Shown piece by piece: positions 1 through 64,000 of a stretch of DNA of 64,000 nucleotides. The notes beneath the pieces are model-generated. The model saw nothing but the letters and a program-made list of their open reading frames with translations. It searched no databases and was not told where the DNA came from. Both the position numbers and the translations under genes were made by a program. How positions within the stretch are numbered: position 1 is the stretch's first letter; each line of letters starts with the position of its first letter. Origin of the DNA: a virus; IMG/VR virus record IMGVR_UViG_3300038312_000168, positions 1-64,000 of that record; one strand, written 5' to 3'.

Positions 1-33
1 GGGTGGGATTTAAAAAAATATAATATTATATTC

Positions 34-201
34 CTTACACGTGTAAGAATCATGTAAGATGGTCATTACATGAAATGCAATTTCATAAGTACATATGTAC
101 ATTATAATATGTACATAATATCCTTACGTGTAAGGATAATTATATTATCATTACACTATCCCCTTACGTGTAATGAATATCAAAATATCATTACGTGTAA
201 T
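34..201. repeat. AT-rich block with clustered TTAC..GTAA-type palindromes
   Basis: Perfect palindromes CTTACACGTGTAAG (34-47) and GTACATATGTAC (89-100); dyads CCTTAC-gt-GTAAGG (122-135), CTTAC-gt-GTAAT (163-174), ATTAC-gt-GTAAT (190-201) plus half-sites; same motif vocabulary recurs at 15.5-15.93 kb. Confidence 0.75.
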
Positions 202-454
202 AATATCATTACACTGTCTCCTACAAGAAATGTAATACCACAAAACAACGGAATTGATAACGAAAAAAAGAAAGTGTGAATATAGTCATTATTCGCAGAT
301 TTTGAAAAAATCGATAGCACTGGCTATAGTATAATATAATATTCCTTTGCTATTTTATTTATTGTCTTTAATAGTATTTAAAGGTTTCGGTTTTATCTTC
401 AAGATAATATTACACCTTGAGTAATAGTTGTAGAAATGGGGTATGACACATATG

Positions 455-592
455 CTACAATCAAAATATTACCCTATCTCTTTATATAGAAACATACAAA
501 TTCCAGACCTATCTCTGCTAGGATGAATAAATATACCACCGTGAAAAGTAGTGTCTGAAAAGTGATGTTTTACTCGAAGAATTGAGGAGATT
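455..592 (+). repeat. copy A of five-copy ~130-140 nt intergenic element
   Basis: Ordered blocks CTACAATCAAAA / CCAGACCTATCT / ATATACC / GATGTTTTACTCGAAGAATTGAGGAGATT shared with 2415-2545, 16510-16640, 50652-50788 and inverted 39839-39975; ends 8 nt from stop of 601..810(-); internal TTTATATA at 481-488. Confidence 0.8.
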
Positions 593-600
593 AAAAAAGG

Positions 601-810
601 TTACAGGTAGAGATGTTTATTCTGATTCTTGTAGACGTTCACAATCTTGTGTCCCTTGTCACTTTGCGAGTCTACATTAATCAGGTGCAGAAGATCCTCA
701 TAACTTACATAGAGTTTTTTGTTCTCTACGTTGATTTCAACAAACTCTTCACCGTTGATATATTTCTTACTCGCTTCTCCTACCTTTCTAAAATCAGCCA
801 AACTAAACAA
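601..810 (-). CDS. hypothetical protein (69 aa)
   Basis: ORF track; protein-like composition, but only a TTG start (no in-frame ATG) abutting AGAGG, so start is uncertain. Confidence 0.4.
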   Translation of the reverse strand: MFSLADFRKVGEASKKYINGEEFVEINVENKKLYVSYEDLLHLINVDSQSDKGHKIVNVYKNQNKHLYL

Positions 811-848
811 CCTCTGAATAAGAGGTTTGGTGAAAGGGTATAAAATAG

Positions 849-1136
849 TTATTGATTTGACATTTCAACTACACGCGCTTTGTTGTTACGCAAATCAATG
901 TATTTTTGGTGGTCAAAGTTCTTTTGCTCGCTCATACGCTTGTTTCCAAAGGTAAGCATGATGTAAATAAGAACATCATTACTTTCAAGACTTGCTGGAA
1001 CAGAGTAGGTAGCGCGCACTCCATTCATTTCAGATGACTCTGCTGCAAAGATTGATGCAAGTTCGTTCATTCGCTGAAAGCCCTGTTCAAAGACTCTCAA
1101 ATTGCTCTTCGGGATAAGGTATGTTTTGGTTGGCAT
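849..1136 (-). CDS. hypothetical protein (95 aa)
   Basis: ATG at 1136; A/T-rich TATA-like stretch ~30 nt upstream on minus strand; divergent from 1217 gene. Confidence 0.55.
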   Translation of the reverse strand: MPTKTYLIPKSNLRVFEQGFQRMNELASIFAAESSEMNGVRATYSVPASLESNDVLIYIMLTFGNKRMSEQKNFDHQKYIDLRNNKARVVEMSNQ

Positions 1137-1186
1137 AACCGTGTATATATCATGTAAGTATAAATAGTTTTTGTATAGAATAAAAC

Positions 1187-1194
1187 TTTATAAA
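1187..1194 (+). promoter_or_regulatory. archaeal TATA-box-like element for leaderless 1217 gene
   Basis: TTTATAAA centred ~26 nt upstream of the ATG at 1217, the spacing expected between archaeal TATA box and TSS. Confidence 0.4.
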
Positions 1195-1216
1195 CCTACA
1201 AACAAAACAGGTATGT

Positions 1217-1867
1217 ATGACAATCCTAAGTATGAAACATCGTAAGGTAATTGAAGATGAACCTACACTTGACCAGGAATCAGTTGATGCACTCAAGGCG
1301 TTTGTAGAAGAGCGTAAAGGGCCTGATATGGTGCGGATGCTGGAAGATTTAGGTTGGTTTGAATTTATCCGTCCATCGCCTTATATCTTTTTTGGGGTTT
1401 ATCATAGAGATCTTAATCCAAGCACGATTGCATTGATGTTCCGGCACATCTTCATGTATAATCCCAAGGTTCTATTCTACATTGCGCGTAGAGATATTAC
1501 TTACAAGCGTAAAGCGATTGCAAAGAGTGACCTGCTTGAAGTAATTATGGAAGAGTGCCGCGTGTGGAAATACATTTCAGGTGAACTAATCGACATTATG
1601 ATTGGTAGTGAATTTGATATCACTATTGCAGACAAAAATATTCAACTACTTCGCCCACGCTGGATGAGTAAAGAAGAGAAGAGAGATTTCAATAGACGTC
1701 TCACCGAAACACGCATAGAACTCTACGGTAAGGACACTACAAGCACCCATGATGAAGTAGATTTTGCAGATGATAGTATTAAGAATCGTGAAGTGCATGA
1801 GGTGTTTGCACTCTTTGAAGATGAGATTGAAGAGTTAAAGAAGAATCCGAAAAAAACTTTGGATTAA
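1217..1867 (+). CDS. hypothetical protein (216 aa)
   Basis: Long ORF with ATG start and upstream TATA-like box; no recognisable motifs. Confidence 0.6.
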   Translation: MTILSMKHRKVIEDEPTLDQESVDALKAFVEERKGPDMVRMLEDLGWFEFIRPSPYIFFGVYHRDLNPSTIALMFRHIFMYNPKVLFYIARRDITYKRKAIAKSDLLEVIMEECRVWKYISGELIDIMIGSEFDITIADKNIQLLRPRWMSKEEKRDFNRRLTETRIELYGKDTTSTHDEVDFADDSIKNREVHEVFALFEDEIEELKKNPKKTLD

Positions 1868-2414
1868 TACTCTTACTTTTTTAAAAAAACTTTAAAAAAA
1901 CTTTGACTTTCTGATGTGTTACCAGGAGAAAAAAAGGAGGATTAATGAGAATATTTATGAGTATCTTTAACTGTAACGATGTTATATTGTATTGGAATTA
2001 CACGAATTGACGCCAACCAAAACGTGTAATAAATCCCGAACCATGAGGAAGTGAGGCACAGCCGAATTCAAACGACAAGGAGATGCAATGACATTACGAA
2101 TCAGATTTTGTGTAATCACCTCGTAGAAAGTAGTAACATCACGGATGAACGTGTAAGAAAATTCATTGTAAGGAATTGCATGGTAAGTCATGTGAACGTT
2201 GTTCTCCGTGGTGTCCTATATCTTAAGTTGTTGCGTGAATATTTATACCTTTTGGTTTAGATACTTCTCTTACATTGAATGAAAGTTGATTTAATGTGTA
2301 AGGAAGTTATTTTGCGTTACGTGTGTCATTGTGTGTGACTATTTTCTTACGCGATACTTCTTACCCTGAATGTCATGTAGGAAACAGTAGCAGAAACCTA
2401 TGTGAGAACCCATG

Positions 2415-2545
2415 CCACAATCAAAAAAACATGCTGGAAACATGCAGTTTTGATAGGTTTTAGAGGTATAACTTGCAAAAAAGGTATAAACATACCACCG
2501 TGATAGTATAGTCGTTAATTTGCATGTTTTACTCGAAGGAAATCG
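2415..2545 (+). repeat. copy B (most diverged) of five-copy intergenic element
   Basis: CCACAATCAAAAAAAC ... AACATACCACCGTGA ... CATGTTTTACTCGAAGGAAATCG aligns block by block with copy A (AAATATACCACCGTGA ... GATGTTTTACTCGAAGAATTG). Confidence 0.65.
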
Positions 2546-2669
2546 CTTTGTTTTTCTAAACCCACAGAACTTGATTTGAATTTCAAAAACTCCCCAAATA
2601 CCCAAGAAAACGCCCAACTCGGTAAGCCACGCCACGCCTCTCCTTCTTCTCGGTGTCCATGTGTGTCCA

Positions 2670-3140
2670 CTATTGTTTATCTTTGTTCATCAATGCCCCT
2701 TTTTCGACATCAATGTATATATTTGAGCATTGATAACCAGGGATGTTCATTGATGCTAGTTTGTGGTATTTTCGCTCATATGAGTAAAAAACCATGAAAG
2801 GCATCATCTCAATAATGGGATAAAGTTTTGACTTTTTGAATACCTGGCCGTGCAACACATAACCATCTGGCCGTGCAACGTGACCGGTGATTATCACCGT
2901 ATCAGCATAGGGTAATGTGAATAACGCGCGATCATAAACGGTGATTATTCTATCCGTTTTTTGATTCGCATTCCCTTTGTTTTGTGTCTGTTTTTTTAAT
3001 CTCCATAGATTAGCCGTATTTTGTTGTTGGTTACACCCTTGTAGATTGCGTATAATCGACGATCTCACATCAGGTAGGGTAAAAGTATCACCTGTAAAAT
3101 TGATACGCTTAAAACGCTTATAATCAGGTGATAGTATCAT
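2670..3140 (-). CDS. hypothetical protein (156 aa)
   Basis: ORF track, ATG start at 3140; no recognisable motifs. Confidence 0.5.
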   Translation of the reverse strand: MILSPDYKRFKRINFTGDTFTLPDVRSSIIRNLQGCNQQQNTANLWRLKKQTQNKGNANQKTDRIITVYDRALFTLPYADTVIITGHVARPDGYVLHGQVFKKSKLYPIIEMMPFMVFYSYERKYHKLASMNIPGYQCSNIYIDVEKGALMNKDKQ

Positions 3141-3538
3141 TGTATATTAGATAGGGTTTACTTTTACTTAAAGTATAGGAATCCTTATATGTTGGTAACA
3201 TAGGTATATAAACGGAGTATAAGCGTATCAGTTAGAATCTTTTATTTTGGGTTACGTTTATCAATTCAGGGTTATCTAGGTTATTTTTCTGTTTTTCATG
3301 TGACATTTCGATAGGTATAAATACTCTTGAGTATACCTCTATGTATCCCGTGGATACCCTAGCGTGTGGATAGGGTACGACGTAAGCAGAACCGGAGCGA
3401 AAGCCTATTCCAGTCTTTTACTTACCACCATTACATTACTATGTAGGATGCGGAAAGTCTCAAACAAGAGGATAAGGTAAGTAGTGCATGTGTATCTTTA
3501 ATGCGTAATGCAAGCGGATACGCCGGTATACAAATAGT

Positions 3539-3581
3539 GTGCTCCATCGTTTTAGACGTGAGATCAAATCTAATGGAGCAC
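3539..3581 (+). promoter_or_regulatory. intercistronic hairpin module 1
   Basis: Stem GTGCTCCAT/ATGGAGCAC, 25-nt loop containing TTTTAGACGTGAGATCAAAT; followed by CCC-taaat-GGG mini-hairpin and SD GGTAAGGAAGTG of 3610 gene. Confidence 0.6.
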
Positions 3582-3609
3582 ATGCCCTAAATGGGTAAGG
3601 AAGTGTATT

Positions 3610-3801
3610 ATGGGTGATTTAGGTTACTCTGTAAAATGTTATGACTGTGGAAGAGAATTTTTATGTGGTGAGCATTTTTTTTCGTATCCGCCATCAGAAC
3701 GTGTTTGTTATCATTGTGCGTCTAAACGGCAACAATACGCTATAGACGTATCAGAGACATATACTGATGATTTAGAGCCGTGTTTACCCTACTATGATTA
3801 A
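3610..3801 (+). CDS. small zinc-ribbon protein (63 aa)
   Basis: CYDC ... CYHC cysteine pairs; ATG preceded by AAGGAAGTG SD. Confidence 0.6.
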   Translation: MGDLGYSVKCYDCGREFLCGEHFFSYPPSERVCYHCASKRQQYAIDVSETYTDDLEPCLPYYD

Positions 3802-3813
3802 AGAGGTAAGAGA

Positions 3814-4056
3814 ATGCCAAAAATGACACGTAAATCTGTTATGGTATACTACTTTGTGGTTATGAAAAATGGAGGTATCGTTAAGGAAACAGCAAAATAC
3901 ACTGTAATTGATGGAATTTATAAAGATAGGAATGTGTATGTAGGAAACAAGGGAGCTGTTAGAATTGGAAGAACAATTACAGATAGTATTTCAATCACTG
4001 ATACGTTTAATTTTGAAATTATGTTTGATATGGTCGAAAAACATAGGAATAGATAA
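3814..4056 (+). CDS. hypothetical protein (80 aa)
   Basis: ATG preceded by AGAGGTAAGAG; same-strand array. Confidence 0.55.
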   Translation: MPKMTRKSVMVYYFVVMKNGGIVKETAKYTVIDGIYKDRNVYVGNKGAVRIGRTITDSISITDTFNFEIMFDMVEKHRNR

Positions 4057-4095
4057 CCCTATCATTTTAGATGTGGCATCAATGCAAATAGGGTT
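4055..4095 (+). promoter_or_regulatory. intercistronic hairpin module 2
   Basis: Stem AACCCTAT/ATAGGGTT overlapping stop codon, loop with TTTTAGATGTGGCATCAAT, then T5 run, second hairpin CCCTACTA/TAGTAGGG running into SD GGGAGGAAGTG. Confidence 0.6.
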
Positions 4096-4135
4096 TTTAC
4101 CCTACTAGGTATTTAGTAGGGAGGAAGTGTGAAAA

Positions 4136-4564
4136 ATGGAAATCTACGAAAGGAAACTGACAACTGCTAGAGCACTCGAACAACTGGAAAAACTCTTTGT
4201 GTCGCTCAATGAGCGTTTGGAGGAGGATATAGGCAATTTTAATGGTGAGAGAGAGTTTTTTGTAGTAGTTGAACATGATAATGGTTATATGGTCGGTGAT
4301 TACAACAGAAATGACTGGAAAACTGATAGAGCAAAAATCGGATACCGTAATGGAGAGTTTTGTCTGATTTGTCACAATGCAAGTTACGACGAGCAATACC
4401 GGGATTATTTTAAGGTTGATTCCGGTGAGTTTTGGAGGATTAAAAAGATTAATTTCGCTGAAATGTTTAATGCTCTTATAATGGTAGTAGAAACGTATAA
4501 TGTGAAGTCAAAAGCAAAAGATGAAGAGATAGAGCGTTTTCTTGAAATTGCCAAACAATTTTAA
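4136..4564 (+). CDS. hypothetical protein (142 aa)
   Basis: ATG with strong SD GGGAGGAAGTG upstream. Confidence 0.6.
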   Translation: MEIYERKLTTARALEQLEKLFVSLNERLEEDIGNFNGEREFFVVVEHDNGYMVGDYNRNDWKTDRAKIGYRNGEFCLICHNASYDEQYRDYFKVDSGEFWRIKKINFAEMFNALIMVVETYNVKSKAKDEEIERFLEIAKQF

Positions 4565-4606
4565 CCCTTTTTACATCAGGTAATGAGATTCAATTCTCTA
4601 AAGGGT
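4564..4606 (+). promoter_or_regulatory. intercistronic hairpin module 3
   Basis: Stem ACCCTTT/AAAGGGT, 29-nt loop containing GAGATTCAAT; followed by CCCA-aaa-TGGG and SD TAGGAAGTG. Confidence 0.5.
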
Positions 4607-4637
4607 ATTTCCCAAAATGGGATTAGGAAGTGTTTAA

Positions 4638-5123
4638 ATGAATGTTAAAACGGTATTACATGGTATTGTAAAGCGAATAGGCGATGATCTCTATCGTAAT
4701 GAAAATGATAAAGTGGTGCATAAGACTGATGAATTTAGAGATTTGTATTTTAACGCTCATAATGGGTTTATGCCCGACGATATAATCTATGAGCATATCT
4801 ATCATATCATTTCTGAAATTGAGATGTATCTACGGTATAAAGAAGATGATTGTGACGATATAGATGATTTGATAGATGAACTAACAGAAGAGATCAACAT
4901 AGAACCTGATCAGTATACTGGTGCTTTACTTGATTGGTTATCGTCAAATCTTAACAGATACGCTATTGCTGAAGAACTATACCAACAGGATTACAAGTAT
5001 GGTTCATTGTTTGATCTTATGCAAGTAGCACAATCTACAGAGATTGAAGAGGTTAAAATGTCTATACTCAATGATTTAAGGAGTATGGTGGAAGAGGAAG
5101 AGGATAAGGAAGATGAAAGTTAA
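4638..5123 (+). CDS. hypothetical acidic protein (161 aa)
   Basis: ORF track; SD AGGAAGTG upstream; Asp/Glu-rich C-terminus. Confidence 0.6.
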   Translation: MNVKTVLHGIVKRIGDDLYRNENDKVVHKTDEFRDLYFNAHNGFMPDDIIYEHIYHIISEIEMYLRYKEDDCDDIDDLIDELTEEINIEPDQYTGALLDWLSSNLNRYAIAEELYQQDYKYGSLFDLMQVAQSTEIEEVKMSILNDLRSMVEEEEDKEDES

Positions 5124-5274
5124 AGAATTAATTAAAGAGTTACAAAATTGTAACCCTGAAAAAGACGTTATTTATATTGAAGATGGAATATATAAAATGC
5201 TTATTGTAGAAATGAAAGAATGTCGATATTATACGGTTTTATCTGGTGTTCCACTAGATGAATTTAAACCATAA
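5113..5274 (+). CDS. hypothetical small protein (53 aa, below track cutoff)
   Basis: ATG 5113 overlaps the end of the upstream gene (stop 5121-5123); uninterrupted to TAA 5272-5274, which sits at the foot of hairpin module 4. Confidence 0.45.
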   Translation: MKVKELIKELQNCNPEKDVIYIEDGIYKMLIVEMKECRYYTVLSGVPLDEFKP

Positions 5275-5320
5275 ACCCTTTAACTTTTTGAAGTTGTTAA
5301 GTTCATTACTTAAAAGGGTT
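5274..5320 (+). promoter_or_regulatory. intercistronic hairpin module 4
   Basis: Stem AACCCTTTAA/TTAAAAGGGTT (one bulge), 26-nt loop; followed by T-run, CCC-gaaa-GGG and SD GGTGAGG. Confidence 0.5.
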
Positions 5321-5345
5321 TTACCCGAAAGGGTGAGGTAAAACT

Positions 5346-5510
5346 ATGTTACACGTTCTGAAAAGCGAAAACAGAGATGTAGAAAGGTTTTTGTCGAAAT
5401 GCACGATTAGAATACCCTGCAATCATTGTTATGGTGCTGGCTGTGCTCATTGTAGTGGATTTGGGTATACACGTGAAATCATAGACTCACGTAAGGTTAT
5501 AGAGGTTTGA
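5346..5510 (+). CDS. mini-protein with DnaJ-type CxxCxGxG zinc-finger repeat (54 aa, below track cutoff)
   Basis: Translation contains CNHCYGAGCAHCSGFG (two consecutive CxxCxGxG units); SD GGTGAGG ~7 nt upstream of ATG 5346; stop TGA 5508-5510. Confidence 0.5.
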   Translation: MLHVLKSENRDVERFLSKCTIRIPCNHCYGAGCAHCSGFGYTREIIDSRKVIEV

Positions 5511-5512
5511 TT

Positions 5513-5914
5513 ATGGATTATGAACTTTTAAACGAGATCAATGATAATGATGCTAAAGAGATGGAAGAGTATAGGATAGAAGAACCAGAAAGGGATAATC
5601 CTGTAATAGAGGAAGGATGTATCTTTGATGGCGCGAGGGGTATATACATATTCTATCTTGCTGTGCGTTATGCGATTGAAAATGGGTTTAATCCCTCCGA
5701 TGAATGGAAAGAACAAGTAAAAAGAGCACAAGAGAAAGGAGAAGATGAAGAGGATTATCTTACTCATAATTATGAATGGATATTTGACGAAATGGAGAAC
5801 GCCGAAGATTGGTTAAATGCTGAAATAGCAGATGATGAGCATTATTTTGGGACTGTCCTTGATGGAACGGATTGGGGATATTGGGAAGTAGAAGAGGATT
5901 GGTTATCTATTTAA
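5513..5914 (+). CDS. hypothetical acidic protein (133 aa)
   Basis: Track start 5507 is TTG; ATG at 5513 preceded by AGAGG. Confidence 0.6.
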   Translation: MDYELLNEINDNDAKEMEEYRIEEPERDNPVIEEGCIFDGARGIYIFYLAVRYAIENGFNPSDEWKEQVKRAQEKGEDEEDYLTHNYEWIFDEMENAEDWLNAEIADDEHYFGTVLDGTDWGYWEVEEDWLSI

Positions 5915-5920
5915 ATATAC

Positions 5921-5962
5921 ACCCTTTTTCATTTTAGATGTTGGTTCAATCCAGAAAAGGGT
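5921..5962 (+). promoter_or_regulatory. intercistronic hairpin module 5
   Basis: Stem ACCCTTTT/AAAAGGGT, loop with TTTTAGATGTTGGTTCAAT; then T5, CCC-gaaa-GGG and SD GGGAGAGTG. Confidence 0.6.
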
Positions 5963-5987
5963 TTTTCCCGAAAGGGAGAGTGATTAC

Positions 5988-6380
5988 ATGGAAAAATGGG
6001 TATTTCTTACTGGAGATGTAAACTGGAAACAGTTTGGCGCTAAATGGTTTAAGATTGATAGTTATGATAATGATTATTGTTACGTCATTGAGATAATTAA
6101 TTTTGAGGATGCTACAGGAGAAAAAATCAAGGTTGATGAAGGTGAATACCGTTATGTTGGTATTCTCTATACGGTTCTCTTGGATAATGAAAGTGCTATA
6201 AAATCAGCATTATCATCATTTGGTGAAACACTAGAGGATCTTAAGGGATTAACCAAAAAACAAAGGGTAAAACGTATTGCTGAAGCAATTTCTTCTTATG
6301 GTTATCCTATGGATAGGGATGAAGAATTGTATTCTAATAATGCTGATACGCTTTTAGCAGAACTAAAGAATATGAGGTAA
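5988..6380 (+). CDS. hypothetical protein (130 aa)
   Basis: ORF track; SD GGGAGAGTG upstream. Confidence 0.6.
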   Translation: MEKWVFLTGDVNWKQFGAKWFKIDSYDNDYCYVIEIINFEDATGEKIKVDEGEYRYVGILYTVLLDNESAIKSALSSFGETLEDLKGLTKKQRVKRIAEAISSYGYPMDRDEELYSNNADTLLAELKNMR

Positions 6381-6385
6381 GTATA

Positions 6386-6805
6386 ATGGAGTTTTCAGAT
6401 ATTCTTAAAGCGTTATGGCATTCTTCCTATGCAAGTGCATTATCAGAACCGAAAGTGCATGTATTTGTAGGGAATAGTAGGCATATCAGTATTTCACCGT
6501 TCTATAATGCGAATTGTGATACGGGATTTGAAGACGAAAAGAAAATGTTACAAGGGAAATTGAGTAAGATTAACCTAAATTTGTTTAAAAACTTTCATCT
6601 ACTTTGTTTTACGGAATTACTCATTATTCCAAAGTTTAAGGCTGGAAAAGTTATTGTGATTAATGAGTATGGTGATTTCGTAAACGAGATTCACGTAAAA
6701 AACATACAGACTATTATCAGTTTTAATCCGTTAACGGTTTTCAGGGTTAAAACACGTCAAGACGTGGAATTAAAGGGTAATAATGTTAGGATGGTGAGGA
6801 AATGA
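6386..6805 (+). CDS. hypothetical protein (139 aa)
   Basis: ORF track; 5-nt gap to upstream gene, ATGA overlap with next gene. Confidence 0.55.
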   Translation: MEFSDILKALWHSSYASALSEPKVHVFVGNSRHISISPFYNANCDTGFEDEKKMLQGKLSKINLNLFKNFHLLCFTELLIIPKFKAGKVIVINEYGDFVNEIHVKNIQTIISFNPLTVFRVKTRQDVELKGNNVRMVRK

Positions 6806-7029
6806 CCTTTAAAGTTTATATTGTCGCATGGAAAAATGGAAGTAGTCAAATTGGAGTAAAATGCCTAGGTAAAAACTGGGAAAAACGTTTTGCATCAGAG
6901 ATTGATGATATTGATCAGGTTTTTGGCACTCAAATACCGCACAGAGTTATCGCTGATACTCCTGATGGATATAGGATTATGACTCCTTCAGAGGCGAAGA
7001 AAAAGGGATTTGAGTATAGATTTATTTAA
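6802..7029 (+). CDS. hypothetical protein (75 aa)
   Basis: ATGA start/stop overlap with upstream gene (translational coupling). Confidence 0.55.
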   Translation: MTFKVYIVAWKNGSSQIGVKCLGKNWEKRFASEIDDIDQVFGTQIPHRVIADTPDGYRIMTPSEAKKKGFEYRFI

Positions 7030-7100
7030 TTCTCTTTTACTTTTCATAAAGGTTAATGGGATTCATTAACCGTGAAGAAGTGCTAAGGAGATGAAGAAGA

Positions 7101-7412
7101 ATGTCGTTTGAATTGACGAATCAAGGATTTATGGCCAAAGTAGGAAATTATGAGATTGAGCATTACAGTAGTGGAGTGTTTGAAGATGATGTGAAAGTAA
7201 AGCGTAATGGAAAAGAATTGTTTACTATTGCGTTTCCCATCGTCTCACATGATTATAAAATACATCCTGTTATGATCATAGGAGATGAACATATCAATTT
7301 AGATGTTTTTGAAATGAGCAATTATCCCAACGATGATGGAATAGCTCAGGAAATGTATTACAACGAGATTTATGTGTATGTGCTGGAACAAATTATAAAG
7401 GAATTAGAATAA
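7101..7412 (+). CDS. hypothetical protein (103 aa)
   Basis: ORF track; SD TAAGGAGATG upstream. Confidence 0.55.
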   Translation: MSFELTNQGFMAKVGNYEIEHYSSGVFEDDVKVKRNGKELFTIAFPIVSHDYKIHPVMIIGDEHINLDVFEMSNYPNDDGIAQEMYYNEIYVYVLEQIIKELE

Positions 7413-7483
7413 CTTTAAAAAACTTTAATCTTTTCGTGTTGTTAAGTAGATGTGGTTAATGGGATTATTGGAGATGTGAGATT

Positions 7484-7963
7484 ATGAAGGATTACAGAGA
7501 GTTTACAGTATTTGAAAGAGAAACGATTGATGATATTTGTATCGAAATGCACAAACAACGCTTATCACGTTGTAAAATATGTGTAAATATGCATAGGTAT
7601 AACAATGTGGGATTATGGTTTAAATTTGATAATGATCCGTATTATGCATACCCTTTAACCCTTGAAAAAGCGATAGAATCATTTGTAAAAGAAATACCAA
7701 TAGAACTATTCGATTTTAATTATGATGATAGTTATCCTGATTATTCCGACGATGATATTTTTAAGGAGATTGATGAGATTCAGGAATATGAATCTGATAT
7801 GGTTTTACACAATGTAAAACAGATTCTTTATTACCTGTATATTGGTGATTTGGAAACTATCAAAACGGCACTTGATGATATTGATTATTGTTATCAAGCG
7901 GGGAAAGATTATAATGATGAATTAGAGACATTGAAAGAAATTGTAAAGGAATATACAAGTTAA
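7484..7963 (+). CDS. hypothetical acidic protein (159 aa)
   Basis: ORF track; SD GGAGATGTG upstream; last gene of + array. Confidence 0.6.
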   Translation: MKDYREFTVFERETIDDICIEMHKQRLSRCKICVNMHRYNNVGLWFKFDNDPYYAYPLTLEKAIESFVKEIPIELFDFNYDDSYPDYSDDDIFKEIDEIQEYESDMVLHNVKQILYYLYIGDLETIKTALDDIDYCYQAGKDYNDELETLKEIVKEYTS

Positions 7964-7968
7964 GTTTA

Positions 7969-8005
7969 GGTTAAGTCAACTTCGGTTGCCTTAACCACTT
8001 TTTTT
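7969..8005 (+). terminator. hairpin plus T7 run ending the + strand small-gene array
   Basis: GGTTAAG-tCAAC-ttcg-GTTGc-CTTAACC nested stem (7969-7996) followed by T7 (7999-8005), 6 nt after stop of 7484..7963. Confidence 0.5.
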
Positions 8006-8032
8006 ATTCAATTTTGGTGTTGCTACGAAAGT

Positions 8033-8277
8033 GTTGATTAGTGTTACGGGATAATACTTTTCGCTTTGTGGTTGGATGTGGTTACGTGTGTTGATTTTAG
8101 TATCGTGAGTGTTACCAGAGCCACATAGCGTTGATTTGAGACAGTTTAGTATCAGGATGTAGTTTAGTATAGGGAGAAGGGAGATCGTCGATTAGAAGAA
8201 GCATGTTTCTAAGGGTATTTGGTTGATTGAGTTTTGATTTAGGTTTATTTTGGGAATTGTATAATTGTAGGGTTGAT
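8033..8277. repeat. cluster of GTTGAT(T) iteron-like repeats
   Basis: GTTGAT at 8033, 8090, 8130, 8222, 8272 and TTGATT at 8234; accompanied by GTGTTAC (x2) and GTTTAGTAT (x2) direct repeats; ORF-free region. Confidence 0.6.
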
Positions 8278-8500
8278 AATGTTAAATCATTATGGATAGT
8301 GGAAGTGCTACTGTGGTGTGGTAGTGGTGATTATGAGACATAGAGTCATTAATACTTTAAGGTTAATTTGGGTTTGGAATTGATACTAAAGTAGAATAAC
8401 TATCCTCACCTGTCATTACCCTGAACTCGCTATTCGATTTTCAGCATAATCATTTTTGTTATATATTTCTAACATTGTTCATATTAATCCGATCAATAAA

Positions 8501-8560
8501 TCTATATAGTTCTATAGAATCTATATAGTTCTCTATAGTGCTCTATAGGTCACTATAGTT
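8501..8560. repeat. six tandem ~10-bp units each carrying a CTATAG/CTATATAG palindrome
   Basis: tctatatagt|tctatagaat|ctatatagtt|ctctatagtg|ctctataggt|cactatagtt: helical-phase (10 bp) spacing. Confidence 0.75.
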
Positions 8561-9183
8561 ATTGTTAGGTTATCCCTAACTATCACCATATCACCAAACA
8601 TACATGATATCTCACGATATGTATGTTGCTTATCTATCATGATCTATCATGGTTCGAGTTGCGGTAAATGGATATTCCCCGCAATTATGAGGAGATTAGA
8701 GTATTCGACAAATAGTCGATAATCCTTTGAGTATATCGAATGGATACCGCATAGATACGCAATGACGATACCAACATAGCGTCATTATCGTATCACCCTT
8801 CAGACTGCATAGAAAACAGGGCATAATGAGCAGGGATTAGAACGCTATACAATGAGGGATTGATGATAGACACAAGCAAAAATGAGATCAAGTTAATTCA
8901 GTTTTACTTTTACTCTGTCATACCCATATCACTACCCTATGAGACGTACATAGTGCGTCTACAATGCGCGCACTCACCTAGATGATATGCGAGTATCCCT
9001 ATGCTGATATGTGACAGTATAGGGTTACTGTGTGGCTATGTTGTTACCATCTCATGTATGAGATAGACCACCATTATTCACCAATGTTTGTGACCATGTA
9101 TACCTATGTGCATTGATGAACATATGTGAGCATTGATGTATTGATTCGTACATCTACGAAAAGTAGAGACCGGGGGTGCGGTT

Positions 9184-9217
9184 AGACACCTTCGGTTAAG
9201 TGTCTCAAAAATTTTTT
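9184..9217 (+). terminator. hairpin plus T-run in ORF-free region (terminator-like)
   Basis: AGACAC-cttcggttaa-GTGTCT (9184-9205) followed by caaaaaTTTTTT (T6 at 9212-9217); preceded by a G+C-rich stretch GAGACCGGGGGTGCGG. Confidence 0.3.
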
Positions 9218-9319
9218 ATAAAAAAATAACTAAATCTGGGTAAAAACCCCTAAATAAACCTATTTCTCAAAAAAGAGTTAAAACCCATTACTTCTCTATT
9301 CTTCAAAATTGCAACACTA

Positions 9320-9454
9320 TCAACAATACTCATAACGCTCTGCACATTCTGGATTTGAACACCGATACATCTTCATAATATAAACTTCTGTACCAATTTT
9401 AAACCCTTTCTTACCACAATAAACAATCAATGAACCACAACGTGAGCAATACAC
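9320..9454 (-). CDS. small zinc-ribbon protein (44 aa, below track cutoff)
   Basis: Open frame directly downstream of 9488 gene; CSRC ... CSNPEC cysteine pairs; only a GTG start (9454), SD AGGTGG is ~16 nt upstream, so weak. Confidence 0.3.
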   Translation of the reverse strand: MYCSRCGSLIVYCGKKGFKIGTEVYIMKMYRCSNPECAERYEYC

Positions 9455-9487
9455 TTTCTTAATTGTAACACCACCTGATTATCATTT

Positions 9488-9895
9488 TTAATCCTTTTTT
9501 CTTTCATATACCTCATTGTAACACTTCTCTGCATCATATATGCACTTTACAATAACCTCTTCACTTACTTTAGTATACAACATAACTGACAATAACGAAA
9601 TCAAACCAGGAATAGTAGCAACATACTCATCTTTATCTGCATGATACGCTAAAATGCCCGATTCTGCAAGATCTTGTAATTGTACCCTGAATGGTAGAGT
9701 ATCATTAAAAAAAACACCACATAACAACGTAGTAAAGGCATTATTTCCACGATTGGTAAGAATATACTCATCATTATCAGTTTTGGTCATAAACCCATAA
9801 TCAACAAAGGTGGGAAACATGGCAATTACTTGTTTGGTAAGATGCTCATCTTGGTTTCCTAACTTCACATTCAAAAAATCAATAAACGAAATCAT
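9488..9895 (-). CDS. tandem-repeat winged-helix-like protein, paralog 1 (135 aa)
   Basis: Track start 9916 is GTG; ATG 9895 has SD GGAGAG 8 nt upstream. Clear similarity to 9937..10305 (..PT....M.K.....Y..T..G..AF .. DKDEY..T..G....LS). Confidence 0.6.
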   Translation of the reverse strand: MISFIDFLNVKLGNQDEHLTKQVIAMFPTFVDYGFMTKTDNDEYILTNRGNNAFTTLLCGVFFNDTLPFRVQLQDLAESGILAYHADKDEYVATIPGLISLLSVMLYTKVSEEVIVKCIYDAEKCYNEVYERKKD

Positions 9896-9936
9896 AATCT
9901 TACTCTCCAGTAACACGAATCAACATAATCGTAACA

Positions 9937-10305
9937 CTACACCCAATACTCTTTTATAATCCCTATAATATCCTCATTTGTTATTTCATATTGAATCAAA
10001 TAGGACAATGTAGCATAGATACCTTTATTGGTAATCATATATTCATCTTTATCTCTAAACCGAAGCAATTCACATGATTCAAGCACAGAACCTTGATCAA
10101 CACCAACACAGTCCTTTATTATAAGTCTATGCATCAAATAGAAAAATGCCTCACCGCCCTTTTCTGTAAACATATATTTTCCATCGTTAGCCTTAATCAT
10201 GATTCTATGTTCAGCAAGGGTAGGAAGTAAACTGTTAACTTTACTATGAAATTCATGTTTATCATCCTCAAACTCCGTTTCAATAAACGTCTTAAATGTT
10301 ACCAT
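9937..10305 (-). CDS. tandem-repeat winged-helix-like protein, paralog 2 (122 aa)
   Basis: Track start 10326 is TTG; ATG at 10305. Paralog of 9488..9895. Confidence 0.6.
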   Translation of the reverse strand: MVTFKTFIETEFEDDKHEFHSKVNSLLPTLAEHRIMIKANDGKYMFTEKGGEAFFYLMHRLIIKDCVGVDQGSVLESCELLRFRDKDEYMITNKGIYATLSYLIQYEITNEDIIGIIKEYWV

Positions 10306-10438
10306 AACTAATACTTGTAACCCCAATCTATAAAAAGATTACTATTTGCATCTCTTTATAAAATTTTTTCCAAAAAAATTACAAAACATGGGTAAAAACC
10401 CATAAATTAAGCAATTAACCCAAAAAAAGAAGTAAAAA

Positions 10439-10849
10439 TTACTTACTCCACCATTCTACACAATATTTCCCATCTCTTCTTTCCCACATCGACGGATCAA
10501 ATCTAACCTCACATTTATAATCTTCAGCAAGTCTACAAACCTTATCAAAAACTTCATCAGGTGTAATTTCTCTACCAATCATAGACTGATAAAGAGTATC
10601 ATAATACACCTTATTTTCATTTTTATCAACAAATTCCTGTTTCACTTTCGCAAACCAAACACAATGTTCAGTTAGGTCAAAGTCAGCAGTAGCGTAACAA
10701 TTAACGGAGCGAATATCCTTGAAACACTTTGATAACTGTTCAACGTTCTCAACATACTTATTTAAATCGTTAATTACGTGTTTAACATCATAATTTAATG
10801 ATCCAAGCCCAAATAAAACATCTTTATGCAAAATAATCACCATAACCAT
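10439..10849 (-). CDS. hypothetical protein (136 aa)
   Basis: ORF track, ATG start. Confidence 0.55.
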   Translation of the reverse strand: MVMVIILHKDVLFGLGSLNYDVKHVINDLNKYVENVEQLSKCFKDIRSVNCYATADFDLTEHCVWFAKVKQEFVDKNENKVYYDTLYQSMIGREITPDEVFDKVCRLAEDYKCEVRFDPSMWERRDGKYCVEWWSK

Positions 10850-10953
10850 TCTACAAACAAAAACAACAATGCAACCATTCCATATGATATAAACACCAAA
10901 ATTGCTGTTTTAATAAACAAACTACTATGATACTTAATCCATTCCCAATCCAT
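10837..10953 (-). CDS. hypothetical membrane micro-protein (38 aa, below track cutoff)
   Basis: ATG 10953 to TGA 10837-10839 overlapping the start of the next gene; one hydrophobic helix (AILVFISYGMVALLFLFV). Confidence 0.3.
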   Translation of the reverse strand: MDWEWIKYHSSLFIKTAILVFISYGMVALLFLFVEWLW

Positions 10954-10969
10954 TCTCACTCACTATTTC

Positions 10970-11230
10970 CTACCCCAATCTAACAACATAAAGAACTACA
11001 GAATCATATGCATTATTCATTTCAGTGGCAGAAACCACATGATAACATACATCTTCTACTTTAAACACCGTTGGTAAATCTTTCTCAATTAATTCTTCTC
11101 TAAGTTTTCCCTGAATCCAAAGTGTTTCACCAATTCTAGGAACATACGACATTGCGGTGTAAGGTGTAATACATATCTCTTCCTCTTCGGTAAGATATAT
11201 AATCTCAATGCGTTTAAATTTCCAATCCAT
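10970..11230 (-). CDS. hypothetical protein (86 aa)
   Basis: ORF track, ATG start. Confidence 0.55.
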   Translation of the reverse strand: MDWKFKRIEIIYLTEEEEICITPYTAMSYVPRIGETLWIQGKLREELIEKDLPTVFKVEDVCYHVVSATEMNNAYDSVVLYVVRLG

Positions 11231-11273
11231 TTTTATTCCTCAGTAACACTTTCCTGCACAAACGTAACACTAA

Positions 11274-11498
11274 TCAGAAGCACCACTTTAATCCATCATA
11301 AATCAACAGAATCCCAATCCAAAACGCAATCATTAACCCAAATACTATTAATCCTACAAGGATACCAAATCCAATACTTGTAATCCATGTAATACCTGTC
11401 AATAATCCCACGATAAGTAACATAAAAGAACAAAAGAAAATCCACAACCATCCAAGAAATACACTTAACAAATCAATATTATCTATGTCAAAACGCAT
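11274..11498 (-). CDS. small membrane protein (74 aa)
   Basis: Two to three hydrophobic helices; start abuts stop of upstream gene. Confidence 0.55.
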   Translation of the reverse strand: MRFDIDNIDLLSVFLGWLWIFFCSFMLLIVGLLTGITWITSIGFGILVGLIVFGLMIAFWIGILLIYDGLKWCF

Positions 11499-11786
11499 TT
11501 ATTCCCATCCCATAAGTTTTCTATAATCCTTTTTCAATCTAATAAATTGATGCTTTAATAAACAATACTCACTTTCCAAATCTTTATATTTACGAATCAA
11601 CTTTTTATAATCTGTGTCAATTTCCTCAATCACTTTTAAAGCATCGTCAAGTTCTTTTTCCATAATCAAAACTACACTCTTATAGTAATTTATTCCCATT
11701 CCTAACGTGGTATCGGTTCTCTTAAAATATTCTGCTTCGATTTCTTCATCGGAAAATGATGATAATAATTGTTTGACCATTTTCAT
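11499..11786 (-). CDS. hypothetical coiled-coil protein (95 aa)
   Basis: ORF track; ATGA-type overlap with upstream gene. Confidence 0.55.
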   Translation of the reverse strand: MKMVKQLLSSFSDEEIEAEYFKRTDTTLGMGINYYKSVVLIMEKELDDALKVIEEIDTDYKKLIRKYKDLESEYCLLKHQFIRLKKDYRKLMGWE

Positions 11787-11980
11787 TCACCAACACCCAA
11801 TTCCTCTTCTCGCAAAGACAACATCTTATACTCATTAAACTGTAACTCTTCAAACTGTTCTTTCATTTGTTTGAATTTCATCATAAGTGTATGATGATAT
11901 GTCCATCTATCATCTTTATAACATTCAAAGAATAGTTTGGTGTTGATAACATTACCATCGTTACCAATTACGCATGACAT
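11783..11980 (-). CDS. hypothetical protein (65 aa)
   Basis: ORF track, ATG start overlapped by upstream small ORF. Confidence 0.5.
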   Translation of the reverse strand: MSCVIGNDGNVINTKLFFECYKDDRWTYHHTLMMKFKQMKEQFEELQFNEYKMLSLREEELGVGE

Positions 11981-12111
11981 CTCTTACACCTTACCCCATT
12001 ATCAATATACTCTACAAAATCAGGACAAGTGTAACAATATTCAGACAATACTAATTTATCAAAGAACGGACACTTTACACATTGATATTTCTCAAGAATA
12101 CCATATTCCAT
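11968..12111 (-). CDS. cysteine-rich mini-protein (47 aa, below track cutoff)
   Basis: ATG 12111 preceded by AGGTGGA; CVKC, CYTC, CKRC pairs; stop overlaps next gene. Confidence 0.45.
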   Translation of the reverse strand: MEYGILEKYQCVKCPFFDKLVLSEYCYTCPDFVEYIDNGVRCKRCHA

Positions 12112-12278
12112 TATTCCACCTTCAAAGCCTTACCAAACAATCCCCATGCGAGAGTATTCACAATTACTAACATAGTGGGAACAAACCCATCAACAATACC
12201 AAATAAACACACAAGCGAAGTAAATCCTACTATGAAAAGAAATAAACTAAAGTAATTAAGTTGTAATATGGAAGTCAT
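12111..12278 (-). CDS. small membrane protein (55 aa, below track cutoff)
   Basis: ATG 12278 preceded by GAGGAT; two hydrophobic helices; TAATG stop/start overlap with next ORF. Confidence 0.45.
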   Translation of the reverse strand: MTSILQLNYFSLFLFIVGFTSLVCLFGIVDGFVPTMLVIVNTLAWGLFGKALKVE

Positions 12279-12421
12279 CTCTTATCCTCTAAATGATAAA
12301 ATCCATTTTCTGCAAGTTCACGAATGCGAGAAATATGTAAGAAACAATTAGTGCCACGGCTACAATTTAAAGCCATTTCTTCAAGCATACATAAATCTCT
12401 TACAAGTATTTTCTGGTTCAT
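12275..12421 (-). CDS. hypothetical small protein (48 aa, below track cutoff)
   Basis: ATG 12421 preceded by AGGTGA; ATGA overlap with next ORF. Confidence 0.4.
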   Translation of the reverse strand: MNQKILVRDLCMLEEMALNCSRGTNCFLHISRIRELAENGFYHLEDKR

Positions 12422-12431
12422 TACACTTCAC

Positions 12432-12788
12432 CTAATCCGTAACAATAAGAATCGTTGCAGGGCCTACTTCCGATTTAGTTCCACAACCATGATATTCAGA
12501 ATAAATAAGATGTAACAAATATCTGTCCTCAACACCAACTACGAATGTTTCAACACCCATACGCTTCTTCAATTCTTCAACTAAATCTTTTGTTGGTATT
12601 CCACCAATTTCTTCTTTAATTCTAAATGTTTCAGCAATCTTTAATAGACAATCGATTTCATCGGTAACAAGACAATCAATCTCATCAAACAATTTATTCA
12701 TCTTTTCTTTATGTGTCATTCTCTTCTTACAGTCTACATTAATCTCAACATCGTAATACAGTTTACCGATTGATTTACCATTTTCCAT
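12432..12788 (-). CDS. hypothetical protein (118 aa)
   Basis: Track start 12797 is GTG; ATG 12788 has SD GGAGTG 7 nt upstream. Confidence 0.55.
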   Translation of the reverse strand: MENGKSIGKLYYDVEINVDCKKRMTHKEKMNKLFDEIDCLVTDEIDCLLKIAETFRIKEEIGGIPTKDLVEELKKRMGVETFVVGVEDRYLLHLIYSEYHGCGTKSEVGPATILIVTD

Positions 12789-12800
12789 TTTAATCACTCC

Positions 12801-13316
12801 TTACAGATTCCACAAATTCACATGCCCCACAATTTCTGCATTTTCAAATATAATATCATTTCTATAATTGGTATAATATGTTACTTTACAAGATTTATCA
12901 TACCATCGAATATATACGTTTTCGTTTGATACAATTTCTATTAAACCTCTCATTTCATCACGCTCAATTACATCACCAACGCATAAATCCTTCACGTAGA
13001 CTTTCCTACACGGTTTGATTACAAGAGTCTCCCAATTAATAGGACCATTAAATGTCATTCTATATTTCCCTACATAACACGCAATAATAGGATGAAAAAC
13101 ACCACAGTTATGTGTTTCATCGTGATGATAGTCAACACCCACACTGTCAAGTTCATTATCAAGCAATTTACCATCACTCTTTAATGAAATAATAACTTCT
13201 TCAATCATAGTTTCTAATGAACCTTCGATTGTAATACTATTATCATAGACATATGATAATTTTTTAATAATCGCTTCTAATTCTTGATTTGTAAAGTAAA
13301 TATATTCCGATTTCAT
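12801..13316 (-). CDS. hypothetical protein (171 aa)
   Basis: ORF track, ATG start. Confidence 0.6.
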   Translation of the reverse strand: MKSEYIYFTNQELEAIIKKLSYVYDNSITIEGSLETMIEEVIISLKSDGKLLDNELDSVGVDYHHDETHNCGVFHPIIACYVGKYRMTFNGPINWETLVIKPCRKVYVKDLCVGDVIERDEMRGLIEIVSNENVYIRWYDKSCKVTYYTNYRNDIIFENAEIVGHVNLWNL

Positions 13317-13326
13317 TTTTTACACC

Positions 13327-13590
13327 TCACGAATACCATGTTCCTTCATTTACACCATTGTAAAACTTCATATGATACTGAAATTCCCACATATCAATGT
13401 CAGAATCACCACAGCGAATTTCCTTTGACAATTCATGGAATACTTCATTGAGATCAGAATCATTGTCTGTAGAAAATACACTTAGTTTTCTACCAGAATT
13501 TAATGTGATAACAATTTCATTCTGGAATATTTCTACCAGAGAAATGTTTTCAATGCAAATCAGTTTCCTGTCAGTATATAGGTAGCGCAT
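13327..13590 (-). CDS. hypothetical protein (87 aa)
   Basis: First ATG (13599) abuts GGAGG; ATG 13590 has proper spacing. Confidence 0.5.
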   Translation of the reverse strand: MRYLYTDRKLICIENISLVEIFQNEIVITLNSGRKLSVFSTDNDSDLNEVFHELSKEIRCGDSDIDMWEFQYHMKFYNGVNEGTWYS

Positions 13591-13591
13591 G

Positions 13592-13972
13592 TTAATCATC
13601 CTCCACTACAATTTCAGGTAAGGGTTCATGTCCCGTATCCAAAGGAGTACTGAAGTCTACCGTCCATCCACCTTCAGGAAACCGTTTCCAAGCATAAGCG
13701 TGACGAATAACCTGATGAATATCCCATGCCTCTTGTCCGAGTCCTACAACGTCATTGTATATGCTGTAATATTCATTAGACTCTAATTCTGGGAATATCA
13801 TCTCACGTAGACGGTCAAGATAGAAACGCGCATTATCCTGATTGAACTCATGCTCGAATCTAAATTCATCGGAGATTACATGAAATTGTCCCATACGAAC
13901 ACGCGAGTAAAATTCAAGTGCGTTCATTATTACTTGTGCCTGTTTTTCGTTGAAAGTAAGAGTGAATTTCAT
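13592..13972 (-). CDS. hypothetical protein (126 aa)
   Basis: ATG 13972 overlaps TGA of upstream gene; SD GGTGGTGAG. Confidence 0.55.
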   Translation of the reverse strand: MKFTLTFNEKQAQVIMNALEFYSRVRMGQFHVISDEFRFEHEFNQDNARFYLDRLREMIFPELESNEYYSIYNDVVGLGQEAWDIHQVIRHAYAWKRFPEGGWTVDFSTPLDTGHEPLPEIVVEDD

Positions 13973-14415
13973 CACTCACCACCTTCCACAAACTTCCTTA
14001 CAGGTGTTCTCTTCACTTCCACAAGCGCATACTCTACCACTTCAGCATCTTCGGGATATTCCTGGTAGAGATAAATGGATGTGCGCGTTTTACAATTGTA
14101 ACCAGTTCTCTGTTTAAAATGGTTTTTTATTTGCCATCGTTTCATCCAAATTTTACCATTCTTTACAAAGAGAGGATTCAAACCACCACTTGAGAATAAT
14201 CCATCCTTCTCTACGCGAAATACAGTATCGATTACTTCACGTTCAGTAAGAATTTCAGCAAAGTATTCTGCACCACTAGAAAGTAGTTCAAGTTTCGGAT
14301 CAAAATGACATTGACCCCACACTTTACCTTTACAACCCACTGCATCACAATCAGCGCTCATATTTTCACACGGAATTACATCTTCCATGTTACCAATGAA
14401 ACGATACCTTTTCAT
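13972..14415 (-). CDS. hypothetical protein (147 aa)
   Basis: ATG 14415 preceded by GGTGAAAAGGA; dyad CCTTAC-N17-GTAAGG 10-38 nt upstream. Confidence 0.6.
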   Translation of the reverse strand: MKRYRFIGNMEDVIPCENMSADCDAVGCKGKVWGQCHFDPKLELLSSGAEYFAEILTEREVIDTVFRVEKDGLFSSGGLNPLFVKNGKIWMKRWQIKNHFKQRTGYNCKTRTSIYLYQEYPEDAEVVEYALVEVKRTPVRKFVEGGE

Positions 14416-14540
14416 TCCTTTTCACCTTACAGTATACAGTTACAAGTGTAAGGATAAAAAGGTTACGAAATGAAACACAAAAGAGAAAAAGGGTAAGGAA
14501 GATAATACTAATGAAATACTAATATATTTAAAATTAGTAT

Positions 14541-14681
14541 TTAGATTACTGTAATGGTCACTACAACCTTCTTTCCTTCAAATTCTGAAATAGTATTCTC
14601 AATGAAATCCTCATCAACGCACCACAAATCATATTTGTTGTCGTAAGAAACAACCCCTTCAAGAACAATATCAGTAATCAT
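14541..14681 (-). CDS. hypothetical small protein (46 aa, below track cutoff)
   Basis: ATG 14681 preceded by GGGAGGCG; stop inside a 10-bp inverted repeat (14514-14542). Confidence 0.45.
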   Translation of the reverse strand: MITDIVLEGVVSYDNKYDLWCVDEDFIENTISEFEGKKVVVTITVI

Positions 14682-14684
14682 TGT

Positions 14685-14927
14685 TTACGCCTCCCAAATA
14701 TCAGTAATAACTACCATGTTTTTATAAAGTGCAACTCTACCCTTATTCTTTGTCATGGGGTCATCGGTAGAAACCACTGAAACTGCATATCTCTGTTGTC
14801 CATACCAATCATATGGTTCAATGCCGCATACTTTTCTTACTTTCAGTTCACTACTGTTGCCCGATCTTGAAGCGAGACAAACAATGTCACCCACTTTGAT
14901 TTCTCTGCCTAGAATATCTGTAACCAT
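14685..14927 (-). CDS. hypothetical protein (80 aa)
   Basis: Track start 14936 is GTG; ATG 14927 preceded by GGGATGTGA. Confidence 0.5.
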   Translation of the reverse strand: MVTDILGREIKVGDIVCLASRSGNSSELKVRKVCGIEPYDWYGQQRYAVSVVSTDDPMTKNKGRVALYKNMVVITDIWEA

Positions 14928-14950
14928 GTAAGTCACATCCCAAAAAAGGG

Positions 14951-15319
14951 TTACTCCATCTCCTCTGCAAGTTCAGCCGTTGCAAGTGCAAGCCAATCAA
15001 TGAACTCTTCCCTACACGGACAACCGTAGGTAAGGTTGGTGAAGAAGGTAGTGAATCCTTCAATCGTAATGACAAACGATTCATCACCCTGCTCAACAAG
15101 ATCCATCTCCTCCAGGCGATTCAACATAACCTGCTGTGACTCCTCGCTCTTGAACTCGTCCTCACCCGCACCAAGCATCTGCTTACACAGCACCGCATAG
15201 ATGATTGCCGCGCCCACATCTGTAGGGTAATACTGTCCCGATTCTGTGCGCTCAACGATTCCAATTCCCTCAAGGATGTCGTATCCTTCCTTTACTTCAT
15301 TGCTAACTTCGGGTGTCAT
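14951..15319 (-). CDS. acidic tandem-repeat winged-helix-like protein (122 aa), first gene of minus array
   Basis: Two repeats of the L..G.v...(d/e)..Y..T..G pattern as in 9488/9937 proteins (weaker similarity); ATG 15319. Confidence 0.5.
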   Translation of the reverse strand: MTPEVSNEVKEGYDILEGIGIVERTESGQYYPTDVGAAIIYAVLCKQMLGAGEDEFKSEESQQVMLNRLEEMDLVEQGDESFVITIEGFTTFFTNLTYGCPCREEFIDWLALATAELAEEME

Positions 15320-15499
15320 GTTTCTCTTGCACCGAATATTATGTCTACCCTTCGCTATATATGCGTTGTGTAATGCGTTTGGATTGAAAAACGAGTAAAG
15401 AAAGAAAGTTTGAGTTAATTGTAAGGTAAGTGAGTAGACTAATTTAGATTGTGGTTACTTGTAAGAAAGATGGGTCTATCCCATAAGTCATGTAAGGAC

Positions 15500-15930
15500 A
15501 TCTGCATATATATTATTAATATTATTATTACTGATTCATTACACGTAATAGAATACAAAAATAGATGTGAAATAGAATTACGTGTAAGGAGAAGAGAATA
15601 AATATATATTTACTATCATCATTACTGATTTCTTACTGAAAATAGAATACCACATCGATTTGGAATTAGGTTTGGTATGGGTTTTGGCATAAATATAATA
15701 TTTTATAATATATTTATTACATGATTCTTACATGAATATTATTACCAGTAAGAATATAGTATAATATATTATTATAATATTCTTACAAGAAATAGAATAC
15801 AAAATAGAATATCAGTAAGGATAGTAAGTATAATAATCATTATACTATTTCCTTACACTATTCTTACTGGAAATATAATAGGAATAATGATTTCATAATA
15901 TTTGTACATATATATGTACAAGTGTAAGGA
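15500..15930. repeat. second AT-rich palindrome/iteron block
   Basis: ATTAC-ac-GTAAT (15538-15549), TTAC-gt-GTAA (15578-15587), 18-bp perfect palindrome TGTACATATATATGTACA (15903-15920), many CTTAC/GTAAG half-sites, five ATAGAAT(A/T) direct repeats. Confidence 0.75.
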
Positions 15931-16255
15931 GGAGTATTAATATCATTTTAAAAGGAGCGCGAAGCGCGATTGGCGGTAGTCGAGCGTCTCAACGCGAGCG
16001 TAACCGCTGTGACAAAAAAAAAGAAAAACCGGAAAAAAGAAAATGTAATATTGTGTGGCAACTTGCCCCACGGAGGACCCCTTACCCCTTATATTTGAAA
16101 CTCATAGTATATAAAGGTTTCGGTCCATGTTGATATTTTTGGAGTGTCATATATCTTATTAGATATAAAATATATATATAATTATTACTGATAGTAATAT
16201 TGGTAATGTGTATCATGCATTTTTACCTACATTTTTCATACGTGCCGCACTGGAA

Positions 16256-16513
16256 ATGAAGGTTGAAATGACAAAAAATAAGTATTCAGTAATCAAAGTA
16301 ATACGCATGGCAGAAATGTGTCAGTATGTCTTTACGTGCGTTAAGGATGGAATTGTCGAGTATCATTACCTGTATTGCGCTGATCTTCTCGAAGCGGTCA
16401 AGAAGCATGAGATGATTTATGGGTTTGAGTATCATGTGAGGAATGTTGAAGTTCAGGAGGGAAAATCACCCGATAGGTTTCAGTCTAAAATTGAGGATTA
16501 CATCATCTCCTAG
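16256..16513 (+). CDS. hypothetical protein (85 aa)
   Basis: Track start 16208 is GTG; first ATG 16256; stop TAG lies inside block 1 of repeat copy C. Confidence 0.45.
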   Translation: MKVEMTKNKYSVIKVIRMAEMCQYVFTCVKDGIVEYHYLYCADLLEAVKKHEMIYGFEYHVRNVEVQEGKSPDRFQSKIEDYIIS

Positions 16514-16640
16514 AATCAAAAAATTTACCCCTTTCTTTATATAGAAACATGCAAAATCCGACCCTATCTTTCAAAAATGGTATAATGATATGGTTGGAGA
16601 ATGTTGGTGTTTATTTTGCATGTTTTACTCTTCAATTTGG
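16510..16640 (+). repeat. copy C of five-copy intergenic element
   Basis: CTAGAATCAAAAAATTTACCCC / TTTATATAGAAACATGCAAAATCCGACCCTATCT / CATGTTTTACTC; lies between convergent genes 16256..16513(+) and 16654..16893(-). Confidence 0.75.
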
Positions 16641-16653
16641 GCTTATCCCAAAA

Positions 16654-16893
16654 CTACCATGAGAAGAGTGCAATGAGGAACCAAATGAAACCTGATAGTG
16701 CCTCACTTGCCGCACTCAACTTCATGTTCATGGTAGCAAATGTAATAGCGAGAGTGAAGAGTCCAATTGAAGTGAAGAGCGCGGTAAAAATGTTTACAGA
16801 ACCATTGTTGAAGATACAATCGTTCAGTTGAGGAAGAAGAGTAAACGAAAAAGAGAAACCAACGATACTAATGATTTTATCTTGCCATGTCAT
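16654..16893 (-). CDS. three-helix small membrane protein (79 aa), LPQ motif in first helix
   Basis: Three hydrophobic segments; ATG start; LLPQL in helix 1 is reminiscent of PQ-loop/SemiSWEET proteins (weak). Confidence 0.5.
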   Translation of the reverse strand: MTWQDKIISIVGFSFSFTLLPQLNDCIFNNGSVNIFTALFTSIGLFTLAITFATMNMKLSAASEALSGFIWFLIALFSW

Positions 16894-16905
16894 GTTCTAT
16901 TACCA

Positions 16906-17042
16906 TTCTCCCGGCAGGACTCGAACCTGCATTACCGGATTTATTCAGAGTGTGACAGGTGTTACCGCCCGCTTCAGGTTAAATTGTGAGTTTTACCCAC
17001 ACTCTTTCAAATTCCGGCATGATACCATTACACTACGGGAGT
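16906..17042 (-). tRNA. tRNA-Gln: tRNA-Gln(UUG) with ~66-nt intron at position 37/38
   Basis: Minus-strand cloverleaf: T arm GCAGG-UUCGAGU-CCUGC, anticodon stem CCGGA/UCCGG split by an insert (about 16941-17006) with long helix GAGUGUG/CACACUC next to 3-nt bulges; loop AUUUGAA. Acceptor 6 bp plus an A1.A72 mismatch. Confidence 0.75.
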
Positions 17043-17044
17043 GA

Positions 17045-17117
17045 TGACAACGAAGGGATTTGAACCCTCACTTGACAGTTTTGGAGACTGCTGCACTTCC
17101 GATTATGCTACGTTGTC
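17045..17117 (-). tRNA. tRNA-Trp: tRNA-Trp(CCA)
   Basis: Acceptor GACAACG/CGUUGUC, D stem GCAU/GUGC, anticodon stem GCAGU/ACUGU with loop CUCCAAA, T arm GAGGG-UUCAAAU-CCCUU; no encoded CCA. Confidence 0.9.
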
Positions 17118-17120
17118 TAA

Positions 17121-17201
17121 TGTGTCAGACAGGGTTTGAACCTGTGATACCCTTCGGCAAAGGATTTTAAGTCCTCCGTGTTTCCGCTCCACCACTGACA
17201 C
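17121..17201 (-). tRNA. tRNA-Leu: tRNA-Leu(UAA), class II with long variable arm
   Basis: Acceptor GUGUCAG/CUGACAC, anticodon stem GAGGA/UCCUU with loop CUUAAAA, 14-nt variable arm, T arm ACAGG-UUCAAAC-CCUGU. Confidence 0.9.
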
Positions 17202-17303
17202 GCTATTTACTTCATTACACGTTGAACAATAAATAACTTACGTTATATTCCTGATATACAAAAGGAAGGATTTAATTAACTATAATTAAAACACATAAGA
17301 TAT

Positions 17304-17705
17304 ATGATGAGTAATAGTTTATCTGATCTTGCTTATTGTGGTGGATTATTCGACGGTGAGGGATGTGTTACACTTACAAAAGACGGTGATTCAAATTATA
17401 GATTACGATTGAAAATAACATCAACTGATTATTCTGTTCTTGCGTGGTTACAAGAACATTTTGGTGGGTTTATACATCTTTCACATAAGGAAAGTGAATA
17501 CAATAAAGAATCATGGGATTGGTATTGTAAAACTGAAGATCAGATTGTGTTTCTGTTTGGTATTCTCCCTTACACTATAATCAAACGCGCACAAATCATT
17601 GAAGCATTGAATTATCATTTTGAAAAACAGAATGGTGGAAAGTTAACTGAAGATGAATTTGTATTACGAGAAAGATATTACATGAAATTAAAATCAATGA
17701 AATAA
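17304..17705 (+). CDS. free-standing LAGLIDADG homing endonuclease (single-motif type, 133 aa)
   Basis: N-terminal LAYCGGLFDGEGCV matches the LAGLIDADG/dodecapeptide motif; size typical of homodimeric I-CreI-like enzymes. Confidence 0.8.
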   Translation: MMSNSLSDLAYCGGLFDGEGCVTLTKDGDSNYRLRLKITSTDYSVLAWLQEHFGGFIHLSHKESEYNKESWDWYCKTEDQIVFLFGILPYTIIKRAQIIEALNYHFEKQNGGKLTEDEFVLRERYYMKLKSMK

Positions 17706-17842
17706 CCTCAAAATACTCTTCTTTTCTTTCTTCTTTTTATACTTAACCGAAAGGTTTATATAGTAGTAATTAAATATGTATATTATATTATATCTGTTTG
17801 TTAAATAGGTATAATAAACTATACTATACTATAGTTTATTTT

Positions 17843-17850
17843 TTTATATA
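17843..17850 (+). promoter_or_regulatory. TATA-box-like element of the late structural operon
   Basis: TTTATATA; predicted TSS ~17873, leaving a leader of only ~8 nt before ATG 17881. Confidence 0.45.
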
Positions 17851-17880
17851 GAGGGGTGAATAAAAATCGTTTCTGAACGT

Positions 17881-18951
17881 ATGTTTGTGGATGGACCTGT
17901 TTTCCCAATTGCACAGAAGAATAGAAATGGATGGGGTGTTCCTCACGATTCTATTGATTCTGCTATTTCTTCGTTAAAAACATCCGTAGTTCGAATTTGC
18001 CCCTCTATTTTTGGAGAGAGCGAACATCACTGTGATATTACGGGTAGCAGGAAGGATGAAATCGGTAAAATTGTTGATGCTTACCAGAAAGATAATGAGG
18101 TAAGAGCAGTTGTTGAGATTACTGATTCTACCGCTATTTCCAAGTTGAGTGATGGAACATGGGAACCTACATGGTCTGTGTTCGGTGGTGGTGTGCGTGA
18201 TTCTGATGGTTGGATTCATGGGTATACGAATGAATCGTTAACGTTTGTTAAAAAACCTGCATGGGAAACTGCTAAAGGTGAAATATTCTTTTCTGCAAGT
18301 GAAGATGAGCGATCAGAAGTAAAGAATTTAAAATCCTATACAAAACTTGGTTTAAACCAGGATAAAGAAGATAATAGTAAATTTTATGCTTCTCTTTTAA
18401 ATTCTGATGATTTCCTTACAGATAATTCATTTTCTGACACTATTGAAACTTTAAAAGGTGATTTTATGACTGATACTAATATTGAAAACACCCCTACTGA
18501 GGGTGTTGATTTTGAGAAGGTAGTTGCCTCGAAGGAAGAGGAGATTACCAAACTTAAGGAGCAGATTAAAACGATGGAGAAGGTGCAGGCTGCTGCTATT
18601 TTCCCTGACACGTTTGAAACCGTTGTCGCTTCTCGTATTGATGTTGCACTTAAGGCAGAGCGTGAGCGCATTGAAAAGGATCTCGCCCTGACTGATTACA
18701 AGAATGTGTGTGCCTCGCTTGAGATTGCACCCGAAGTAGAGCGGTTCCAGAGTGAGAAGTTTTCCGCTTCGGATGTGCGTATGCACATTGATCTTCTGAA
18801 TAAGGTTGCAGGTAAGCGTGAGAAAGTCGAAGCGGGCGCTCCTCTGTATTCCAATACCTCCGAAAAGAAGGGTGAGACTCCTGAATCGTTCCAGAATGAA
18901 TCTGGTTGGACTGTTGGTTATTACCGTGACGGTCAGTGGTTCGCAGAGTAA
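17881..18951 (+). CDS. putative prohead protease fused to scaffold-like coiled coil (356 aa)
   Basis: Position just upstream of capsid genes; N-terminal ~150 aa with H...IGKIVDA...S pattern reminiscent of HK97-family proteases; C-terminal half charged and coiled-coil (KEEEITKLKEQIKTMEK). Confidence 0.45.
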   Translation: MFVDGPVFPIAQKNRNGWGVPHDSIDSAISSLKTSVVRICPSIFGESEHHCDITGSRKDEIGKIVDAYQKDNEVRAVVEITDSTAISKLSDGTWEPTWSVFGGGVRDSDGWIHGYTNESLTFVKKPAWETAKGEIFFSASEDERSEVKNLKSYTKLGLNQDKEDNSKFYASLLNSDDFLTDNSFSDTIETLKGDFMTDTNIENTPTEGVDFEKVVASKEEEITKLKEQIKTMEKVQAAAIFPDTFETVVASRIDVALKAERERIEKDLALTDYKNVCASLEIAPEVERFQSEKFSASDVRMHIDLLNKVAGKREKVEAGAPLYSNTSEKKGETPESFQNESGWTVGYYRDGQWFAE

Positions 18952-18975
18952 AATAAATAATTGAGGTGAATTTAT

Positions 18976-19926
18976 ATGGGTTACTATGGTTTTGTCGAGC
19001 CGGATAATAAGGTTATTGCGTATGCGCCCAATTCTATTCTGATTCAGGAAGAGAAGGCAGAAGCAGCGACTATTAAGCCGGGCATGGTTGTAATGAAAGG
19101 CACGAATGATGATGATGTTGTCATTTGTGATGGAGTTTCTAAGGCACCGTTTGGTGTTGCAGGTTTCGAGCAGAGTTTCTTAGGCGCTGCATCATCTACG
19201 TCTAACCGCCCTGCTAATGTTAAGACTGCGTTTGCATCCGCTGCTCGCGTTCCTGTGCTTGGTGGTGGCGGTTTCGTTGCCATGATGACGCTTGCCCCTG
19301 GTGTTGGCACTGTTAAGGGCGATTTACTTGCATCTTGGGGTGGTGGAACGGTTGTTCCTGTTGTGCCTATGCCCGGAGGGTTTGGTGTCAGAATTCCGTT
19401 TGTTAAGAATACTTCTGAGACTGATACCGGCGTTGATCTTCCAGAGGGAATGATTGTTTCCGATGTCATTGTTCAGGTGACTAAGGAAGTTGCCGACGCT
19501 ACTATTGATGTTGGGCTTCTGTATGCAGAGGATTCTAATGGTGGTGACGCTGATGGTTTCCTCGATGCTGAATCGTGTGCTGCTGCTGGATTCGTGAAGC
19601 ACAATAATGTTGCTCTTACTTCTGCCGCCGCTGCTCTTACGCTTGGTGCATATCTGGTTGAAGCGGATATTAAAGATGCTACTGCTGAAACTGGAGCGCA
19701 GACTTGTAGGGTTCCCACATATCATGTTGTAAATAGTGGGCAGGTTTCTGTCTCGTATACTACTTCTAATAGTGCCAACCTTGCCGGTAACATTTACGTT
19801 GTGTGTGCTGCTCCTGGATTCCAGATTGTAGGGCGCGCTGAAGAGACTCTTGCACCTGTTACTGTTACTGCTGATAATGTTACGTCTTACGTCAGTCAGG
19901 CCGTTATGTCAAGGGTGTATATTTAA
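18976..19926 (+). CDS. Gly/Ala-rich capsid accessory (decoration-like) protein (316 aa)
   Basis: Between protease/scaffold and major capsid gene; IKPGMVVMKG...VVICDG...FGVAG resembles DUF2190-type head decoration proteins (weak). Confidence 0.35.
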   Translation: MGYYGFVEPDNKVIAYAPNSILIQEEKAEAATIKPGMVVMKGTNDDDVVICDGVSKAPFGVAGFEQSFLGAASSTSNRPANVKTAFASAARVPVLGGGGFVAMMTLAPGVGTVKGDLLASWGGGTVVPVVPMPGGFGVRIPFVKNTSETDTGVDLPEGMIVSDVIVQVTKEVADATIDVGLLYAEDSNGGDADGFLDAESCAAAGFVKHNNVALTSAAAALTLGAYLVEADIKDATAETGAQTCRVPTYHVVNSGQVSVSYTTSNSANLAGNIYVVCAAPGFQIVGRAEETLAPVTVTADNVTSYVSQAVMSRVYI

Positions 19927-19949
19927 ATATTTTTTGAGGTGACTATAAA

Positions 19950-20798
19950 ATGACTTTTCCCGTTGAATATTACAGACAGATAAAGGATGCCATTGTCTTT
20001 ACCGCGCGTAAACAGGCAGTAGCACGTAAGATTATTAATACCCGTAACATTTCCGGTGGCATTGGTGTTCAGCAGTGGACGTATGACACTGCAAATGAAG
20101 TTTCGGATGCTCTGCTTACGTATCAGTTCACTGACACGGCTGAGGATTGGATTGAACTTGCTCGTACTGACATTCCTATTCCGCTTCTGCATAAAGAGTT
20201 CCGTATTTCTCGTCGTGATCTTGCCGCTGCTGCTCGCGGTGGATTTGGTATTTCGACCGCTACTGTTTCGAGTGCTGCCTACAAGGTTATGAATCTTGAG
20301 AACCAGTTAATTCTTAATGGTTTTGCTGCCGATGGAACTAACTATGATATCAGGGGTCTTTACCAGAGTGCAGGTAATTCTTACACTGGTACTAATGACT
20401 TTGGAACTGCCGGAAAGCCGATTGAGGCGGTTGCAGGTGCCATTGATCTGATGCAGGCTGATAATATTACCGGCCCGTATAACCTTGTTCTGAATCCCAC
20501 GCAGTATATGGAACTTGCAATTTCGATTCTTGGTTCTGGTGCAGGTGAGCGTGAGATTGCAATGGTTAAGGAGATTCTTGAGGGTGGAAGTATTTATTCT
20601 ACGTCCTTCCAGACTGCCGGAACGGGTATGCTTCTTGCTGATGCTTCCGCCGGTTTCTTTGAGATGGTTGTCGCGCAGGATATGACCACTGAGACTGAGG
20701 TGCTTCAGAAATCTAAGGATCTTTGGGGTAGAGTTTACGAGTGTGTCATTCCTGTCGTGTATGACTCTAATGCGATTTGTAAGTTAACTACTATCTAA
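19950..20798 (+). CDS. major capsid protein, HK97 fold, encapsulin-like (282 aa)
   Basis: IPIPLLHKEFRISRRDLAAAARGG, AAYKVMNLENQLILNG and GPYNLVLNP match the family-1 encapsulin/HK97 signature; size and position fit. Confidence 0.8.
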   Translation: MTFPVEYYRQIKDAIVFTARKQAVARKIINTRNISGGIGVQQWTYDTANEVSDALLTYQFTDTAEDWIELARTDIPIPLLHKEFRISRRDLAAAARGGFGISTATVSSAAYKVMNLENQLILNGFAADGTNYDIRGLYQSAGNSYTGTNDFGTAGKPIEAVAGAIDLMQADNITGPYNLVLNPTQYMELAISILGSGAGEREIAMVKEILEGGSIYSTSFQTAGTGMLLADASAGFFEMVVAQDMTTETEVLQKSKDLWGRVYECVIPVVYDSNAICKLTTI

Positions 20799-20813
20799 GG
20801 TGGGTGATTTACA

Positions 20814-21203
20814 ATGTCTTGGAGTAATATTACAGAACTACGCGGTTTGGTAGAGACTGAAATATCAGACTCTACTCTCCAAGATATTCTTGATATTGCA
20901 CAGAGATACATTGAATCACGCATTGGCGTTCAATCAAACTCTACATATGAAATCCAAACGGCTCATCTTTTTAAATCAGCCGCACTCACCCTAAAGCGAA
21001 TGAAAACAAACGGCGAATTGCCGTATATGTCAAAATTGGGATCAGCCCAACAATATAATGAAATCGACGATATAATCAAAATGTATGAGAAAGAAACGTC
21101 ATCGTTAATTCGCAAATCAATTTTCAGTGTTCAGAAAGCCTCAACTGGATTACCATATGTTCGGTCAAGATGCAATTACGTTGAGGATGAAGAAAATGGA
21201 TAA
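20814..21203 (+). CDS. head-tail connector (gp6-like adaptor) protein (129 aa)
   Basis: N-terminus SNITELRGLVETEISDSTLQDILDIAQRYIESRIG is typical of the phage gp6-like connector family; follows capsid gene. Confidence 0.55.
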   Translation: MSWSNITELRGLVETEISDSTLQDILDIAQRYIESRIGVQSNSTYEIQTAHLFKSAALTLKRMKTNGELPYMSKLGSAQQYNEIDDIIKMYEKETSSLIRKSIFSVQKASTGLPYVRSRCNYVEDEENG

Positions 21204-21453
21204 TACGGAAACATGCGAATTACAACATTGTCGTTTACGGACTGACATTTTATGTGAAGTTCAGCGTAGGGAAGAGAAGCAGGATGAACGGTTCCTCGCT
21301 CTTATTGAAGAATTAAGACAAGATTGGAAAGAAACAAAGAAGGAAGTAAGTTCAATAAAAGACACAATGATTACGGGTTTTATTACGTTAATCATTACTA
21401 TTATTGGTGTTTTCGCTACTTACATTTTTATGAATGTTATTGGGTTCATTTAA
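21187..21453 (+). CDS. tail-anchored small membrane protein (88 aa)
   Basis: In-frame ATG 21187 overlapping end of upstream gene; charged N-part, single C-terminal TM (ITGFITLIITIIGVFATYIFMNVIGFI). Confidence 0.45.
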   Translation: MKKMDNTETCELQHCRLRTDILCEVQRREEKQDERFLALIEELRQDWKETKKEVSSIKDTMITGFITLIITIIGVFATYIFMNVIGFI

Positions 21454-21462
21454 GGTGGTTTT

Positions 21463-21843
21463 ATGCAACAGAGCGGGTTCAAAATGAATAATATACTGAA
21501 GAAATTGGGCGCTCTACATACTTTTCTTATACAGGAATCTACAACTCCCGCCGACACTTTTTATCAGGAATCCACCACTGAATATGAAGAAGTAAAATAT
21601 TGGGCAGTTGTTCTCCCTGCTCGTGCCTATGATCTTCACTCTAACGTTTTTGCCCGTTTAAATCGTTCTGGTACTGAACAATTTGGTATTATTAATATTT
21701 TCATTAGTATTACTGATGGTGATACGATTGTAATCAATCGAGATTATTATTCTGATTCTGTGGGGCGCTACCAAATTGTAGGAAAGGAAATCTACGGAAC
21801 ATCTTACTATCTTCTTGAGGCACACCTGGAGACTGCATCATGA
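21463..21843 (+). CDS. head-tail joining/head-closure protein (position-based, 126 aa)
   Basis: SD AAGGTGG 4-5 nt upstream; position between connector and gp10-like gene. Confidence 0.35.
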   Translation: MQQSGFKMNNILKKLGALHTFLIQESTTPADTFYQESTTEYEEVKYWAVVLPARAYDLHSNVFARLNRSGTEQFGIINIFISITDGDTIVINRDYYSDSVGRYQIVGKEIYGTSYYLLEAHLETAS

Positions 21844-22262
21844 AAACGGTGGTGTATGGTGTAGAAGAAACCAATGCTAAGATAAGTCAAATTCTTGCTG
21901 TTGTGCAAGATAATGTGGATAACACGCTTGATCTTTTCAGTGGTGATATGACGAAAGAAATCAAGGATTCAGCCCCGTATGATACAGGACGTTATATGAG
22001 TTCTTGGTTTTACGAGCGTAAAGAATCATTGAAGTATGCAATTATAAGTCAAAATTCTTACGTGCCTTACAACACGGTTCTTGTGTTTGGCACAGAGAAA
22101 TTCAAACCGATTGCCAATGAATCACGCTATAAGTATTCTGACTCTGATCGTGGTATTATCCATGATGTAAGACAGATTAAGTTTATATATAGTATTAAAC
22201 TTGGTCAATTAATTAAGCGTGTGAACTTAATAGGTGCAAACATATCATTAGCGGGGTTATAA
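21840..22262 (+). CDS. HK97 gp10-like neck/tail-completion protein (140 aa)
   Basis: KDSAPYDTGRYMSSW ... YVPYNTVLVFGT resembles the gp10 family signature (aP.dTG.L..S ... YA..vefG). Confidence 0.55.
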   Translation: MKTVVYGVEETNAKISQILAVVQDNVDNTLDLFSGDMTKEIKDSAPYDTGRYMSSWFYERKESLKYAIISQNSYVPYNTVLVFGTEKFKPIANESRYKYSDSDRGIIHDVRQIKFIYSIKLGQLIKRVNLIGANISLAGL

Positions 22263-22660
22263 TGGATATAGATGGTGTTTTAAAGGAACTTGCAGATTTT
22301 ATTGAAGAGAAAGTTCCAGAACTTGCAAATAAAGTTACTACCATTTATCCCGAATCAGAACGATTCGCTCCCCCTACTGTTGTAATAGACATTGTAGCAG
22401 GGAGAGCAACCCTAATTATTGATGGAGCAAAGACACATGAATTAGTGCGTATTGCAATCGTCTCTGATAAGAAGAGTGAAATCAATCGCATTTTTAAATT
22501 AATTACAGATGCGTTTTTGGATTATGGACGGGAACTTACATTAAGTGCATATGGCGGTGTAAGTTATATTTCTCCTGTTGCTCCTGCATTTGTAGAAAAG
22601 AATAGTGTTTTGAAACGCGAATTGGATATTATTGTAATTGAATTTAGAAAGAGAGGTTGA
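22262..22660 (+). CDS. tail terminator-like protein (position-based, 132 aa)
   Basis: TAATG overlap with upstream gene; immediately precedes tail tube gene. Confidence 0.3.
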   Translation: MDIDGVLKELADFIEEKVPELANKVTTIYPESERFAPPTVVIDIVAGRATLIIDGAKTHELVRIAIVSDKKSEINRIFKLITDAFLDYGRELTLSAYGGVSYISPVAPAFVEKNSVLKRELDIIVIEFRKRG

Positions 22661-22665
22661 ATTTT

Positions 22666-23589
22666 ATGGGACAAAACGCAGGTTATACTACAACCGTTGA
22701 ATATATTAAAGAGACTTCATTTGGCACAAAGCCTAATAATCCTGAAATGCAGTGGATAGGTATTGTTACTGATGCTAAGTTTACTGATAAACCGAAGTCA
22801 TTTTCCACGCGGTATTTTACGGATGCTGCCTACACTGATCCGAAGTCTGCTGCCTACAAGCACATTAAGACTGTAATGGAAGCGGGCATTGAGATTGAGT
22901 ATGTGCCACAGGACATTCTTGGTGGTTTCATTGGGTTTGCGCTTGGTGGTGATGATACTACTTGCACAGGACTTGCAGATGGTATTAATTCCGCTACGAT
23001 TGGTGCAATCATTACAGGTGGAACGAATAAGTATCTTCTCTACGAGGGATGTGTAGTTGATGAGTTTACGCTCTCGATTCCCGAAGATGATGTTCTGAAA
23101 TGTTCTGCTAAATTTACTGCTGCTGATGCTCCTGCTCCTTCTGCTACGGATTATAAGGGAACGGGTAGTAATGCAACTGAGAGCACCGATGCAATGCTTA
23201 CGTGTGATGATGTAAGTGACATTAAGTTAAGTGTAGACAATGGAACTACTTGGGCAAGTGCTACTGATATTGTGCGTGAGATTGAGTTATCTATCTCGAA
23301 TAAGAACGTTTATCTCAAGGATCTTGCATCTGCAAACAGCACCCACATTGCAGGTGTTGTGAACACGGGTAAGGACGTTAAACTTGGTCTTGAACTATAT
23401 TATGATGATCTTGACCTGCTCACACAGGTTCAGGCACTTACACAGTGTGGATTCAAGTTTACCATTGATGGTAAGACGTTTACGCTTACGGGAATTCAAT
23501 TCCCTGAATATCCCCTTGATGTTAAGCCTGATGAGGTTATTGGGGATAAGATTGAATCGCTGCAAATTACCGGGCTTACAATAGCCTAA
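22666..23589 (+). CDS. major tail (tube) protein (307 aa)
   Basis: Track start 22657 is TTG; ATG 22666 is 9 nt from GAGAGG. Canonical position upstream of chaperone pair and tape measure. Confidence 0.6.
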   Translation: MGQNAGYTTTVEYIKETSFGTKPNNPEMQWIGIVTDAKFTDKPKSFSTRYFTDAAYTDPKSAAYKHIKTVMEAGIEIEYVPQDILGGFIGFALGGDDTTCTGLADGINSATIGAIITGGTNKYLLYEGCVVDEFTLSIPEDDVLKCSAKFTAADAPAPSATDYKGTGSNATESTDAMLTCDDVSDIKLSVDNGTTWASATDIVREIELSISNKNVYLKDLASANSTHIAGVVNTGKDVKLGLELYYDDLDLLTQVQALTQCGFKFTIDGKTFTLTGIQFPEYPLDVKPDEVIGDKIESLQITGLTIA

Positions 23590-23611
23590 ATATTTTTTAT
23601 TACTGATTGTT

Positions 23612-24034
23612 ATGGTTGCAATTTCTATTAATAATGAAACGTATGAACTGTCTGATGAACCTTATCATGGTATTGTGCGTAAGGTTCGGAAGATGCAGAA
23701 AGCGATGCTTATTGAACTTCTATCCAGGTTCAAGGATGAACTTAACGATAGTATGAAAATTGAGGATGCTCTTGCCATGATTGCAAATAAGCATCCCGAT
23801 GAGATTATAGAATATTCAGAGCGTGAGGAAGATTTTATTGTTGTTACTACGATTTCTCTCGCTACCAATAAAATGTGGAATATAGAGGACTTTGACACTG
23901 TTCCTATTGGGAAAATGGATAAGATTTTCCAACAGTGTAAGGATGTTCTTGGCGGCGATGTGAACCGTTTTTTCAGAGGTTACGCGACGAATACACAGGA
24001 AGCGCCGAAGGAACTCAAGTTGAAGAAGAAGTAG
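23612..24034 (+). CDS. tail assembly chaperone (gpG-like, 140 aa)
   Basis: Position between tube and tape-measure genes; contains slippery heptamer near its 3' end. Confidence 0.65.
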   Translation: MVAISINNETYELSDEPYHGIVRKVRKMQKAMLIELLSRFKDELNDSMKIEDALAMIANKHPDEIIEYSEREEDFIVVTTISLATNKMWNIEDFDTVPIGKMDKIFQQCKDVLGGDVNRFFRGYATNTQEAPKELKLKKK

Positions 24035-24342
24035 GACAACTTTCTTTTTCAAGTAATAAAGTAGCAGAAGTGCGTAATAAACTTAAGGGGCGTAAACAGT
24101 TACGCAATCTCCTCGAAGATGATACTTACTACAAGAAAATAGCGCGTTGGAAACATGCATTGCGTAATGGGTCTGACGATGAAGATTTTGCAGACTTTGT
24201 TTTAATTGATGCTTTTGGATGGTCTTGGGAACATTTGAACCAATTACCTGAACAAAAGTATCTTGCTATTTCTAAAATACTCTCTTTAAAGAACGCTGAA
24301 GAAGCAAAACAGGCTAAACGACAGAAGCAAAAGAAAAGGTGA
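23612..24342 (+). CDS. tail assembly chaperone frameshift fusion (gpGT-like; -1 shift at 23968-23974)
   Basis: The -1 frame continues ...FFQRLRDEYTGSAEGTQVEEE... into ORF 24070..24342 of the track (whose listed start is only a GTG); ends 7 nt before the tape-measure ATG. Confidence 0.6.
23968..23974 (+). promoter_or_regulatory. -1 programmed ribosomal frameshift slippery site T_TTT_TTC
   Basis: Zero-frame codons CGT TTT TTC (23966-23974); the -1 frame is open from 23893 to the TGA at 24340-24342. Confidence 0.7.
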
Positions 24343-24348
24343 TGATTG

Positions 24349-27300
24349 ATGCAACTTGGAGATAATGACATTGTAATTTATGTTGGCGGTAATATTACTG
24401 ACTTACAAAATAAGATGAGACAGGCACAAGGTGTTACCGCCGCTACCAGTGCATCAATAGCAGGAACAGTAGGACGTATGGGCGGTTCTATTGAAAGGAC
24501 ATTAAAAACCACAGGTAATACCATTGTTGGTGCTACTGGTGCTGCTTCTGTCGCAATGGTTTATCCTCTTACTCGTATTGCAGGTTCCATTTTTGAAATC
24601 GGTAGTGAACTTGACTCCATGTCACAGAAAACTGTATCAGTCTTTGACTTAATGGGTAGAAGTGTAAACGATGTTAAGAAAGATTTAGAAGATTTTGCTT
24701 TTTCACTTGCCGGTAATGCAATGTTCTCCGCTAATGAAATCATGGAGAGCATGTATGGCATGGCTCAGGCAGGTATGCAGGTTGAAGATATTTACACTTT
24801 AATGCCTGAAGTTATCAACCTTGCAACTGCGCAAAACATGGATCTTGATACCACTTTTAGAATGTTATACGGAACATTGCAGGCATATAAATTAAATGCT
24901 TCTGATGCTACAAAAGTAACTCATGCTATGGCAGCATCAATGAGTGCTTCAGTGCTTGATGCTGAAGATTTAGTTTACGCATTGAAATATATTAATCCTA
25001 CATTTGCTGCACTTGGTTACAGTTATAATGAAGGATTAACAATGATTGCAATGTTACGTGATTTAACTTTCACTGGTCAAAATGGTGGAAGAATTTTACG
25101 TGACGCTTTTACTGATTTAATCGCTCCTACTTCTGAAGCAATAAATATTATGCGTAAGTGGGGCATTTCAGTTTATACAAATAGCGATGAAATAAATGGT
25201 TTAGTTGCTGAGTATTATAGTGCATCTGAAGCACTTGATCAGATGAAGAGTGATACATCTGCATCTAACGAAGAAATACAAAAACATAAAGATTTTATTA
25301 TTCAGTTACAAGGGCAGATGGTAGGTTTAGATAAATCATCTGAGCAATATAAGAGTTTAAAGAAGGCGCTTGATGAAGCACTTTACGCAGAACGTGTAAT
25401 GAAGAATGAAGTCAAGAAATCAAGCACCGAAATTGATAATCAAACTGCAAAAGTAAAAGCCCTTGAAAAACAAGTTAATGATTTTTCTGCTACCGGAATG
25501 AAAGCGCCTGCTGAAATTCTTAATGAGTTGTGGAAGGCGCGTGAAGCGGGTATGACTGAAGGGGAGTTTTCTACCGTTTTCGGTAAACAGTCATATGCCG
25601 CAATGATGCAACTCACCAGAGATAAGGAAAAATACGCTGAAGTTTTAGAGTATGTTACATACACTGAAGGTGAAGTGAATGAAGCGCAAAGACAATCTGA
25701 TATTGTTACCGCTTCTACTGCTGCAAGTTGGACTATTTTAACCAATCATATTTCATCAGCGGCAGGTGAAATTTATAGATCAGTAGCACCTGCATTAAAG
25801 GTTTTATTTGATTCGTTAAATGAAAACTTCGATGGTATCAAAGAGTTTTGTATTCTTGTAGCACAGAACTTTGTTCCTATCTTACAGGATATTGCAAATC
25901 GTGTAATTGGTGTAGTTACATGGTTTAATGGATTAGATGAAGGAACAAAGAATCTTATTGCAAAAATAACAGCAATGGGTGTTGCATTTACACTTATTGC
26001 TGTTCCTCTAATGTTGTTTACTGGTATCATTCTATGGACACTTTCACCTATTGTGGGATTCATCGGTAAGATTGGACTTGCAGTTGAGCGCATTGGTATC
26101 TTACGTGCTGGAATGATTGCATTTAACAAAGATGCAACAATCTTTGGCATGAATATAATGAATATTAAGGGCTCATTAAGTTCTTTTTTAACCACATTAA
26201 CAAAAGGAACTAGCGCGAAAGGTATAACCGCTGTTACTGGTGAAATATTTTCATCAACGAAAGCATTAGAAGCATTAGGTAGTGCAGGAATGATGATCAA
26301 TCCTACACTTGTAACAACTGCCGCAACAACAGCAGGTGTAGGGACTGCTACTGCCGGTTTGGGTGCTACAATAATTTCAACGCTTGGTGCTATTTTACCA
26401 CCAATACTTATAGCAGTTGCAGCAATAACCGCACTCTGGTTTGCCTGGAAGAATAACTGGTTTGGAATCAGAGATATTACTGCAAGTGTTATTGAGTTTA
26501 TTACAGAACATTTCAAGGTTTTCTTTGAATTTATTGATTCTACATTTGGTGTAATCTTTAATAGTATTTCAAATCTTATTGATGCCTTTATTAACGGTGA
26601 TGTTAATGGTCTATTCAGTGCTTTAGGTAGTCTTATTGGTGGAATTGTAAGACTAACACTTGGTTTACCTGAAACGTTTTTAAAAATCGGTAGACAAATG
26701 ATCATTGATCTGATCAGAGGTGTAATTGCTGAAGCACCAAACACTGGACCTGCGTTAATTAGATGGATTGTTGACGGTGGTATTCAAGAGTTTTGTTTAG
26801 CGGCGATTCGTGCTGCCGTTGATGCTGGAATTGCATTTGTCAAAGGTTTTATTGATGGAATAATGGGTAAAGCACCCGAAGTTAAAGATAAATCTAAACC
26901 TACCGGTAAAGCGGTAACTGATGGTATTAAAGAAGGTGCTGAATCTGGATTATCAGACGTTTATAAGACAATGGAAGATGGTGCTGTAAAGAGTGCCAAT
27001 ATTTTTGAGCAGAAATTCAATGATACGTTTAGTAAATTGGATACCAAGAATCTTACTGAAGATGAATTAAATAATTTTAAGGCACTTGAACTTTCAAGAA
27101 AAGTTGTTGATTTAACAGAATTAACAGACGATGATAAACAGTTCATTGGTGAATTACAAACTTTAATTGAAGAAAATGGTGGTGAGATTCCAGAGAAGTT
27201 AAAGAAGAAGATTGATGAACAAGTTAAAGAACAGAAACCGTGGTCTGCGTTCCATGAAGATTTTAGAAAAGAATTTGACTTAATTCTTCATGAATGGAAT

Positions 27301-28434
27301 GCCATGAGTCCTCAAATGGCACAAGAAATGAAAAAAGGATTTAAGGCAGCAGAACCATTTGTTAACCTTTCTGATGGACTTCAGGATGAAGAGAAACAGA
27401 TAATTGGATTCCTTGAATCTATCGCTTCTGAATCTGGTAAACTGCCTGATGATTTACAGAATGCTTTAAACACTAAAATAAAGACAAAACAACCACTTGA
27501 TGAATGGTGGGGTGACTACTATCAAAAGTGGAAGGATACTGATAAATTAGTTGATGAGAAAATAAGTGAAGATTTGATTACTAAAACAGTTACATTGCAG
27601 GTTGAAGTTGCAATGGATGATAATATAGATGTAGAAGATAGTGCAAAAGAAACATCAGAATCTTACGTAGATAATTTTATTAAAACAAATAATGGTGTTT
27701 TAGGCCCATTTGGATTATCAGCAATTATATTTTCTGAAATTGCAAAATCAGTAGAAAAATCAGGAAATGTTGGTAAAGATGCTGCAAATGCATTTGCAAA
27801 TAATTACAATAAAACACTCGAAGAAAAAGAAATTACTTTAACAATTTATCCTACAAGCACCTTTGATAATCTTGATTACTCTGATTTCAATCCTGAAGAT
27901 TATGACACAAGTGTAACACATACTATCGATACTACCATTGAACCTACAACCGATGAAGAGAAGAAAGAACAGGCAAATACTACATCTAAGGAAGAGGGTA
28001 AGGAATTAGTAAATTCTTACAAAGAGGGTGTAGAAGAGAAGAAACCAGAACTTGACGCTACTGTTGAAACAGTGAAAACAACAATCCTCGACAAACTAAA
28101 TCTTGCAGAGAAAGCGTATGATCTTGGTTACACATTTGTTAATTCCTACACAAATGGAATATTAGCAGCAATTCCCGCTTTACAATCTGCAATTAATCAG
28201 ATGAATGGTATTCTCAATAGTGTAGAAGCACCGCCGGTTAGTGTTACGTATAATGTGTCTGCTGCAATGGTTAACTTCGAAGGTTTACCACAACTTCAGG
28301 GTGGTGGAACTACAAACAATTATGACATTGACGTAAATCTGAATAATGCTACAATTCGTAGTGAGCAGGATATAGACAAACTTGCAGATGCCGTGTATGA
28401 ACGTATCAGTAGGAATGCGGGGTTAACAGCATGA
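24349..28434 (+). CDS. tail tape measure protein (1361 aa)
   Basis: Longest ORF downstream of chaperones; helical, Ala/Gly-rich with a central block of TM-like segments; ATG 24349 with AGGTGA 6 nt upstream (track start 24346 is TTG). Confidence 0.85.
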   Translation: MQLGDNDIVIYVGGNITDLQNKMRQAQGVTAATSASIAGTVGRMGGSIERTLKTTGNTIVGATGAASVAMVYPLTRIAGSIFEIGSELDSMSQKTVSVFDLMGRSVNDVKKDLEDFAFSLAGNAMFSANEIMESMYGMAQAGMQVEDIYTLMPEVINLATAQNMDLDTTFRMLYGTLQAYKLNASDATKVTHAMAASMSASVLDAEDLVYALKYINPTFAALGYSYNEGLTMIAMLRDLTFTGQNGGRILRDAFTDLIAPTSEAINIMRKWGISVYTNSDEINGLVAEYYSASEALDQMKSDTSASNEEIQKHKDFIIQLQGQMVGLDKSSEQYKSLKKALDEALYAERVMKNEVKKSSTEIDNQTAKVKALEKQVNDFSATGMKAPAEILNELWKAREAGMTEGEFSTVFGKQSYAAMMQLTRDKEKYAEVLEYVTYTEGEVNEAQRQSDIVTASTAASWTILTNHISSAAGEIYRSVAPALKVLFDSLNENFDGIKEFCILVAQNFVPILQDIANRVIGVVTWFNGLDEGTKNLIAKITAMGVAFTLIAVPLMLFTGIILWTLSPIVGFIGKIGLAVERIGILRAGMIAFNKDATIFGMNIMNIKGSLSSFLTTLTKGTSAKGITAVTGEIFSSTKALEALGSAGMMINPTLVTTAATTAGVGTATAGLGATIISTLGAILPPILIAVAAITALWFAWKNNWFGIRDITASVIEFITEHFKVFFEFIDSTFGVIFNSISNLIDAFINGDVNGLFSALGSLIGGIVRLTLGLPETFLKIGRQMIIDLIRGVIAEAPNTGPALIRWIVDGGIQEFCLAAIRAAVDAGIAFVKGFIDGIMGKAPEVKDKSKPTGKAVTDGIKEGAESGLSDVYKTMEDGAVKSANIFEQKFNDTFSKLDTKNLTEDELNNFKALELSRKVVDLTELTDDDKQFIGELQTLIEENGGEIPEKLKKKIDEQVKEQKPWSAFHEDFRKEFDLILHEWNAMSPQMAQEMKKGFKAAEPFVNLSDGLQDEEKQIIGFLESIASESGKLPDDLQNALNTKIKTKQPLDEWWGDYYQKWKDTDKLVDEKISEDLITKTVTLQVEVAMDDNIDVEDSAKETSESYVDNFIKTNNGVLGPFGLSAIIFSEIAKSVEKSGNVGKDAANAFANNYNKTLEEKEITLTIYPTSTFDNLDYSDFNPEDYDTSVTHTIDTTIEPTTDEEKKEQANTTSKEEGKELVNSYKEGVEEKKPELDATVETVKTTILDKLNLAEKAYDLGYTFVNSYTNGILAAIPALQSAINQMNGILNSVEAPPVSVTYNVSAAMVNFEGLPQLQGGGTTNNYDIDVNLNNATIRSEQDIDKLADAVYERISRNAGLTA

Positions 28435-29480
28435 AGGCAGTTCTCCGTGGATTACGTGATTATAATGTTAATTCATACACGGTTACACTGAAGAGTAATG
28501 AGAAGAAATATTGCGTTGTTACTATTTCTGCAAAGGACTATTACACGCTTCAGAGTGAATCAGAGTTGATGTTAATTGTTGATGGAATGGAAATATTCAC
28601 AGGTATAATCAACAAAATTAACTTTGATTACCTGAATAATAAATACATTATTACCCTAGATGAACTTGCCTACAAATTAGCAATAGACTATGATTTGTTG
28701 AGTAAAAGTGCAAGTTTTGACATCACTTACACTTCAATGACCTCTGATACCATTTTGTCAGAGATCCTCGCTGAAACAGCGTATACAGTGGGCTATGTGC
28801 CGTCACAGACTATTACAGAACTGAAGGGTGATAAACTTAATCGCTATGAATGGTTACGTTTGCTCGCTGATAATTGTGTTTGTGGTATAGATGCAAATGG
28901 TAAGTATACTACTGATTCTGCAAACATTGTCTCGGAACAGACTGCATGTGATGTGTGGACGGTAGGAAATGAGATTTATATTGGTGTAAATGGTTGCACT
29001 CGTAGTAATAAGTCAAGTCATGTTTGGAGTAAGAAAACATGCGATATAACCAATGCAATCATTGACATTCCTGAAATAGAGATTAATGTTCATCCTGTGC
29101 AGAAGGTTATTGTAATTGGTAAGAATAATGTTACTGGAGAGGCAAGTGTAGGCACAAATCCTACTATTGTTATTACAGATGATTCGTGTGTGGATGTAGC
29201 AGCGTGTGAGAAACGTGCAAAGGATGAATTGAGTAAACAGAATAAGTTTGCATCTCTTACCCTAAATGTCAATCCTGATTTGTTCTACTCGAAAGTTATT
29301 GAACTTGGTTGTCATGTTACCATAAGTGAACCTGCATTTGTAGCAGGGACGTATGAGATTATTGAGATGGAAATTTCTATTGATAAATGTAGCATCACAC
29401 TTGATAGACCAAAGAAACGATTAGAAACTATACTTGATGATTTAAAGCGTCGTATGAATTTAATTGAGAGGTGGAGATAA
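28431..29480 (+). CDS. distal-tail/baseplate protein (position-based, 349 aa)
   Basis: ATGA overlap with tape measure stop; the usual Dit position in siphoviruses. Confidence 0.45.
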   Translation: MKAVLRGLRDYNVNSYTVTLKSNEKKYCVVTISAKDYYTLQSESELMLIVDGMEIFTGIINKINFDYLNNKYIITLDELAYKLAIDYDLLSKSASFDITYTSMTSDTILSEILAETAYTVGYVPSQTITELKGDKLNRYEWLRLLADNCVCGIDANGKYTTDSANIVSEQTACDVWTVGNEIYIGVNGCTRSNKSSHVWSKKTCDITNAIIDIPEIEINVHPVQKVIVIGKNNVTGEASVGTNPTIVITDDSCVDVAACEKRAKDELSKQNKFASLTLNVNPDLFYSKVIELGCHVTISEPAFVAGTYEIIEMEISIDKCSITLDRPKKRLETILDDLKRRMNLIERWR

Positions 29481-32372
29481 ATGTATATTGGAGATATTTA
29501 TATTCCGTATGTATCGGAATTTTCAGCAAATAAAACCACCAAAGAGAGTAAAGAAACTAACTTTATCTCCGGCGATGCTGATCTTGATGAGACTGCACCT
29601 AAACTGAAAGAACTTACTATATCGGGTGTTGCAGCAGCGCATGGAAGTAAGACTTCTGATGATTACGCTAATGATCTTGAAGCAGCATTGATACGTAATT
29701 CTGCCTACAATATTGTTGAGTATAATAATAAGAAGGGTTACTTTGTCCTTAATGATGTTGATATTCCTGACACGGTAGAGAATCAGAATGCGCGTGAGTT
29801 TAGTGGAACAGGTAAGTTTCTTCCTTCTGCCCGCTATGAATGTGCTTACCGCGTAGAGACTGATTACATTGAGAGTGATCTTGCAATTCAGTTTCCTCCT
29901 ATCATCGCTCTTCCTACAGGTGCAACCAACGTCAGAATCAAATCACCCTGGGAAATAATGTTTATTGATGAATGGCATGGAACTGTAGGTAGTGATGGTA
30001 AATTATCCATCTTTAAACCGTTCCCTATCTTTGATTCTGATAACTATGTAACTGCAACATCCACGGGCGATAAGACTTTCATGGAGTCTGCTTATGGTTG
30101 TTACGTAACAGTCCTCAATGCACAAGATGAAATAACAAAATGGACTACAGTAGTAGGCACAGATTTACCAAAGGGACGTTATAAGGTTGTATTCCGTTTG
30201 CAGGATTTAAATGTAACAGATGATATTGGCGTAACTGTAACGGGTAGTATAAGTGGTGAATTGATTAATGAAACCTTTACAACGGGTGATACTTATTGGG
30301 TTACAATCGAAACATCAGAGTTTGAAGTTATTACACATGAAACATTAACCATTGACATAAAGAAACTGACTGCAACTGCAAATACTATTGAAGTGAATTA
30401 CGGGTTTGTTCTTCCTACCTATACTGCAAAGGTAGTGTTTGAGAATGATACTGAAGTAGATTGTGGTAATGTCAAGGTGTTTGATTCTAATGGTTCTACA
30501 ATTGAATCAAATTGGAAACAAGTGTTCAATTACAATCATGATTTCTCTACCGGAATAATTATTCAAAATTCATTCTTCCGTTGGCATGTGGATACAAATG
30601 AGATTTGGAACAATACAGGTGAATTAACTAATCTCATTAATGATCAGGTAGGAAGATTATATCCACGCGCATTTAAGAATAATGATGTCAGTTACATTGT
30701 AAAGGAGATTCGACCTGATTTAGTTGAAATAGAGTTTTCCTTGTTTGATGGTGAATCGGATGCAAATGCAACAGATTGTAGAGAGATAGTTCTTGCCCGT
30801 TTCACTCCTTTGTATGTTACCTTTGAATTAATCCGTAATGGAACATTCAAGTGGGATTGGCACGTTGATTTCAGCACTATGCCTTCATGGAAAGCGATTA
30901 GCGCACCATCTGATTTAATGGTAACATCTTCATTGTCTAATACTGAACATACAAGTGAAAATGGTATTTTTACTGTTATATTTGATGAGTGTATTGCGGG
31001 TATTTGTAAATCAAAGAATAGTAGTGCATTAGTGCTTGGTGAAGGTGGAATGTATGTAAACAATACTGCTGAATCAGGTAACTTCATGTTTACACTTTTC
31101 ATGATTTCTGGTTCTTTAGGTTCACAGTATATATTCCAAAATACTACCGATGTTAGTTTAACAAATGTGCAAAAAAATAGAATTTATGATAATTTTTCTA
31201 TTGATTCATCAAGTGAATATATAGTAGAAAATGGTAGTAATTTTACTGAAACATATTCTAATGGATTGTTTATAAGAAGTAACAGTGATACGTTAATTAC
31301 CAAGAAATTAAAGAATTTAAAATTAGGAACAGGTAAATATAAACTTTACTTTACTGTTTTCACACAAAAAACAATTACACGCGAAGTAGGTATTATTATT
31401 GCAGGTGATCCTACTTATGATAATACTTACTATGTGTGCTGTTTAGAACTCGATGCAACACAAGCAAATGGTGGTAATTTATCTAAGATTAAATTACTCA
31501 AATTCAAACAGAATCAAAATAGTCAGGGTTCTTATGGTGTAGATGGATATGGTGAATATGGATATGGTGCAGATGGTAGTGAAGTAGTTGCAGCGTCAAA
31601 AACAATAACTTGTCAGACATATACTTCACAATGGATTGAGTGTGAATATAATAATGAAAATAGAACTTTTGATATTTATTTCTATAATGCAAGTGATTCA
31701 AAACCCACAATACCCACATTGACGTATGTAGGTGATGAATCATTCGAGTATGGTAATATTGGTTTGTTTGCACGTTCTTCGGAAGCAGGAACAGATAATA
31801 TTTACGTGTTTTTTAAACAATTAGAAGTAACCGATTCAATGATATATGAAAAAGCGGGTTATCCATTTATAGCAATCACAGGAACATCACACGGAGGAGC
31901 GGCTGCATCACAGAAAATAACAATATTTGATGGTATTATTGGAGAAGATATAGATGTTGGACGTTATAATTTAATTGTGCAAACAATTTCTACAAGTGCA
32001 ACAAGTGAACTTACATTTTCATTTATAAATGATACAAAATCTACAACATTAGCTATTGATACAGTTGAATCAAGTGAAATTATTGGTGGTGATGCAGTAT
32101 TAACAACATATAATCATGTAATTGAATTTAAAGAATCGGAAATTGGTGATAATGCTATTATTACCATTGATAAAACAATCAGTGGTTATTATCCATTAAA
32201 TTTGATTACATATGCAGCACTTATTCCAATTTCAAATACAGAAAACAGTGAGATTATTACACCAACAAATCTCTCGTTTGCATCGTTAAATGAACAAAAT
32301 TATTACAGAAATCTTGAACCTAAAGAATTTGGTTCAAATCTGTTAAATAGAAAGTATAAATCATATAGGTGA
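29481..32372 (+). CDS. tail-tip/host-recognition protein, paralog 1 (963 aa)
   Basis: N-terminal ~450 aa colinear with 32935..36384 (MYIGDIY.P..S, FPP..ALP.GATNVR.K, VNYGF.LP, QNS.FRW); divergent C-terminal beta-rich part. Confidence 0.6.
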   Translation: MYIGDIYIPYVSEFSANKTTKESKETNFISGDADLDETAPKLKELTISGVAAAHGSKTSDDYANDLEAALIRNSAYNIVEYNNKKGYFVLNDVDIPDTVENQNAREFSGTGKFLPSARYECAYRVETDYIESDLAIQFPPIIALPTGATNVRIKSPWEIMFIDEWHGTVGSDGKLSIFKPFPIFDSDNYVTATSTGDKTFMESAYGCYVTVLNAQDEITKWTTVVGTDLPKGRYKVVFRLQDLNVTDDIGVTVTGSISGELINETFTTGDTYWVTIETSEFEVITHETLTIDIKKLTATANTIEVNYGFVLPTYTAKVVFENDTEVDCGNVKVFDSNGSTIESNWKQVFNYNHDFSTGIIIQNSFFRWHVDTNEIWNNTGELTNLINDQVGRLYPRAFKNNDVSYIVKEIRPDLVEIEFSLFDGESDANATDCREIVLARFTPLYVTFELIRNGTFKWDWHVDFSTMPSWKAISAPSDLMVTSSLSNTEHTSENGIFTVIFDECIAGICKSKNSSALVLGEGGMYVNNTAESGNFMFTLFMISGSLGSQYIFQNTTDVSLTNVQKNRIYDNFSIDSSSEYIVENGSNFTETYSNGLFIRSNSDTLITKKLKNLKLGTGKYKLYFTVFTQKTITREVGIIIAGDPTYDNTYYVCCLELDATQANGGNLSKIKLLKFKQNQNSQGSYGVDGYGEYGYGADGSEVVAASKTITCQTYTSQWIECEYNNENRTFDIYFYNASDSKPTIPTLTYVGDESFEYGNIGLFARSSEAGTDNIYVFFKQLEVTDSMIYEKAGYPFIAITGTSHGGAAASQKITIFDGIIGEDIDVGRYNLIVQTISTSATSELTFSFINDTKSTTLAIDTVESSEIIGGDAVLTTYNHVIEFKESEIGDNAIITIDKTISGYYPLNLITYAALIPISNTENSEIITPTNLSFASLNEQNYYRNLEPKEFGSNLLNRKYKSYR

Positions 32373-32378
32373 TAAAAT

Positions 32379-32921
32379 ATGGCAAATACATATACTACTA
32401 ATTATAATTTAGCAAAACCTGCTAATGGTGATATAAATTGGCATACTCCTATCAATGGTAATTTTGATACCATTGATACTACGATGAAAACTATTTCTGA
32501 TAAAATACCATCAGGGGTTATTCAAATGTATGGTGCAGCAACGGCACCTACTGGTTGGTTGGAATGTGATGGTTCTGCCGTATCAAGAACCACATATAGT
32601 TCTTTATTTGCAATAATTGGAACAGCATTTGGTGTAGGAGATGAATCTACAACTTTTAATTTACCTGATTTACGTGGTGAATTTGTAAGAGGTTGGGATA
32701 ATGAACGTGGTGTAGATTCAGATCGTGTTTTGGGTTCATCACAAGAGGATGAATTAAAAAGACATACACATTTTGTAGGTTCTTATGGTTCTTATGGTTT
32801 ATTATATCCTTATGTTGATAGGTTTGCTAATACTTTATCGTCTGAAGTTACTGTTGGGGCCACTGGCGGCACAGAAACCCGTCCACGTAATATTGCATTG
32901 ATGTATATTATTAAAATTTAA
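32379..32921 (+). CDS. tail fibre protein with phage tail-collar domain (180 aa)
   Basis: PTGWLECDGSAVSRTTYSSLFAIIGTAFGVGDESTTFNLPDLRGEFVRG matches the tail-collar domain consensus (GW..CdG..l....y..Lf..iG..fG.gd..ttF.lPDLRG). Confidence 0.85.
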   Translation: MANTYTTNYNLAKPANGDINWHTPINGNFDTIDTTMKTISDKIPSGVIQMYGAATAPTGWLECDGSAVSRTTYSSLFAIIGTAFGVGDESTTFNLPDLRGEFVRGWDNERGVDSDRVLGSSQEDELKRHTHFVGSYGSYGLLYPYVDRFANTLSSEVTVGATGGTETRPRNIALMYIIKI

Positions 32922-32934
32922 GAGGTGATACAAA

Positions 32935-35900
32935 ATGTATATAGGTGACATTTATTTACCCATTCTTTCTTCCATTGATAAGAAATCTGTCTCGAAAATA
33001 ACAAAAGAGATTGCAGGTATTAACATATCCGACCCTAAGACTATTTCCATACGTCGCAATCTTCAACCTGTTACACTTGATGGTTATCTTTACAATGATG
33101 GAGAAAAGAATGATGCACAATACGCAGAAGATGTAGAGGCATTGCAGTATCGTTCCGCTGGATATTGTTATACAAAGTATGCAGACTTAGATGGTTTCAT
33201 TGAGATTGAAAGTGCTGATGCTCCACAGACTTCAGAAGAGTTAGGTGTAAGGAATTATTCAATCGAAGGCAAGTATCTACCTGCTACAAAATATGAGCGT
33301 GTAGTGGAAGTAGAAACTGAAATGCGTGAGAATGAATTTAACATTGAGTTTCCACCGCATGTTGCACTTCCCATTGGTGCTACCAATGTTAGAGTTAAGA
33401 CTTCGCAAGACAGTGTAAAGTTACCTACACCTGCATTTATGGCAGGAGACTTACCGATTTATAGACCATTTCCCGCATTCTATCCTGACAATGTGATACA
33501 TTCTACCTCTGACACTCCTAAGTATGATAAAACAGCGTATAAGATGTCCTACAATCTACTCGATGCAAAGGATGAATCTATCTCTTACACGATGGTTTCA
33601 GGTGTTGATATTCCGCTTGGTTCTTACCGTGTAGTCTTACGCATTAAAGCAGATTCTACGGTCAATGGTGACGTTAAAATCACTGTTTCTGACGGTACTA
33701 ATAATGTGGTTGATAGTTTACATACCCTGGTAGGAGATGGGGTCTGGAACATAGTGAAAACAGCATCTTTCAGCATACTTCAGAGGGGTTTGACATACAC
33801 TGTAACAGTATCAAAAGCAACTGATAGTGTATCCAATATTGCAGTCAACTATGGTTTCCTCCTACCTGAAAAGAGAGCGAGAGTTGCGTTTGATGTAGCA
33901 GTAGAATATGATGTTGGTGAGTGTAAGGTTTACGACACTGTAACAACCGATGCAGCAGAAGCAGATTGGATACAAGTCTACAATCCTGAACATGATTTTG
34001 CAGGTGACATTGTTGTTCAGAACTCTATGTTCCGGTGGGTAATCAAACAAACTGCCTGGAAGGATGCAACAAAGGTTTACAATGTTACTGGCACTTCTCC
34101 CGTTGAAATTGGTGAACTGTATAACAAGGCGTTTGGCGATGATTCGGTTGCAATCAAGTTTAAGGAGATTAAACCCAATTACCTGAAGTTTACTTTCGAG
34201 TTAGACACAGGTAATGCAACATCAGAGTCTACGAGTGCAAAAGAGATTGATACTGTTGAGATTACACCATTCAATGTTGTAATTGACAAGGATGTAATTG
34301 GAACTTACAAGGATCATTATACCTTCGAGTCTACCCCTGGTGCATTGGTAGAATATGAGAATGGTATCATTGCAGGTATTGATGCTAATAGTGTCTACGG
34401 TTTGATTAAGTCTGTTGATGTTACGAGTAGTATTGATGGAGATATTATTGAGACTACTGGTAGTGAATCGAGTGATTCTTACGTAGTGCCTTTTGTCATT
34501 CCGTGTGAGATTACATCTTACTTGTATAAACAGGCAACAGATTTAGTTATTAGTAAGGACAACAACGACATCGAGCGGAAGTTCTGGAAGGATGATTTCA
34601 GCGTTGATTCATTTCCCTTCTATGATAATGTGGTCGCAAACTCCAAGAATTACTTCACGGTATCCGGGGGAGAACTTGTATTCAATACGAACGGTGAATC
34701 AGTTCAACCAGAAATTGTATCACAATTTGCAGGGTGCAAGTATGGGGAATACGAACTCGTATTCAAAGTCAACGACCCTGAAATCGATACGAAGAAATTA
34801 ATCTCGATCCTTTTCGCTGTGAACGGGGTCAATTATTGGGGGGTTTTACTCACAAGAGAAATTGGAAATACTATTTCAAGATGTTACCTTCATAAGAATA
34901 ATGTGATCGTGTCCGGGAGCGGGAAAACGTATGATTCTATTAACTTTAATGATGGAAACTATCACACCCTAAAAGTGGTCTGGACTACTACCGGGATCAC
35001 GTTCTACCTTGACGGTTCTCTTGGGAATACGTATGCCCCAACATCCAATAATTACCCCAGTATCTCTGATGCTAAAATTGGAGTTGGTATCCCATATATC
35101 CAGTATTCTTGTAATGCGAATATTGCATCAATCACATACCGTCCATCCATCTCCTACACCGACGACTTCACCACCGACACCGTATCTGGTGCAAACGGGC
35201 GGTATCAGGCAGTCACCGGAACAGTTGCCTACGATGACGTAAACAAGCGGATGAATGTCACCACAGCGACAGGAGCGAATGGAAAAGCATCTGGTAGACT
35301 TAAATCCTACAAGTTCACAGAAGGTTCTCAAATCTACGATGTCACTCTACCTACGGGTGCTGATGGCGATTTCATTACTCTTGTAACCCATCCGGCTAAC
35401 GGACTGATGACTGATGGTATCGGTGTAGGATTACAGTCTGATGGAGCAGGGAATTGGAATCTTGCTACTCTCTCTGGAACAACCGTTACAGAAGGTGCAG
35501 ACAGTGGATTAGATGATGGTGATGTCGCAAGGATTGAGATTGAGAAGGATCTTTCAGGTGCGTATTGGTATTACATCTACAATGCTGCTGGAGCGAAACC
35601 TGCAACTCCAACGGGTAAACTGTTCACAACTCTGTCAGAGGGTTACACTGGTTGGTATGCTAACGGTGCAGGAGCAGAAACACAGACGTATGCGATTGAT
35701 AATATCTCCATCCGCGCTGAATCCATCGTTGGCAGAACCAATGTTGAGGTGGAAGAACCGTTCTGGTTCCGCGATGAGTTTAGCGAGAACTCGCTTGGGC
35801 GAGCCGTAACCGTAGTCGGAGGAAGTAGTATGGCGATTGCGGTTGCAGATGGTGCGTTACGATTCACCTCTTCGGGAGATTCGTACCAACACGGGCATAT

Positions 35901-36384
35901 CTATTACCCGTTTATGAAGTTCCGTGATCTGGATCTATCCGTCACTCTTAACGGGACTGCTTCGCTGTATGGAGCGTTCATCCCCCTGTTCAACGCATAC
36001 GGTTCATCATCGGGTAGAATTATCAATTATTACGGGGTTTATCTCAGATCTTCAAATAGCGACATCATCATAACAGCATTTAACTCTGATGGTATGGCGA
36101 CAGGAACGCCCCTCGCTTTAGGTGCAATTACCCCCATATTCCCTGCAACTCTGCGTGTGACGGTAAGTGCATCAGGACTTGTAACAGCGTATTATGGGGG
36201 GGTTGCCATCTGCTCCTGCTCGATACCCGCGCTGGTAACGTCTCCGTTCATGGCTGCTATTGAGGTGATGATTCGGACACAGAATACGAACCTTACATTC
36301 GACAATCTCCAAATCTCCGGCACTAGAGTCTACAACAAACCCATCCACCGAGGAGCAATGCTTGGATTATACTCTACGAGTTGA
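32935..36384 (+). CDS. tail-tip/host-recognition protein, paralog 2, with LamG/concanavalin-like C-terminal domains (1149 aa)
   Basis: N-terminus paralogous to 29481..32372; NDGNYHTLKVVWTTTGITFYLDGSLGNTY is typical of laminin-G/ConA-like lectin folds; 3' third is visibly G+C-richer. Confidence 0.6.
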   Translation: MYIGDIYLPILSSIDKKSVSKITKEIAGINISDPKTISIRRNLQPVTLDGYLYNDGEKNDAQYAEDVEALQYRSAGYCYTKYADLDGFIEIESADAPQTSEELGVRNYSIEGKYLPATKYERVVEVETEMRENEFNIEFPPHVALPIGATNVRVKTSQDSVKLPTPAFMAGDLPIYRPFPAFYPDNVIHSTSDTPKYDKTAYKMSYNLLDAKDESISYTMVSGVDIPLGSYRVVLRIKADSTVNGDVKITVSDGTNNVVDSLHTLVGDGVWNIVKTASFSILQRGLTYTVTVSKATDSVSNIAVNYGFLLPEKRARVAFDVAVEYDVGECKVYDTVTTDAAEADWIQVYNPEHDFAGDIVVQNSMFRWVIKQTAWKDATKVYNVTGTSPVEIGELYNKAFGDDSVAIKFKEIKPNYLKFTFELDTGNATSESTSAKEIDTVEITPFNVVIDKDVIGTYKDHYTFESTPGALVEYENGIIAGIDANSVYGLIKSVDVTSSIDGDIIETTGSESSDSYVVPFVIPCEITSYLYKQATDLVISKDNNDIERKFWKDDFSVDSFPFYDNVVANSKNYFTVSGGELVFNTNGESVQPEIVSQFAGCKYGEYELVFKVNDPEIDTKKLISILFAVNGVNYWGVLLTREIGNTISRCYLHKNNVIVSGSGKTYDSINFNDGNYHTLKVVWTTTGITFYLDGSLGNTYAPTSNNYPSISDAKIGVGIPYIQYSCNANIASITYRPSISYTDDFTTDTVSGANGRYQAVTGTVAYDDVNKRMNVTTATGANGKASGRLKSYKFTEGSQIYDVTLPTGADGDFITLVTHPANGLMTDGIGVGLQSDGAGNWNLATLSGTTVTEGADSGLDDGDVARIEIEKDLSGAYWYYIYNAAGAKPATPTGKLFTTLSEGYTGWYANGAGAETQTYAIDNISIRAESIVGRTNVEVEEPFWFRDEFSENSLGRAVTVVGGSSMAIAVADGALRFTSSGDSYQHGHIYYPFMKFRDLDLSVTLNGTASLYGAFIPLFNAYGSSSGRIINYYGVYLRSSNSDIIITAFNSDGMATGTPLALGAITPIFPATLRVTVSASGLVTAYYGGVAICSCSIPALVTSPFMAAIEVMIRTQNTNLTFDNLQISGTRVYNKPIHRGAMLGLYSTS

Positions 36385-36389
36385 TAATA

Positions 36390-37094
36390 ATGAATACTTT
36401 TAAATTTTATTGTGGAAAAAAAGTATATTTTGATGAAGAAACAAATAGACATTATATTTTAGAGAAAAAAACATCATCAAATAATTACCGTAGAAGATAT
36501 GGTGAGATAAAAACGTGTAAAGAATGTGGCAATGAATTTTTTACAATTCATGACAGTGAATTTTGTTGCAAAGTGTGTATGGGTATATATGTAGAAATAA
36601 TTGATATAAATATTGTTGATGGATTATATGTTTATGTAACTTCAAATCTTGATTATTTTATCTATACAAATGAATATGGTAAATATAGAAAACGATATGG
36701 TTTTCTAAAAAATTGTAAATTTTGTGGGAAATTATTTTTTGCACATAAAGAAAAAACAATGTTTTGTTCAAATTCGTGTAAATTTAGCGGTGAAAACAGT
36801 TATTCTTATGTTGATGGTAATACTGATTTAAAACATTCAATGAGAACATCAACAAAATATAAAACATGGCGTGAAAATGTAATGACACGCGATGAACATA
36901 CTTGTAAAAATTGTGGATGTAAAAGTAATTTAGATGTTCATCATATTGTTACTGTTGAAGATATTTTTGAAACATATGAAATTGAAGATATATTAGATAT
37001 GCGTAACTGTGAATTTCTGTGGGATGAAGATAACGGTATAACTCTTTGCCGTGATTGTCATATTGGAGTGCATAATGGGAGTGTTAGTTTATGA
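36390..37094 (+). CDS. HNH endonuclease with duplicated N-terminal zinc-ribbon units (234 aa)
   Basis: C-terminus CKNCGC..NLDVHHIV....NGITLCRDCHIGVHNG (HNH/beta-beta-alpha-Me); two N-terminal repeats YR(R/K)RYG..K.CK.CG..FF...... (F/M)C...C; ATG 36390 (track start is TTG). Confidence 0.85.
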   Translation: MNTFKFYCGKKVYFDEETNRHYILEKKTSSNNYRRRYGEIKTCKECGNEFFTIHDSEFCCKVCMGIYVEIIDINIVDGLYVYVTSNLDYFIYTNEYGKYRKRYGFLKNCKFCGKLFFAHKEKTMFCSNSCKFSGENSYSYVDGNTDLKHSMRTSTKYKTWRENVMTRDEHTCKNCGCKSNLDVHHIVTVEDIFETYEIEDILDMRNCEFLWDEDNGITLCRDCHIGVHNGSVSL

Positions 37095-38014
37095 CTGAAG
37101 TAACTTGTTCAGCGTTTATCGTTGATTTTAACTGGAATTGTATTGCAGAATTTACAGGTGTAACTTCTTCTGTGGTTGATACTACTAATGGAAGATTAAC
37201 ACTTGCAGATACAACCTATATCTATCCTACCGGATTAACGTTTGGAGAAGGATATTATCAGTTCAAGATTCAGCGTTCTGCTGCATCTGGTAGTATTACA
37301 CTATTGGTAGGTAATAATGAAATAAACATCACTAATGCAGGTGCGATTGCATTTAATGGTGGGACTGCTGAAACATATACTATTGATCCTACCAATGCAG
37401 TTAATGTTGAATTACTTGTAGGCACTACTTCGATTACTGTTTATGCTGACAGGGTTTTGAAGGGAACTAAAACAGGATTAACGATTGCTGCAAGTAATGT
37501 CAAAATGAAAATGGCAACCGCTAACTTCTACGTTTATGATATTATTATCAATGCTGAATCATCTGATACTACAAGTGGTGTAGTTGCATGTGTTGGTGGA
37601 ATCGGAAGTGGTGCGAGATATGGAGTGGAAGAATCTGTTTACAACACATTCACTACTGCAAATGTAGACAAAGGTGTTTACCTTACTTCTGCAAAAGTAA
37701 AAACAACTAATCCTAATGCAGACGAAGTATCGCTTGAATATGTCAACGAAACTACTTCTACTACACTTGATAATACTTCTATTGTAGTAGATGCTGATTA
37801 CACCATTAAAACTACACCAATTACTATCAAAGAAAATGAGACTGATGTTTTAACAGTAGGTGTAAAGAACTCTACCACTTGTAATCAACCTGCTACTTAC
37901 GTGGAATCTCTTTCCCTGATTCCAGTTTCAGGTAACAGTGTTTTATACCCACAAGATTTAGCATTTATCAGTGGTGTGAAACCATCACAGAAGCGTAAGG
38001 TGGAGGTGAAATAA
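37091..38014 (+). CDS. tail fibre/baseplate-associated structural protein (307 aa)
   Basis: ATGA overlap with HNH gene; Thr/Ser/Val-rich beta-type composition. Confidence 0.4.
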   Translation: MTEVTCSAFIVDFNWNCIAEFTGVTSSVVDTTNGRLTLADTTYIYPTGLTFGEGYYQFKIQRSAASGSITLLVGNNEINITNAGAIAFNGGTAETYTIDPTNAVNVELLVGTTSITVYADRVLKGTKTGLTIAASNVKMKMATANFYVYDIIINAESSDTTSGVVACVGGIGSGARYGVEESVYNTFTTANVDKGVYLTSAKVKTTNPNADEVSLEYVNETTSTTLDNTSIVVDADYTIKTTPITIKENETDVLTVGVKNSTTCNQPATYVESLSLIPVSGNSVLYPQDLAFISGVKPSQKRKVEVK

Positions 38015-38641
38015 ATGTTACGTAAGATAGAATATCGGGGTGATTTTCCTACAACGGAAGAACATATTCAATTTTCTGTAATAGAAATTCAAACAAAAGA
38101 AGTAGTCAATGAACTTGAAGAACCTGAAGAGTATAATGTTGCATACCTCGATGTTGCTGAAACTTATCAGGCGATTGTTGATTACGAGACAATCATTTCC
38201 TATGATGAAGAGGGTAATGAAGTAGAAGTGCAGAATCCTATTTACGAGACTGTTGAAGTGGATATGGATTCATTCTCCCTCCCTGCTACGTGGAATGAGA
38301 TTCAGAATGTGTTGCACTTTGACTTCAAGATTAAAGATAGACTCTACACCTTTGGTAACACTCCTGGAGCGATTAAAGTAGGATTACAAGATTCTATTAT
38401 TTGTAGAACTGTGTATGAACCTGTCATGATTAATTATGGTGACAGAGGCAACATTACACAGAAACAGTCTTACATTAAACGTCTTGTAACACCTACTGAA
38501 CCTCCCTTACTTGTAATCAATGGTGTGTTTACTGTGCAAAATAATTATGATGAGTTTGTTGAACAATACACGAAAGAACAGATGACACTTGAAGATATTG
38601 AACTTTACCGTGATGGTGTTTTTATTAAAAATTATAGGTGA
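38015..38641 (+). CDS. hypothetical structural-module protein (208 aa)
   Basis: Start abuts upstream stop; no motifs recognised. Confidence 0.5.
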   Translation: MLRKIEYRGDFPTTEEHIQFSVIEIQTKEVVNELEEPEEYNVAYLDVAETYQAIVDYETIISYDEEGNEVEVQNPIYETVEVDMDSFSLPATWNEIQNVLHFDFKIKDRLYTFGNTPGAIKVGLQDSIICRTVYEPVMINYGDRGNITQKQSYIKRLVTPTEPPLLVINGVFTVQNNYDEFVEQYTKEQMTLEDIELYRDGVFIKNYR

Positions 38642-38647
38642 ATAAAA

Positions 38648-39004
38648 ATGAATGAATTTGGCAATGGATATATAGAAAAGGTTTGGTGTAATTCTGTAAC
38701 AACCCCTCAACCATTAAAAGTGATTCCTTACCTGAAAGATTATAAAGTATTCTTCAGTGTAAGAGGAACGGAAATAGGTAGAATAACAATTGGTGTATTT
38801 GTGGATGATATTCTGGATCAGATGCTTACCACGAATATTCTAGAGAAGAATAAAAGTCTTGCAATTTGGTTCTGGTATCCTTACAAGCATAAACAAAAGG
38901 GTAAGCACGTAATTCAGTTCAAGATTGGTGAAGCAACGGATAGAACAGCTGATTCTGTTACATGGAAATATACATCTGACAAATATATAGTTGAGGTGAT
39001 TTAA
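38648..39004 (+). CDS. hypothetical protein (118 aa)
   Basis: ORF track; tight packing in late operon. Confidence 0.5.
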   Translation: MNEFGNGYIEKVWCNSVTTPQPLKVIPYLKDYKVFFSVRGTEIGRITIGVFVDDILDQMLTTNILEKNKSLAIWFWYPYKHKQKGKHVIQFKIGEATDRTADSVTWKYTSDKYIVEVI

Positions 39005-39262
39005 ATGGATAACATTTTACAGTTTTTAATTGACAGTGGTATTCTCTACATGATTGTTTCTACCCTTCTTACTGTTGGTATTGGATTTATTGTAGGGAAA
39101 GGAGTATCGTTCAAAGAGATTCAGGATATTATTGGTGCGATTGAAGAGAGTTATGAGGATGGATATATCAGTCCCGATGAAGCACGTAAGATTTACAAAG
39201 AGATTGAAGATGTCATTGGACAGGATTGGTATATCCGGTTGTTCAGATTATTCAAGAGGTGA
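39005..39262 (+). CDS. holin-like small membrane protein (85 aa)
   Basis: One N-terminal TM (ILYMIVSTLLTVGIGFIVG) and a charged C-terminal tail; at the end of the late operon, just before the HExxH protein. Confidence 0.4.
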   Translation: MDNILQFLIDSGILYMIVSTLLTVGIGFIVGKGVSFKEIQDIIGAIEESYEDGYISPDEARKIYKEIEDVIGQDWYIRLFRLFKR

Positions 39263-39265
39263 TGT

Positions 39266-39820
39266 ATGAAATTTGATATAAAGAAATTTAAACTCTACTT
39301 CTTTACACTTTTATCTGCTGTGTTTGGAACACCTAAAGAAAGACCAATAAAAATTGATATTTACATTGAAGATAACATTGATCCGGAATTTGTAAAGAAC
39401 TCTCTTTACCTTATTCCTCAATTGTGGAAATTCAACTTCCTTACAGAAGCACCTAAGTATCGTGTAATGAATGGAGAATGGAAGGGATTTCTTATACCTG
39501 AAGCGGATAATACTGTTGTAATCTTCGATGGTAAGGCTCGTAATGCCAAATATGCAGGAGGTTGTGCAGGAAAGAGTGTTGGTGTAACAAAGAACACATG
39601 GGAAACAGATGAATTAGGATTTGGATTACGCATTTGGCATGAACTTCTCCATGCACAGAAGATTGATTCTGATGCAATGTTACGTAGTCCTGAATTTGAA
39701 GAATGGTTAGAATCACAGTTTAAATATATTCTTACCGAAAATAGAACTGCATACCAACATTCTATGCAGTTTCAGATACTTTTCTATAACTTCCTTACGC
39801 GGAAGTTTGTAAGGGGATAA
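39266..39820 (+). CDS. secreted/anchored HExxH zinc-metallopeptidase-like protein (184 aa)
   Basis: N-terminal hydrophobic signal/anchor (LYFFTLLSAVFG) and WHELLHAQ (HExxH); last gene of the late operon. Confidence 0.45.
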   Translation: MKFDIKKFKLYFFTLLSAVFGTPKERPIKIDIYIEDNIDPEFVKNSLYLIPQLWKFNFLTEAPKYRVMNGEWKGFLIPEADNTVVIFDGKARNAKYAGGCAGKSVGVTKNTWETDELGFGLRIWHELLHAQKIDSDAMLRSPEFEEWLESQFKYILTENRTAYQHSMQFQILFYNFLTRKFVRG

Positions 39821-39838
39821 ATCCTCTTACCTTTTTTA

Positions 39839-39975
39839 AATCTCTTCAATTCTTTGAGTAAAACATCACTTTTCGAGCATGATGTTTTGAAGAGGTATAT
39901 TTACTCATCTGAAAAAAGATAGGGTGCGGAAACATATAGTTTTGATATGTTTCAGGGGTAATATTTTGATTCTAG
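39839..39975 (-). repeat. copy E (inverted orientation) of five-copy intergenic element
   Basis: Reverse complement reads CTAGAATCAAAATATTACCCC ... CCGCACCCTATCT ... AAATATACC ... GATGTTTTACTCAAAGAATTGAAGAGATT; starts 18 nt after stop of 39266..39820(+); the other end contains the TAG stop (39972-39974) of the convergent gene. Confidence 0.8.
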
Positions 39976-40214
39976 TTTATGGTTACTCGACCATATGAAT
40001 CAAGAATAAATCCAAGATAAGAGTTAACATTACAACAAGTATCAATTTTACCTGACTGTTTATCAATGTTGCAAATGTTACTACATATCACATGGTTTCC
40101 ATTCTCATCCACAAGTTCAAGCGTAACAAATTTATCATTGTCTACAAGATTAAAGTAGACATTCTCAACCTTACTCTTTTCCGCGTCAAAGACGCCACAA
40201 ACCTTGTAATCCAT
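39972..40214 (-). CDS. hypothetical protein (80 aa)
   Basis: Track start 40289 is TTG; first ATG at 40214. Confidence 0.45.
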   Translation of the reverse strand: MDYKVCGVFDAEKSKVENVYFNLVDNDKFVTLELVDENGNHVICSNICNIDKQSGKIDTCCNVNSYLGFILDSYGRVTIN

Positions 40215-40309
40215 TTTCTTTACACCAAACCTATGTTGTATACAATTAGTTTTACGTTTGTCTATAAAAGGGTTTTGAAATTGATTCAACCTGAACTATT
40301 ATGCAAAAA

Positions 40310-40906
40310 TTATTCTGGATGATAATAACGATACAGGTAATAACGGAGGGTATTTTCCACATTGAAGCAAATATTGTCAACAGAACCATTTGCATCCAGA
40401 ATGAAATATCGATGTTTTCCCTCTTTTGCAAGTTTTATATAATTGTCCTGAATCTTACTTAAACGCTGTATTTCCTCTGTCATGTTGTTTATCTTACGCC
40501 GTTTAGCATTACGTAAGGCGAACATCGATGGATTACCGTAAAGTAAGATGGTTATATCGGGAAAGAGTGTATTACCATCGAAGAAGCGCATAATCTCATC
40601 AGTGTCGCGCGAGAGGACCACACCATAACGCGCAATGATTTCATCCAGGTAAGGATCGGTAATTACAATCTTACCCTCTTCGAGTGCAGGAGTGATGAAT
40701 GAATCAATGTGGTCATAATGATCGAGCAGCGTAAGAAGTAATTGTTTTTCAGGGTTGTCCTTATGCTTCTTAATCAAATCACGCATATCTTCAGCGAATG
40801 GTTCTGCCGTGTAAACAATATCTTCAAAGTCAGTCAGATTTTCACGTAAATAGTTAAGGACAGTGGTTTTTCCACTTCCCTCAACACCTTCAATACTTAT
40901 AATCAT
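40310..40906 (-). CDS. tmk: thymidylate (dTMP) kinase (198 aa)
   Basis: MIISIEGVEGSGKTT P-loop typical of Tmk; ATG 40906 preceded by AGGTGG (track start 40921 lies within the SD). Confidence 0.8.
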   Translation of the reverse strand: MIISIEGVEGSGKTTVLNYLRENLTDFEDIVYTAEPFAEDMRDLIKKHKDNPEKQLLLTLLDHYDHIDSFITPALEEGKIVITDPYLDEIIARYGVVLSRDTDEIMRFFDGNTLFPDITILLYGNPSMFALRNAKRRKINNMTEEIQRLSKIQDNYIKLAKEGKHRYFILDANGSVDNICFNVENTLRYYLYRYYHPE

Positions 40907-40917
40907 TTTATACCACC

Positions 40918-41553
40918 TCATAAAAAGTTGAGTGCTTCAATAGTCTCTTTTGGGAGTTTAATCTTCAATGCACCATTTTTATAATCTGTAATCAAGTCAG
41001 AAAGTTTAGGATACGCTTCAAGTAACTTCTGTGCGCGTCTATCACCCACTCCAGGCAAGGACAAGTAAATGTCATAGAGTGGATTTGTACTTGACTTAAC
41101 TTTCTTATGCTTAACACTCTCTACTTTCTTACCCTTGCCTACCATTTCACGGATCTTAAAGATTGCATGGAATAATTGAGGCGCGGTATCAAATTGAATC
41201 ATCTTTACATTATACCTTGCTGCTACAGAACAGAGGGAACCAACAGTATGTGTGGTTTTCCATTGTTTAGCGTAAGGAATAAAGTAGAGACTCTTGAAAT
41301 TACCGTGTATGAAAAGGTAAGGTTCATCAAACTGTTCAAGGTTGGTAAGTTGAGTTTCTAATCTTCCATCGCGCACCGAATTGACAAAATCAGCAACAGA
41401 TTTACGTTCAATGACAATCTTCTTCTCACCATCAATAACCCAAGCGAAATCACCCGATTCCATATATTCAAAACGGACTTCAACATTTAATGTTTTTGCA
41501 ATGCGAGCAATCTTATTTTGAACAGTTTTGGGTTCTCTTGTATCTACAATCAA
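40918..41553 (-). CDS. xpf: XPF/Mus81-type ERCC4 nuclease with C-terminal HhH2 (211 aa)
   Basis: VDTREP, GDFAWVI, IERKSVADFVNSVRDGRLETQ (ERCC4 GDxn-ERKx3D signature) and LPGVGDRRAQKLLEAY (helix-hairpin-helix); TTG start. Confidence 0.85.
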   Translation of the reverse strand: MIVDTREPKTVQNKIARIAKTLNVEVRFEYMESGDFAWVIDGEKKIVIERKSVADFVNSVRDGRLETQLTNLEQFDEPYLFIHGNFKSLYFIPYAKQWKTTHTVGSLCSVAARYNVKMIQFDTAPQLFHAIFKIREMVGKGKKVESVKHKKVKSSTNPLYDIYLSLPGVGDRRAQKLLEAYPKLSDLITDYKNGALKIKLPKETIEALNFL

Positions 41554-41566
41554 ATATTCTATGGTA

Positions 41567-42646
41567 TCACCTATATATTTTTACTAAATGTTTGTCTATC
41601 GTTCCATACTCTCTTGTAAAGTCACAGTAACCAGGATGAGGACAATAACCATACTGCTTGACAAGTTCACAACGTGGGAAAATAGGTTGGTTGTAAACAT
41701 CAAGCAGTCTATCAAGTTGTCGCTCTTCTACAATGCAATGATACGCCTCTGTGCGTCCATTACGTGTGCTTACAAGATATTTCTCAAGTATATCCTTGAT
41801 CTCGCCATAGAGGAAACCACTATCACGCAGGTAGGAAATAAGCAAGTAGCGCCCTCTAAAACCTACTCGTTTTGACATACTGTTTATCAGTAAGGATGAA
41901 ATGCATGGTGGAAGAGATTTGAGTAGAGAATCATGCGTTATCTGCCTACAAATGGCTTCATCAAACTCAAATCTATAATCTTGTAAGGAGAGTGAATTAC
42001 AGCGATTACAATAGTATTTTCCACCCACATCAAACATTTCCATGTTTAGGTATTTGCTACCGTAAATTACATAATCACATGGATGTGGTTGCACTGTAGC
42101 CTTACGCTGTATGAACTTCAATCCACGCTCAAGATCATCTGTTGTAAGGGGTATGCAGTATCTACCACGACGATTGTTGAATGTTCCGGGAATGGTTGCT
42201 ACACGCGCAATATCTCCCATGACTTTCTCATCCATTGTAGTCAATTTGAACTTCCTTACAAAAAATGTGTGTGCGCTAAAGAGTGCTGCTTTCTTATTCT
42301 TCAAATCCGTGTAATTCTTGGTAAAGAGGTAGAAGTGAAATCCATTACCAGAATAAAGCATCAAGTAGCGCATATTACGCTTATCAAACTCATTTGAGAG
42401 TTTAACTGCATCAACAAATGATTTCTCGCCGTCAAGGTCAAAGAATATCTTATCTACGTTGAGGAATGCATTATCATACACTTCAGAGGACGTATAATTA
42501 TAAATGGTAGCAAACACCCGCTTGTATGATTTATAGCGATTTATCTGCTCGTAAAATTCCTCAGAAGTATTTGTTGTAATCCGGTAAGGAATAGAAATTT
42601 GACGCGGGAATGAATCATAAAGTAACTTGTGAATAGTAGCGCACAC
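41567..42646 (-). CDS. archaeo-eukaryotic primase (PriS-like) with Cys-rich C-terminal extension (359 aa)
   Basis: AEP motifs IFFDLDG (DxD), YSGNGFHFY (sGxGxH), DIARVATIPGTFNNRRG; C-terminal half has CNRC..C, CISS, C...CPHPGYC; GTG start after GGTGGA. Confidence 0.8.
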   Translation of the reverse strand: MCATIHKLLYDSFPRQISIPYRITTNTSEEFYEQINRYKSYKRVFATIYNYTSSEVYDNAFLNVDKIFFDLDGEKSFVDAVKLSNEFDKRNMRYLMLYSGNGFHFYLFTKNYTDLKNKKAALFSAHTFFVRKFKLTTMDEKVMGDIARVATIPGTFNNRRGRYCIPLTTDDLERGLKFIQRKATVQPHPCDYVIYGSKYLNMEMFDVGGKYYCNRCNSLSLQDYRFEFDEAICRQITHDSLLKSLPPCISSLLINSMSKRVGFRGRYLLISYLRDSGFLYGEIKDILEKYLVSTRNGRTEAYHCIVEERQLDRLLDVYNQPIFPRCELVKQYGYCPHPGYCDFTREYGTIDKHLVKIYR

Positions 42647-42697
42647 AATCTTCCACCACTATTCTATATGTAAAAAAGAGTTTAAATAGATTGTTAT

Positions 42698-43384
42698 TTA
42701 GAGGAAGTCATCTTGTGTGGTTTCATCATAAATCATGTCACATATGTAGGCAAATTCACAATAATTGCACAACCATGATGGTTTTGCTTCAAACTTCTTT
42801 TCTTCAATCTTCTTTACTGTATTGTCAAACTTACGTAACACGGATTTAATACGTTTCTGTTCCACATCTTCAATGAAAGAATCATCAGGATAACCAGTAA
42901 AGAATATGCCAACCTGATCAATAGTTATTCCAGTTGTTTTCTGCACTAGGTAGACATACAAGTGTAGTTCATCAAGATAATTCTTGTAATCACTTACACG
43001 ATACTTACCCGTCTTGTAATCAACCAGGATGTTCTTACCATCTTTCTCATAAATTGCATCAATGATTCCTACAAGATTCTTCTCTTCATCATACAATTTA
43101 CGTTCAGCGTAGGTAGCACGATCAAGACCAAACATGGAAAGAATGATGTAGAAGTTACCAATATGTGTCTTGTAGAAATCATCCTTCATTAAGAACTGCT
43201 CGTAGTATTCAAAGTCTGCTGCATTTTTATTGAAAGATTCAAATAGTTCATGCAGAGTGCTACCTTTCTTCGCTGCTTCATTTGAAACGCGGTCCTTACC
43301 ATAAATCGTGTAAGTCTCAATGTAGAACTTGCGAGGACACTTACGGTAAAGATACATTTTACTCTTACTCATGCGGAACTTCAA
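42698..43384 (-). CDS. cas4: Cas4-like PD-(D/E)xK nuclease with 4-Cys cluster (228 aa)
   Basis: YRKCPRKFY at N-terminus, IIDAIYE...LVDYKTGK core, C-terminal CNYCEFAYIC: the Cas4/DUF83 pattern; TTGA overlap with upstream stop, SD GGAGGT 7 nt upstream. Confidence 0.8.
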   Translation of the reverse strand: MKFRMSKSKMYLYRKCPRKFYIETYTIYGKDRVSNEAAKKGSTLHELFESFNKNAADFEYYEQFLMKDDFYKTHIGNFYIILSMFGLDRATYAERKLYDEEKNLVGIIDAIYEKDGKNILVDYKTGKYRVSDYKNYLDELHLYVYLVQKTTGITIDQVGIFFTGYPDDSFIEDVEQKRIKSVLRKFDNTVKKIEEKKFEAKPSWLCNYCEFAYICDMIYDETTQDDFL

Positions 43385-43614
43385 ATCCTTACCTCCTTAC
43401 CGCTCATCCATGCCTGTAACCATCCACGTTCTGCCCAATACTTACACATATCAACAAATTTGTAAGTCTTGTTCTCATACTCTACTTTACGTGGAATATT
43501 CTTACCATTGACAAAATCAAAGAATGCCATTTTCATTACTGATTCAAAAGAATCAAAGGTAATCCATCGTTCATTTTGCATTGTTTCCATGTAGTAATAA
43601 TGTGCAACTGACAT
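43381..43614 (-). CDS. hypothetical protein (77 aa)
   Basis: ORF track, ATG start. Confidence 0.5.
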   Translation of the reverse strand: MSVAHYYYMETMQNERWITFDSFESVMKMAFFDFVNGKNIPRKVEYENKTYKFVDMCKYWAERGWLQAWMSGKEVRI

Positions 43615-43708
43615 TTAATCCAACTCCGAAGTAATACAGTAATCTGAATAGGTTTTTCTCACTGATATACGCTTTAAAATTGATTTAAGGGTAGAAATGA
43701 AATGCACC

Positions 43709-43903
43709 TTACCAACATCCATAGTCTGTTAAATCGATACATTCACCACAATTTTCACATTCCGCTTTATGAACACAACCAATTCCTGTTCCAATAATGT
43801 GTAAGTGAATCGTTAATTCATATTTATTATCATCAAAACAACGCTCATGTCGAGCGATAAACTGATTGAGTTGTGCAAGTTCATTTTCGTTTAGTTCTAA
43901 CAT
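43709..43903 (-). CDS. hypothetical Cys-rich protein (64 aa)
   Basis: ATG 43903 in TAATG overlap with RNR stop (track start is GTG); C-terminal CENCGEC..C. Confidence 0.5.
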   Translation of the reverse strand: MLELNENELAQLNQFIARHERCFDDNKYELTIHLHIIGTGIGCVHKAECENCGECIDLTDYGCW

Positions 43904-46900
43904 TATCCGCACCTACTGTATCCACACGCACAAGTCTTACAACCTTCAACCATACTTAAATGTTCACCACATTCAGGACAGATATTTGATTCAGTCTTTA
44001 TTTCTTCCTTACATGGAATAGAAATTGGTTCTGATTCTTTATCAGGAATCAGACTTTCAATTACTCGACCGATAACATCCGAGCATGATTTTCCATCACA
44101 ATTACCTTCAGAGAATTTCTTGTAAGCGACAGGACAAGTAACATTACGTAAAGTCTTGATTATATCCCAGGTAGGAACATTCCAACGCATTGAAAGAGAA
44201 ATCATCTGTCCCAATGCATCATTCATAGCGGTGCAACCACCTTTGTTGTTTATAATGCATTCATAGGGTTTACCATCTTTTTCTGCAACGGAAATGATAA
44301 GTTTACCACAACCTGAACGTCTCTTACTATTTGTAGCGGGAAGATCAGATGGGCGCTTAGGTAGGATTCTACCATCGGGGAGTGGTGTTGTAGGGGTGGA
44401 ATCTTTCTTGAGTTCCATTACAATATCATCTCTGCTACCTGTTACATAAATGGTAACTCCCTTACATCCTTTCTCATAAGCGTAAAGAATAGCACTTCTA
44501 ATATCGTCTTTAGTAGCGCCTGGAGGCATGTTAATTGTCTTACTGATTGCAGCATGACAATACTGTTGAAACGCTGCCTGCATGTCAATGTGTGACTTCC
44601 AATCGATGTCAAGAGCCGTCTTGAACACAGATTTAAACTCTTTAGGCAACCATGTAATATCTTGAATAGTCCCTGTTTCGTAAGCATGATTGATTACTTC
44701 CTGCTTCTTTTTGTCCCATTGTGAAACCTCAACATGTGATTCAATGTAATTATTCAGTTTTTCTTCAAAGACTGGATCAACCATCAGGTATCCTTTCTTT
44801 TTACCATCTACCCATGTATACCGCTTGTGAACCAGGGAATAAACAGGTTCAATACCATATGAGGTTTCAGAGAGTGTTGCAATACTTCCAGTGGGTGCTA
44901 TACATGTTGTAGTTGCATTACGTATGGGTATATCATGTAGGAACCAATCAGAACCTTCATATGCTGGAAATACACCAAGTTCTTTTGCAAGTTCTCTTGA
45001 TGTTAGAACAGACATATCATTAAGAATGCCCATAACCTTTTTTGCCTGATACAGTGCATCAGAACTATCGTAAGGAATACCCATCTTCATTAGCATGTGA
45101 TGGAATCCCATGTAACCTAATCCAATCTTACGAGTCTTTCTACTCGCTTCTGCAATCTCTTCAATAGGATATTTGTTAAGATCAATAATCTTATCAAGAA
45201 ACTCTGTTGAAAGTTCAATGGTATTTATTAAATCATTTTGCATTAATCCATTATTATTAACAAAGTTAGATAAATTTATACTGCCTAGATTACATGATTC
45301 GCCTGGTAATAGTGGTTGCTCTCCGCAGTTAGAGGCCAATATGCCGTTGAAAATGCCAGTATGGTTCTTAGGCTCGTTGAAACAGTAAACCTTGTCTACA
45401 ATTTCATTGTTCCGTTCAATAGATACAATTTTAATAAACCTTTTTGCATCTCTTTTATTAGTTGTTACAGTGGGGACTCTATATGTTTTAAACCCAAGAT
45501 CAACCAATTTTTTAACATTAGATGCAGGAATTGTAAGTCTATAACAATCAAGACAATAATATTCTTTTTGACCACCATTACCATCGGGCATTAATTTATA
45601 ATCAGATTTTTTCATCAAATTAACAGAAGTATTAATACCAAGTGTATCAAGCATATATTTTACATCCATTAAAAAATCTCTTTTAACAGATGAAATAGCG
45701 ATACTACCTTCACTTGTATTTTTACATCCATCACTGTCAACAATTCCTGCTAACCATTCTAATCTTGATTTAATTGTATATGAACAATTAGGAACAAACA
45801 ATTTTTCATAATCACCCTGTAATGTAACAAGAATTCTATCGTGATCATCACTTTGATTATAATTAACACGTTTTGCATTTAAATATTCTACTAAATCTTT
45901 TTTAATTCCATATAAATATATATACTTTATACCATTTGATTGACATTTATAACCATCACCACTAAAGAAACCATGTGTATATGCAAATTCAAGTTCTTTT
46001 TTACCCTCAATAACGGGGTAATCACACTTGATAAGTTTGTCACCTACTACTAAATCCTTTGCTTCTTTTTTAACAATTTTATTTTTATTACCTTTATAAC
46101 CATATTGTAAAACAAACTTATGATAAGGAGTACATTTTACTTTGTTACCATCACTGAATGTTACTTCCATAACCTCTTGATCGTATCCAGTAACACACGG
46201 AGTAACAACACTCCATTCAAACCCATTCCAGATAGTTGTTTCTTTATCTACACACTCATCAATGCGCTTATATCCTTCATTGGTAAGAATGAGTGTTTCA
46301 CCAACCAAACACGGATTGGTTGCTTCAATATTACCAAGATGTTTGCAAGTATTATCATCATTAATTGTATTGTAGAATAATACCCCTGGTTCACCTGTCT
46401 TGGAAATTCCATCTACAATCTTATCAAAAACTTCTTTCGCTCTGATTGTTTTGTAAACTTTACCATCGAAGTGAAGATTATACTCTTTATCATTCTTTAC
46501 AGCACTAATAAATTCATCATCAATCATTACAGAAATATTGAAGTTAGAAAGATCACCTTCAGTATTCTTACACGCAATGAACTTCTCAATATCTGGATGC
46601 CAAACAGGGAGAACACCCATATTCGCACCCCTTCTTTTAGATCCCTGAACCACAGCACCAGTAGCAGCATTAAACACTTTCATGAAAGAAATGGGGCCTG
46701 ATGCAACACCATCTGTTCCATTTACTTTGTCACCTTCAGGTCGAAGATTACCAAAGGAAAATCCTGTTCCACCTGCTGCCTTATGAATTAATGCGGCATT
46801 TTTAATTGCATCAAAAATACTTTCCATTGAATCATTTACAGGAATTACAAAACATGCAGAAAGTTGTCCTATTTCCGTTCCTGCATTCATAAGTGTAGGC

Positions 46901-47064
46901 GAATTAGGCACAAAATCTTTATTCACCATCATATCATAGTAAATCTCTCGTTCATCGTCCGTATTTCCTACATAGTCTGCAACTCTTCTACAGACATCTT
47001 CCCAGGACGATTCACCTTCACGGAAATAACGAGCAGCAAGAACTTCATTAACAATGTCACTCAT
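43903..47064 (-). CDS. nrdJ: class II (B12-dependent type) ribonucleotide reductase interrupted by an intein (1053 aa precursor)
   Basis: PNSPTLMNAG, LSACFV, GGTGFSFG.LRP, ASGPISFM, KRRGA, ...ATNP[C-intein-N]CGEQPL..ESCNLGSINL; C-terminal Zn-ribbon CPECG...CKTCACG. Confidence 0.9.
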   Translation of the reverse strand: MSDIVNEVLAARYFREGESSWEDVCRRVADYVGNTDDEREIYYDMMVNKDFVPNSPTLMNAGTEIGQLSACFVIPVNDSMESIFDAIKNAALIHKAAGGTGFSFGNLRPEGDKVNGTDGVASGPISFMKVFNAATGAVVQGSKRRGANMGVLPVWHPDIEKFIACKNTEGDLSNFNISVMIDDEFISAVKNDKEYNLHFDGKVYKTIRAKEVFDKIVDGISKTGEPGVLFYNTINDDNTCKHLGNIEATNPCLVGETLILTNEGYKRIDECVDKETTIWNGFEWSVVTPCVTGYDQEVMEVTFSDGNKVKCTPYHKFVLQYGYKGNKNKIVKKEAKDLVVGDKLIKCDYPVIEGKKELEFAYTHGFFSGDGYKCQSNGIKYIYLYGIKKDLVEYLNAKRVNYNQSDDHDRILVTLQGDYEKLFVPNCSYTIKSRLEWLAGIVDSDGCKNTSEGSIAISSVKRDFLMDVKYMLDTLGINTSVNLMKKSDYKLMPDGNGGQKEYYCLDCYRLTIPASNVKKLVDLGFKTYRVPTVTTNKRDAKRFIKIVSIERNNEIVDKVYCFNEPKNHTGIFNGILASNCGEQPLLPGESCNLGSINLSNFVNNNGLMQNDLINTIELSTEFLDKIIDLNKYPIEEIAEASRKTRKIGLGYMGFHHMLMKMGIPYDSSDALYQAKKVMGILNDMSVLTSRELAKELGVFPAYEGSDWFLHDIPIRNATTTCIAPTGSIATLSETSYGIEPVYSLVHKRYTWVDGKKKGYLMVDPVFEEKLNNYIESHVEVSQWDKKKQEVINHAYETGTIQDITWLPKEFKSVFKTALDIDWKSHIDMQAAFQQYCHAAISKTINMPPGATKDDIRSAILYAYEKGCKGVTIYVTGSRDDIVMELKKDSTPTTPLPDGRILPKRPSDLPATNSKRRSGCGKLIISVAEKDGKPYECIINNKGGCTAMNDALGQMISLSMRWNVPTWDIIKTLRNVTCPVAYKKFSEGNCDGKSCSDVIGRVIESLIPDKESEPISIPCKEEIKTESNICPECGEHLSMVEGCKTCACGYSRCG
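45328..46311 (-). mobile_element. intein (328 aa) with LAGLIDADG homing endonuclease domain in the RNR NPCGEQ active-site loop
   Basis: Begins Cys (CLVGETLIL; codon at 46309-46311), ends ...GILASN (45328-45330) followed by +1 Cys of CGEQ; two dodecapeptide motifs YTHGFFSGDGY and LEWLAGIVDSDGC. Confidence 0.9.
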
Positions 47065-47069
47065 AGTAA

Positions 47070-47423
47070 TTACCTCTTGAATAGTTTGTAAGTGTAAGCA
47101 TGTGCATTGAAGTAATCAGCACAACACTTTGCAGTCTTTGGTCCATTGAATGTTTTACAAGAGAATACATCAATATAACAACAATCTGTTTCCTCACTGA
47201 AATGTGCAGTGATGCACGATGTTTCAATAAGTTGTATTACAGAGTAACCATAGAGTTGTGGTTCAGTTCCAAACCGTTCTATAACCATTTCACCATGACG
47301 TTTCATGTCAATAAAGTTACAAAGATCAATCATCCACGCCTTGATATATTCACCATCACAAATCTTTTCATGATTGCACTCAAAAAGATTCATGTGTAAG
47401 GATAAACCAAAATCACCCTTCAA
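47070..47423 (-). CDS. pyruvoyl-type S-adenosylmethionine decarboxylase-like protein (SpeH/AdoMetDC family, ~117 aa)
   Basis: GYSVIQLIETSCITAHFSEETDCCYIDVFSCK aligns by eye with G.tgvvllaESHisiHTwPE.gyaa.DvFtCG; no ATG near 5' end; TTG 47423 sits 6 nt after GGTGGA (alternative ATG 47393). Confidence 0.55.
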   Translation of the reverse strand: MKGDFGLSLHMNLFECNHEKICDGEYIKAWMIDLCNFIDMKRHGEMVIERFGTEPQLYGYSVIQLIETSCITAHFSEETDCCYIDVFSCKTFNGPKTAKCCADYFNAHAYTYKLFKR

Positions 47424-47424
47424 G

Positions 47425-47694
47425 TTATTCCACCTTCTCAAGTCTCATTACCATTTTCTCATACTCATAATACTTATTTGTCTTTTCAATAATACGTGTC
47501 TGTGCATTTTTAATTACGGGTTCATCCATAGCCATTGCAAGAATCTGTCCCGATTCATCGCGGATTACAAATGTAGGATTACCTGAAAGAAAATGAGAGA
47601 ATGTTGCCTTAACATACTGTTCATTCTGTTCTTGTCGTTTCCGTTCTTCATGCATTGCTGCAATCTGTTTTGAATTTTGGGGTTTGTAAACCAT
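47425..47694 (-). CDS. hypothetical protein (89 aa)
   Basis: ATG 47694 with GGAG 9 nt upstream (track start is TTG). Confidence 0.5.
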   Translation of the reverse strand: MVYKPQNSKQIAAMHEERKRQEQNEQYVKATFSHFLSGNPTFVIRDESGQILAMAMDEPVIKNAQTRIIEKTNKYYEYEKMVMRLEKVE

Positions 47695-47695
47695 C

Positions 47696-48361
47696 TTAAT
47701 CAACTCCTACAAGTCTTTCAATATCATTTTCATCTCGCGTTATATAAATGTGTGGAATTAGACTTACGTGTTGATAGCGTCCAATAGGTAATCCAAGTGC
47801 ATCTGCAATGTATTTCTGAAGATGCACAAGTCCAAACGCATTTTGACCGAAGGCAGCGCACATATCGTTGCTACGGAAGGTTACATTCATGCACAACTTT
47901 CCATCTATGATTACACATTGCACATGATTTAAACAGGGACAATTCTCCATATCAAAGTGTAGAGGTGGATTCCACAGAGACATAACCGCTTGACGGGAAG
48001 TAGGATGATCTCTAAGTTCATTGATTACGTAGGCAACCTGATTGAAATGGCTATAAACAAAATCATAACATTCCTCATCACCATACATATAATCAAACAT
48101 CAAATCATGATACGTGTAATCAAAATCTGCCTTAGTTCCATTAAGAATCTGATCTGCATACTGTTCTGCAAATAGTTTACCAAAAGGTGCTCGCTCACTT
48201 ACCATTGGTTCTGTAAACGGATTATCAATTACAATGCAAGAACCATCAATTTCAAGTGTCTTTTCCCCTTTCGTTGTAATACGCCCGTAACCTTTATTGT
48301 ATATTTCCTTTACAATAAGTTCATGTGCGTGTCCAATGCAATACGTATGAATCAGTTTCAT
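47696..48361 (-). CDS. thymidylate synthase (ThyA) family enzyme, short archaeal type (221 aa); TS versus dUMP hydroxymethylase unresolved
   Basis: RQAVMSLWNP, CPCLNHVQCVI (catalytic Cys), FRSNDMCAAFGQNAFG, PHIY: the ordered ThyA-family motifs. Confidence 0.75.
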   Translation of the reverse strand: MKLIHTYCIGHAHELIVKEIYNKGYGRITTKGEKTLEIDGSCIVIDNPFTEPMVSERAPFGKLFAEQYADQILNGTKADFDYTYHDLMFDYMYGDEECYDFVYSHFNQVAYVINELRDHPTSRQAVMSLWNPPLHFDMENCPCLNHVQCVIIDGKLCMNVTFRSNDMCAAFGQNAFGLVHLQKYIADALGLPIGRYQHVSLIPHIYITRDENDIERLVGVD

Positions 48362-48363
48362 TT

Positions 48364-49236
48364 TTACACCAACATCTGTTTCAAGTAAAAGTCAATCTCA
48401 CTCTGCATATAATTAAGCGATAAATTGTTGTTTAATCTACACGTAAACAATTCACTGTCTCTGTGTATCGTAAACATTCCTTCATCTCTCTCTACACGTT
48501 CCTTGCCTACACGTTTAATTCTGGTAGACAAATCAGCGTAGACACGAATGCACTTGATGTCATACACTTCACCGAAGTTCTGCATGAGGTAAATCAATCC
48601 ACGCTCATCAATTACATATGTGTTATAATCCAGCACATCCTTCTTCAAACAACAGTAACGATACCCACCAAACTCTGTGTAGGCAATCATATCATCGCGT
48701 GAGAAGGTATCAAACTCTTCTTTGGTTACAAAAGTATGTCCTGTCTCACCTGGATAACGTATAGGACGATCCGTGTAGGACTCCATCATCTTGATACCAT
48801 GCTCACGCTCAATATACTCTGCAATGGTTGTCTTACCACTTCCTGACTCGCCCACAATACAGATAATAAGGGGTTTACGATTTACCTTACGCATTACATG
48901 GTAGCGAATATCATTCCAACAAATAACCCTGTGTGAGTATTCCTTATCATCAATATAAATATCTGCACCAATCTTTCTACAATCATTACCATATTCCTCA
49001 ATGCGGTAACAAAGATTCTCATTGACATCATTGAACTTGATTTCATTATCAATGAGAAATTCAACCATTTCACGTTCTTCTCTCCCTTGACGACATGAAT
49101 TGATGATAATATCATGTCCCTCATCATATAGTTCATTGATTACCTCTTTAGCATTACGCTTCAGATAACCAATGTCAGGATACTTGTTTGTTACAATAGT
49201 CCCGTCAAAATCTACTGCAATAACTAATTTCTTCAT
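48364..49236 (-). CDS. fusion protein: HAD-family (deoxy)nucleotidase-like phosphatase + guanylate-kinase-like P-loop kinase (290 aa)
   Basis: N-terminus IAVDFDGTIV (DxDGT) ... ADIYIDD; C-terminus IVGESGSGKTT plus SYTDRPIRYPGETGHTFVTKEEF (GK signature s.TtR.pR.gE..G..Y.Fv..eeF); ATG 49236 in TAATG overlap. Confidence 0.7.
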   Translation of the reverse strand: MKKLVIAVDFDGTIVTNKYPDIGYLKRNAKEVINELYDEGHDIIINSCRQGREEREMVEFLIDNEIKFNDVNENLCYRIEEYGNDCRKIGADIYIDDKEYSHRVICWNDIRYHVMRKVNRKPLIICIVGESGSGKTTIAEYIEREHGIKMMESYTDRPIRYPGETGHTFVTKEEFDTFSRDDMIAYTEFGGYRYCCLKKDVLDYNTYVIDERGLIYLMQNFGEVYDIKCIRVYADLSTRIKRVGKERVERDEGMFTIHRDSELFTCRLNNNLSLNYMQSEIDFYLKQMLV

Positions 49237-49664
49237 TAAGTCACCACACATACAATAATAAATCCAATCATAAAACCAATAAGAATACAAACAATGTAAG
49301 AATAATTTTGATCTATTATATTACCAATAGTTCTTTCTTTGACTTGTTCATCAGTAATCAAAACTTCTTCCTCTTCTTCTTCCATATTCTCCAATTCTTC
49401 AATGATCATATCCACATCAATGAATCGTGCTTCTGGTTGTGGATTTACTTCTGCCATTGATTTAAGTGTAAAGAGAGAACGTGTAACAACAACAGCAAGT
49501 TCTTCATCCTCAAATGATGCAATATTCACTGCACCATTGACAAATCCATTAACATCATACATTCCTGTTATGTCATTGTAATGACACTCAAATCCACAGA
49601 AATCGAGGAAATTGTAAGGAGTGTAACATTTACACTCCTCATTGTAAATATCCAGGCAAATCAA
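49236..49664 (-). CDS. Cys-rich, acidic, C-terminally membrane-anchored protein (142 aa)
   Basis: TTG start 5-6 nt after GAAGGTG; N-terminal C..C.C...C..C, poly-Glu stretch, C-terminal TM (YIVCILIGFMIGFIIVCVV). Confidence 0.5.
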   Translation of the reverse strand: MICLDIYNEECKCYTPYNFLDFCGFECHYNDITGMYDVNGFVNGAVNIASFEDEELAVVVTRSLFTLKSMAEVNPQPEARFIDVDMIIEELENMEEEEEEVLITDEQVKERTIGNIIDQNYSYIVCILIGFMIGFIIVCVVT

Positions 49665-50555
49665 TTAAACACCTTCAATCTGAATATCCCTGATTCTCTG
49701 TTGATAATACTGGAAAATGTTTCTAGGTGCACAACAATTATGTTTCTTACATTCTTCATTAATATATTGCGCAACTAACGGCATTGCAACTTTAATATCA
49801 GTAAAGTCATTACCAATGTCTGTTCTTACCTTTTCTATTGCACCGTAAATTTCAGAATCAGGTAATGTAGGTAACTGAATCTTACCTATTTCTTCCATTC
49901 TAGGTATCTTTTCCAGAGAAGGAAGATCCTGTTTCTCTTTGAAATAAACAATACCCCTCTTAGTTCCTGCACCTTCACCACAATTCCAGGGCAATTCAGC
50001 CCAAACTTTACCTACAACACCCTCCATGCTGTTTTCTTTCGCCTTTGTAATCATCTCATCTTTAAATTCATACAGAGATTCAATTGTAGAAACATTGCAC
50101 GTTCCATACAATTCTACAACCGGAATATCAAAGTGATAACAGGTCTGATACACTTTGTTATAATGAAGGAATCTGTTTTGTTTTGCGCTCCAAATATCAA
50201 ACACTACAAAATCATAATCCTCATGCATCTCAATACGTGTAGGTGAACGTCCTTTCATTAACATTTCACCAAAAACAACTAATTCATCACCATAATCACG
50301 CTCATTTAGAATCATGTCACGGATTGCATCAACATGGGATGTCTGATTGAATCCACTGTAAAACATATCAGAGGCATTTGCTAGATTCCTACTGCGTAAA
50401 TGAATGTTATTTTCATCATTTAAACAGATTCCAAGGCAGGAACCATCTCTTTTTACTTGAAAAAAGATTTCCTGACCCAAAAGAATCTCAGGGTTAGGTT
50501 TCAGATTCGCAATCCTTTCAAGTTCTGGATACTTGATCTTGTCTATCTCAATCAT
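49665..50555 (-). CDS. ATP-dependent polynucleotide ligase, RNA-ligase-like motif I (296 aa)
   Basis: Nucleotidyltransferase motifs QVKRDGSC (I, KxDGS without the DNA-ligase Arg), VVFGEM (III), FVVFDI (IV), EGVVGK ... YFKEK (V). Confidence 0.6.
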   Translation of the reverse strand: MIEIDKIKYPELERIANLKPNPEILLGQEIFFQVKRDGSCLGICLNDENNIHLRSRNLANASDMFYSGFNQTSHVDAIRDMILNERDYGDELVVFGEMLMKGRSPTRIEMHEDYDFVVFDIWSAKQNRFLHYNKVYQTCYHFDIPVVELYGTCNVSTIESLYEFKDEMITKAKENSMEGVVGKVWAELPWNCGEGAGTKRGIVYFKEKQDLPSLEKIPRMEEIGKIQLPTLPDSEIYGAIEKVRTDIGNDFTDIKVAMPLVAQYINEECKKHNCCAPRNIFQYYQQRIRDIQIEGV

Positions 50556-50651
50556 CCTTTCACCTGCATAATTAGTTTTCAGTTTGATTATTTATGTCTT
50601 ATGTTTTGAACAGAAAAAAGAATAGTCGCTTTACACGATAACAATGTGCCT

Positions 50652-50788
50652 CTACAATCAAAAAATCATACCGGAATCATATCGTTTTCGTATGTTTCCA
50701 GACCCTATCTTTCTTTGGACGGGTGTTTATACCTTTGAAAAAGATAGGTGTCAGAAATGCACGTTTTACTCAAAGAATTGAAGAGATT
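50652..50788 (+). repeat. copy D of five-copy intergenic element
   Basis: CTACAATCAAAAAATC ... CCAGACCCTATCT ... TTTATACC ... CACGTTTTACTCAAAGAATTGAAGAGATT; ends 10 nt from polB stop; contains hairpin CCTATCTTT/AAAGATAGG. Confidence 0.8.
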
Positions 50789-50798
50789 TTATATTCCT

Positions 50799-53123
50799 CT
50801 ACCAGAAACGTTCTATTCCGTCTAATTCGTGTATATTCCATCCCATGCTCAAGAATATGTAATTGAACTTCTCACGTATCAACTTCTCTTCCATGCGCGC
50901 ATAATCTATAACGAATCCTTCAGGTATTGGTTGTTCATCGGTGAATGATATTGCATGTGTCTTAGGCAGTCCTGGTGGAACATCTTTAACATAGATATAT
51001 TTCATCTTCTCCATTTTGATATTACCATTGCAGTATTTATTGAAATAAATTGCACCATGAATGTGAATAGGCATGTTGGAAGTATATTCGTGAAAATCCT
51101 TTGATACACCTTTTGGAATACCTATTTCATAAGGAGAATAAACACCTGCAATGATCTTGTCCCTTACTTCTTTCACTAATGGAAATATCTCTTCCTTACC
51201 CTTTCCGGTAAGAATCATCTTGAATACATTACTTTGTAACTCTCTGATTACGGTAGGTGTATCACTACGCTTTGCCTCAAATCCTTTGATTTCAAGTTTG
51301 GGATGGTCGGATATATCAGCACCATCCTTGTAGACAATTAGACCGGCATAACGCTTCTTTACCGCATTGTCATATTCATCGCCTACAAAGAATACATTGC
51401 CATAAATCTTTTCAAATTCAATGAACATTTTGTTATAGGTTGAATCACCAAATTCTGATTCACAAAAGTAATCAAGTGAGTTATTAATGTAATCGATTAT
51501 TTCAATGCCCTCATCAATTACGTCCTTAGCATCCTCCTTTTTCAATTTAAACAGAATAGCGTCGGTGTCCCCGCCCACAATCTCATGTTCTCTTTCCTTT
51601 ACCTTTTCCTGCATCCACAAATTAGTTCTCCGTCCAAAGTAAGTAATAGATTTACCAATATCTCTTGTAAACAACCTGAAATGAGGAGCAAGCATCACTC
51701 CATACACTGAATTGAGTAGGAACTTACAAACAGTCTGAATAGTATCCCACATCTCGTAATCATGAGAACCAAGTTCAAATGTGTCACGCTTATTTTTAAA
51801 CTTTTGTCGCAAGTTCCAAAGATCCTCAACAACACGCGGAATGAAACCGCGCTTGTCTAAACTAAAGTAAACATCATCAACGGTAACATAATTGTTACAT
51901 TTTGTTACATCGGTAACAATCGTTTCTGGTGACATATTACACGTAAGAATCGCTGTAGGATACAAAGAGCGCACATCACCTACTGCTACATTCTGATGGA
52001 CTCCTACGGTTGGTGTAATGACAATAGCACCTGTAATCTTTGTGTAATCCTTCTGCTTACGAGTAGTGGGTAAGACAATACCATACTCCTTCGCCTTGAG
52101 TAAAAAGAAACAATCAAGCACCTTACTGTTGTAGAATACATCATACCAACTGCAAAAGGTAAAGCGACGAATAGTATCAAAATATTTGACAATGCCCTTT
52201 GACTCTTCGATCTTTACCATGAGGTAGACATCTTTGATATTATACTCGATGAACTTGTCAAGATTATTGCGCCAAAAGTCCTCAAACTTCTCTTGATGTT
52301 CAATTTTACCTGCACCCAATTCATAACGTGATATATAATCCAGGGAGTATGATTCCATTTCTTGTGTAGACAGTTTCTTGTAGCACACCATTAAATCTAA
52401 CCAAATCCTACAGCGCGGTTTGTCTACAATGTCACCATAACCCTTACCCATCTGTTTAATGGGAGACAACAAACGTGGATTAATCTTCAACGCTTTCATA
52501 CGATTAAATAGGTAAGGATAATCAAATCTATCACCATTCCAGGCAAGGAATAAATCAAAATCAAGTTGTTGCACCAATGCAAGGAATTTATTAAGCATTT
52601 CCTTTTCGGTAACAAACATAAAAACACGCGCTTCAACTTCATTACCATCGAATTGAATCTTACGAGTGTATTTGTCCTTACTGACTACTCCATCAGGTGC
52701 AACCGTAAAACAATAATAGAGATTACGGAAGTTGTCATAGGCAGCAATGGAAGTAATCATAGTGTCTGCCTTCGAGATATTGGGTATTCCATCCGTCTCA
52801 ATATCAAAAAAACATACCCTAATCACCTCACTTTCAATACCTTTCTGGTAGTAATTATCAATCAGGTATCTAATAGTAGGGGGCACATCACCTTCATACG
52901 TAAATTCATGCAGTTTTCTCGATGATTTGAAGTCCTTTTGATTAACGCATGTAATACGCTGTAATGTCTCTCCAAACAGAGAGTAGTAGGTTTCTCCTAC
53001 AATGTTCTGTCGAGGCACATAAAAATAGGGTTGAAAGCGATTGATACGTTGCTCATAACGCTCACCGTGTTCATCTCGACCACGAATGATAATAGAATCC
53101 CCTATTGACTCGGTTATAATCAT
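50799..53123 (-). CDS. polB: family B DNA polymerase (774 aa)
   Basis: Exo I FFDIETD, Exo II NGDRFDYPYL, Exo III YNIKDVYL; Pol A DVRSLYPTAI, Pol B KFLLNSVYG, Pol C GGDTDA, KKRYAG. Confidence 0.95.
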   Translation of the reverse strand: MIITESIGDSIIIRGRDEHGERYEQRINRFQPYFYVPRQNIVGETYYSLFGETLQRITCVNQKDFKSSRKLHEFTYEGDVPPTIRYLIDNYYQKGIESEVIRVCFFDIETDGIPNISKADTMITSIAAYDNFRNLYYCFTVAPDGVVSKDKYTRKIQFDGNEVEARVFMFVTEKEMLNKFLALVQQLDFDLFLAWNGDRFDYPYLFNRMKALKINPRLLSPIKQMGKGYGDIVDKPRCRIWLDLMVCYKKLSTQEMESYSLDYISRYELGAGKIEHQEKFEDFWRNNLDKFIEYNIKDVYLMVKIEESKGIVKYFDTIRRFTFCSWYDVFYNSKVLDCFFLLKAKEYGIVLPTTRKQKDYTKITGAIVITPTVGVHQNVAVGDVRSLYPTAILTCNMSPETIVTDVTKCNNYVTVDDVYFSLDKRGFIPRVVEDLWNLRQKFKNKRDTFELGSHDYEMWDTIQTVCKFLLNSVYGVMLAPHFRLFTRDIGKSITYFGRRTNLWMQEKVKEREHEIVGGDTDAILFKLKKEDAKDVIDEGIEIIDYINNSLDYFCESEFGDSTYNKMFIEFEKIYGNVFFVGDEYDNAVKKRYAGLIVYKDGADISDHPKLEIKGFEAKRSDTPTVIRELQSNVFKMILTGKGKEEIFPLVKEVRDKIIAGVYSPYEIGIPKGVSKDFHEYTSNMPIHIHGAIYFNKYCNGNIKMEKMKYIYVKDVPPGLPKTHAISFTDEQPIPEGFVIDYARMEEKLIREKFNYIFLSMGWNIHELDGIERFW

Positions 53124-53175
53124 GTGTAATGATTATAGTTTGAAGGGTTATAAACTTACTGAAATGAAAAAAGAG

Positions 53176-53682
53176 TTAAAAGAAGTAATCAAGTGAATTG
53201 CATTGATGTGACTTCTTCGATTGTTCAATGCGCGTTTTATCGGGCATTACGAGTGCAACCTTCTGTTTCTTAAACATCTTTTCATCCGCTTGCATTTCTG
53301 CAAGGAATGTTTTCATGTTATCTTTGTCACTGATATACATCTTAATAAGAGGTGAATACTCATCAAACTCTCTTTTACTCATATCAAGCGCACTTGATGT
53401 TTTCTCGTAATAATTATCGAGCAGTGTATCCAACTTGTCTTTCTTCACCTTATCCTTACGAATCCAGATAGGCATACAATACATCTGTTGTGCGTGTAGG
53501 AGAAGTAATCCACGAAAGATTGATGGGTTGATCTTGAATAAATATTGATTAAGTTTATCCGCTTCCTCCAGATACATTACATCCTGTGAAAAGATACGGA
53601 GAAGCATATATTCCTTTCCTACAAGATGTGAAGGGTAGATTTGCTCCTTACTGATGATACGCTTCATTAAATTGAACGGCAT
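53176..53682 (-). CDS. hypothetical protein with C-terminal PIP-like tail (168 aa)
   Basis: ORF track; extreme C-terminus ...QCNSLDYFF; overlaps upstream MTase gene by 16 nt. Confidence 0.55.
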   Translation of the reverse strand: MPFNLMKRIISKEQIYPSHLVGKEYMLLRIFSQDVMYLEEADKLNQYLFKINPSIFRGLLLLHAQQMYCMPIWIRKDKVKKDKLDTLLDNYYEKTSSALDMSKREFDEYSPLIKMYISDKDNMKTFLAEMQADEKMFKKQKVALVMPDKTRIEQSKKSHQCNSLDYFF

Positions 53683-54155
53683 TTAATACACTCCTTACTC
53701 GTTAATCCATTACGTATACGTTCACCAAACACTACAATGCAGGATGGAAATGGTGCTGCCATAGGTTTACGATGAGTAGGATTAGTAAATTTAACTCTAC
53801 CACTGATAAATCTAATCTCATCGGCAAGCATGATATATTTATGCCAATAAGAAGTATCAGTCCGGGCAGGAATGAGACAAACAACAGTAGCACCACATAA
53901 TGCCTCATTGTATGCCTTCTCTACCCATCGTGGTATTTCCTTACCGTAAGGAGGATTCATAAAGACTATATCTTTACTCCAATCTTTGTATAATCCATTT
54001 TCCTCAATAGAGTAATACTTGTAACACTTTGCATTTTGTGATGTTGCACACGGATCAAGCGTAAAATTAAATTCGTCGTTCAATGCATCGAATAAATCAC
54101 GCGGGGTTTCCCATTCCATATCCTTTGAGGAATAATGCACATCCATCTTACTCAT
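53667..54155 (-). CDS. phage Dam-type DNA N6-adenine methyltransferase (162 aa)
   Basis: EWETPRDLFDALNDEFNFTLDPCA, VFMNPPYG (NPPY), LIPARTDTSYWH, GRVKF: the small phage Dam family pattern. Confidence 0.85.
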   Translation of the reverse strand: MSKMDVHYSSKDMEWETPRDLFDALNDEFNFTLDPCATSQNAKCYKYYSIEENGLYKDWSKDIVFMNPPYGKEIPRWVEKAYNEALCGATVVCLIPARTDTSYWHKYIMLADEIRFISGRVKFTNPTHRKPMAAPFPSCIVVFGERIRNGLTSKECIKCRSI

Positions 54156-54438
54156 AGTCTACACCGCACGTTTTAGTGACAAATTCAAGGTTCTCTACCG
54201 TTTCAACAATCTCTGTATGATGCTTTAAATCGTAACCATAATTTTCAAGAAAACCTGATGCAGAACGGATAATACGTTGTTCACGTTCTGTTTCATTGTA
54301 ATCAAAGACTGCAATGAGTTTACCATTCTCATCTTTGTAGACACCATTGAAATTGTCAATGAGGAGTAAGCGTAAGGTAGAGAAACATGCATCGAGAGGG
54401 AACTTGTGAAAGTCAGAATAATTAAAAAGAAGTTTCAT
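54148..54438 (-). CDS. hypothetical protein (96 aa)
   Basis: ATG 54438 after GGTGAT (track start is GTG). Confidence 0.5.
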   Translation of the reverse strand: MKLLFNYSDFHKFPLDACFSTLRLLLIDNFNGVYKDENGKLIAVFDYNETEREQRIIRSASGFLENYGYDLKHHTEIVETVENLEFVTKTCGVDYE

Positions 54439-54443
54439 GAGTA

Positions 54444-55391
54444 TCACCAGAATGTATCCTTACCATAATCTACTTTGATATAATCAAGTATTTCGCCAAG
54501 ACCAAGTTGATTAATACAGAATTTCCATTGTGACGGATGAGTTCTCTTCATACGCTGGAATCTGTTTTCACCCTTAGTCATATGAACCCCAAACATACAG
54601 AACATACAACCCGTTCTCTGTTCTCCTGTGCAGATTAATTCACCATTCTTTTCAATAATATCACCATAAATCTTACTATATGGAATATTATTATCTTTCA
54701 GATAATGTAACACATCTTGTTCTAACCAGAATCCCATTGGTGTTGATTTTGGTGATTTAAGATCATATCCATTACAACCCTGTCTTAAATATGTCTGCAT
54801 CCTCATTCTACTTTCAGCAGCAATTTCACCTGTAAGTGGCACTCGTCCTGTTTCTTTAACATATTTCTTCATTGGCCCCTTCTTCATAACATCACAACAT
54901 TTATCAGATATTTTAAATGGTGCTTCAACTAGGTATCTCCATTTCTTAGAAAGAACCATTGAAGGACAATATTCACCCTTTTGATTCATACCTGTTAAAC
55001 GTAAGTTTCTTGATGCTACATTTTTTTCAGTTGGATTCTGTAAATCATTAATATAACGTGAAATACGCTTACTAATTACTGGATACCCATAAGTTTCAAT
55101 AACTTTCTTAAAATTCATTTCGGGCTTGAGCCATACAACATTATCAATAGACTTAACAAAATCTCTGATCTCTGGATATTCTAATCCAGTATCAACAAAT
55201 ACAGCAGGCACATTAGGATATTGACTTCTTACAATGTCTAAAAGAACGGTGGAATCTTTACCACCACTGAATGCAACATAAACATCACCATAATAGTGAT
55301 TATACCATTCCCTAATTCTTATTTCTGTTTTTCTAATTTTAAGTTCTAAGGGTAATGATTGCATCTGTTGTAATTCATACATCTCTAGCAT
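54444..55391 (-). CDS. PAPS-reductase-family PP-loop protein with C-terminal Cys cluster (315 aa)
   Basis: VAFSGGKDSTVLLDIV (PP-loop SGGxDS), VFVDTGLEYPEIRDF, C-terminal CTGEQRTGCMFCMFG. Confidence 0.8.
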   Translation of the reverse strand: MLEMYELQQMQSLPLELKIRKTEIRIREWYNHYYGDVYVAFSGGKDSTVLLDIVRSQYPNVPAVFVDTGLEYPEIRDFVKSIDNVVWLKPEMNFKKVIETYGYPVISKRISRYINDLQNPTEKNVASRNLRLTGMNQKGEYCPSMVLSKKWRYLVEAPFKISDKCCDVMKKGPMKKYVKETGRVPLTGEIAAESRMRMQTYLRQGCNGYDLKSPKSTPMGFWLEQDVLHYLKDNNIPYSKIYGDIIEKNGELICTGEQRTGCMFCMFGVHMTKGENRFQRMKRTHPSQWKFCINQLGLGEILDYIKVDYGKDTFW

Positions 55392-55945
55392 TATAACACC
55401 TTAGTCAAATGATACCGTGAAAGTGTTGCACCTGTCTGATGCTTGTATTTGGAAGTAGATTTCTCATTATATCCTACCCTACACGTTTCACCCTCAAAAA
55501 ATACTAACTGTGCAATCGGCATACCATTGTAAAGACGAATAGGACGATTATTTACATTGAAGAGTTCAAACGTAAGAGTTCCACCGAAACCTGCATCAAT
55601 CCAACCTCCAGTCTGATGAATGGTAAGACCCAGGCGAGCAAGAGATGATTTCCCTTCACATGCTGCTGCAATGTTTTTAGGTAAGGTAATAGTCTCTTGT
55701 GAAACAGCAAGCACAAACATTCCAGGTTGAATTGTAAAGGTATCTGCTTCAACTACTTCATGTCCGTAGAGAATTGTGTTGCGGTCATACGGATCAATCA
55801 TCTGCCCGTTGTTAATGTAATATTTAAACTGATTTGAGAGGTGTAAGTCATATGAATTGGGGTTTATACTCTCTTCATTGAAAGGGGTAATAATCAGGTT
55901 TCCATAGTCAATACACTGTTTAATCTGATAGTCTACCAGAATCAT
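55391..55945 (-). CDS. dcd: dCTP deaminase/dUTPase-fold enzyme (184 aa)
   Basis: INPNSYDLHL, EGKSSLARLGL, HQTGGWIDAGFGGTLTFELFN, PIAQLVF: Dcd family pattern. Confidence 0.88.
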   Translation of the reverse strand: MILVDYQIKQCIDYGNLIITPFNEESINPNSYDLHLSNQFKYYINNGQMIDPYDRNTILYGHEVVEADTFTIQPGMFVLAVSQETITLPKNIAAACEGKSSLARLGLTIHQTGGWIDAGFGGTLTFELFNVNNRPIRLYNGMPIAQLVFFEGETCRVGYNEKSTSKYKHQTGATLSRYHLTKVL

Positions 55946-56184
55946 TCTTTATCACTCTTATCGATGTTGTATTTGTTGAACTGACTGTAAGAATACAAAG
56001 GACACTGTAACTGCTCACACTCTACTCTACCATCTTCACAATATCCCTGACAATCGTAGCAATAAGCACTTATCGCTTCCTTGCGTGTGATATGTTTACC
56101 TTCAAGAAAATTAATAAGATTGGTTTTACCACTATAACTCTTACCATGTTTCTTGATGAGTTTAATGGTTGATTTGTTATCCAT
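55942..56184 (-). CDS. hypothetical Cys-rich protein (80 aa)
   Basis: CYDCQGYCEDGRVECEQLQC cluster; overlaps both neighbours. Confidence 0.5.
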   Translation of the reverse strand: MDNKSTIKLIKKHGKSYSGKTNLINFLEGKHITRKEAISAYCYDCQGYCEDGRVECEQLQCPLYSYSQFNKYNIDKSDKE

Positions 56185-57110
56185 TACGCACCTCTCTTAC
56201 CAAGAATACGCATGAGTTTGAAGGCCATGTTTGCAAAGGTAATCTCAGCATTAGCACCGTATACCATTCTGTAATCTGATTCTGCAATGATCTCAATGGC
56301 AGTAATCTTATCAGAGGCAGACAGTGTAGTATCATTCCACACTTTCAGGTAGATTTGGAATGTAATGCTCCGGTAATCAACCGTGTTACTATTCCACAGT
56401 TTACGTGCTTCGGTGATTTTCCTACCCTTAATTAACGTGTAAAGTTCATCTGCAACATTGATATTCTTCTTAGTGTCTAATTCACCAAGATTCTTGTAAA
56501 TATCAAGTGCCTTTACCATTGAACGAATATCAGGGTAATTAACATCGATGATCTCATTTAGACTTATATCGTCAATGGTAATGTTCTCTTCGGTGCAGAT
56601 GTGTCTTAATCGTGTAAGAATCTCATTACGTGCAGGTTTACCAAAAGATACAACCTTACACCTGGAACGGAGTGGTTCAATAATCTTACTAATTACATTA
56701 CACGTAAGGATGAATCGACAGCGAGAAGAATACTCCTCCATAATGTTACGAAGAATATTCTGTGCATCAGGTGTAAGTCCATCTGCTTCATCTAAATGCA
56801 CAATCTTAGGCACATCAGACTTGAATGATACAGTAGATGCAAATGCTTTTACCTTTTCACGCACCGTATCAATACCACGCTCATCAGACGCATTAAGATA
56901 AAGTCTATCAGCATCAAGTTCATTGATGATAATTTTAGCAAGTGTGGTCTTACCTGTTCCTGCACTTGACTCGAAAATCAGATTGGGAAGGGAAAAAGGA
57001 TTCTCCCTTACAACTTTGCGTAGTCCAGTAATTACAGTGGTATCATTACCAATGTAATCCTCAAACGTTTGTGGGCGATATTTCTCCACAAAAAGTTTGT
57101 TGGTAATCAT
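56184..57110 (-). CDS. rfc: replication factor C (clamp loader) small-subunit homolog (308 aa)
   Basis: FVEKYRPQTFEDYIGN, SAGTGKTT (Walker A), HLDEADGL (Walker B), EPLRSRC (SRC motif). Confidence 0.92.
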   Translation of the reverse strand: MITNKLFVEKYRPQTFEDYIGNDTTVITGLRKVVRENPFSLPNLIFESSAGTGKTTLAKIIINELDADRLYLNASDERGIDTVREKVKAFASTVSFKSDVPKIVHLDEADGLTPDAQNILRNIMEEYSSRCRFILTCNVISKIIEPLRSRCKVVSFGKPARNEILTRLRHICTEENITIDDISLNEIIDVNYPDIRSMVKALDIYKNLGELDTKKNINVADELYTLIKGRKITEARKLWNSNTVDYRSITFQIYLKVWNDTTLSASDKITAIEIIAESDYRMVYGANAEITFANMAFKLMRILGKRGA

Positions 57111-57115
57111 TTACA

Positions 57116-57898
57116 TCACCACGTAACTTTGTGAGGAATAAGTAAACCAGAGACATCAATTTCCGTGTTCTTACCCGTAATGTAATCAAACGTAACAGGG
57201 TAGAGAACATCATTACCATACTGATCCTTTGTCTGTTCAGTGACAAATCCCATCGTAATATCTAACTGTGCCTCTGCAAACGAATCTTCAAGGGCATTGA
57301 TATCAAATTCAACAGTAAACTCCTCACCATACTTGTTATCAATATCCGCATGAACTTCGAGTTTAGAACGCTTATCAGTGCTTAGATTGATATATTCTCC
57401 CTCTACAGGAATAGTAAATCGCACAATGGTTTCATTAAGATTCTTTGCAACCTTGATAAACTTCTGGATATCGTCTGCATCAAACGCAATAACAATCTCA
57501 CGCGGAGGAATAGATGATTTAATGTTCTCGATACTCTTACCCGGAATACTCCGTGAAGCATACTCGTAATCAATCTGTGGAACATTAACCGTCAGTTTAT
57601 CGTCAGATAGAACAATCAAATCGTCAGTTGTAACAACACCAACATACTCTTCATCGAAGTTTGCAAGATACCGCTTCCTGAAGTCAAGTTCATTGATGCA
57701 CATCTCAACAGACTCGTCAACATCATATTCAACCTGCTTACCATTTGCAATAAAGGCAGTAATCATTACTCGCTTCTCAGTGTTGGTTACACTCGCAATG
57801 ATATTTTCATTGGGCTTACGTGTAATAACCATATCACCATTCATCGCAATTCCAAGCACATTAATAAAATTCTTCAGGGTATTAACAGAAACATGCAT
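57116..57898 (-). CDS. PCNA-like sliding clamp (260 aa)
   Basis: Size, acidic beta-rich two-domain-like composition and position next to RFC; no strict motif; ATG 57898 after GGAGTG. Confidence 0.55.
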   Translation of the reverse strand: MHVSVNTLKNFINVLGIAMNGDMVITRKPNENIIASVTNTEKRVMITAFIANGKQVEYDVDESVEMCINELDFRKRYLANFDEEYVGVVTTDDLIVLSDDKLTVNVPQIDYEYASRSIPGKSIENIKSSIPPREIVIAFDADDIQKFIKVAKNLNETIVRFTIPVEGEYINLSTDKRSKLEVHADIDNKYGEEFTVEFDINALEDSFAEAQLDITMGFVTEQTKDQYGNDVLYPVTFDYITGKNTEIDVSGLLIPHKVTW

Positions 57899-57903
57899 TA
57901 TAA

Positions 57904-58728
57904 TCACTCCTTACCATTAATCAGATTATACAGTGTCGTTCCAGTAACATCATACTTACCAGGAGGATACTTTTTCTCTTTCTTACTCGATTCGATGATT
58001 GCAAAGTAATGAGCATTGTCTTTATTCATTTCCCGCACAGCATGAATAACAATCTGTGATTCAACTGCAACCTTACTAACCCACTTTGGCACTTTCTCTG
58101 ACTCTACAACCTGCCCCATTCTTACAATCGTGGTGTCAGTCTTGGGATACATAATGAAGATTATACCAACTTTAGCAACCTCAACACACTTGTCAAATAG
58201 ATTATCAACATGCATGTTACGAATCTTCCAAAGGTTCTGATTTGCTGTTCCCTGATACTTATCTATTTTAAGTTCAAAGCGTCCTGCATTTTCACCAATT
58301 TCAGTATATCGTTCAATTCCATCTACAATAATCCAATCAGTGTTATCCTTCTTTTTAATAACATCGAGCAGAAACATATTCCAATCGCACACATTCTTTG
58401 ATGTGCGTAACATATCTTCTGCTGTAGAACGGTCATATGGACGTAGAGAATCAAGTGCTTCAATAGTAAGTTCACGATCCTTAATGTAATCAAGATCCAA
58501 TGGTAAAACACTATTTGCATCGAATGACAAAACCTTTACATTAGAACCGGGAGTAATCATACCATATGCAGTAGTTGTCTTACCTTCACCTTTGTTTCCA
58601 TAAATTACAATAATATCTTTACTCTGTGGGGAGAGAATTGCATCATCATAGGAAAATGATGCAGTAGGATCTTCCTTCTGCTGTATCTCTTCTACTGCTT
58701 TATCTAAAGACCTTTTACCAAGTGCCAT
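57904..58728 (-). CDS. RecA-superfamily P-loop ATPase (Sak4/AAA_24-like, ~274 aa)
   Basis: IIVIYGNKGEGKTTTA (Walker A), WIIVDGIE (Walker B-like); two adjacent ATGs (58734, 58728). Confidence 0.5.
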   Translation of the reverse strand: MALGKRSLDKAVEEIQQKEDPTASFSYDDAILSPQSKDIIVIYGNKGEGKTTTAYGMITPGSNVKVLSFDANSVLPLDLDYIKDRELTIEALDSLRPYDRSTAEDMLRTSKNVCDWNMFLLDVIKKKDNTDWIIVDGIERYTEIGENAGRFELKIDKYQGTANQNLWKIRNMHVDNLFDKCVEVAKVGIIFIMYPKTDTTIVRMGQVVESEKVPKWVSKVAVESQIVIHAVREMNKDNAHYFAIIESSKKEKKYPPGKYDVTGTTLYNLINGKE

Positions 58729-58739
58729 AATCATTCCTC

Positions 58740-58949
58740 TTACTTACGAGCAAACACGGAAGGTAGGGATGCAACGAAAATACCAAGAACAATACCACAA
58801 ACAGTCTGCATGAAACCAGTAATACCAATCATACCCAACAAAACATATGCAATGTAGCAAAATGCAGCATACCAAATGATAAGAAGTGCAATACACATTA
58901 TGATTACTACAATAGCGCCAATAGTCTTTAACGCTGTAATATAATCCAT
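58740..58949 (-). CDS. small membrane protein (69 aa, two TM)
   Basis: Two long hydrophobic segments. Confidence 0.5.
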   Translation of the reverse strand: MDYITALKTIGAIVVIIMCIALLIIWYAAFCYIAYVLLGMIGITGFMQTVCGIVLGIFVASLPSVFARK

Positions 58950-58967
58950 AATAATTACCTAAAAATA

Positions 58968-60107
58968 TTAGAGGAAATCATCATCCTCAACAAGTTCATC
59001 AACAGTCTCTACATCCTCTGCAATCTCATACGAATCTTCAGGGCGAGAGAATTTAGGATCGGTGACGAAACCAAACAGACTACCGGATGCCTCACCCTTC
59101 TTATTGAAGTAAGGCTTGAAACATGCAATTCCTACTGCCTGCTCACAAAGACCTGCAACTGTATTCAATTCACAAGAAAGTGTAACATTACCCTCAAATC
59201 CATCATCAAGAGGCGTCACTTCAACATATGCGTAAGTATCAAAAATACTAATCTTGGAAATGATTACCTCTGCAAGTAAGAACATCTGCTCCTTATACTC
59301 TCCATTTACTACCTGATTCGCAACGTCATATACATCCTCAAAAGCAGCACAGTTATCTCCAAGTGAATCCTCTACGAGCGTAACAAATTCATCGTAATCA
59401 AACTCATCATCGAGTTCAACAAGTTTAGATGTGTTAATTCCAGTAGAGATGTTTACGATATCTTTATTCTCATCCTTGCACGTTCCCTTGAACATATAAA
59501 CCTTACCAAATTCAGGAACAAAGTTTACAGGGTCTTTTATAAACACATTTCCCGGTTTAACTTCACCAGAATTGGGCATTTCAAAGAATCCAAATGCTCT
59601 ATTCTCCATTTGAACCTTCGGAACCTTCTTTCCAATTAAGAAAGACTGAAATGTAGTAGTATTCTTCTTAGTGTAAAGCAGATTACCATCTACATCAATC
59701 AGACCATCGGTGATAGCGTTTTCCTTCCACTCATCACCAAACATCTTCTGATGTATTACAACCTGCTCTTCTGCTTCCTTGTAAGCCTTCTCTGTGACAT
59801 TACGTGGTCGAGTATAACCAAAGAAGAAACCCTTAATCGGTGTCATGTTAGAACGCAATGCGGCATTATAAGAACCAACAATCGATTTAATGGTAACAAT
59901 ACTTGCCTTAGACGCGGTAATACCATCCCGCTTCATGTATTCAGCAAAGCGTTTCTTATACTCTGCCATAATAACATCGGGACGCTCTCCGGCCTTTTCT
60001 GCAATCTCATTGATTCTTGCTACAATGCTCTCATCCACATCGGTGGACTTGTCTTTCTTACTTTTCAATGCCAATCTAAGCACCAATATGTTATTGGTGA
60101 GTTCCAC
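58968..60107 (-). CDS. candidate ssDNA-binding protein with acidic C-terminal tail (379 aa)
   Basis: Sits between recombinase-like ATPase and helicase; C-terminus EDVETVDELVEDDDFL resembles the acidic tails of SSB and T7 gp2.5; no OB-fold motif verified. Confidence 0.35.
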   Translation of the reverse strand: MELTNNILVLRLALKSKKDKSTDVDESIVARINEIAEKAGERPDVIMAEYKKRFAEYMKRDGITASKASIVTIKSIVGSYNAALRSNMTPIKGFFFGYTRPRNVTEKAYKEAEEQVVIHQKMFGDEWKENAITDGLIDVDGNLLYTKKNTTTFQSFLIGKKVPKVQMENRAFGFFEMPNSGEVKPGNVFIKDPVNFVPEFGKVYMFKGTCKDENKDIVNISTGINTSKLVELDDEFDYDEFVTLVEDSLGDNCAAFEDVYDVANQVVNGEYKEQMFLLAEVIISKISIFDTYAYVEVTPLDDGFEGNVTLSCELNTVAGLCEQAVGIACFKPYFNKKGEASGSLFGFVTDPKFSRPEDSYEIAEDVETVDELVEDDDFL

Positions 60108-60124
60108 TATAAAAAAGATTTGAT

Positions 60125-61627
60125 TTAAGATAGCATGTATACGGTGGTATCTTCTTCCTTATTCTTTAATACACGCATCTTTCCACTTTCTATGAGTAAT
60201 GCAATGAGTTTTTCAGAAGAACTCTCACCGGCACCAAAATTCTTGAAGAACACTTTTTGCCATTCTTCTTTTGTGTAGCGCATACCAATATATTCCCGAC
60301 GTAAGCGCATAACAAGCCTGTTTAACTTTTCGTTGCGTCCTGTGTTGTTAGAAATGATATAGAACGCTACAGAACGCATGGCAGGGAACAATAAACGTGC
60401 GGCATTGTGTGCATCCTCTCTATCAATATAATTACGATAGTTCATCATAGCGAAGAGTGCAGCCACTTTAATGAAATTAATTGATACACGCGACACCATC
60501 GATTCCCACGCTTCAATTTGTTCAGGATTCAACCCCGGAACAATATTGCGTAATTCTGTAATGTATTCGTTGATAATCTCATCTACACCCGCGCGCATAT
60601 AGATAGTTTCTGTATCCTTATGCATATTTTGTAAGTTTTCTACTTCTTCCTTCAGTTTCTTACGCAGTTTATCTTGTAACCTCTTTTTGTCCTTGCGCTT
60701 CTTTTCTGCCTCAGAAATATCATCTACAAAGGAAGGAATAGCACTTACAATATACTCTGAAGTCTTTGTGCGCTTGATAGGATCTTCCGGCTGCACATAA
60801 ACAATCATGCGCGGGAATAAACCTTTCTTGAACAAGTGGGTATACGTATCCAAATGATAACTTGTAATCACGATAGAACAAGCAGGATTCGAGTGAATGC
60901 GGTTATCTGTAGAAGTAATCATATTACCCTTAGAACCAATGCGATTCATGGTTTTATCAAGTATAGCCTGAATGCGAATCTTCTTATGGTCAAGGACCGC
61001 TTCACCCTCATCAAATACCACATAATCAAAAGATGCTAAAATCCCAGGTTCAATCGGATCAACCCAACCTCTATCTTTCTTACTAAATGCATTGATACGC
61101 ATATTATTGGAAACAATCTTCTTATTGATTTCTCCAATCAATTTATTAATTTTAAATTCACCCACGGAATAATATGATTTATCCGCTATATCAGCAAATT
61201 CAGCAAGTATATCATTAAATTCACTCTTTGCCATACCCGAAGGCATTATAACACACGCATGAAGGCGCAAATCATCTTTTACGCCACGTTCAACACGCAC
61301 ATGATTAAAGAGTTGTGATAGTGCTACAAACCCATAGATGTCACATGCATCTGCATTGAGCACAACGCGCGTATTCCAATATTCACGCCACAAATCAAGG
61401 AAGTTATATCCCTCACGATTACTTGATAAATCTTTGACTAAAATATCACTCTTACGCTGTAAATATTTCATCTGATATATGCGCTGTTCACGCGTATATT
61501 CTTCAAATCCAAAGATTTCAAAATATTCTTCACCATAAACATCAAGGCACAGTTCATTGATTCGTTGCACCAATTCTTCATCATTAAGGTATCCAACCTC
61601 ATCTTCTAACGGTATTTCATAATCCAT
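60125..61627 (-). CDS. mcm: MCM-family AAA+ helicase, short form (500 aa)
   Basis: MPSGMAKSE (MCM Walker A G.AKS), YVVFDEGE (Walker B), ACSIVITS (sensor 1), LFPRMIVY (Arg-finger SRFD-like), VSRVSINFIKVAALFAM (sensor-2 helix). Confidence 0.65.
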   Translation of the reverse strand: MDYEIPLEDEVGYLNDEELVQRINELCLDVYGEEYFEIFGFEEYTREQRIYQMKYLQRKSDILVKDLSSNREGYNFLDLWREYWNTRVVLNADACDIYGFVALSQLFNHVRVERGVKDDLRLHACVIMPSGMAKSEFNDILAEFADIADKSYYSVGEFKINKLIGEINKKIVSNNMRINAFSKKDRGWVDPIEPGILASFDYVVFDEGEAVLDHKKIRIQAILDKTMNRIGSKGNMITSTDNRIHSNPACSIVITSYHLDTYTHLFKKGLFPRMIVYVQPEDPIKRTKTSEYIVSAIPSFVDDISEAEKKRKDKKRLQDKLRKKLKEEVENLQNMHKDTETIYMRAGVDEIINEYITELRNIVPGLNPEQIEAWESMVSRVSINFIKVAALFAMMNYRNYIDREDAHNAARLLFPAMRSVAFYIISNNTGRNEKLNRLVMRLRREYIGMRYTKEEWQKVFFKNFGAGESSSEKLIALLIESGKMRVLKNKEEDTTVYMLS

Positions 61628-61628
61628 T

Positions 61629-62519
61629 TTAAATTCCTCTTACATAAGAATAATCTTCAAATAATAATTCATCGGGCAAAACCCACTGTTGCCTAAATGT
61701 ATTCATTCTCTGTAATTCCTGATTAATAACAGTGGGTGTGATTGCGCTACTAGTGTAAGAACGCATGTTTCCATCATAAAGGGTAGAGAAATTACGATTA
61801 TCATACATCATGCCTGTATTCCTTACTGTGTTCCCCTGAAGTGCGATTAATCGTGTCCTGCACCTATAATGAAGTGGTGGACGATAGTATTGTGCTACAC
61901 TTGCAGGAAAAATAGAACCGTGTAACATGCGGCATATATCTGATGTTCTATGATCAATTACTGCCTGGAACTGAAAATAATTTGTCCCATTATCAATATA
62001 TGTCTGCGTTGTTGCATAATTGTAAATATCATTTACAAGCGTCCTTGCAACAATTCCTGTGCGATGTGCAAATGAATCATTGTAAACATTGAGTAATCGC
62101 TGTTGAACCTGATGCACAGTCATTTTTGCAATTTCATCTATCGTGTAAGTGGCATAGAAACGATTAGAAACATCGCGCATGATATTCTTTCCACTTGACC
62201 AAAAGAGCACAGCAATAAGATATTCTATCAATGCGATATCACGATACTCATCAACTACATCTTCTGCTGCATACACTTGATAATCGCTCTTTTCTACCTC
62301 TGTTATACCAAGTGTAAGGACATCATAAATATTATTGGAAACTTTAACACGCGAAACAGGACGGTTCAACTCTGTAATCAATGCACGTTCAAGTGCATCA
62401 TTGATTTGATACTTGTTTGGAATACTTGTAATAGAACGGGTAAAAAAGGTATTCAGGGTTCTACTCATACGAGTTTCTTGCTGAATTACTTTTCTTTCGT
62501 TGTAATAACTTAAAACCAT
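61629..62519 (-). CDS. minor head morphogenesis protein, Mu F/SPP1 gp7 family (296 aa)
   Basis: FQAVIDHRTSDICRMLHGSIFP....YRPPLHYRCRTRL matches the family signature (D.rT...C..l.G......pP.H..CRC). Confidence 0.8.
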   Translation of the reverse strand: MVLSYYNERKVIQQETRMSRTLNTFFTRSITSIPNKYQINDALERALITELNRPVSRVKVSNNIYDVLTLGITEVEKSDYQVYAAEDVVDEYRDIALIEYLIAVLFWSSGKNIMRDVSNRFYATYTIDEIAKMTVHQVQQRLLNVYNDSFAHRTGIVARTLVNDIYNYATTQTYIDNGTNYFQFQAVIDHRTSDICRMLHGSIFPASVAQYYRPPLHYRCRTRLIALQGNTVRNTGMMYDNRNFSTLYDGNMRSYTSSAITPTVINQELQRMNTFRQQWVLPDELLFEDYSYVRGI

Positions 62520-63262
62520 GTTTCTAATCCTTGTTTACTCTCTTGAATTACAACGGGTTTATGATTCTTAATCCTTTCAAGAATAATATCATAATACCCT
62601 TTATCTAATTCAAATCCAATGTAATTCCTATTTGTGTTCATACAAGCGATTGCAGTAGTACCACTACCCATACAATTATCTAAAACAGTATCACCTTCAT
62701 TTGTATAAGTTTTAATAAGATATTCAAATAATTCAACAGGTTTTTGGGTTGGATGAATAGTTTTACCAACACTTTTAAATTCTAAAATTGAACGTGGATA
62801 ATTAGTTTTTTCTTGAAAATTAACCTTACCACTGTCTCCATAACAATTACCGTTATTACCACGTTTAACAACCTTATTAAAATCAATTACATTTTGTGGA
62901 TTATATGTTGGTTGTTTTTGATAAAATACTAATATTTCTTCATGATTTTTCATAGGCATTCTTTTTGCATTCAAATGACCTGTTGCTGATGTTTTTTTCC
63001 AAACCCATGAATATTTTAACATTTTAATATTGGATGCGCCCAACAATGAAGTAAATGGTTGACTTCCTGTAAGAACAATAGCACCATTATCTTTTATAAT
63101 TCTTTTATATTGTTCCCACAATAAATCAAGGGGTATAACACTATCCCACTTGTTTTGAGTAGTCCCATAAGGAAGATCGCAAAGAATCATATCAACTGAC
63201 TTATCTTCAATCCGATTCATCCCTTCTAAACAATCCTCATTATAAACAACATTCAACTCCAT
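62510..63262 (-). CDS. beta-class N6A/N4C DNA methyltransferase (250 aa)
   Basis: Motif IV CDLPYG precedes HPTQKP and motif I NCMGSGTT (beta permutation, ParB-less N4/N6 MTase family); ATG 63262 (track start is GTG). Confidence 0.88.
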   Translation of the reverse strand: MELNVVYNEDCLEGMNRIEDKSVDMILCDLPYGTTQNKWDSVIPLDLLWEQYKRIIKDNGAIVLTGSQPFTSLLGASNIKMLKYSWVWKKTSATGHLNAKRMPMKNHEEILVFYQKQPTYNPQNVIDFNKVVKRGNNGNCYGDSGKVNFQEKTNYPRSILEFKSVGKTIHPTQKPVELFEYLIKTYTNEGDTVLDNCMGSGTTAIACMNTNRNYIGFELDKGYYDIILERIKNHKPVVIQESKQGLETWF

Positions 63263-63312
63263 GTATATCACTATTTTATTTCCTGTAACAACATTAAAAA
63301 GGTTGTTATATG

Positions 63313-64000
63313 TTATTCTTCACTAGGATATTTCATTCCATTATCAGTAGGTTTTCTACTCTTTCTTCCACGCTTCAGAAGTTCAATGGTGTTATCTCCA
63401 GTGTCGCGCTCATCTTTCTCAATCATTTCTTTTGGGAATCCAAGTGAAATACGCAGTTCAGGTTTATTAATAACAGACATCGTGTAAGCATCAAGTAAAT
63501 CACCCGGCTGCACAGCAGGTTTTGATAACTCTTCAAAGACTACTTTAATATCATCGGGATTCTTACCCATTGCAACCGCGCGTTGTTTGACAATTCCACC
63601 TTCATCATTCAGAATACTCATGATCTTCTTCTGCAACCCTTCGAGCACCACTAACCTATCTGCCTCACTTACATAACCGGCAGCATAAGTTGTCCCTTCC
63701 GCTCTGCCCATTGTAAGAGGAGCCTGCAATAGTCCAACCTGAATATCGGTTTCAAGTGATTCTTTGAATCCAGTAACATTGATGTTACTTCCACCCGAAT
63801 CTAACTGTTTAATGTCAAATCCTGCACCAATAATATCCTGATTCTCTGCAATATACTGATGCTCATCGCTCAATTCCTGCATGATTTCCTGTGCTTCTAC
63901 CATTGAAATATCACCGGAAGCAAGCATATCACCAAGAATACGGTAGTCAATAAAGTAACGTCCAATACCATACTTTTTAATGTAATTAGTGTAACCTTCA
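63313..64000 (-). CDS. portal-like protein, C-terminal part (5' end beyond window)
   Basis: Frame stays open upstream of the listed Met (63927) to the window edge; lies upstream of the Mu F-like gene as portals usually do; no motif verified. Confidence 0.45.
   Translation of the reverse strand, partial: EGYTNYIKKYGIGRYFIDYRILGDMLASGDISMVEAQEIMQELSDEHQYIAENQDIIGAGFDIKQLDSGGSNINVTGFKESLETDIQVGLLQAPLTMGRAEGTTYAAGYVSEADRLVVLEGLQKKIMSILNDEGGIVKQRAVAMGKNPDDIKVVFEELSKPAVQPGDLLDAYTMSVINKPELRISLGFPKEMIEKDERDTGDNTIELLKRGRKSRKPTDNGMKYPSEE

Follow-up and report, generated by a model that had tools for sequence, protein, structure and literature searches.

The satellite phage P4 has an ori plus crr, plasmids P1 and F have paired iteron clusters (incC and incA in P1), and oriLambda combines iterons, an A/T-rich tract, and a palindrome with activation by transcription. 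Omega of pSM19035 binds heptad arrays, and F55 has tandem sites in the early promoters of SSV1. In the late control of lambda, the PR′ promoter gives rise to a short terminated 6S RNA, with read-through provided by Q, while the pac site of phage P1 is made of clustered hexamers. Archaeal core promoters bear a TFB-recognition element and a TATA sequence (the methanogen “box A”, TTTATATA), and oligo-T tracts stop or attenuate archaeal RNA polymerase. To our knowledge, very little is known of gene timing or of the start of replication in tailed viruses of methanogens.

The virus considered here was assembled as a 69 kb circle and is a tailed virus of archaea; its genes include those for PolB, RNR and TerL (both with an intein), and a tRNA with an intron. 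The record comprises 69,364 bp with ends overlapping by 113 bp, and the window, i.e., the whole stretch of DNA that was analysed, corresponds to its first 64,000 bases. Two non-coding regions are of interest, locus 1 at the beginning of the window and locus 2 about 15 kb away. Because of the end overlap, locus 1 extends leftward past base 1, which is itself an arbitrary assembly cut, since the contigs of relatives break elsewhere (at ~17.7 kb in G002 and ~43.3 kb in G001), while that of G003 spans the junction. Contig ends were also considered as physical termini and dropped, their positions disagreeing between records. The relatives are close (82–95% identity), so motif counts across them are not independent. 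GC skew tracks the strand on which the genes lie; being confounded in this way, it carries no origin signal of its own and was set aside for that purpose. No match to locus 2 was found by blastn in the phage database; Rfam 15 covariance models, applied with gathering and with E-value cut-offs, detected three tRNAs only in 15300–17300 and nothing credible in the locus-1 homologue. This virus group is common in anaerobic digesters, and a search with one of its small genes returned 84 protein clusters, so that material for experiments exists.

The same regulatory parts occur in both non-coding regions, which can therefore be considered as matching control regions heading two gene blocks. The explanation preferred here, with about an even chance of being correct, is that loci 1 and 2 form a pair of control regions that consist of the same cis-elements, are not copies of each other, and share one DNA-binding factor. 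Read on the minus strand, each region starts with the gene-end element that closes the leftward unit before it, followed by a canonical leftward BRE/TATA promoter, a conserved and putatively transcribed stretch of ~50–90 nt running into an oligo-T cluster, a rapidly evolving array in which TTAC half-sites and TGTACA boxes are found, a proximal promoter with its core overlapped by a TTACAC site, and, finally, the opening gene of a long operon, also leftward. One sequence-specific protein, probably virus-encoded, may bind the phased half-sites cooperatively and, via the sites in core promoters, switch both leftward operons together, while the distal consensus promoters would yield short terminated RNAs or attenuated read-in. 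Taken as a testable map, the pair of loci comprises a consensus promoter of host type with four occurrences genome-wide, a repeatedly used arrangement in which a promoter, a short putative RNA, and an oligo-T tract follow one another, and two hypervariable arrays that would be read by one putative DNA-binding protein. The coordinates are collected in Table 1.

Table 1. Features of the two loci and of the neighbouring transcription units (record coordinates; a dot marks features without strand).
Feature	Position	Strand	Remarks
Right edge of the locus-1 G+C-rich hairpin island, then A7/T7 run	1..20	-	island continues at 69,203-69,251 of the record
Locus-1 array	34..236	.	TTAC/GTAA dyads CTTACACGTGTAAG (34-47) and TTACGTGTAA (at 124, 164, 191)
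Direct TTAC-N7-TTAC, locus-1 array	43-57		
ATGAAAT-GCA-ATTTCAT dyad, locus-1 array	70-86		
GTAC boxes, locus-1 array	89-114		
Oligo-T tracts, locus 1	263..310	-	T6 at 310-305; T7+T3 at 273-263
Conserved short segment past the locus-1 promoter, putatively transcribed	284..352	-	predicted start near 350-355
Consensus BRE/TATA promoter ACCGAAACC-TTTAAATA-CT, locus 1	373..391	-	fires leftward; TATA box 382-375
Gene-end element, copy A	455..592	+	one of five copies; closes leftward unit 1136->849
Leftward small-ORF operon at locus 2	15319->9488	-	
Proximal promoter region of the small-ORF operon	15320..15479	-	TATA box CATATATAG 15363-15355; ATTACAC 15374-15368 abuts TATA
Locus-2 array	15480..15900	.	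units of ~94 nt; TTAC-N7-TTAC at 15528, 15622, 15717, 15853
TTAC-N2-GTAA dyads, locus-2 array	15539, 15578, 15742		
ATAGAATW, five copies	within 15480..15900		
TGTACATATATATGTACA dyad	15903..15920	.	contains 2 of the genome's 22 GTAC sites
G+C-rich island, locus 2	15954..16012	.	two conserved hairpins
Oligo-T cluster, locus 2	16013..16049	-	T4, T6, T5, T9 (16043-16014); 84% of columns invariant
Conserved G-rich 5′ segment, locus 2	16050..16090	-	hairpin/dyad GTGGGGCA-NGT-TGCC(A/C/T)CAC at 16071-16053; predicted start near 16085-16090
Consensus BRE/TATA promoter ACCGAAACC-TTTATATA-CT, locus 2	16106..16124	-	leftward; TATA box 16115-16108; 95% of columns invariant
Small conserved gene	16256..16513	+	85 aa as called; no locus-1 counterpart
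Gene-end element, copy C	16510..16640	+	closes leftward tRNA-ORF79 unit (17201->16654)
Third CGAAA-NN-TTTATATA promoter	17748..17762	+	precedes structural operon; hairpin + T7 (17839-17845) in leader
Leftward operon at locus 1	69147->39972	-	packaging, replication, and nucleotide-metabolism genes

The landmarks listed in a sequence-only reading of the window are all in place: the palindromes CTTACACGTGTAAG and GTACATATGTAC (89–100) at locus 1 and TGTACATATATATGTACA at locus 2, A-runs at 263–273 and 16014–16043 (oligo-T on the minus strand), the element copies, each with a minus-strand gene after it, and five copies of ATAGAATW inside 264 nt of locus 2 (16 in the whole window). The same reading had taken the G+C-rich island as an extra of locus 2; the island is there, but locus 1 has one as well. 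That the loci may be module boundaries agrees with their position, as both lie at the junction between the end of one leftward transcription unit and the start of the next. The shared vocabulary of cis-elements is real.

The motif common to both loci (AGTATTTAAAGGTTTCGGT at 373–391 and AGTATATAAAGGTTTCGGT at 16106–16124, identical at 18 of 19 positions) reads ACCGAAACC-TTTAWATA-CT on the minus strand and, judging from its sequence, is a pan-archaeal BRE/TATA promoter. At each locus an 8-nt TTTAWATA box is directly preceded by a purine-rich BRE, CGAAA, just as in archaeal core promoters. With up to three mismatches the 19-mer has three matches (0.02 expected), and CGAAANNTTTAWATA occurs three times in the window, where none is expected. 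The shorter form CGAAA-NN-TTTAWATA is found four times in the genome, always in intergenic DNA, and its copies at 17755(+) and 67754(-) point toward the following genes. Beyond this virus, the exact 19-mer is present in 24 IMG/VR contigs, the flanks of which are unrelated, as well as in 102 genome stretches, mostly archaeal; six promoter-plus-leader cassettes precede genes on one contig. Among 95 usable occurrences, an ORF start lies 15–120 nt downstream in 64%, against 20% in the opposite direction. Genes thus follow the motif in the BRE-to-TATA direction, and both copies therefore point leftward, not rightward as had been implied for the TATA motif. Unlike usual archaeal core promoters, the two studied copies have no gene within 400 nt downstream and face instead a conserved non-coding stretch with oligo-T tracts and, beyond it, the repeat array.

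Conservation is concentrated next to these promoters. At locus 1 the segment following the promoter is nearly identical in four relatives (L014, L020, L035, and L036) despite a two-fold difference in array length. At locus 2 the fraction of invariant columns among four genomes is 0.95 for the BRE/TATA promoter, 0.84 for the 5′ segment, and 0.84 for the oligo-T cluster, compared with 0.21 for the array, where indels are unit-sized. L170 and L175 share a paired GG/CC deletion in the hairpin or dyad of the 5′ segment, where L163 has a G.U variant. At least five T residues in a row, the sequence mark of an intrinsic terminator, stand on the sense strand at both loci, and the locus-2 cluster contains the longest homopolymer of the genome. 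The locus-1 oligo-T tracts are candidate archaeal terminators or attenuators of the leftward promoter. A strong, constitutive-looking promoter, a terminator-like signal after 50–90 nt, and a long operon beyond are reminiscent of lambda PR′/Q and of attenuators, and the pattern recurs at three of the four consensus promoters of the virus; in contrast to lambda late control, no antiterminator was found in the virus, and archaeal termination needs oligo-T only. The late promoter at 17755 likewise has a T7 run after it, one that must be read through, because there are relatives without a second TATA box there; therefore, oligo-T tracts may not terminate efficiently. Depletion of sense-strand T-runs inside operons was not found and proved uninformative as a test of terminator use. 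A search of the genome for antisense targets of the two predicted short RNAs gave none that was convincing, the 18/20 oligo-T match between the loci being the only hit.

The arrays are by far the more variable part. The locus-1 array ranges from 250 to ~530 nt in relatives, with GTAC boxes expanded in tandem. Direct TTAC repeats show a spacing peak at 11 bp (26 cases over seven arrays), i.e., they are phased by whole helical turns as iterons are, and the peak for inverted repeats is TTAC-N2-GTAA (11 cases). TTAC-N7-TTAC occurs 18 times in the window (3.2 expected), with five cases in the two arrays; TTACRYGTAA has eight matches where 0.45 are expected, and five of these lie in the loci, as do all five genome copies of ATATGTAC. 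The motif classes TATGTACA and TC[ACT]TTACA are present in both loci of every relative examined. GTAC is purged about 14-fold genome-wide (22 sites against 303 expected), and in three relatives 27, 13, and 19 sites fall within the locus-1 arrays against 1, 2, and 0 outside. Being lost from the genome at large and dense in the arrays, the array sites are thereby singled out as functionally required. With 10–25 sites across 250–600 nt, the arrays are bigger than ordinary operators and resemble iteron clusters. Of all 100-bp windows in the genome, the least stable (15689–15788, -95.3 kcal/mol against a mean of -125.2) lies inside the locus-2 array, and locus 2 holds three of the seven least stable windows; this provides the adjacent, easily unwound A/T-rich element typical of iteron systems, which is equally expected of promoter regions. 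Such DNA, together with the G+C-rich hairpins, suits an origin at least as well as a control region.

Co-regulation by one factor is suggested by the sites in core promoters. In the proximal promoter region of locus 2, GCATTACACAAC is invariant in four genomes; upstream of the locus-1 operon, CTTACAC at 69162 is located downstream of the TATA box and ahead of the ATG. The sites at 69162 and 15374 are conserved in relatives, and similar TTACAC sites precede the tRNA unit and the genes at 53123, 47393, and 14415. Operator arrays of omega and F55 are alike in having short sub-sites, direct and inverted and variable in number, upstream of or inside several promoters; the viral arrays differ from them in being much longer (250–600 nt) and in bearing TGTACA as a further class of motif, along with larger dyads. 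The first gene past the locus-2 array, gp14951-15319, gave a sub-threshold winged-helix hit (E 0.0016), and a fold search with its model (pLDDT 86) returned nothing significant, the weak top matches being winged-helix repressors (E at least 0.15).

The explanation that competes best with paired control regions takes the arrays as iteron clusters. Locus 2, perhaps jointly with locus 1, would then be a replication origin of the iteron type that transcription from the consensus promoter activates or primes; the other cluster would be a cis partner or a control locus, and the G+C-rich hairpins would be single-strand initiation signals. This is possible, but clearly less probable than the control-region explanation. 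Like P4 ori/crr, P1 incC/incA, F, and oriLambda, the virus has two clusters with phased direct and inverted half-sites, adjacent DNA that melts easily, G+C-rich hairpins, and a promoter directed into them; it departs from iteron origins in that its half-site has only 4–8 nt and its spacing is irregular beyond the 11-bp pairs. Variation of site number between relatives, the low stability within the locus-2 array, and a strongly purine-asymmetric A-tract adjoining the conserved hairpins all fit an origin, as does the location of both loci at a divergence of gene orientation. A strong promoter directed into the region resembles the T4 oriF/oriG, T7, and lambda origins, and the virus has its own replisome, consisting of PolB, a clamp loader, a DUF3987 helicase-primase-like protein (for which nothing was found among PDB sequences), and recombination genes. 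On the other hand, no gene for a Rep, Orc1, or Cdc6 initiator was found in the genome, the host mini-ORB is absent, GC skew follows the gene strand, AT-rich, easily melted DNA is just as expected of promoters, and TTACAC sites in several core promoters are more simply taken as operators. A combined version, somewhat more doubtful still, would make locus 2, paired with the locus-1 cluster, a transcription-activated iteron-type origin where the promoter fires into the G-rich hairpin, the A/T tract, and plus-strand mini-hairpin priming signals; a putative viral initiator on phased TTAC sites in both clusters would also repress both leftward operons, and the GTAC boxes would be part of the machinery.

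In the locus-2 island, the first hairpin has a GCGC stem and, on the plus strand, a loop of the form G(N)A or GNNA, with GCGAAGC at 15959–15965, and in the second an outer GCRGT/ACYGC stem surrounds a small GC hairpin. The pair 91–121 covaries (A-U or G-C), and GAA, GTA, and GTAA alternate in the loop while the stem is kept. An RNA consensus fold of the locus-2 core has one fully covarying pair, a number kept low by the closeness of the relatives, and does not separate RNA from DNA or one strand from the other. A coding reading of the island and A-run, in an open frame with no start codon, was rejected: homopolymer lengths that differ between relatives, along with 1-nt indels, mark the island as non-coding. 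The locus-1 island is the most G+C-rich 40-mer of the genome and forms the hairpins CCCCCGC-AGG-GCGGGGG and GGCC-GAA-GGCC; it is present only in the window and in L020 (GCGC-GAA-GCGC) and is absent in L014, L035, and L036, which speaks against an origin. Mini-hairpins of the class GCGNAGC/GCGNNAGC, defined by a C-G closing pair and a G...A loop, have been reported at the priming sites of phages G4 and St-1 and at ssiA of RSF1010 (PMC13037366). The plus-strand loops GAA, GTA, and GTAA at locus 2 and CCGAAGG (69238) at locus 1 fit this class, and the relatives, with GCGTAGC and GCGTAAGC, vary at the N positions only; each motif is, however, expected about once by chance here, and such loops would be stable in RNA too.

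It is quite unlikely that locus 1 is a packaging recognition or cleavage region (pac or cos-like) with clustered GTAC/TGTACA boxes serving, like the hexamers of P1 pac, as sites for terminase or an accessory protein. A candidate gene for the small terminase, together with the block of portal and intein-bearing large terminase, begins ~1.5–2 kb downstream of the region, although seven small genes intervene before the candidate. The concentration of GTAC boxes in locus 1, so marked in relatives, would suit clustered packaging sites, but the same boxes are found in locus 2, distant from the terminase genes. Finally, the record begins within locus 1, whereas the contigs of relatives show no consistent end.

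Descent of both loci from one duplicated regulatory module, as proposed in the sequence-only reading, is a shade less probable than packaging. Their landmarks are indeed colinear, yet blastn of 1–700 against 15480–16700 gave only two significant colinear HSPs, of 21 nt (371–391 with 16104–16124, E 4e-5) and 84 nt (434–514 with 16488–16569, 80%, E 8e-12), plus a marginal oligo-T match (264–283 with 16033–16051, 18/20), the remainder giving no alignment. Similarity is thus limited to short functional motifs, and the loci are not a segmental duplication. Both strong HSPs have additional copies elsewhere in the genome: the first is the generic promoter consensus known from unrelated archaea and viruses, and the second is part of the gene-end element, a dispersed repeat in five copies. 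Copies A and C have in common a TATA-bearing core, CTTTATATAGAAACATRCAAA, missing in the other three, which would favour duplication, but the best match of copy A, nearest in its 3′ half, is the copy at 39.8 kb and not copy C. Spacing also differs between the loci, as does the relative order of GC island and array, and an identical 16-mer, TTACATGATTCTTAC, has opposite orientation in the two. Nor do the loci look like recombination sites through which the bracketed 15 kb would be deleted or inverted: their order, ~15 kb distance, and orientation are kept in the near-complete G001 and G002, G003 passes straight through locus 1, and no inversion or deletion between them was seen among these three relatives.

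Mimicry of host origin recognition boxes that recruit Orc1/Cdc6 is the least probable of all: the mini-ORB TTACACTTGAAAT, derived from cdc6 flanks of four Methanobrevibacter and Methanobacterium genomes and possibly not that of the true host, shares TTACAC(TTG) with viral sites such as CCTTACACTTGTACA, but has no copy with up to one mismatch in the window and, with up to three, 87 scattered matches (52 expected) that do not cluster in the loci, its TTGAAAT half being missing from the arrays, so that this candidate was dropped.

The gene lying between the locus-2 promoter and copy C deserves a separate mention. A family search with its product gave no match. Its true start is probably an internal Met near 16307, because the N-terminal extension is interrupted by in-frame stops in relatives. 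That the gene is real is confirmed by the substitutions seen in relatives, which affect mainly third codon positions.

The region at the window start (locus 1) and that at about 15480-16640 (locus 2) are best read as two control regions built of the same regulatory parts and not as a duplicated segment, a finding that is real and ordinary in kind. All landmarks described in the sequence-only reading lie where it had placed them. Comparison of positions 1-700 with 15480-16700 by blastn gave two significant colinear matches (see the table), and the oligo-T pieces at 264-283 and 16033-16051 make a third, marginal one (18/20); the sequence between the three is unalignable, and both strong matches recur elsewhere in the genome. 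The observed colinearity is thus real, but it is the signals that are colinear, not the sequence, and the segmental duplication proposed earlier is not supported.

Read leftward, both regions begin with a gene-end element terminating the previous leftward unit (the tRNAs and ORF79 at locus 2, ORF 1136-849 at locus 1), which is followed, at locus 2 only, by a small conserved plus-strand gene. Then come, at both loci, the consensus promoter, a conserved stretch predicted to be transcribed and leading into oligo-T tracts, the repeat array, a proximal promoter after the array, and the gene that opens a long leftward operon. The tracts are T4/T6/T5/T9 at locus 2, including the longest homopolymer of the genome, and T6 and T7 at locus 1; they had been listed earlier as A-runs, which are indeed present, but their meaning changes to oligo-T tracts on the transcribed strand. 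At locus 2, the fraction of alignment columns invariant in four genomes is 0.95 for the BRE/TATA, 0.84 for both the 5′ segment and the oligo-T tracts, 0.75 for the neighboring gene (ORF85), and 0.21 for the array, which varies via unit-sized insertions and deletions. At locus 1 of four relatives, the promoter and the following ~90 nt hardly differ, and the arrays range from ~250 to ~530 nt. The 85-aa ORF at 16256-16513 (+) has an in-frame stop in its N-terminal extension in several relatives and is conserved beyond this extension, with changes at third positions; its true start is probably the internal Met near 16307.

Coordinates of gene blocks, inter-locus matches, and dispersed motifs
Feature	Position	Strand	Remark
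Gene block 1	3610-7963	+	
Gene block 2	15319-9488	-	
Gene block 3	17304-39820	+	
Gene block 4	69147-39972	-	
Colinear match 1	371-391 with 16104-16124		20/21, blastn
Colinear match 2	434-514 with 16488-16569		80% over 84 nt, blastn
Gene-end element, further copy	2417-2538		
Gene-end element, further copy	39823-39988	-	
Gene-end element, further copy	50654-50789		
Heptamer in core promoter	first gene at 69147		between TATA box and ATG; conserved in relatives
Heptamer in core promoter	gene at 15319		adjoining TATA box; conserved in relatives
Heptamer in core promoter			ahead of tRNA unit
Heptamer in core promoter	genes at 53123, 47393, 14415		ahead of genes
GTAC sites	89, 97, 111, 15904, 15916		17 other sites besides

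On the minus strand, the 19-mer common to both loci reads ACCGAAACC-TTTAWATA-CT, with a purine-rich BRE immediately before the TATA box; the motif also occurs at 17748-17762 (+) and 67754 (-), each time facing the genes after it. Searches for the exact 19-mer found it in 24 viral contigs, whose flanks are unrelated, and in 102 genome stretches, of which nearly all are archaeal (Methanobrevibacter, Methanobacterium, Methanosarcinales, Woesearchaeota, Nanoarchaeota, Theionarchaea, and Thermococci). Of the 95 occurrences that could be used, 64% have the start of an ORF (at least 60 aa) 15-120 nt downstream, versus 20% in the opposite direction, and several ORFs start 19-22 nt downstream, which suggests leaderless mRNAs. 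Because the 19-mer is a widespread directional archaeal promoter, the likeness of the loci at this point represents convergence on a consensus promoter. Judging by the motif orientation, both locus copies are predicted to face left; the earlier rightward reading of the TATA motif had the wrong direction. In one rumen contig, CADAMI010000001.1 (61.9 kb, labelled Erysipelotrichaceae MAG), six 19-mer promoters with the identical leader ATGAAAAACATATATAATATATAG... precede genes on the reverse strand at 1392-4448; judging by its appearance, this contig is an archaeal virus or plasmid that was placed in a bacterial bin.

The late (structural) operon is also preceded by a consensus promoter of this type (17748-17881, +), after which its leader bears a near-palindrome AAACTATACTATACTATAGTTT and then a T7 run. 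Relatives lack the second TATA box that the window has at the late promoter (17755), and therefore the T7 run must be read through. The oligo-T tracts of this virus may serve attenuation rather than a stop of transcription.

The 84-nt match is part of a dispersed gene-end element. Among its five copies, the TATA-bearing core CTTTATATAGAAACATRCAAA is present only in A (455-592) and C (16510-16640), and the other three have the hairpin GAAACATAT...ATATGTTTC in its place. Copies A and C share this core, yet the best match of A is the 39.8-kb copy, to which its 3′ half is closest, and the element copies are therefore mosaics.

Two motif classes, TATGTACA and TC[ACT]TTACA(C), are present in both loci of all relatives examined, among which motif counts are not independent, the relatives being mutually close. 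The TTAC half-sites have two preferred arrangements, one direct with a spacing of 11 bp or one helical turn (26 cases), the other inverted as TTAC-N2-GTAA (11 cases). Within the window, TTACRYGTAA exceeds expectation 18-fold and TTAC-N7-TTAC more than 5-fold, and an identical TTACATGATTCTTAC occurs in the two loci in opposite orientation. Such spacing would be typical of a protein that binds cooperatively along one side of the helix.

The genome is depleted of GTAC (22 observed vs. 303 expected) and AGCT (4 vs. 94), and its relatives are equally purged; no such purge is seen in the sampled Methanobrevibacter and Methanobacterium loci. The two loci hold six of the 22 GTAC sites and all five genome copies of ATATGTAC. 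The locus-1 arrays of relatives contain 27, 13, and 19 GTAC sites and their flanks 1, 2, and 0, with up to 27 in one 555-nt array. Since the boxes are kept and even amplified in the arrays despite the purge elsewhere, they must be needed there, where methylation or a bound protein may protect them. The GTAC sites that survive are concentrated in both arrays and at 8946-9390, a region free of ORFs.

The array heptamer is also located within core promoters of leftward units, and its presence there, conserved in relatives in the first two cases, is the best argument that the predicted factor is a transcription regulator of both operons. The 23-nt spacing at gene 69147 suggests a leaderless mRNA. 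For the candidate regulator gp14951-15319, encoded by the first gene after the locus-2 array, the structural model is confident, but its fold matches, which are winged-helix-like, are all insignificant. Sub-threshold winged-helix (HTH_45) hits to two small proteins of the leftward early operon, 9937-10305 (-) and 14951-15319 (-), with E of 2.8e-4 and 1.6e-3, are the only DNA-binding hints among the small ORFs.

Aside from the arrays, both loci bear potential hairpins. The 5′ segment of locus 2 contains the dyad GTGGGGCA-NGT-TGCCCCAC, whose metagenomic variants show a paired GG/CC deletion and a G.U-compatible change. The locus-2 G+C island comprises two hairpins, the first with a covarying outer stem (GCGGT/ACCGC vs. 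GCAGT/ACTGC) and the second with a GCGC stem and a plus-strand loop GAA, GTA, or GTAA; the covariation evidence is thin, as the relatives compared are close to each other. The predicted loops conform to the GCGNAGC/GCGNNAGC class of mini-hairpins, which has been linked to the priming sites of phages G4 and St-1 and to RSF1010 ssiA with its motif CCGAAGG (reviewed in PMC13037366). The locus-1 island carries this very ssiA motif, replaced in a close relative (L020) by GCGAAGC, a compensated stem change. Three other relatives miss the island, and therefore it is not obligatory in locus 1. By themselves, the mini-hairpin motifs are no statistical surprise, the fold of the G+C hairpins separates neither RNA from single-stranded DNA nor the two strands, and an Rfam search of the loci matched no family.

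A serious rival to transcription control is an iteron-type replication origin, which would agree with phased direct repeats accompanied by inverted forms of the same half-site, with two such clusters in one genome, with the genome's least stable DNA inside the locus-2 array, with a purine-asymmetric A/T tract adjoining the GC hairpins, with a strong promoter directed into the region, and with the siting of the loci, which are the two places of divergent gene orientation. However, an initiator gene was not identified, and GC skew, which follows gene strand, is a confounded signal. The arrays could serve both transcription control and replication. Mimicry of host origins was rejected, as no close copy of the mini-ORB TTACACTTGAAAT, derived from four host-like genomes, occurs in the virus. 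Beside cdc6/orc1 in Methanobrevibacter MAGs and in Methanobacterium ferruginis (L148-L151), the intergenic region holds 3-6 copies of TTACACTTGAAAT, which is presumed to be their origin recognition box. A packaging site at locus 1 would fit its GTAC boxes and the terminase block downstream, but it leaves locus 2 unexplained, and the contig ends lend no support. Duplication or recombination of the loci, including the recombination or inversion substrate envisaged earlier, finds little support; relatives retain their order, distance, and orientation.

The window covers the first 64,000 bases of a 69,364-bp IMG/VR virus record. The first 113 bases of this record recur at its end; therefore, locus 1 does not start at base 1 and extends into record 69,148-69,251. 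Contigs of two relatives break at ~17.7 kb (G002) and ~43.3 kb (G001) on the window map, and the sequence of a third (G003) is continuous across the window's start/end junction. The window begins at a cut made by assembly, not at an end of the genome.

The virus is a tailed virus with genes for the major capsid protein, tape-measure protein, intein-bearing large terminase, PolB, clamp loader, intein-bearing ribonucleotide reductase, and two DNA methyltransferases. Three features point to an archaeal host: an intron-bearing tRNA, archaeal-type promoters, and the taxa having the same promoter. A third tRNA at 16906-17042 (-), found by Rfam and missed by ARAGORN, is 137 nt long, which implies an intron of ~65 nt. 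The large terminase gene (record 64676-67198, -; L027:2677-5199) is split by an intein that contains a LAGLIDADG endonuclease, and the ribonucleotide reductase gene (43903-47064) also has an intein. Between the candidate small terminase gene and locus 1, at record 67811-68449 (-), four tandem paralogous genes encode small proteins of 45-55 aa, each beginning MKV(G/K/Y)ELIEKL.

Follow-up and report, generated by a model that had tools for sequence, protein, structure and literature searches.

A SpeDC-type pyruvoyl decarboxylase gene, predicted to supply putrescine, in the nucleotide-metabolism block of a probable archaeal virus

The minus-strand gene at positions 47070-47423 of the window (the whole 64,000-nt stretch analysed here, positions 1 to 64,000 of IMG/VR record IMGVR_UViG_3300038312_000168) would encode a class 1b AdoMetDC-fold proenzyme of the SpeDC clade, that is, a self-cleaving ornithine decarboxylase for putrescine supply during infection. 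We assign this reading a probability of about 80%. The family and fold of the 117-AA product, its catalytic residues and its placement in the SpeDC clade are described below, together with the conservation of the gene under purifying selection in related viruses. An earlier note on this DNA, made from the letters alone, had recognised an AdoMetDC/SpeH homologue with an unusual processing site and had suspected a switch of substrate.

Results

Gene call, start codon and neighbouring genes

The source record is complete, with 69,364 bp and direct terminal repeats, and the virus is a tailed one with a genome of 69 kb. The open reading frame enclosing the gene spans 47070-47441 on the minus strand; the TTG at 47423, the end position given in the earlier note, was taken as working start, giving a product of 117 AA and a TAA stop at 47072-47070. 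This TTG is almost certainly the real start, because a Shine-Dalgarno-like AAGGTGG (47430-47436, minus strand) is located 6 nt 5′ of it, within the last part of the upstream gene, whose TAA stop is at 47427-47425, L084, a related contig, carries an ATG at exactly the equivalent codon, and database homologues are 117 AA long with their first residue at this position. The GAGAAGGT-G stretch around the ribosome-binding site is kept in the related IMG/VR contigs L082-L084. A longer version starting with TTG at 47441 was rejected, as it runs into the upstream gene, is not supported by homologues and disagrees with the start of L084; the plus-strand open reading frame 47100-47399 was dismissed as a shadow of the conserved minus-strand gene. 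The earlier remark that no ATG lies nearby holds for the start codon: the sole in-frame ATG is codon 11, and a start there would leave out Gly6, which is invariant, and some of the first strand.

The gene had been placed between the ribonucleotide reductase (RNR) gene and a ThyA-like gene. The RNR gene (43903-47064) does flank it, but on the other side the immediate neighbour is a gene for a 92-AA protein (47425-47703, minus strand), with the ThyA-like gene (47696-48361, minus strand) beyond. The stop codon of the 92-AA gene ends 1 nt before the SpeDC start and the two genes may be co-translated. Its product gave no match in Pfam, PHROG or NCBIfam, and it is found with 71-88% identity at the same position beside SpeDC in L082-L084.

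These three contigs share with the window the gene order PolB-(RNA ligase)-orf142-HAD/kinase-ThyA-orf92-SpeDC-RNR, and the position of SpeDC among the RNR, ThyA-like and HAD-kinase genes is kept in four related viruses. SpeDC identity across L082-L084 is 79-97%. Judged from pairwise dN/dS values of 0.07-0.26 against these contigs, the gene is under purifying selection in the related viruses. The block also encodes a class II RNR with an intein, PolB, a clamp loader and two DNA methyltransferases. The RNR (B12-dependent, minus strand) is split by this intein, whose N-terminal splicing region (TIGR01445) covers residues 252-318; the best RNR alignments span only about 500 residues in L082 and L083 and the full length in L084.

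Family, fold and catalytic residues

The protein matched the Pfam family PF02675 (AdoMet_dc; cut-off 25 bits) with a score of 64.2 bits and an E value of 1.7e-17 over positions 3-106 of the 107-position profile, and PHROG 3125 with an E value of 7e-16. On its profile score the AdoMet_dc match is far above chance. An AF2 model of the 117-AA protein, with 78 homologues as input, reached a pLDDT of 96.4 and a pTM of 0.88. A Foldseek search with this model retrieved 1VR7, 1TLU and 1TMI at a TM score of 0.85 and 2III at 0.77. Superposed on the AdoMetDC proenzymes of Thermotoga maritima and Aquifex aeolicus, the model gave TM scores of 0.85 and 0.77, respectively, with an rmsd of 1.7-2.7 Å. As modelled, the protein has the αβ-sandwich fold of prokaryotic AdoMetDC.

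A search of the PDB with the single sequence returned no match, so a profile search was needed. The resulting profile-to-PDB alignment sets Thr68-Ser69 (117-AA numbering) opposite Glu62-Ser63 of the T. maritima enzyme, His74 opposite His68, and Cys89 opposite Cys83. In the Thermotoga enzyme S63, H68 and C83 are required for self-processing and catalysis (PMC10407285). The catalytic core Gln64-Cys89 (47157-47234, minus strand) comprises Q64, E67, T68, S69, H74, F75, Y83, D85 and C89. The codons ACA-TCG for Thr68-Ser69 (47217-47222, minus strand) form the predicted serinolysis site, with cleavage predicted between T68 and S69 and S69 as the predicted pyruvoyl precursor. The claim of an AdoMetDC/SpeH-fold pyruvoyl enzyme is thus borne out by the PF02675 profile, the AF2 fold and the catalytic residues, and the alignment with the family, which had been proposed for checking by profile methods, stands on both the Pfam and the PDB profile matches. 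The Thr in place of Glu before the pyruvoyl Ser, seen earlier by eye, was recovered in the profile alignment, and the Cys that replaces His right after this Ser is present in the sequence.

S69, H74 and C89 are invariant in the 78 homologues, and the core residues Q, L, I, E, T, S, H, D, S and C are invariant in alignments of both 34 and 78 sequences. In the latter alignment the Q64 and T68 columns do not vary, that of F75 is almost constant, and Y83 is the residue of most sequences. The window protein retains all 15 family-invariant residues, the Ser, His and Cys among them. Both LIETSCITAHFSEE and DVFSCK were found in it, and its core reads QLIETSCITAHFSEETDCCYIDVFSC, carrying Q64, T68, F75 and Y83. 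At the place of the canonical HTWPE the protein has HFSEE and therefore lacks the Pro that is completely conserved among bona fide AdoMetDCs (PMC10407285). The protein is also unusually rich in Cys.

SpeDC signature

SpeDC proteins are AdoMetDC homologues that act as pyruvoyl-dependent L-ornithine decarboxylases; first found in phages, they are defined in two studies (Li et al., PNAS 2023, PMC9992855; JBC 2023, PMC10407285). Many phage AdoMetDC homologues yield no decarboxylated S-adenosylmethionine (dcSAM) and decarboxylate L-ornithine or, in a few cases, L-arginine (PMC9992855), and SpeDC is widespread among bacteria and archaea (PMC10407285). Four conserved residues of the central region, Gln, Thr, Phe and Tyr, serve as diagnostic marks of SpeDC (PMC10407285, section 7, Fig. 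8), within the pattern Q-x-x-E-T-S...H-F...Y-x-D-x-F-S-C. The motif QLIETS...GHF...Y-x-D-x-FS, marked 'Pyruvoyl', appears in the ornithine decarboxylase (ODC) domains of two fusion proteins in Fig. S5 of PMC10407285. In the Desulfotignum SpeD1SpeD2 fusion, exchange of the Ser of ...IETS... (S229A) abolished ODC activity and left AdoMetDC activity intact (PMC10407285).

The window protein carries all four diagnostic residues (Q64, T68, F75 and Y83). The suspected substrate switch was right in kind. The Thr-Ser site is real, but it is not novel: it is the published hallmark of the SpeDC ornithine decarboxylase clade (PMC10407285, PMC9992855). Assayed SpeDC enzymes include the freshwater phage proteins LBP and UCP02-04 and those of Methanospirillum hungatei (SpeD2), Methanolacinia, Methanogenium and Anaerolinea thermophila (PMC9992855; PMC10407285), and all assayed archaeal and bacterial proteins with the four-residue signature use ornithine only (PMC10407285). 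The clade is not functionally pure, as three phage proteins lie in or beside it: UCP01 acts on ornithine and arginine, the Pelagiphage HTVC201P protein groups with SpeDC and is an arginine decarboxylase, and the Sinorhizobium phage phiN3 homologue is a bona fide AdoMetDC that restores spermidine in E. coli (PMC9992855). The phiN3 protein reads QDS rather than ETS, so the diagnostic Thr is absent from it.

Clade placement and relatives

A maximum-likelihood tree was built from 91 rows, namely 68 ETS-type sequences and 23 others, the latter drawn from the same loci and from two phages. The window protein nests in the ETS/SpeDC-type clade, and 21 of the 23 canonical or non-ETS SpeD rows form a separate clade (support 99/97). 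The remaining two are placed with the ETS sequences: phiN3 has a long branch within an early-branching viral ETS group, and speH_1 of a Microcystis phage was just outside the ETS clade in a quick tree. The window protein and those of L082-L084 form one clade (100/100), nested among rows of Methanomassiliicoccales together with a MAG labelled Methanomicrobia and three MAG contigs labelled as bacterial (99/90, 100/99). Methanomicrobiaceae and Methanospirillaceae rows branch near the viral clade and the Anaerolinea row further out, all inside the ETS clade. The protein therefore groups with lineages of assayed ODCs, apart from canonical SpeD, with membership in SpeDC judged from the published motif, one alignment in a supplement and, in place of the assayed accessions themselves, proxy sequences of matching species or family.

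The stem of the viral clade measures 0.92 substitutions per site, long enough that specificity could have drifted along it; its length suggests an old capture. The nearest relatives, which are Methanomassiliicoccales proteins (about 50% identity), have an extra N-terminal stretch of ~24 AA, which is absent from the viral protein. In the genome of Anaerolinea thermophila a canonical homologue (LLAESH...HAWPE) and an ETS-type one lie side by side; identity of the window protein is 44% to the ETS-type paralogue (E 3e-36) versus 24% to the canonical SpeD (E 7e-4). On TIGR03330, the equivalog of bona fide AdoMetDC, the window protein scored 33.8 bits, below the cut-off of 75.65.

Among cultured or deposited phage genomes, tblastn gave 10 distant matches only, at no more than 30% identity, and close relatives were found in metagenomic collections only. 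The 90%-identity cluster of the viral protein has 94 members from public metagenomes. Genes of the QLIETS/DVFSC type occur on more than 580 IMG/VR contigs and in more than 570 species genomes among the matches listed. The closest cellular relatives are labelled 'S-adenosylmethionine decarboxylase' in public records. SpeDC genes from three bins named Ruminococcus sp., Bacteroides ovatus and Prevotella hominis (L002, L003 and L006) group with Methanomethylophilaceae, with tree end branches of 0.009-0.04 and a G+C content of about 61%; these are probably archaeal contigs mis-binned in the respective MAGs.

Host

The virus is probably archaeal, as suggested by the SpeDC tree, the methanogen-type ThyA, an RFC-like clamp loader, XPF/ERCC4 domains and an intron-bearing tRNA. 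The latter is the third tRNA (16906-17042, minus strand), beside tRNA-Trp and tRNA-Leu, in which ARAGORN in intron mode places a 66-nt intron in the anticodon loop at position 34-35, with an anticodon call ('tta') that depends on the intron placement. Such a short intron fits archaeal tRNA splicing and hence an archaeal host.

A match to the viral ThyA, at 46%, was found in Methanoculleus but in none of three Methanomassiliicoccales genomes, and the G+C content is 36% for the virus vs. 47-66% for the archaeal loci; given this match pattern and G+C gap, we name no host. The viral genes seem to be of mixed archaeal origins. With 10 occurrences vs. 8.3 expected, the methanogen box-A motif TTTATATA shows no enrichment across the window and offers no guide to the host.

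Polyamine pathway context

No spermidine synthase (PF01564) was found in the complete virus record or in the three Methanomassiliicoccales genomes (G003, G004 and G005, the genomes behind loci L004, L010 and L025), which hold the cellular homologues closest to the window protein. A SpeD homologue without SpeE is the anomaly by which Li et al. predicted neofunctionalisation, and SpeDC without a spermidine synthase partner is what we see in the virus and in these three genomes. The complete virus record also holds no second PF02675 member, deoxyhypusine synthase, arginase-fold protein or PLP-dependent ornithine/arginine decarboxylase. In each of G003-G005 the SpeDC-type gene is the sole PF02675 member, no canonical AdoMetDC being found there, and each genome carries a deoxyhypusine synthase, an arginase/agmatinase-fold gene and one PLP Orn/DAP-decarboxylase-fold gene. 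These genomes thus keep deoxyhypusine synthase (aIF5A modification) without spermidine synthase, AdoMetDC or carboxyspermidine dehydrogenase. A route from putrescine to spermidine via the last of these enzymes was considered and dropped, as PF16653 was found neither in the virus nor in Methanoculleus or the three Methanomassiliicoccales genomes. No polyamine genes lie near SpeDC at the Methanomassiliicoccales loci L004 and L025, where the neighbours are DUF362/ferredoxin, FMN reductase, AMP-binding and ABC-transporter genes, so these neighbourhoods give no clue to the pathway.

A canonical SpeD gene shares the locus with an ETS-type gene in 16 of 80 other viral loci (L086-L141). In 15 of them the ETS-type gene lies about 360-500 bp downstream of SpeD on the same strand; at L086 it is located about 4 kb away on the opposite strand. 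Three Anaerolineaceae loci (L037, L045 and L072) likewise combine an ES-type SpeD with an ETS-type SpeDC. From their arrangement, the pairs in many viruses look like a two-gene cassette of AdoMetDC plus ODC, and we take such shared loci as a polyamine-pathway setting.

Discussion

Proposed activity and role

Self-cleavage, specificity for ornithine and a physiological role are predicted for the window protein by homology. The 117-AA chain would cleave itself between Thr68 and Ser69 by serinolysis into a β chain (residues 1-68) and an α chain (residues 69-117) with an N-terminal pyruvoyl group derived from Ser69, and His74 and Cys89 would aid both processing and catalysis. The mature enzyme would form a Schiff base with L-ornithine and decarboxylate it to putrescine. 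The gene was probably acquired by the virus from a Methanomassiliicoccales-like archaeon, and its expression alongside the viral replication and nucleotide genes would raise putrescine during infection. Putrescine could serve in charge neutralisation and packaging of DNA or in translation, or it could feed into polyamine steps of the host. Polyamine supply was among the uses that the earlier note had considered, and of these it is the one that fits.

Relation to known enzymes

The window protein resembles the known SpeDC enzymes in length (117 AA vs. 117-122 AA in the assayed phage enzymes), in QLIETS...HF...Y-x-DVFSC with the four diagnostic residues, in the Ser/His/Cys set, in its position in the tree and in the lack of a SpeE partner. 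It differs in that its gene lies in a nucleotide-metabolism block and not beside polyamine genes, and in that it comes from a 69-kb tailed, probably archaeal virus, sits on a long branch and is Cys-rich, with an activity that is predicted. With the class 1b SpeD/SpeH enzymes (T. maritima TM0655, 1TLU/1VR7; Aquifex 2III) it shares the fold (TM 0.85, rmsd 1.7 Å), the positions of the pyruvoyl Ser and the catalytic His and Cys, and the predicted self-processing chemistry. Yet identity to them is about 21%, the Ser follows a Thr and not a Glu, HFSEE stands in place of HTWPE, the score is under the equivalog cut-off and the predicted substrate is a different one. The SpeDA arginine decarboxylases, crenarchaeal and other (Giles & Graham 2008; PMC10407285), are a parallel in that the substrate was switched within the AdoMetDC fold. 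Unlike the window protein, they are close to canonical SpeD, with an E-S site and HTW-x-E without the Pro, and they have no Gln/Thr/Phe/Tyr signature.

The gene represents neither a new enzyme class nor a new processing chemistry. The fresh point is a modest one, a SpeDC in a probable archaeal virus that groups with Methanomassiliicoccales enzymes. With it, the virus-encoded polyamine enzymes described in recent work gain a probable case from an archaeal virus; two archaeal-virus surveys make no mention of polyamine genes. The gene also suggests flow of SpeDC genes between Methanomassiliicoccales-like archaea and their viruses. QLIETS proteins now labelled 'S-adenosylmethionine decarboxylase', including those of gut Methanomethylophilaceae, are probably ornithine decarboxylases, and relabelling them would alter the reconstruction of polyamine metabolism in these methanogens, which have no spermidine synthase.

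Alternative explanations

If it were a pyruvoyl-dependent decarboxylase of arginine, or of both ornithine and arginine, the enzyme would make agmatine, which the arginase/agmatinase-fold gene of the Methanomassiliicoccales genomes checked could use; UCP01, which takes both substrates, and the arginine-specific HTVC201P protein, which groups with SpeDC, are precedents (PMC9992855, PMC10407285). We consider this unlikely, since all four ODC-diagnostic residues are present, assayed archaeal and bacterial proteins with this signature accept ornithine only, and the nearest characterised lineages in the tree are ornithine-specific. It is still harder to see the protein as a genuine AdoMetDC that makes dcSAM for spermidine synthesis, even though fold and catalytic triad are shared, its closest cellular relatives bear this annotation, and the divergent phiN3 homologue does restore spermidine in E. 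coli. The score on TIGR03330 is less than half of the cut-off (33.8 vs. 75.65 bits), the protein has a Thr-Ser instead of a Glu-Ser site and HFSEE instead of HTWPE with its conserved Pro and its Trp, phiN3 itself is without the diagnostic Thr, and spermidine synthase is missing from the virus and from the three Methanomassiliicoccales genomes; the dcSAM supply that had been suggested is therefore very improbable. The slightest probability of all goes to a catalytically dead or non-processing remnant with some other role, for example a structural or regulatory one. Degraded SpeDC domains are known in some fusion proteins (Victivallis), but the window protein keeps 15 of 15 family-invariant residues, including Ser, His and Cys, is under strongly purifying selection (dN/dS 0.07-0.26) and gives a compact, confident AF2 model.

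The place of the gene among RNR, ThyA-like and HAD-kinase genes, kept in four related viruses, could also speak for hypermodification of the viral DNA. The known pathways for thymidine hypermodification combine a ThyA-like hydroxymethylase with a P-loop 5-hmdU DNA kinase, an amino-acid:DNA transferase and amino-acid-tailoring enzymes. Here, the decarboxylase would act with the neighbouring ThyA-like enzyme and the HAD-kinase fusion protein, either by providing putrescine for a base like α-putrescinylthymine or by decarboxylating a DNA-linked amino acid. If true, such a base in an archaeal virus would explain why a decarboxylase is locked into an RNR/ThyA/HAD-kinase block in four viruses. However, against TIGR03283, the equivalog of methanogen-type ThyA, the viral ThyA reached 167.6 bits, a little short of the cut-off of 174.55, and the virus encodes a thymidylate kinase (40310-40921) and a dCTP deaminase (55391-55945), which together with ThyA look like an ordinary dTTP route in a genome of 36% G+C. 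A search with Pfam and/or PHROGs of the 25 proteins of at least 90 AA encoded at 39-64 kb revealed no thymine pyrophosphorylase-type transferase or other hypermodification enzyme, several of the open reading frames being left with no assignment, and every family-invariant residue of the decarboxylases of free ornithine is kept. The nucleobase-modification use raised in the earlier note thus finds no support in this region, and we hold it to be highly unlikely.

Other genes of the region include one for a PAPS-reductase-like protein (54444-55391, minus strand; PF01507; PHROG 424, E 4e-53). A 99-AA open reading frame (54148-54447) separates it from a gene for a Dam-type N6-adenine methyltransferase (53667-54155, minus strand), and a second N6/N4 methylase is encoded at 62510-63271.

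Follow-up and report, generated by a model that had tools for sequence, protein, structure and literature searches.

Fusions of a phosphatase to a kinase are classically end-healing enzymes. A described precedent for the locus reported here is the Pnkp and Rnl1 pair of phage T4, likewise an RNA-clade viral ligase near a HAD-phosphatase/P-loop-kinase protein in a virus with tRNA genes. T4 Pnkp has a PNK/AAA_33 kinase and the opposite domain order, whereas the fusion at our locus combines a guanylate-kinase (GK) fold with a BT0820-type HAD domain. Mammalian PNKP shares with the fusion the phosphatase-then-kinase order and the DxDGT HAD nucleophile motif. The fusion differs from it in lacking an FHA domain and in its kinase family, and PNKP is absent from its top 50 PDB matches. 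The best profile and fold matches of the ligase are T4 Rnl2, Naegleria Rnl5 and Pyrococcus/Palaeococcus Rnl3 (PF09414), with which it has the nucleotidyltransferase fold and six motifs in common. In Listeria phage P100, gp155 to gp153 comprise a PF09414 RNA ligase, a small gene and a BT0820-type HAD, in the same order as at our locus and with RtcB, NADAR and a metallophosphoesterase nearby. The P100 HAD carries no kinase domain, though, and gp154 is not homologous to our intervening ORF; a three-gene cassette common to both viruses was thus discarded as an explanation, the middle genes being unrelated. RNA ligases of archaeal viruses have been noted before as Rnl2-family genes of the halovirus HGTV-1 (PMC8651126).

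The locus and its operon

The window analysed here is a stretch of 64,000 nucleotides (positions 1 to 64,000) of IMG/VR record IMGVR_UViG_3300038312_000168. The record is a complete virus of 69,364 bp (~69 kb) with direct terminal repeats, and its host is probably a methanogen. The ligase and the phosphatase-kinase fusion proposed by the original prediction are both real genes on the minus strand, and the virus does carry tRNA genes of its own, two in number (Trp-CCA and Leu-TAA, 17045-17201). The relevant features are as follows.

40310-40921, minus strand: dedicated thymidylate kinase, Tmk (PF02223, E 3.6e-27, 90.7 bits)
47696-48361, minus strand: ThyA, archaeal (methanogen-type) thymidylate synthase, directly downstream of the fusion (TIGR03283, PF00303)
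48364-49236, minus strand: HAD phosphatase/GK-fold kinase fusion, 290 aa (family and PDB sequence matches, alignment, AF2, Foldseek)
49236-49664, minus strand: 142-aa ORF, the sole gene between ligase and fusion (ORF and translation)
49665-50555, minus strand: predicted ATP-dependent enzyme of the RNA-ligase clade, 296 aa (PF09414, motifs, AF2 model, Foldseek)
50556-50798, minus strand: intergenic spacer separating PolB from the ligase; it carries GGTGA, the ribosome-binding site of the ligase, 7 nt 5' of the ATG (sequence)
50799-53123, minus strand: family B DNA polymerase (PolB), upstream neighbour of the ligase (ORF; collinear homologues in relatives)

The genes form a tight operon, with the junctions TAA/TTG from ligase to acidic ORF, TAATG into the fusion and TAAaaATG into ThyA. 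The fusion ORF was first called at 48364-49290. Its true start is the ATG at 49236, overlapping the upstream stop (TAATG), because all full-length homologues are ~290 aa and begin with MKKL. The intervening 142-aa ORF is Cys-rich at its N-terminus, contains an acidic stretch of Glu residues and includes a hydrophobic segment at its C-terminus; it has no match in a Pfam search, is translationally coupled on either side and is kept in relatives with and without the ligase. ThyA reaches 167.6 bits against TIGR03283 (cut-off 174.55) and also matches PF00303, and the polymerase at the position equivalent to PolB in the relative L074 matches PF00136 and PF03104. Besides Tmk and ThyA, the virus encodes a dCTP deaminase and a ribonucleotide reductase (RNR).

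The data show family and fold membership, conserved motifs and which genomes carry each gene; from these we infer, as to substrates and biological role, two neighbouring accessory genes that function independently: a stand-alone RNA ligase and a nucleotide-type phosphatase-kinase. We prefer this explanation, at about even confidence. To our knowledge, neither the ligase family nor the HAD-GK fusion family has any biochemistry, and no RNA ligase of an archaeal virus has been characterised.

A dispensable ligase of archaeal viruses

The ligase scores 56.6 bits against PF09414 (cut-off 27, E 4.6e-15), a domain present in all 82 of its homologues. All six nucleotidyltransferase motifs (I, Ia, III, IIIa, IV and V) are present, and K35xDGS, R56, F95-G-E97, F119-D120, E178-G-x-V-x-K183 (EGVVGK183) and K206-x-K208 are invariant across 37 sequences. 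Motif I is K35-R-D-G-S-C with no Arg at +5, as had been stated from the sequence. K35, F119 and D120 presumably bear the same residue numbers as their counterparts in T4 Rnl2. Among PDB sequences the ligase profile finds Rnl3 (1e-8), Rnl5 (9e-6) and Rnl2 (1e-4), at identities of 13-19%; up to E 10 it finds no true DNA ligase. The AF2 model (pLDDT 92.5) comprises a nucleotidyltransferase domain (residues ~1-210) and a three-helix C-terminal domain (~230-296), with neither an OB domain nor motif VI; T4 Rnl2 likewise ends in an all-helical module without an OB domain. Foldseek aligns the model to 2hvr over ~350 columns, and RNA ligases alone fill PDB ranks 1-38, DNA ligases starting at rank 39.

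The ligase departs from its solved relatives in several respects. The N-terminal and dimerisation domains of Rnl3 and the N-terminal domain of Rnl5 are absent, and solved RNA ligases hold no detectable sequence relative of the three-helix domain. Against the PDB, the profile of this domain matches no RNA ligase, and its sole hit, to Pol III theta, is weak (E 0.005). T4 Rnl1 aligns over just 207-213 columns (Foldseek ranks 27, 28 and 32), and its C-terminal tRNA-specificity domain finds no match by profile or Pfam (no PF09511 at E<=0.01; no Rnl1 match for the C-domain profile). Unlike the Rnl2, Rnl5 and Rnl3 families, this ligase family is limited to archaeal viruses and one Euryarchaeota MAG, the latter being the single match of a narrower alignment against genome contigs. 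The viruses include Methanofastidiosa virus vir521 and the Sulfolobus rudiviruses SIRV4-11.

The ligase is a dispensable single-gene accessory cassette. In the near-identical relative L003 an ORF-precise indel replaces 894 bp with 3 nt between flanks of 93-95% identity, and the region between PolB and ligase is retained as far as window position 50559. The ligase is also missing from G002 (a record 93% complete), and such near-identical genomes keep the same PolB. Genes of RNA repair lie close to several ligase relatives, with RtcB at <=0.8 kb in two loci (L151, L156) and RlaP at 0.4 kb in L155, next but one in L019 and at 3 kb in L021. In other lineages the ligase comes directly after RecT (8 loci) or after a clamp loader (2 loci), or it adjoins PolB, and such neighbours could equally suggest a role on DNA.

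The ligase might accordingly be the virus's DNA joiner in replication or recombination, acting on Okazaki or recombination nicks despite an RNA-ligase-like sequence. It is the sole ligase of the ~69-kb genome, where PF01068 has no match, it lies directly downstream of PolB, and three small complete viruses (G005, G007, G008) have no ligase besides the PF09414-type one. Yet the hallmarks of an ATP-dependent DNA ligase, PF01068 and an OB fold with motif VI, are lacking, and RNA ligases rank first by both sequence and fold. Two ligase-bearing relatives encode separate strong PF01068 ligases elsewhere (G013, E 7e-39; G014, E 2e-26), and a third (G016) additionally matches PF01068 at 41.7 bits, through a gene distinct from its PF09414 ligase. 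Together with the clean absence beside an unchanged PolB and the association with RtcB and RlaP, these observations make a DNA joiner decidedly unlikely. The replicative DNA ligase, raised as a caveat in the original prediction, was set aside as a main reading on the same grounds. The RNA-ligase matches, the missing OB domain, the archaeal-virus relatives and the separate DNA ligase in two to three relatives support, by sequence and model, placement in the RNA-ligase rather than the DNA-ligase clade, so that the RNA-ligase-like enzyme originally proposed holds up.

The enzyme would thus be an ATP-dependent member of the Rnl2/Rnl3/Rnl5 clade with a C-terminal domain of its own. It most likely self-adenylylates at K35 and seals RNA breaks with 3'-OH and 5'-phosphate ends. 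Host-inflicted cuts in tRNA or rRNA are likely targets, and the ligase may act alone or with end-healing enzymes of the host; in some relatives RtcB or the 3'-end-rebuilding RlaP is encoded alongside. The family is notable for its private C-terminal domain, its range across methanogen-associated tailed viruses and Sulfolobus rudiviruses, and its plug-in, single-ORF form, sometimes with RtcB or RlaP. These traits are those of a counter-defence gene and point to archaeal RNA-cutting immunity that leaves ligatable ends.

The phosphatase-kinase fusion and its relation to the ligase

The fusion consists of a phosphatase (residues 1-120) followed by a kinase (121-290), which confirms the domain order first described. 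Its AF2 model has a pLDDT of 92.5 and a pTM of 0.82, and catalytic motifs of both activities are intact in the single polypeptide (DxDxT, K88, DD, a GxxGxGKT P-loop and LID Arg residues). The HAD half is a capless domain of BT0820 type with motifs I-IV intact (DxDxT, S/T47, K88, DD96-97). Its closest solved structure is 2OBB (E 5.4e-11 by sequence, 1.5e-30 by profile, TM 0.83). The fusion thus has the HAD motifs of the BT0820 family (PDB 2OBB; NF046079; phrog_1238), but its NF046079 score of 83.6 lies under the equivalog cut-off of 165. Our literature search found no paper on BT0820. The features of a PNKP-type 3'-phosphatase are missing: neither PNK3P nor HAD_SAK models match the fusion at E<=0.01 in Pfam, and the HAD profile reaches in the PDB just Pnkp1 (4xrp) at E 0.045 and neither T4 nor mouse PNKP.

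The kinase half folds like a guanylate kinase, NMP-binding subdomain included (TM 0.6-0.72 to GKs). The guanylate-kinase-type signature noticed earlier, SYTDRPIRYPGETGHTF, is real and backed by GK matches. In common with Gmk and phage 'GMPK' (phrog_1815), the fusion has the GK fold, a four-stranded NMP-binding subdomain, a P-loop, LID arginines and S-x-T-x-R-x-x-R, and the residues that bind the NMP phosphate are conserved (S153, T155, R157, R160, Y194). It differs from them by the attached phosphatase and at the guanine-specific residues. The guanine-reading Glu, which we take to be Glu69 in yeast guanylate kinase numbering, is replaced by an invariant Ala (Ala185) and YGT by YCC; against TIGR03263 the fusion scores 30.1 (cut-off 160.45). 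A PNK-type kinase is not apparent. AAA_33 reaches just 14 bits on the P-loop only, and the Asp in SYTDRP, at the position of the PNK general base, gives way to T, S or N in part of the family. Guanylate kinases and 2obb make up the top 50 fold matches in the PDB (Foldseek), with no PNKP among them, and matches in BFVD are led by viral GMPKs and 5'-nucleotidases, PNKP-labelled entries appearing from rank 31 on. The likeness to PNKP stops at the superfamily level.

These features favour a nucleotide-kinase role, as the original prediction itself had cautioned. In the preferred explanation, the fusion most likely dephosphorylates and phosphorylates mononucleotides, conditioning the dNTP pool within a replication and nucleotide operon of RNR, ThyA and PolB. 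The family is widespread, with >370 clusters in phages of both domains. Its homologues occur near PolB, Pol III alpha, the clamp loader and DnaB; stand-alone HAD homologues neighbour RNR, dNK, TS, dCMP deaminase, dUMP hydroxymethylase and a PRTase. Several points count against the nucleotide-pool reading. It would be futile to fuse a phosphatase and a kinase that work on one and the same mononucleotide. The dedicated Tmk makes the GK-like kinase unneeded for the dTMP step, and Tmk, dCTP deaminase, ThyA and RNR together leave no obvious pathway gap for it. In addition, HAD and fusion homologues stand beside RNA-repair genes in several lineages.

Thymine-replacing phages (PBS1 with Dtm, hmU phages) deploy a phosphatase and an NMP kinase on the pyrimidine pool beside a ThyA-family enzyme (PMC12697855; PMC8989533). 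PBS1 Dtm belongs to a different HAD family (PF06941). The hmU phage SP8 encodes a HAD homologue two genes away from dUMP hydroxymethylase; the adjacent 223-aa gene, considered as a GK-like kinase, has no HMM or Pfam match. A module of dTMPase and hmdUMP kinase, with precedents in SP8, ViI-like and PBS-type phages, is weakened by the dCTP deaminase, and thymine replacement in our virus is unlikely because of its canonical Tmk and archaeal-type ThyA.

The fusion might also act, unrelated to the ligase, on a non-nucleotide or sugar phosphate, as a PhnN-like enzyme converting ribose-1,5-bisphosphate to PRPP for phosphoribosyltransferases or NAD salvage, or on DNA ends in recombination. TIGR02322 (PhnN) matches at E 3e-4, JGI annotates one homologue as PhnN, and the guanine-binding Glu is lost. 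HAD homologues adjoin a PRTase in crAss-like phages and NadR with NMN transporters in Enterococcus phages. The 407-411-aa genes following the fusion in L064 and L065, examined as potential ligases, are SbcD/Mre11-like metallophosphoesterases (phrog_284), which would suit DNA ends. However, GK models outscore PhnN, the kinase fold matches are all GMP kinases, and the window genes searched include no PRTase or NAD gene, so that such a substrate seems quite unlikely.

The original prediction paired the two genes in RNA repair. The HAD would take off the 3'-phosphate, the GK-fold kinase would phosphorylate the 5'-OH and the ligase would seal, giving an archaeal virus a counter-defence of the T4 Pnkp and Rnl kind against tRNA-cutting immunity. 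Gene order lends this some credit. The 15 metagenome loci whose ligase is >=87% identical to that of the window all have its tightly coupled operon, and the P100 cluster repeats the ligase-x-HAD order. The phosphatase-then-kinase order is that of mammalian PNKP, and the capless HAD is HAD-IIIA-like (TIGR01662, E 1.6e-5), if only at 25 bits against a cut-off of 44.6. The fusion overlaps the RlaP start in L066 and lies 4 kb from RtcB in L065, and the HAD of crAss-like phages adjoins a PNK-type AAA_33 kinase.

Across relatives, though, ligase and fusion do not co-vary as a T4-like pair would, and a fixed heal-and-seal pair is not supported, failing in both directions. The fusion is kept where the ligase is absent in L003 and G002, with flanking DNA 82-95% identical. 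Conversely, all that accompanies the 64%-identical ligase of L092 is a HAD remnant of 83 aa, with neither a DxDxT motif nor a kinase, and the fusion is missing from four complete ligase-bearing viruses. A PNK-type AAA_33 kinase occurs in 0 of 13 ligase-bearing records. Among 80 metagenome loci with the ligase, a complete fusion accompanies solely ligases that share at least 87% identity with that of the window. Of 26 viral records that encode HAD or GK homologues, 24 lack a PF09414 ligase, and in the other two it lies >=12 kb away. Conserved genomic linkage is thus not seen. Added to the full GK fold with its conserved NMP-phosphate site, the BT0820-type HAD, the variable SYTDRP Asp and the lack of PNKP, PNK3P and SAK-HAD matches, this free separation makes the pairing unlikely. 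The RNA-ligase part of the original prediction stands; the fusion as its PNKP-type partner is not supported.

Capless HADs often act on polymers, and the HAD/GK-fold fusion could instead be a novel type of enzyme that heals polynucleotide ends, convergent with PNKP and a facultative partner of whichever sealing or rebuilding enzyme is present. Because some fusion or HAD homologues adjoin RlaP, RtcB or an RNA ligase, we give this a small but appreciable chance. If true, the window would hold a genuine RNA heal-and-seal module of an archaeal virus. Deciding between nucleotide-pool conditioning and end healing would annotate hundreds of phage genes. RNA-repair neighbours recur further afield, with RlaP 4.7 kb from a HAD/fusion homologue in G020 and RtcB at 1.5 kb in G037. 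Candidate partners for such an enzyme are the archaeal-virus RNA ligase in the window, RlaP in L066, RtcB in L065, and the RNA ligase and RtcB around the HAD of P100.

The ligase within its operon

The virus record is complete (69,364 bp, with direct terminal repeats), and the window corresponds to its first 64,000 bases. The ligase and the phosphatase-kinase fusion lie in a tight operon, with gene junctions that read TAA followed directly by TTG, TAATG and TAAaaATG. The coordinates, the domain order of the fusion and motif I of the ligase (K35-R-D-G-S-C) in the original prediction hold. The sole correction concerns the start of the fusion, where ATG 49236 yields a protein of 290 residues as in all full-length homologues.

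Genes of the operon and of other parts of the genome (positions in the window)
50799-53123, minus strand: family B DNA polymerase (PolB)
50556-50798, minus strand: spacer of 243 nt with a GGTGA ribosome-binding site
49665-50555, minus strand: ligase of 296 residues
49236-49664, minus strand: Cys-rich/acidic ORF of 142 residues
48364-49236, minus strand: HAD-kinase fusion
47696-48361, minus strand: methanogen-type ThyA
47425-47703, minus strand: ORF of 92 residues
47070-47441, minus strand: AdoMetDC-like protein
43903-47064, minus strand: intein-bearing ribonucleotide reductase (RNR)
40310-40921, minus strand: canonical thymidylate kinase Tmk (PF02223)
55391-55945, minus strand: dCTP deaminase (PF22769)
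40918-41553: ERCC4 nuclease
42698-43384: PD-(D/E)XK nuclease
56184-57110: RFC-like clamp loader

RNR, dCTP deaminase, archaeal-type ThyA and Tmk provide the virus with a full de novo dTTP route. The methanogen-type ThyA and the exclusively archaeal-virus relatives of the ligase suggest that the host may be an archaeon. The GenBank virus relatives of the ligase are a tailed virus assigned to Methanofastidiosa (31% identity) and the Sulfolobus rudiviruses SIRV4-11 (22-26%). A scan of 185,579 species genomes, sensitive to fairly close relatives only, added a single match, in an anaerobic-digester MAG assigned to Euryarchaeota, where it sits on a small contig. The product of the 142-residue ORF is rich in Cys at its N-terminus and also contains a Glu run and, at the C-terminus, a hydrophobic segment; no family match was found for it. 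The ORF is kept in all close relatives, whether the ligase is present or absent, with translational coupling on both flanks.

The ligase matches the Pfam RNA_ligase family PF09414 (56.6 bits, cut-off 27) as well as PHROG "RNA ligase" families. All nucleotidyltransferase motifs (K35xDGS, R56, FGE97, FD120, EGVVGK183 and K206xK208) are invariant among 37 aligned family members, which are 34-88% identical to the window protein. A run of the family profile against solved structures returned RNA ligases and nothing else, namely Rnl3 from Pyrococcus and Palaeococcus (1e-8), Naegleria Rnl5 (9e-6) and T4 Rnl2 (1e-4). Two matched structures titled "DNA ligase" by their depositors are Rnl3-type proteins. 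Foldseek with the AlphaFold2 model (pLDDT 92.5) placed RNA ligases at ranks 1-38 and DNA ligases from rank 39 on. In the model, the C-terminal ~65 residues form three helices and not an OB fold, and no relative of this domain was found among solved RNA ligases. The single match of the domain (residues ~230-296; 49665-49870) is a marginal one to DNA polymerase III theta (HolE; E 0.005 over ~38 residues), with the shared pattern 'MP.iA..V..E...H', which could reflect chance or a common small helical fold.

That the ligase joins DNA is, in our assessment, decidedly improbable. No PF01068 DNA ligase was found in the whole genome. Among distant ligase-bearing virus records, G013 and G014 each encode a strong PF01068 DNA ligase as a separate gene in another part of the record (E 7e-39 for G013, 2e-26 for G014), and G016 has an extra PF01068 match (41.7 bits) in a gene distinct from its PF09414 ligase, hence the ligase homologue is not the DNA ligase of these viruses. 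Ligase homologues follow RecT in eight loci and a clamp loader in two, so that context alone leaves room for a DNA role. RNA-repair genes occur nearby as well. RtcB lies <0.8 kb from the ligase homologue in two contig loci (L151, L156), and RlaP, an RNA-ligase-associated 3'-end nucleotidyltransferase (bioRxiv 10.64898/2025.12.29.696909; PMC7824862), is found at a distance of 0.4 kb in L155 and 3 kb in L021, and next but one in L019. By a rough yardstick of ~1.5 RtcB plus RlaP genes per Mb across 26 HAD/GK virus records, ~0.2 would be expected within 1 kb of ~65 divergent ligase loci, and three were observed.

The ligase also behaves as a plug-in cassette. The related contig L003 is homologous to the window from PolB to 50559 at 95% identity and again from 49664 at 93%, and the ligase ORF (894 bp, window 49665-50558) is replaced by 3 nt (9570-9572), an ORF-precise presence/absence polymorphism. 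The ribosome-binding site of the ligase there serves the acidic ORF instead. L009, another related contig, lacks the ligase too and has ~260 bp of unrelated sequence at that spot; a search with a positive control found no ligase anywhere in G002, the 93%-complete record of the same virus. Loss of this kind is unlikely for an essential replication enzyme, and the pattern fits a non-essential counter-defence gene better. In another contig (L025, 9028-10558), an ORF of 172 residues, which may be an insertion of the intron or intein type, divides a distant ligase homologue into two ORFs (9028-9375 and 9977-10558). Across the proteins neighbouring ligases as a whole, LAGLIDADG_3 domains do occur.

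Domains of the phosphatase-kinase fusion

The phosphatase domain (residues 1-120) is a capless HAD nearest to Bacteroides BT0820 (2OBB; E 5e-11, 1.5e-30 with a profile, TM 0.83), with intact DxDxT, S/T, K and DD motifs. The kinase domain (residues 121-290) is modelled as a complete guanylate-kinase fold (AlphaFold2 model of the fusion, pLDDT 92.5, pTM 0.82). The best 50 PDB fold matches of the fusion are guanylate kinases plus 2obb, and the matches in a library of viral structures are headed by phage GMPKs and 5'-nucleotidases, with PNKP-labelled proteins from rank 31 only. PNK3P and SAK-HAD models found no match in the fusion. The S-x-T-x-R-x-x-R motif and the Tyr for the GMP phosphate are kept (S153, T155, R157, R160, Y194), the guanine-reading Glu position is an invariant Ala, and YGT is changed to YCC. 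The Asp of SYTDRP could have stood in for the general base of PNK, but some family members have T, S or N at this position. The kinase thus looks like an NMP-type enzyme with a non-guanine substrate and does not resemble PNK.

Joint occurrence and genomic settings of the two genes

L003 and G002 encode the fusion but no ligase, as do, among others, a Pol III alpha phage and a Carboxylicivirga prophage. The converse, a ligase with no fusion, was seen in the complete genomes G005, G007, G008 and G010, in searches with a positive control. Across 80 metagenome ligase loci, the full fusion was found only alongside ligases at least 87% identical to that of the window. One locus with a 64% identical ligase (L092) has the order PolB, ligase, ThyA, and all that it retains of the fusion is an 83-residue HAD remnant without nucleophile motif or kinase. 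At the expected place of the fusion (3757-5532), this locus has three unrelated genes (147, 266 and 177 residues, the last membrane-like), followed by the reductase. A PNK-type AAA_33 kinase is encoded in none of the 13 ligase-bearing records. The two genes therefore come apart both ways within the same virus lineage.

The original prediction had, as an alternative reading, joined both proteins into an RNA heal-and-seal pair, in which the fusion heals RNA ends and the ligase seals them. The assignment of the ligase to the RNA-ligase type is supported (PF09414, profile, Foldseek). The fusion as its PNKP-type end-healing partner lacks support in the form proposed, given the guanylate-kinase fold, the unmatched PNK3P and SAK-HAD models and the separation of the genes both ways. 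We consider such a pair unlikely, even though a phosphatase-kinase fusion is most sensible if it acts at both, differing ends of a single polymer and the dTTP route (Tmk, dCTP deaminase, ThyA, RNR) leaves a guanylate-kinase-like kinase no gap to fill. HAD or fusion homologues also lie close to RNA-repair genes above our chance expectation. The fusion overlaps the RlaP start in L066 and lies 4 kb from RtcB in L065, and HAD homologues lie 4.7 kb from RlaP in G020 and 1.5 kb from RtcB in G037. Listeria phage P100 encodes a PF09414 RNA ligase, gp154 and the HAD in order, close to genes for RtcB, NADAR and a metallophosphoesterase, and in crAss-like phages the HAD adjoins an AAA_33 kinase.

Most settings of the HAD or fusion, however, are replication (PolB, Pol III alpha, clamp loader, DnaB) or nucleotide metabolism. 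In Enterococcus phages, the neighbourhood of HAD homologues includes RNR, deoxynucleoside kinase, NrdH and thymidylate synthase; in SP8 they lie near a dUMP hydroxymethylase, in a Kuttervirus near a dCMP deaminase, and in crAss-like phages near a PRTase and ThyX. Closeness of genes says little for or against, because in phages those for RNA repair and those for nucleotides are often located together in "early" regions. We suggest that the genes are independent, with a stand-alone RNA-repair ligase and a nucleotide-level phosphatase/kinase, a reading with about an even chance of being correct. Some other small-molecule role of the fusion, or one at DNA ends, seems quite improbable.

In the distinct virus contig L074 (1630-7436), a 46% identical fusion has a family B polymerase gene on one side and an AdoMetDC-like gene on the other, mirroring the window order of PolB, fusion and AdoMetDC-like gene, so this association recurs. 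In three separate contigs that carry the fusion (L066, 5750-6004; L073, 5477-5755; L076, 5684-6004), the fusion is preceded, either immediately or with one small ORF in between, by a gene for Cpn10 (GroES-like). The P100 record contains a compact putative RNA-repair region (L058, 110722-121066) with RtcB (gp160), NADAR (gp158), the PF09414 RNA ligase (gp155), a BT0820-type HAD (gp153) and a calcineurin-like phosphoesterase (gp151). The annotation of gp153 as 'phosphoheptose isomerase' looks wrong.
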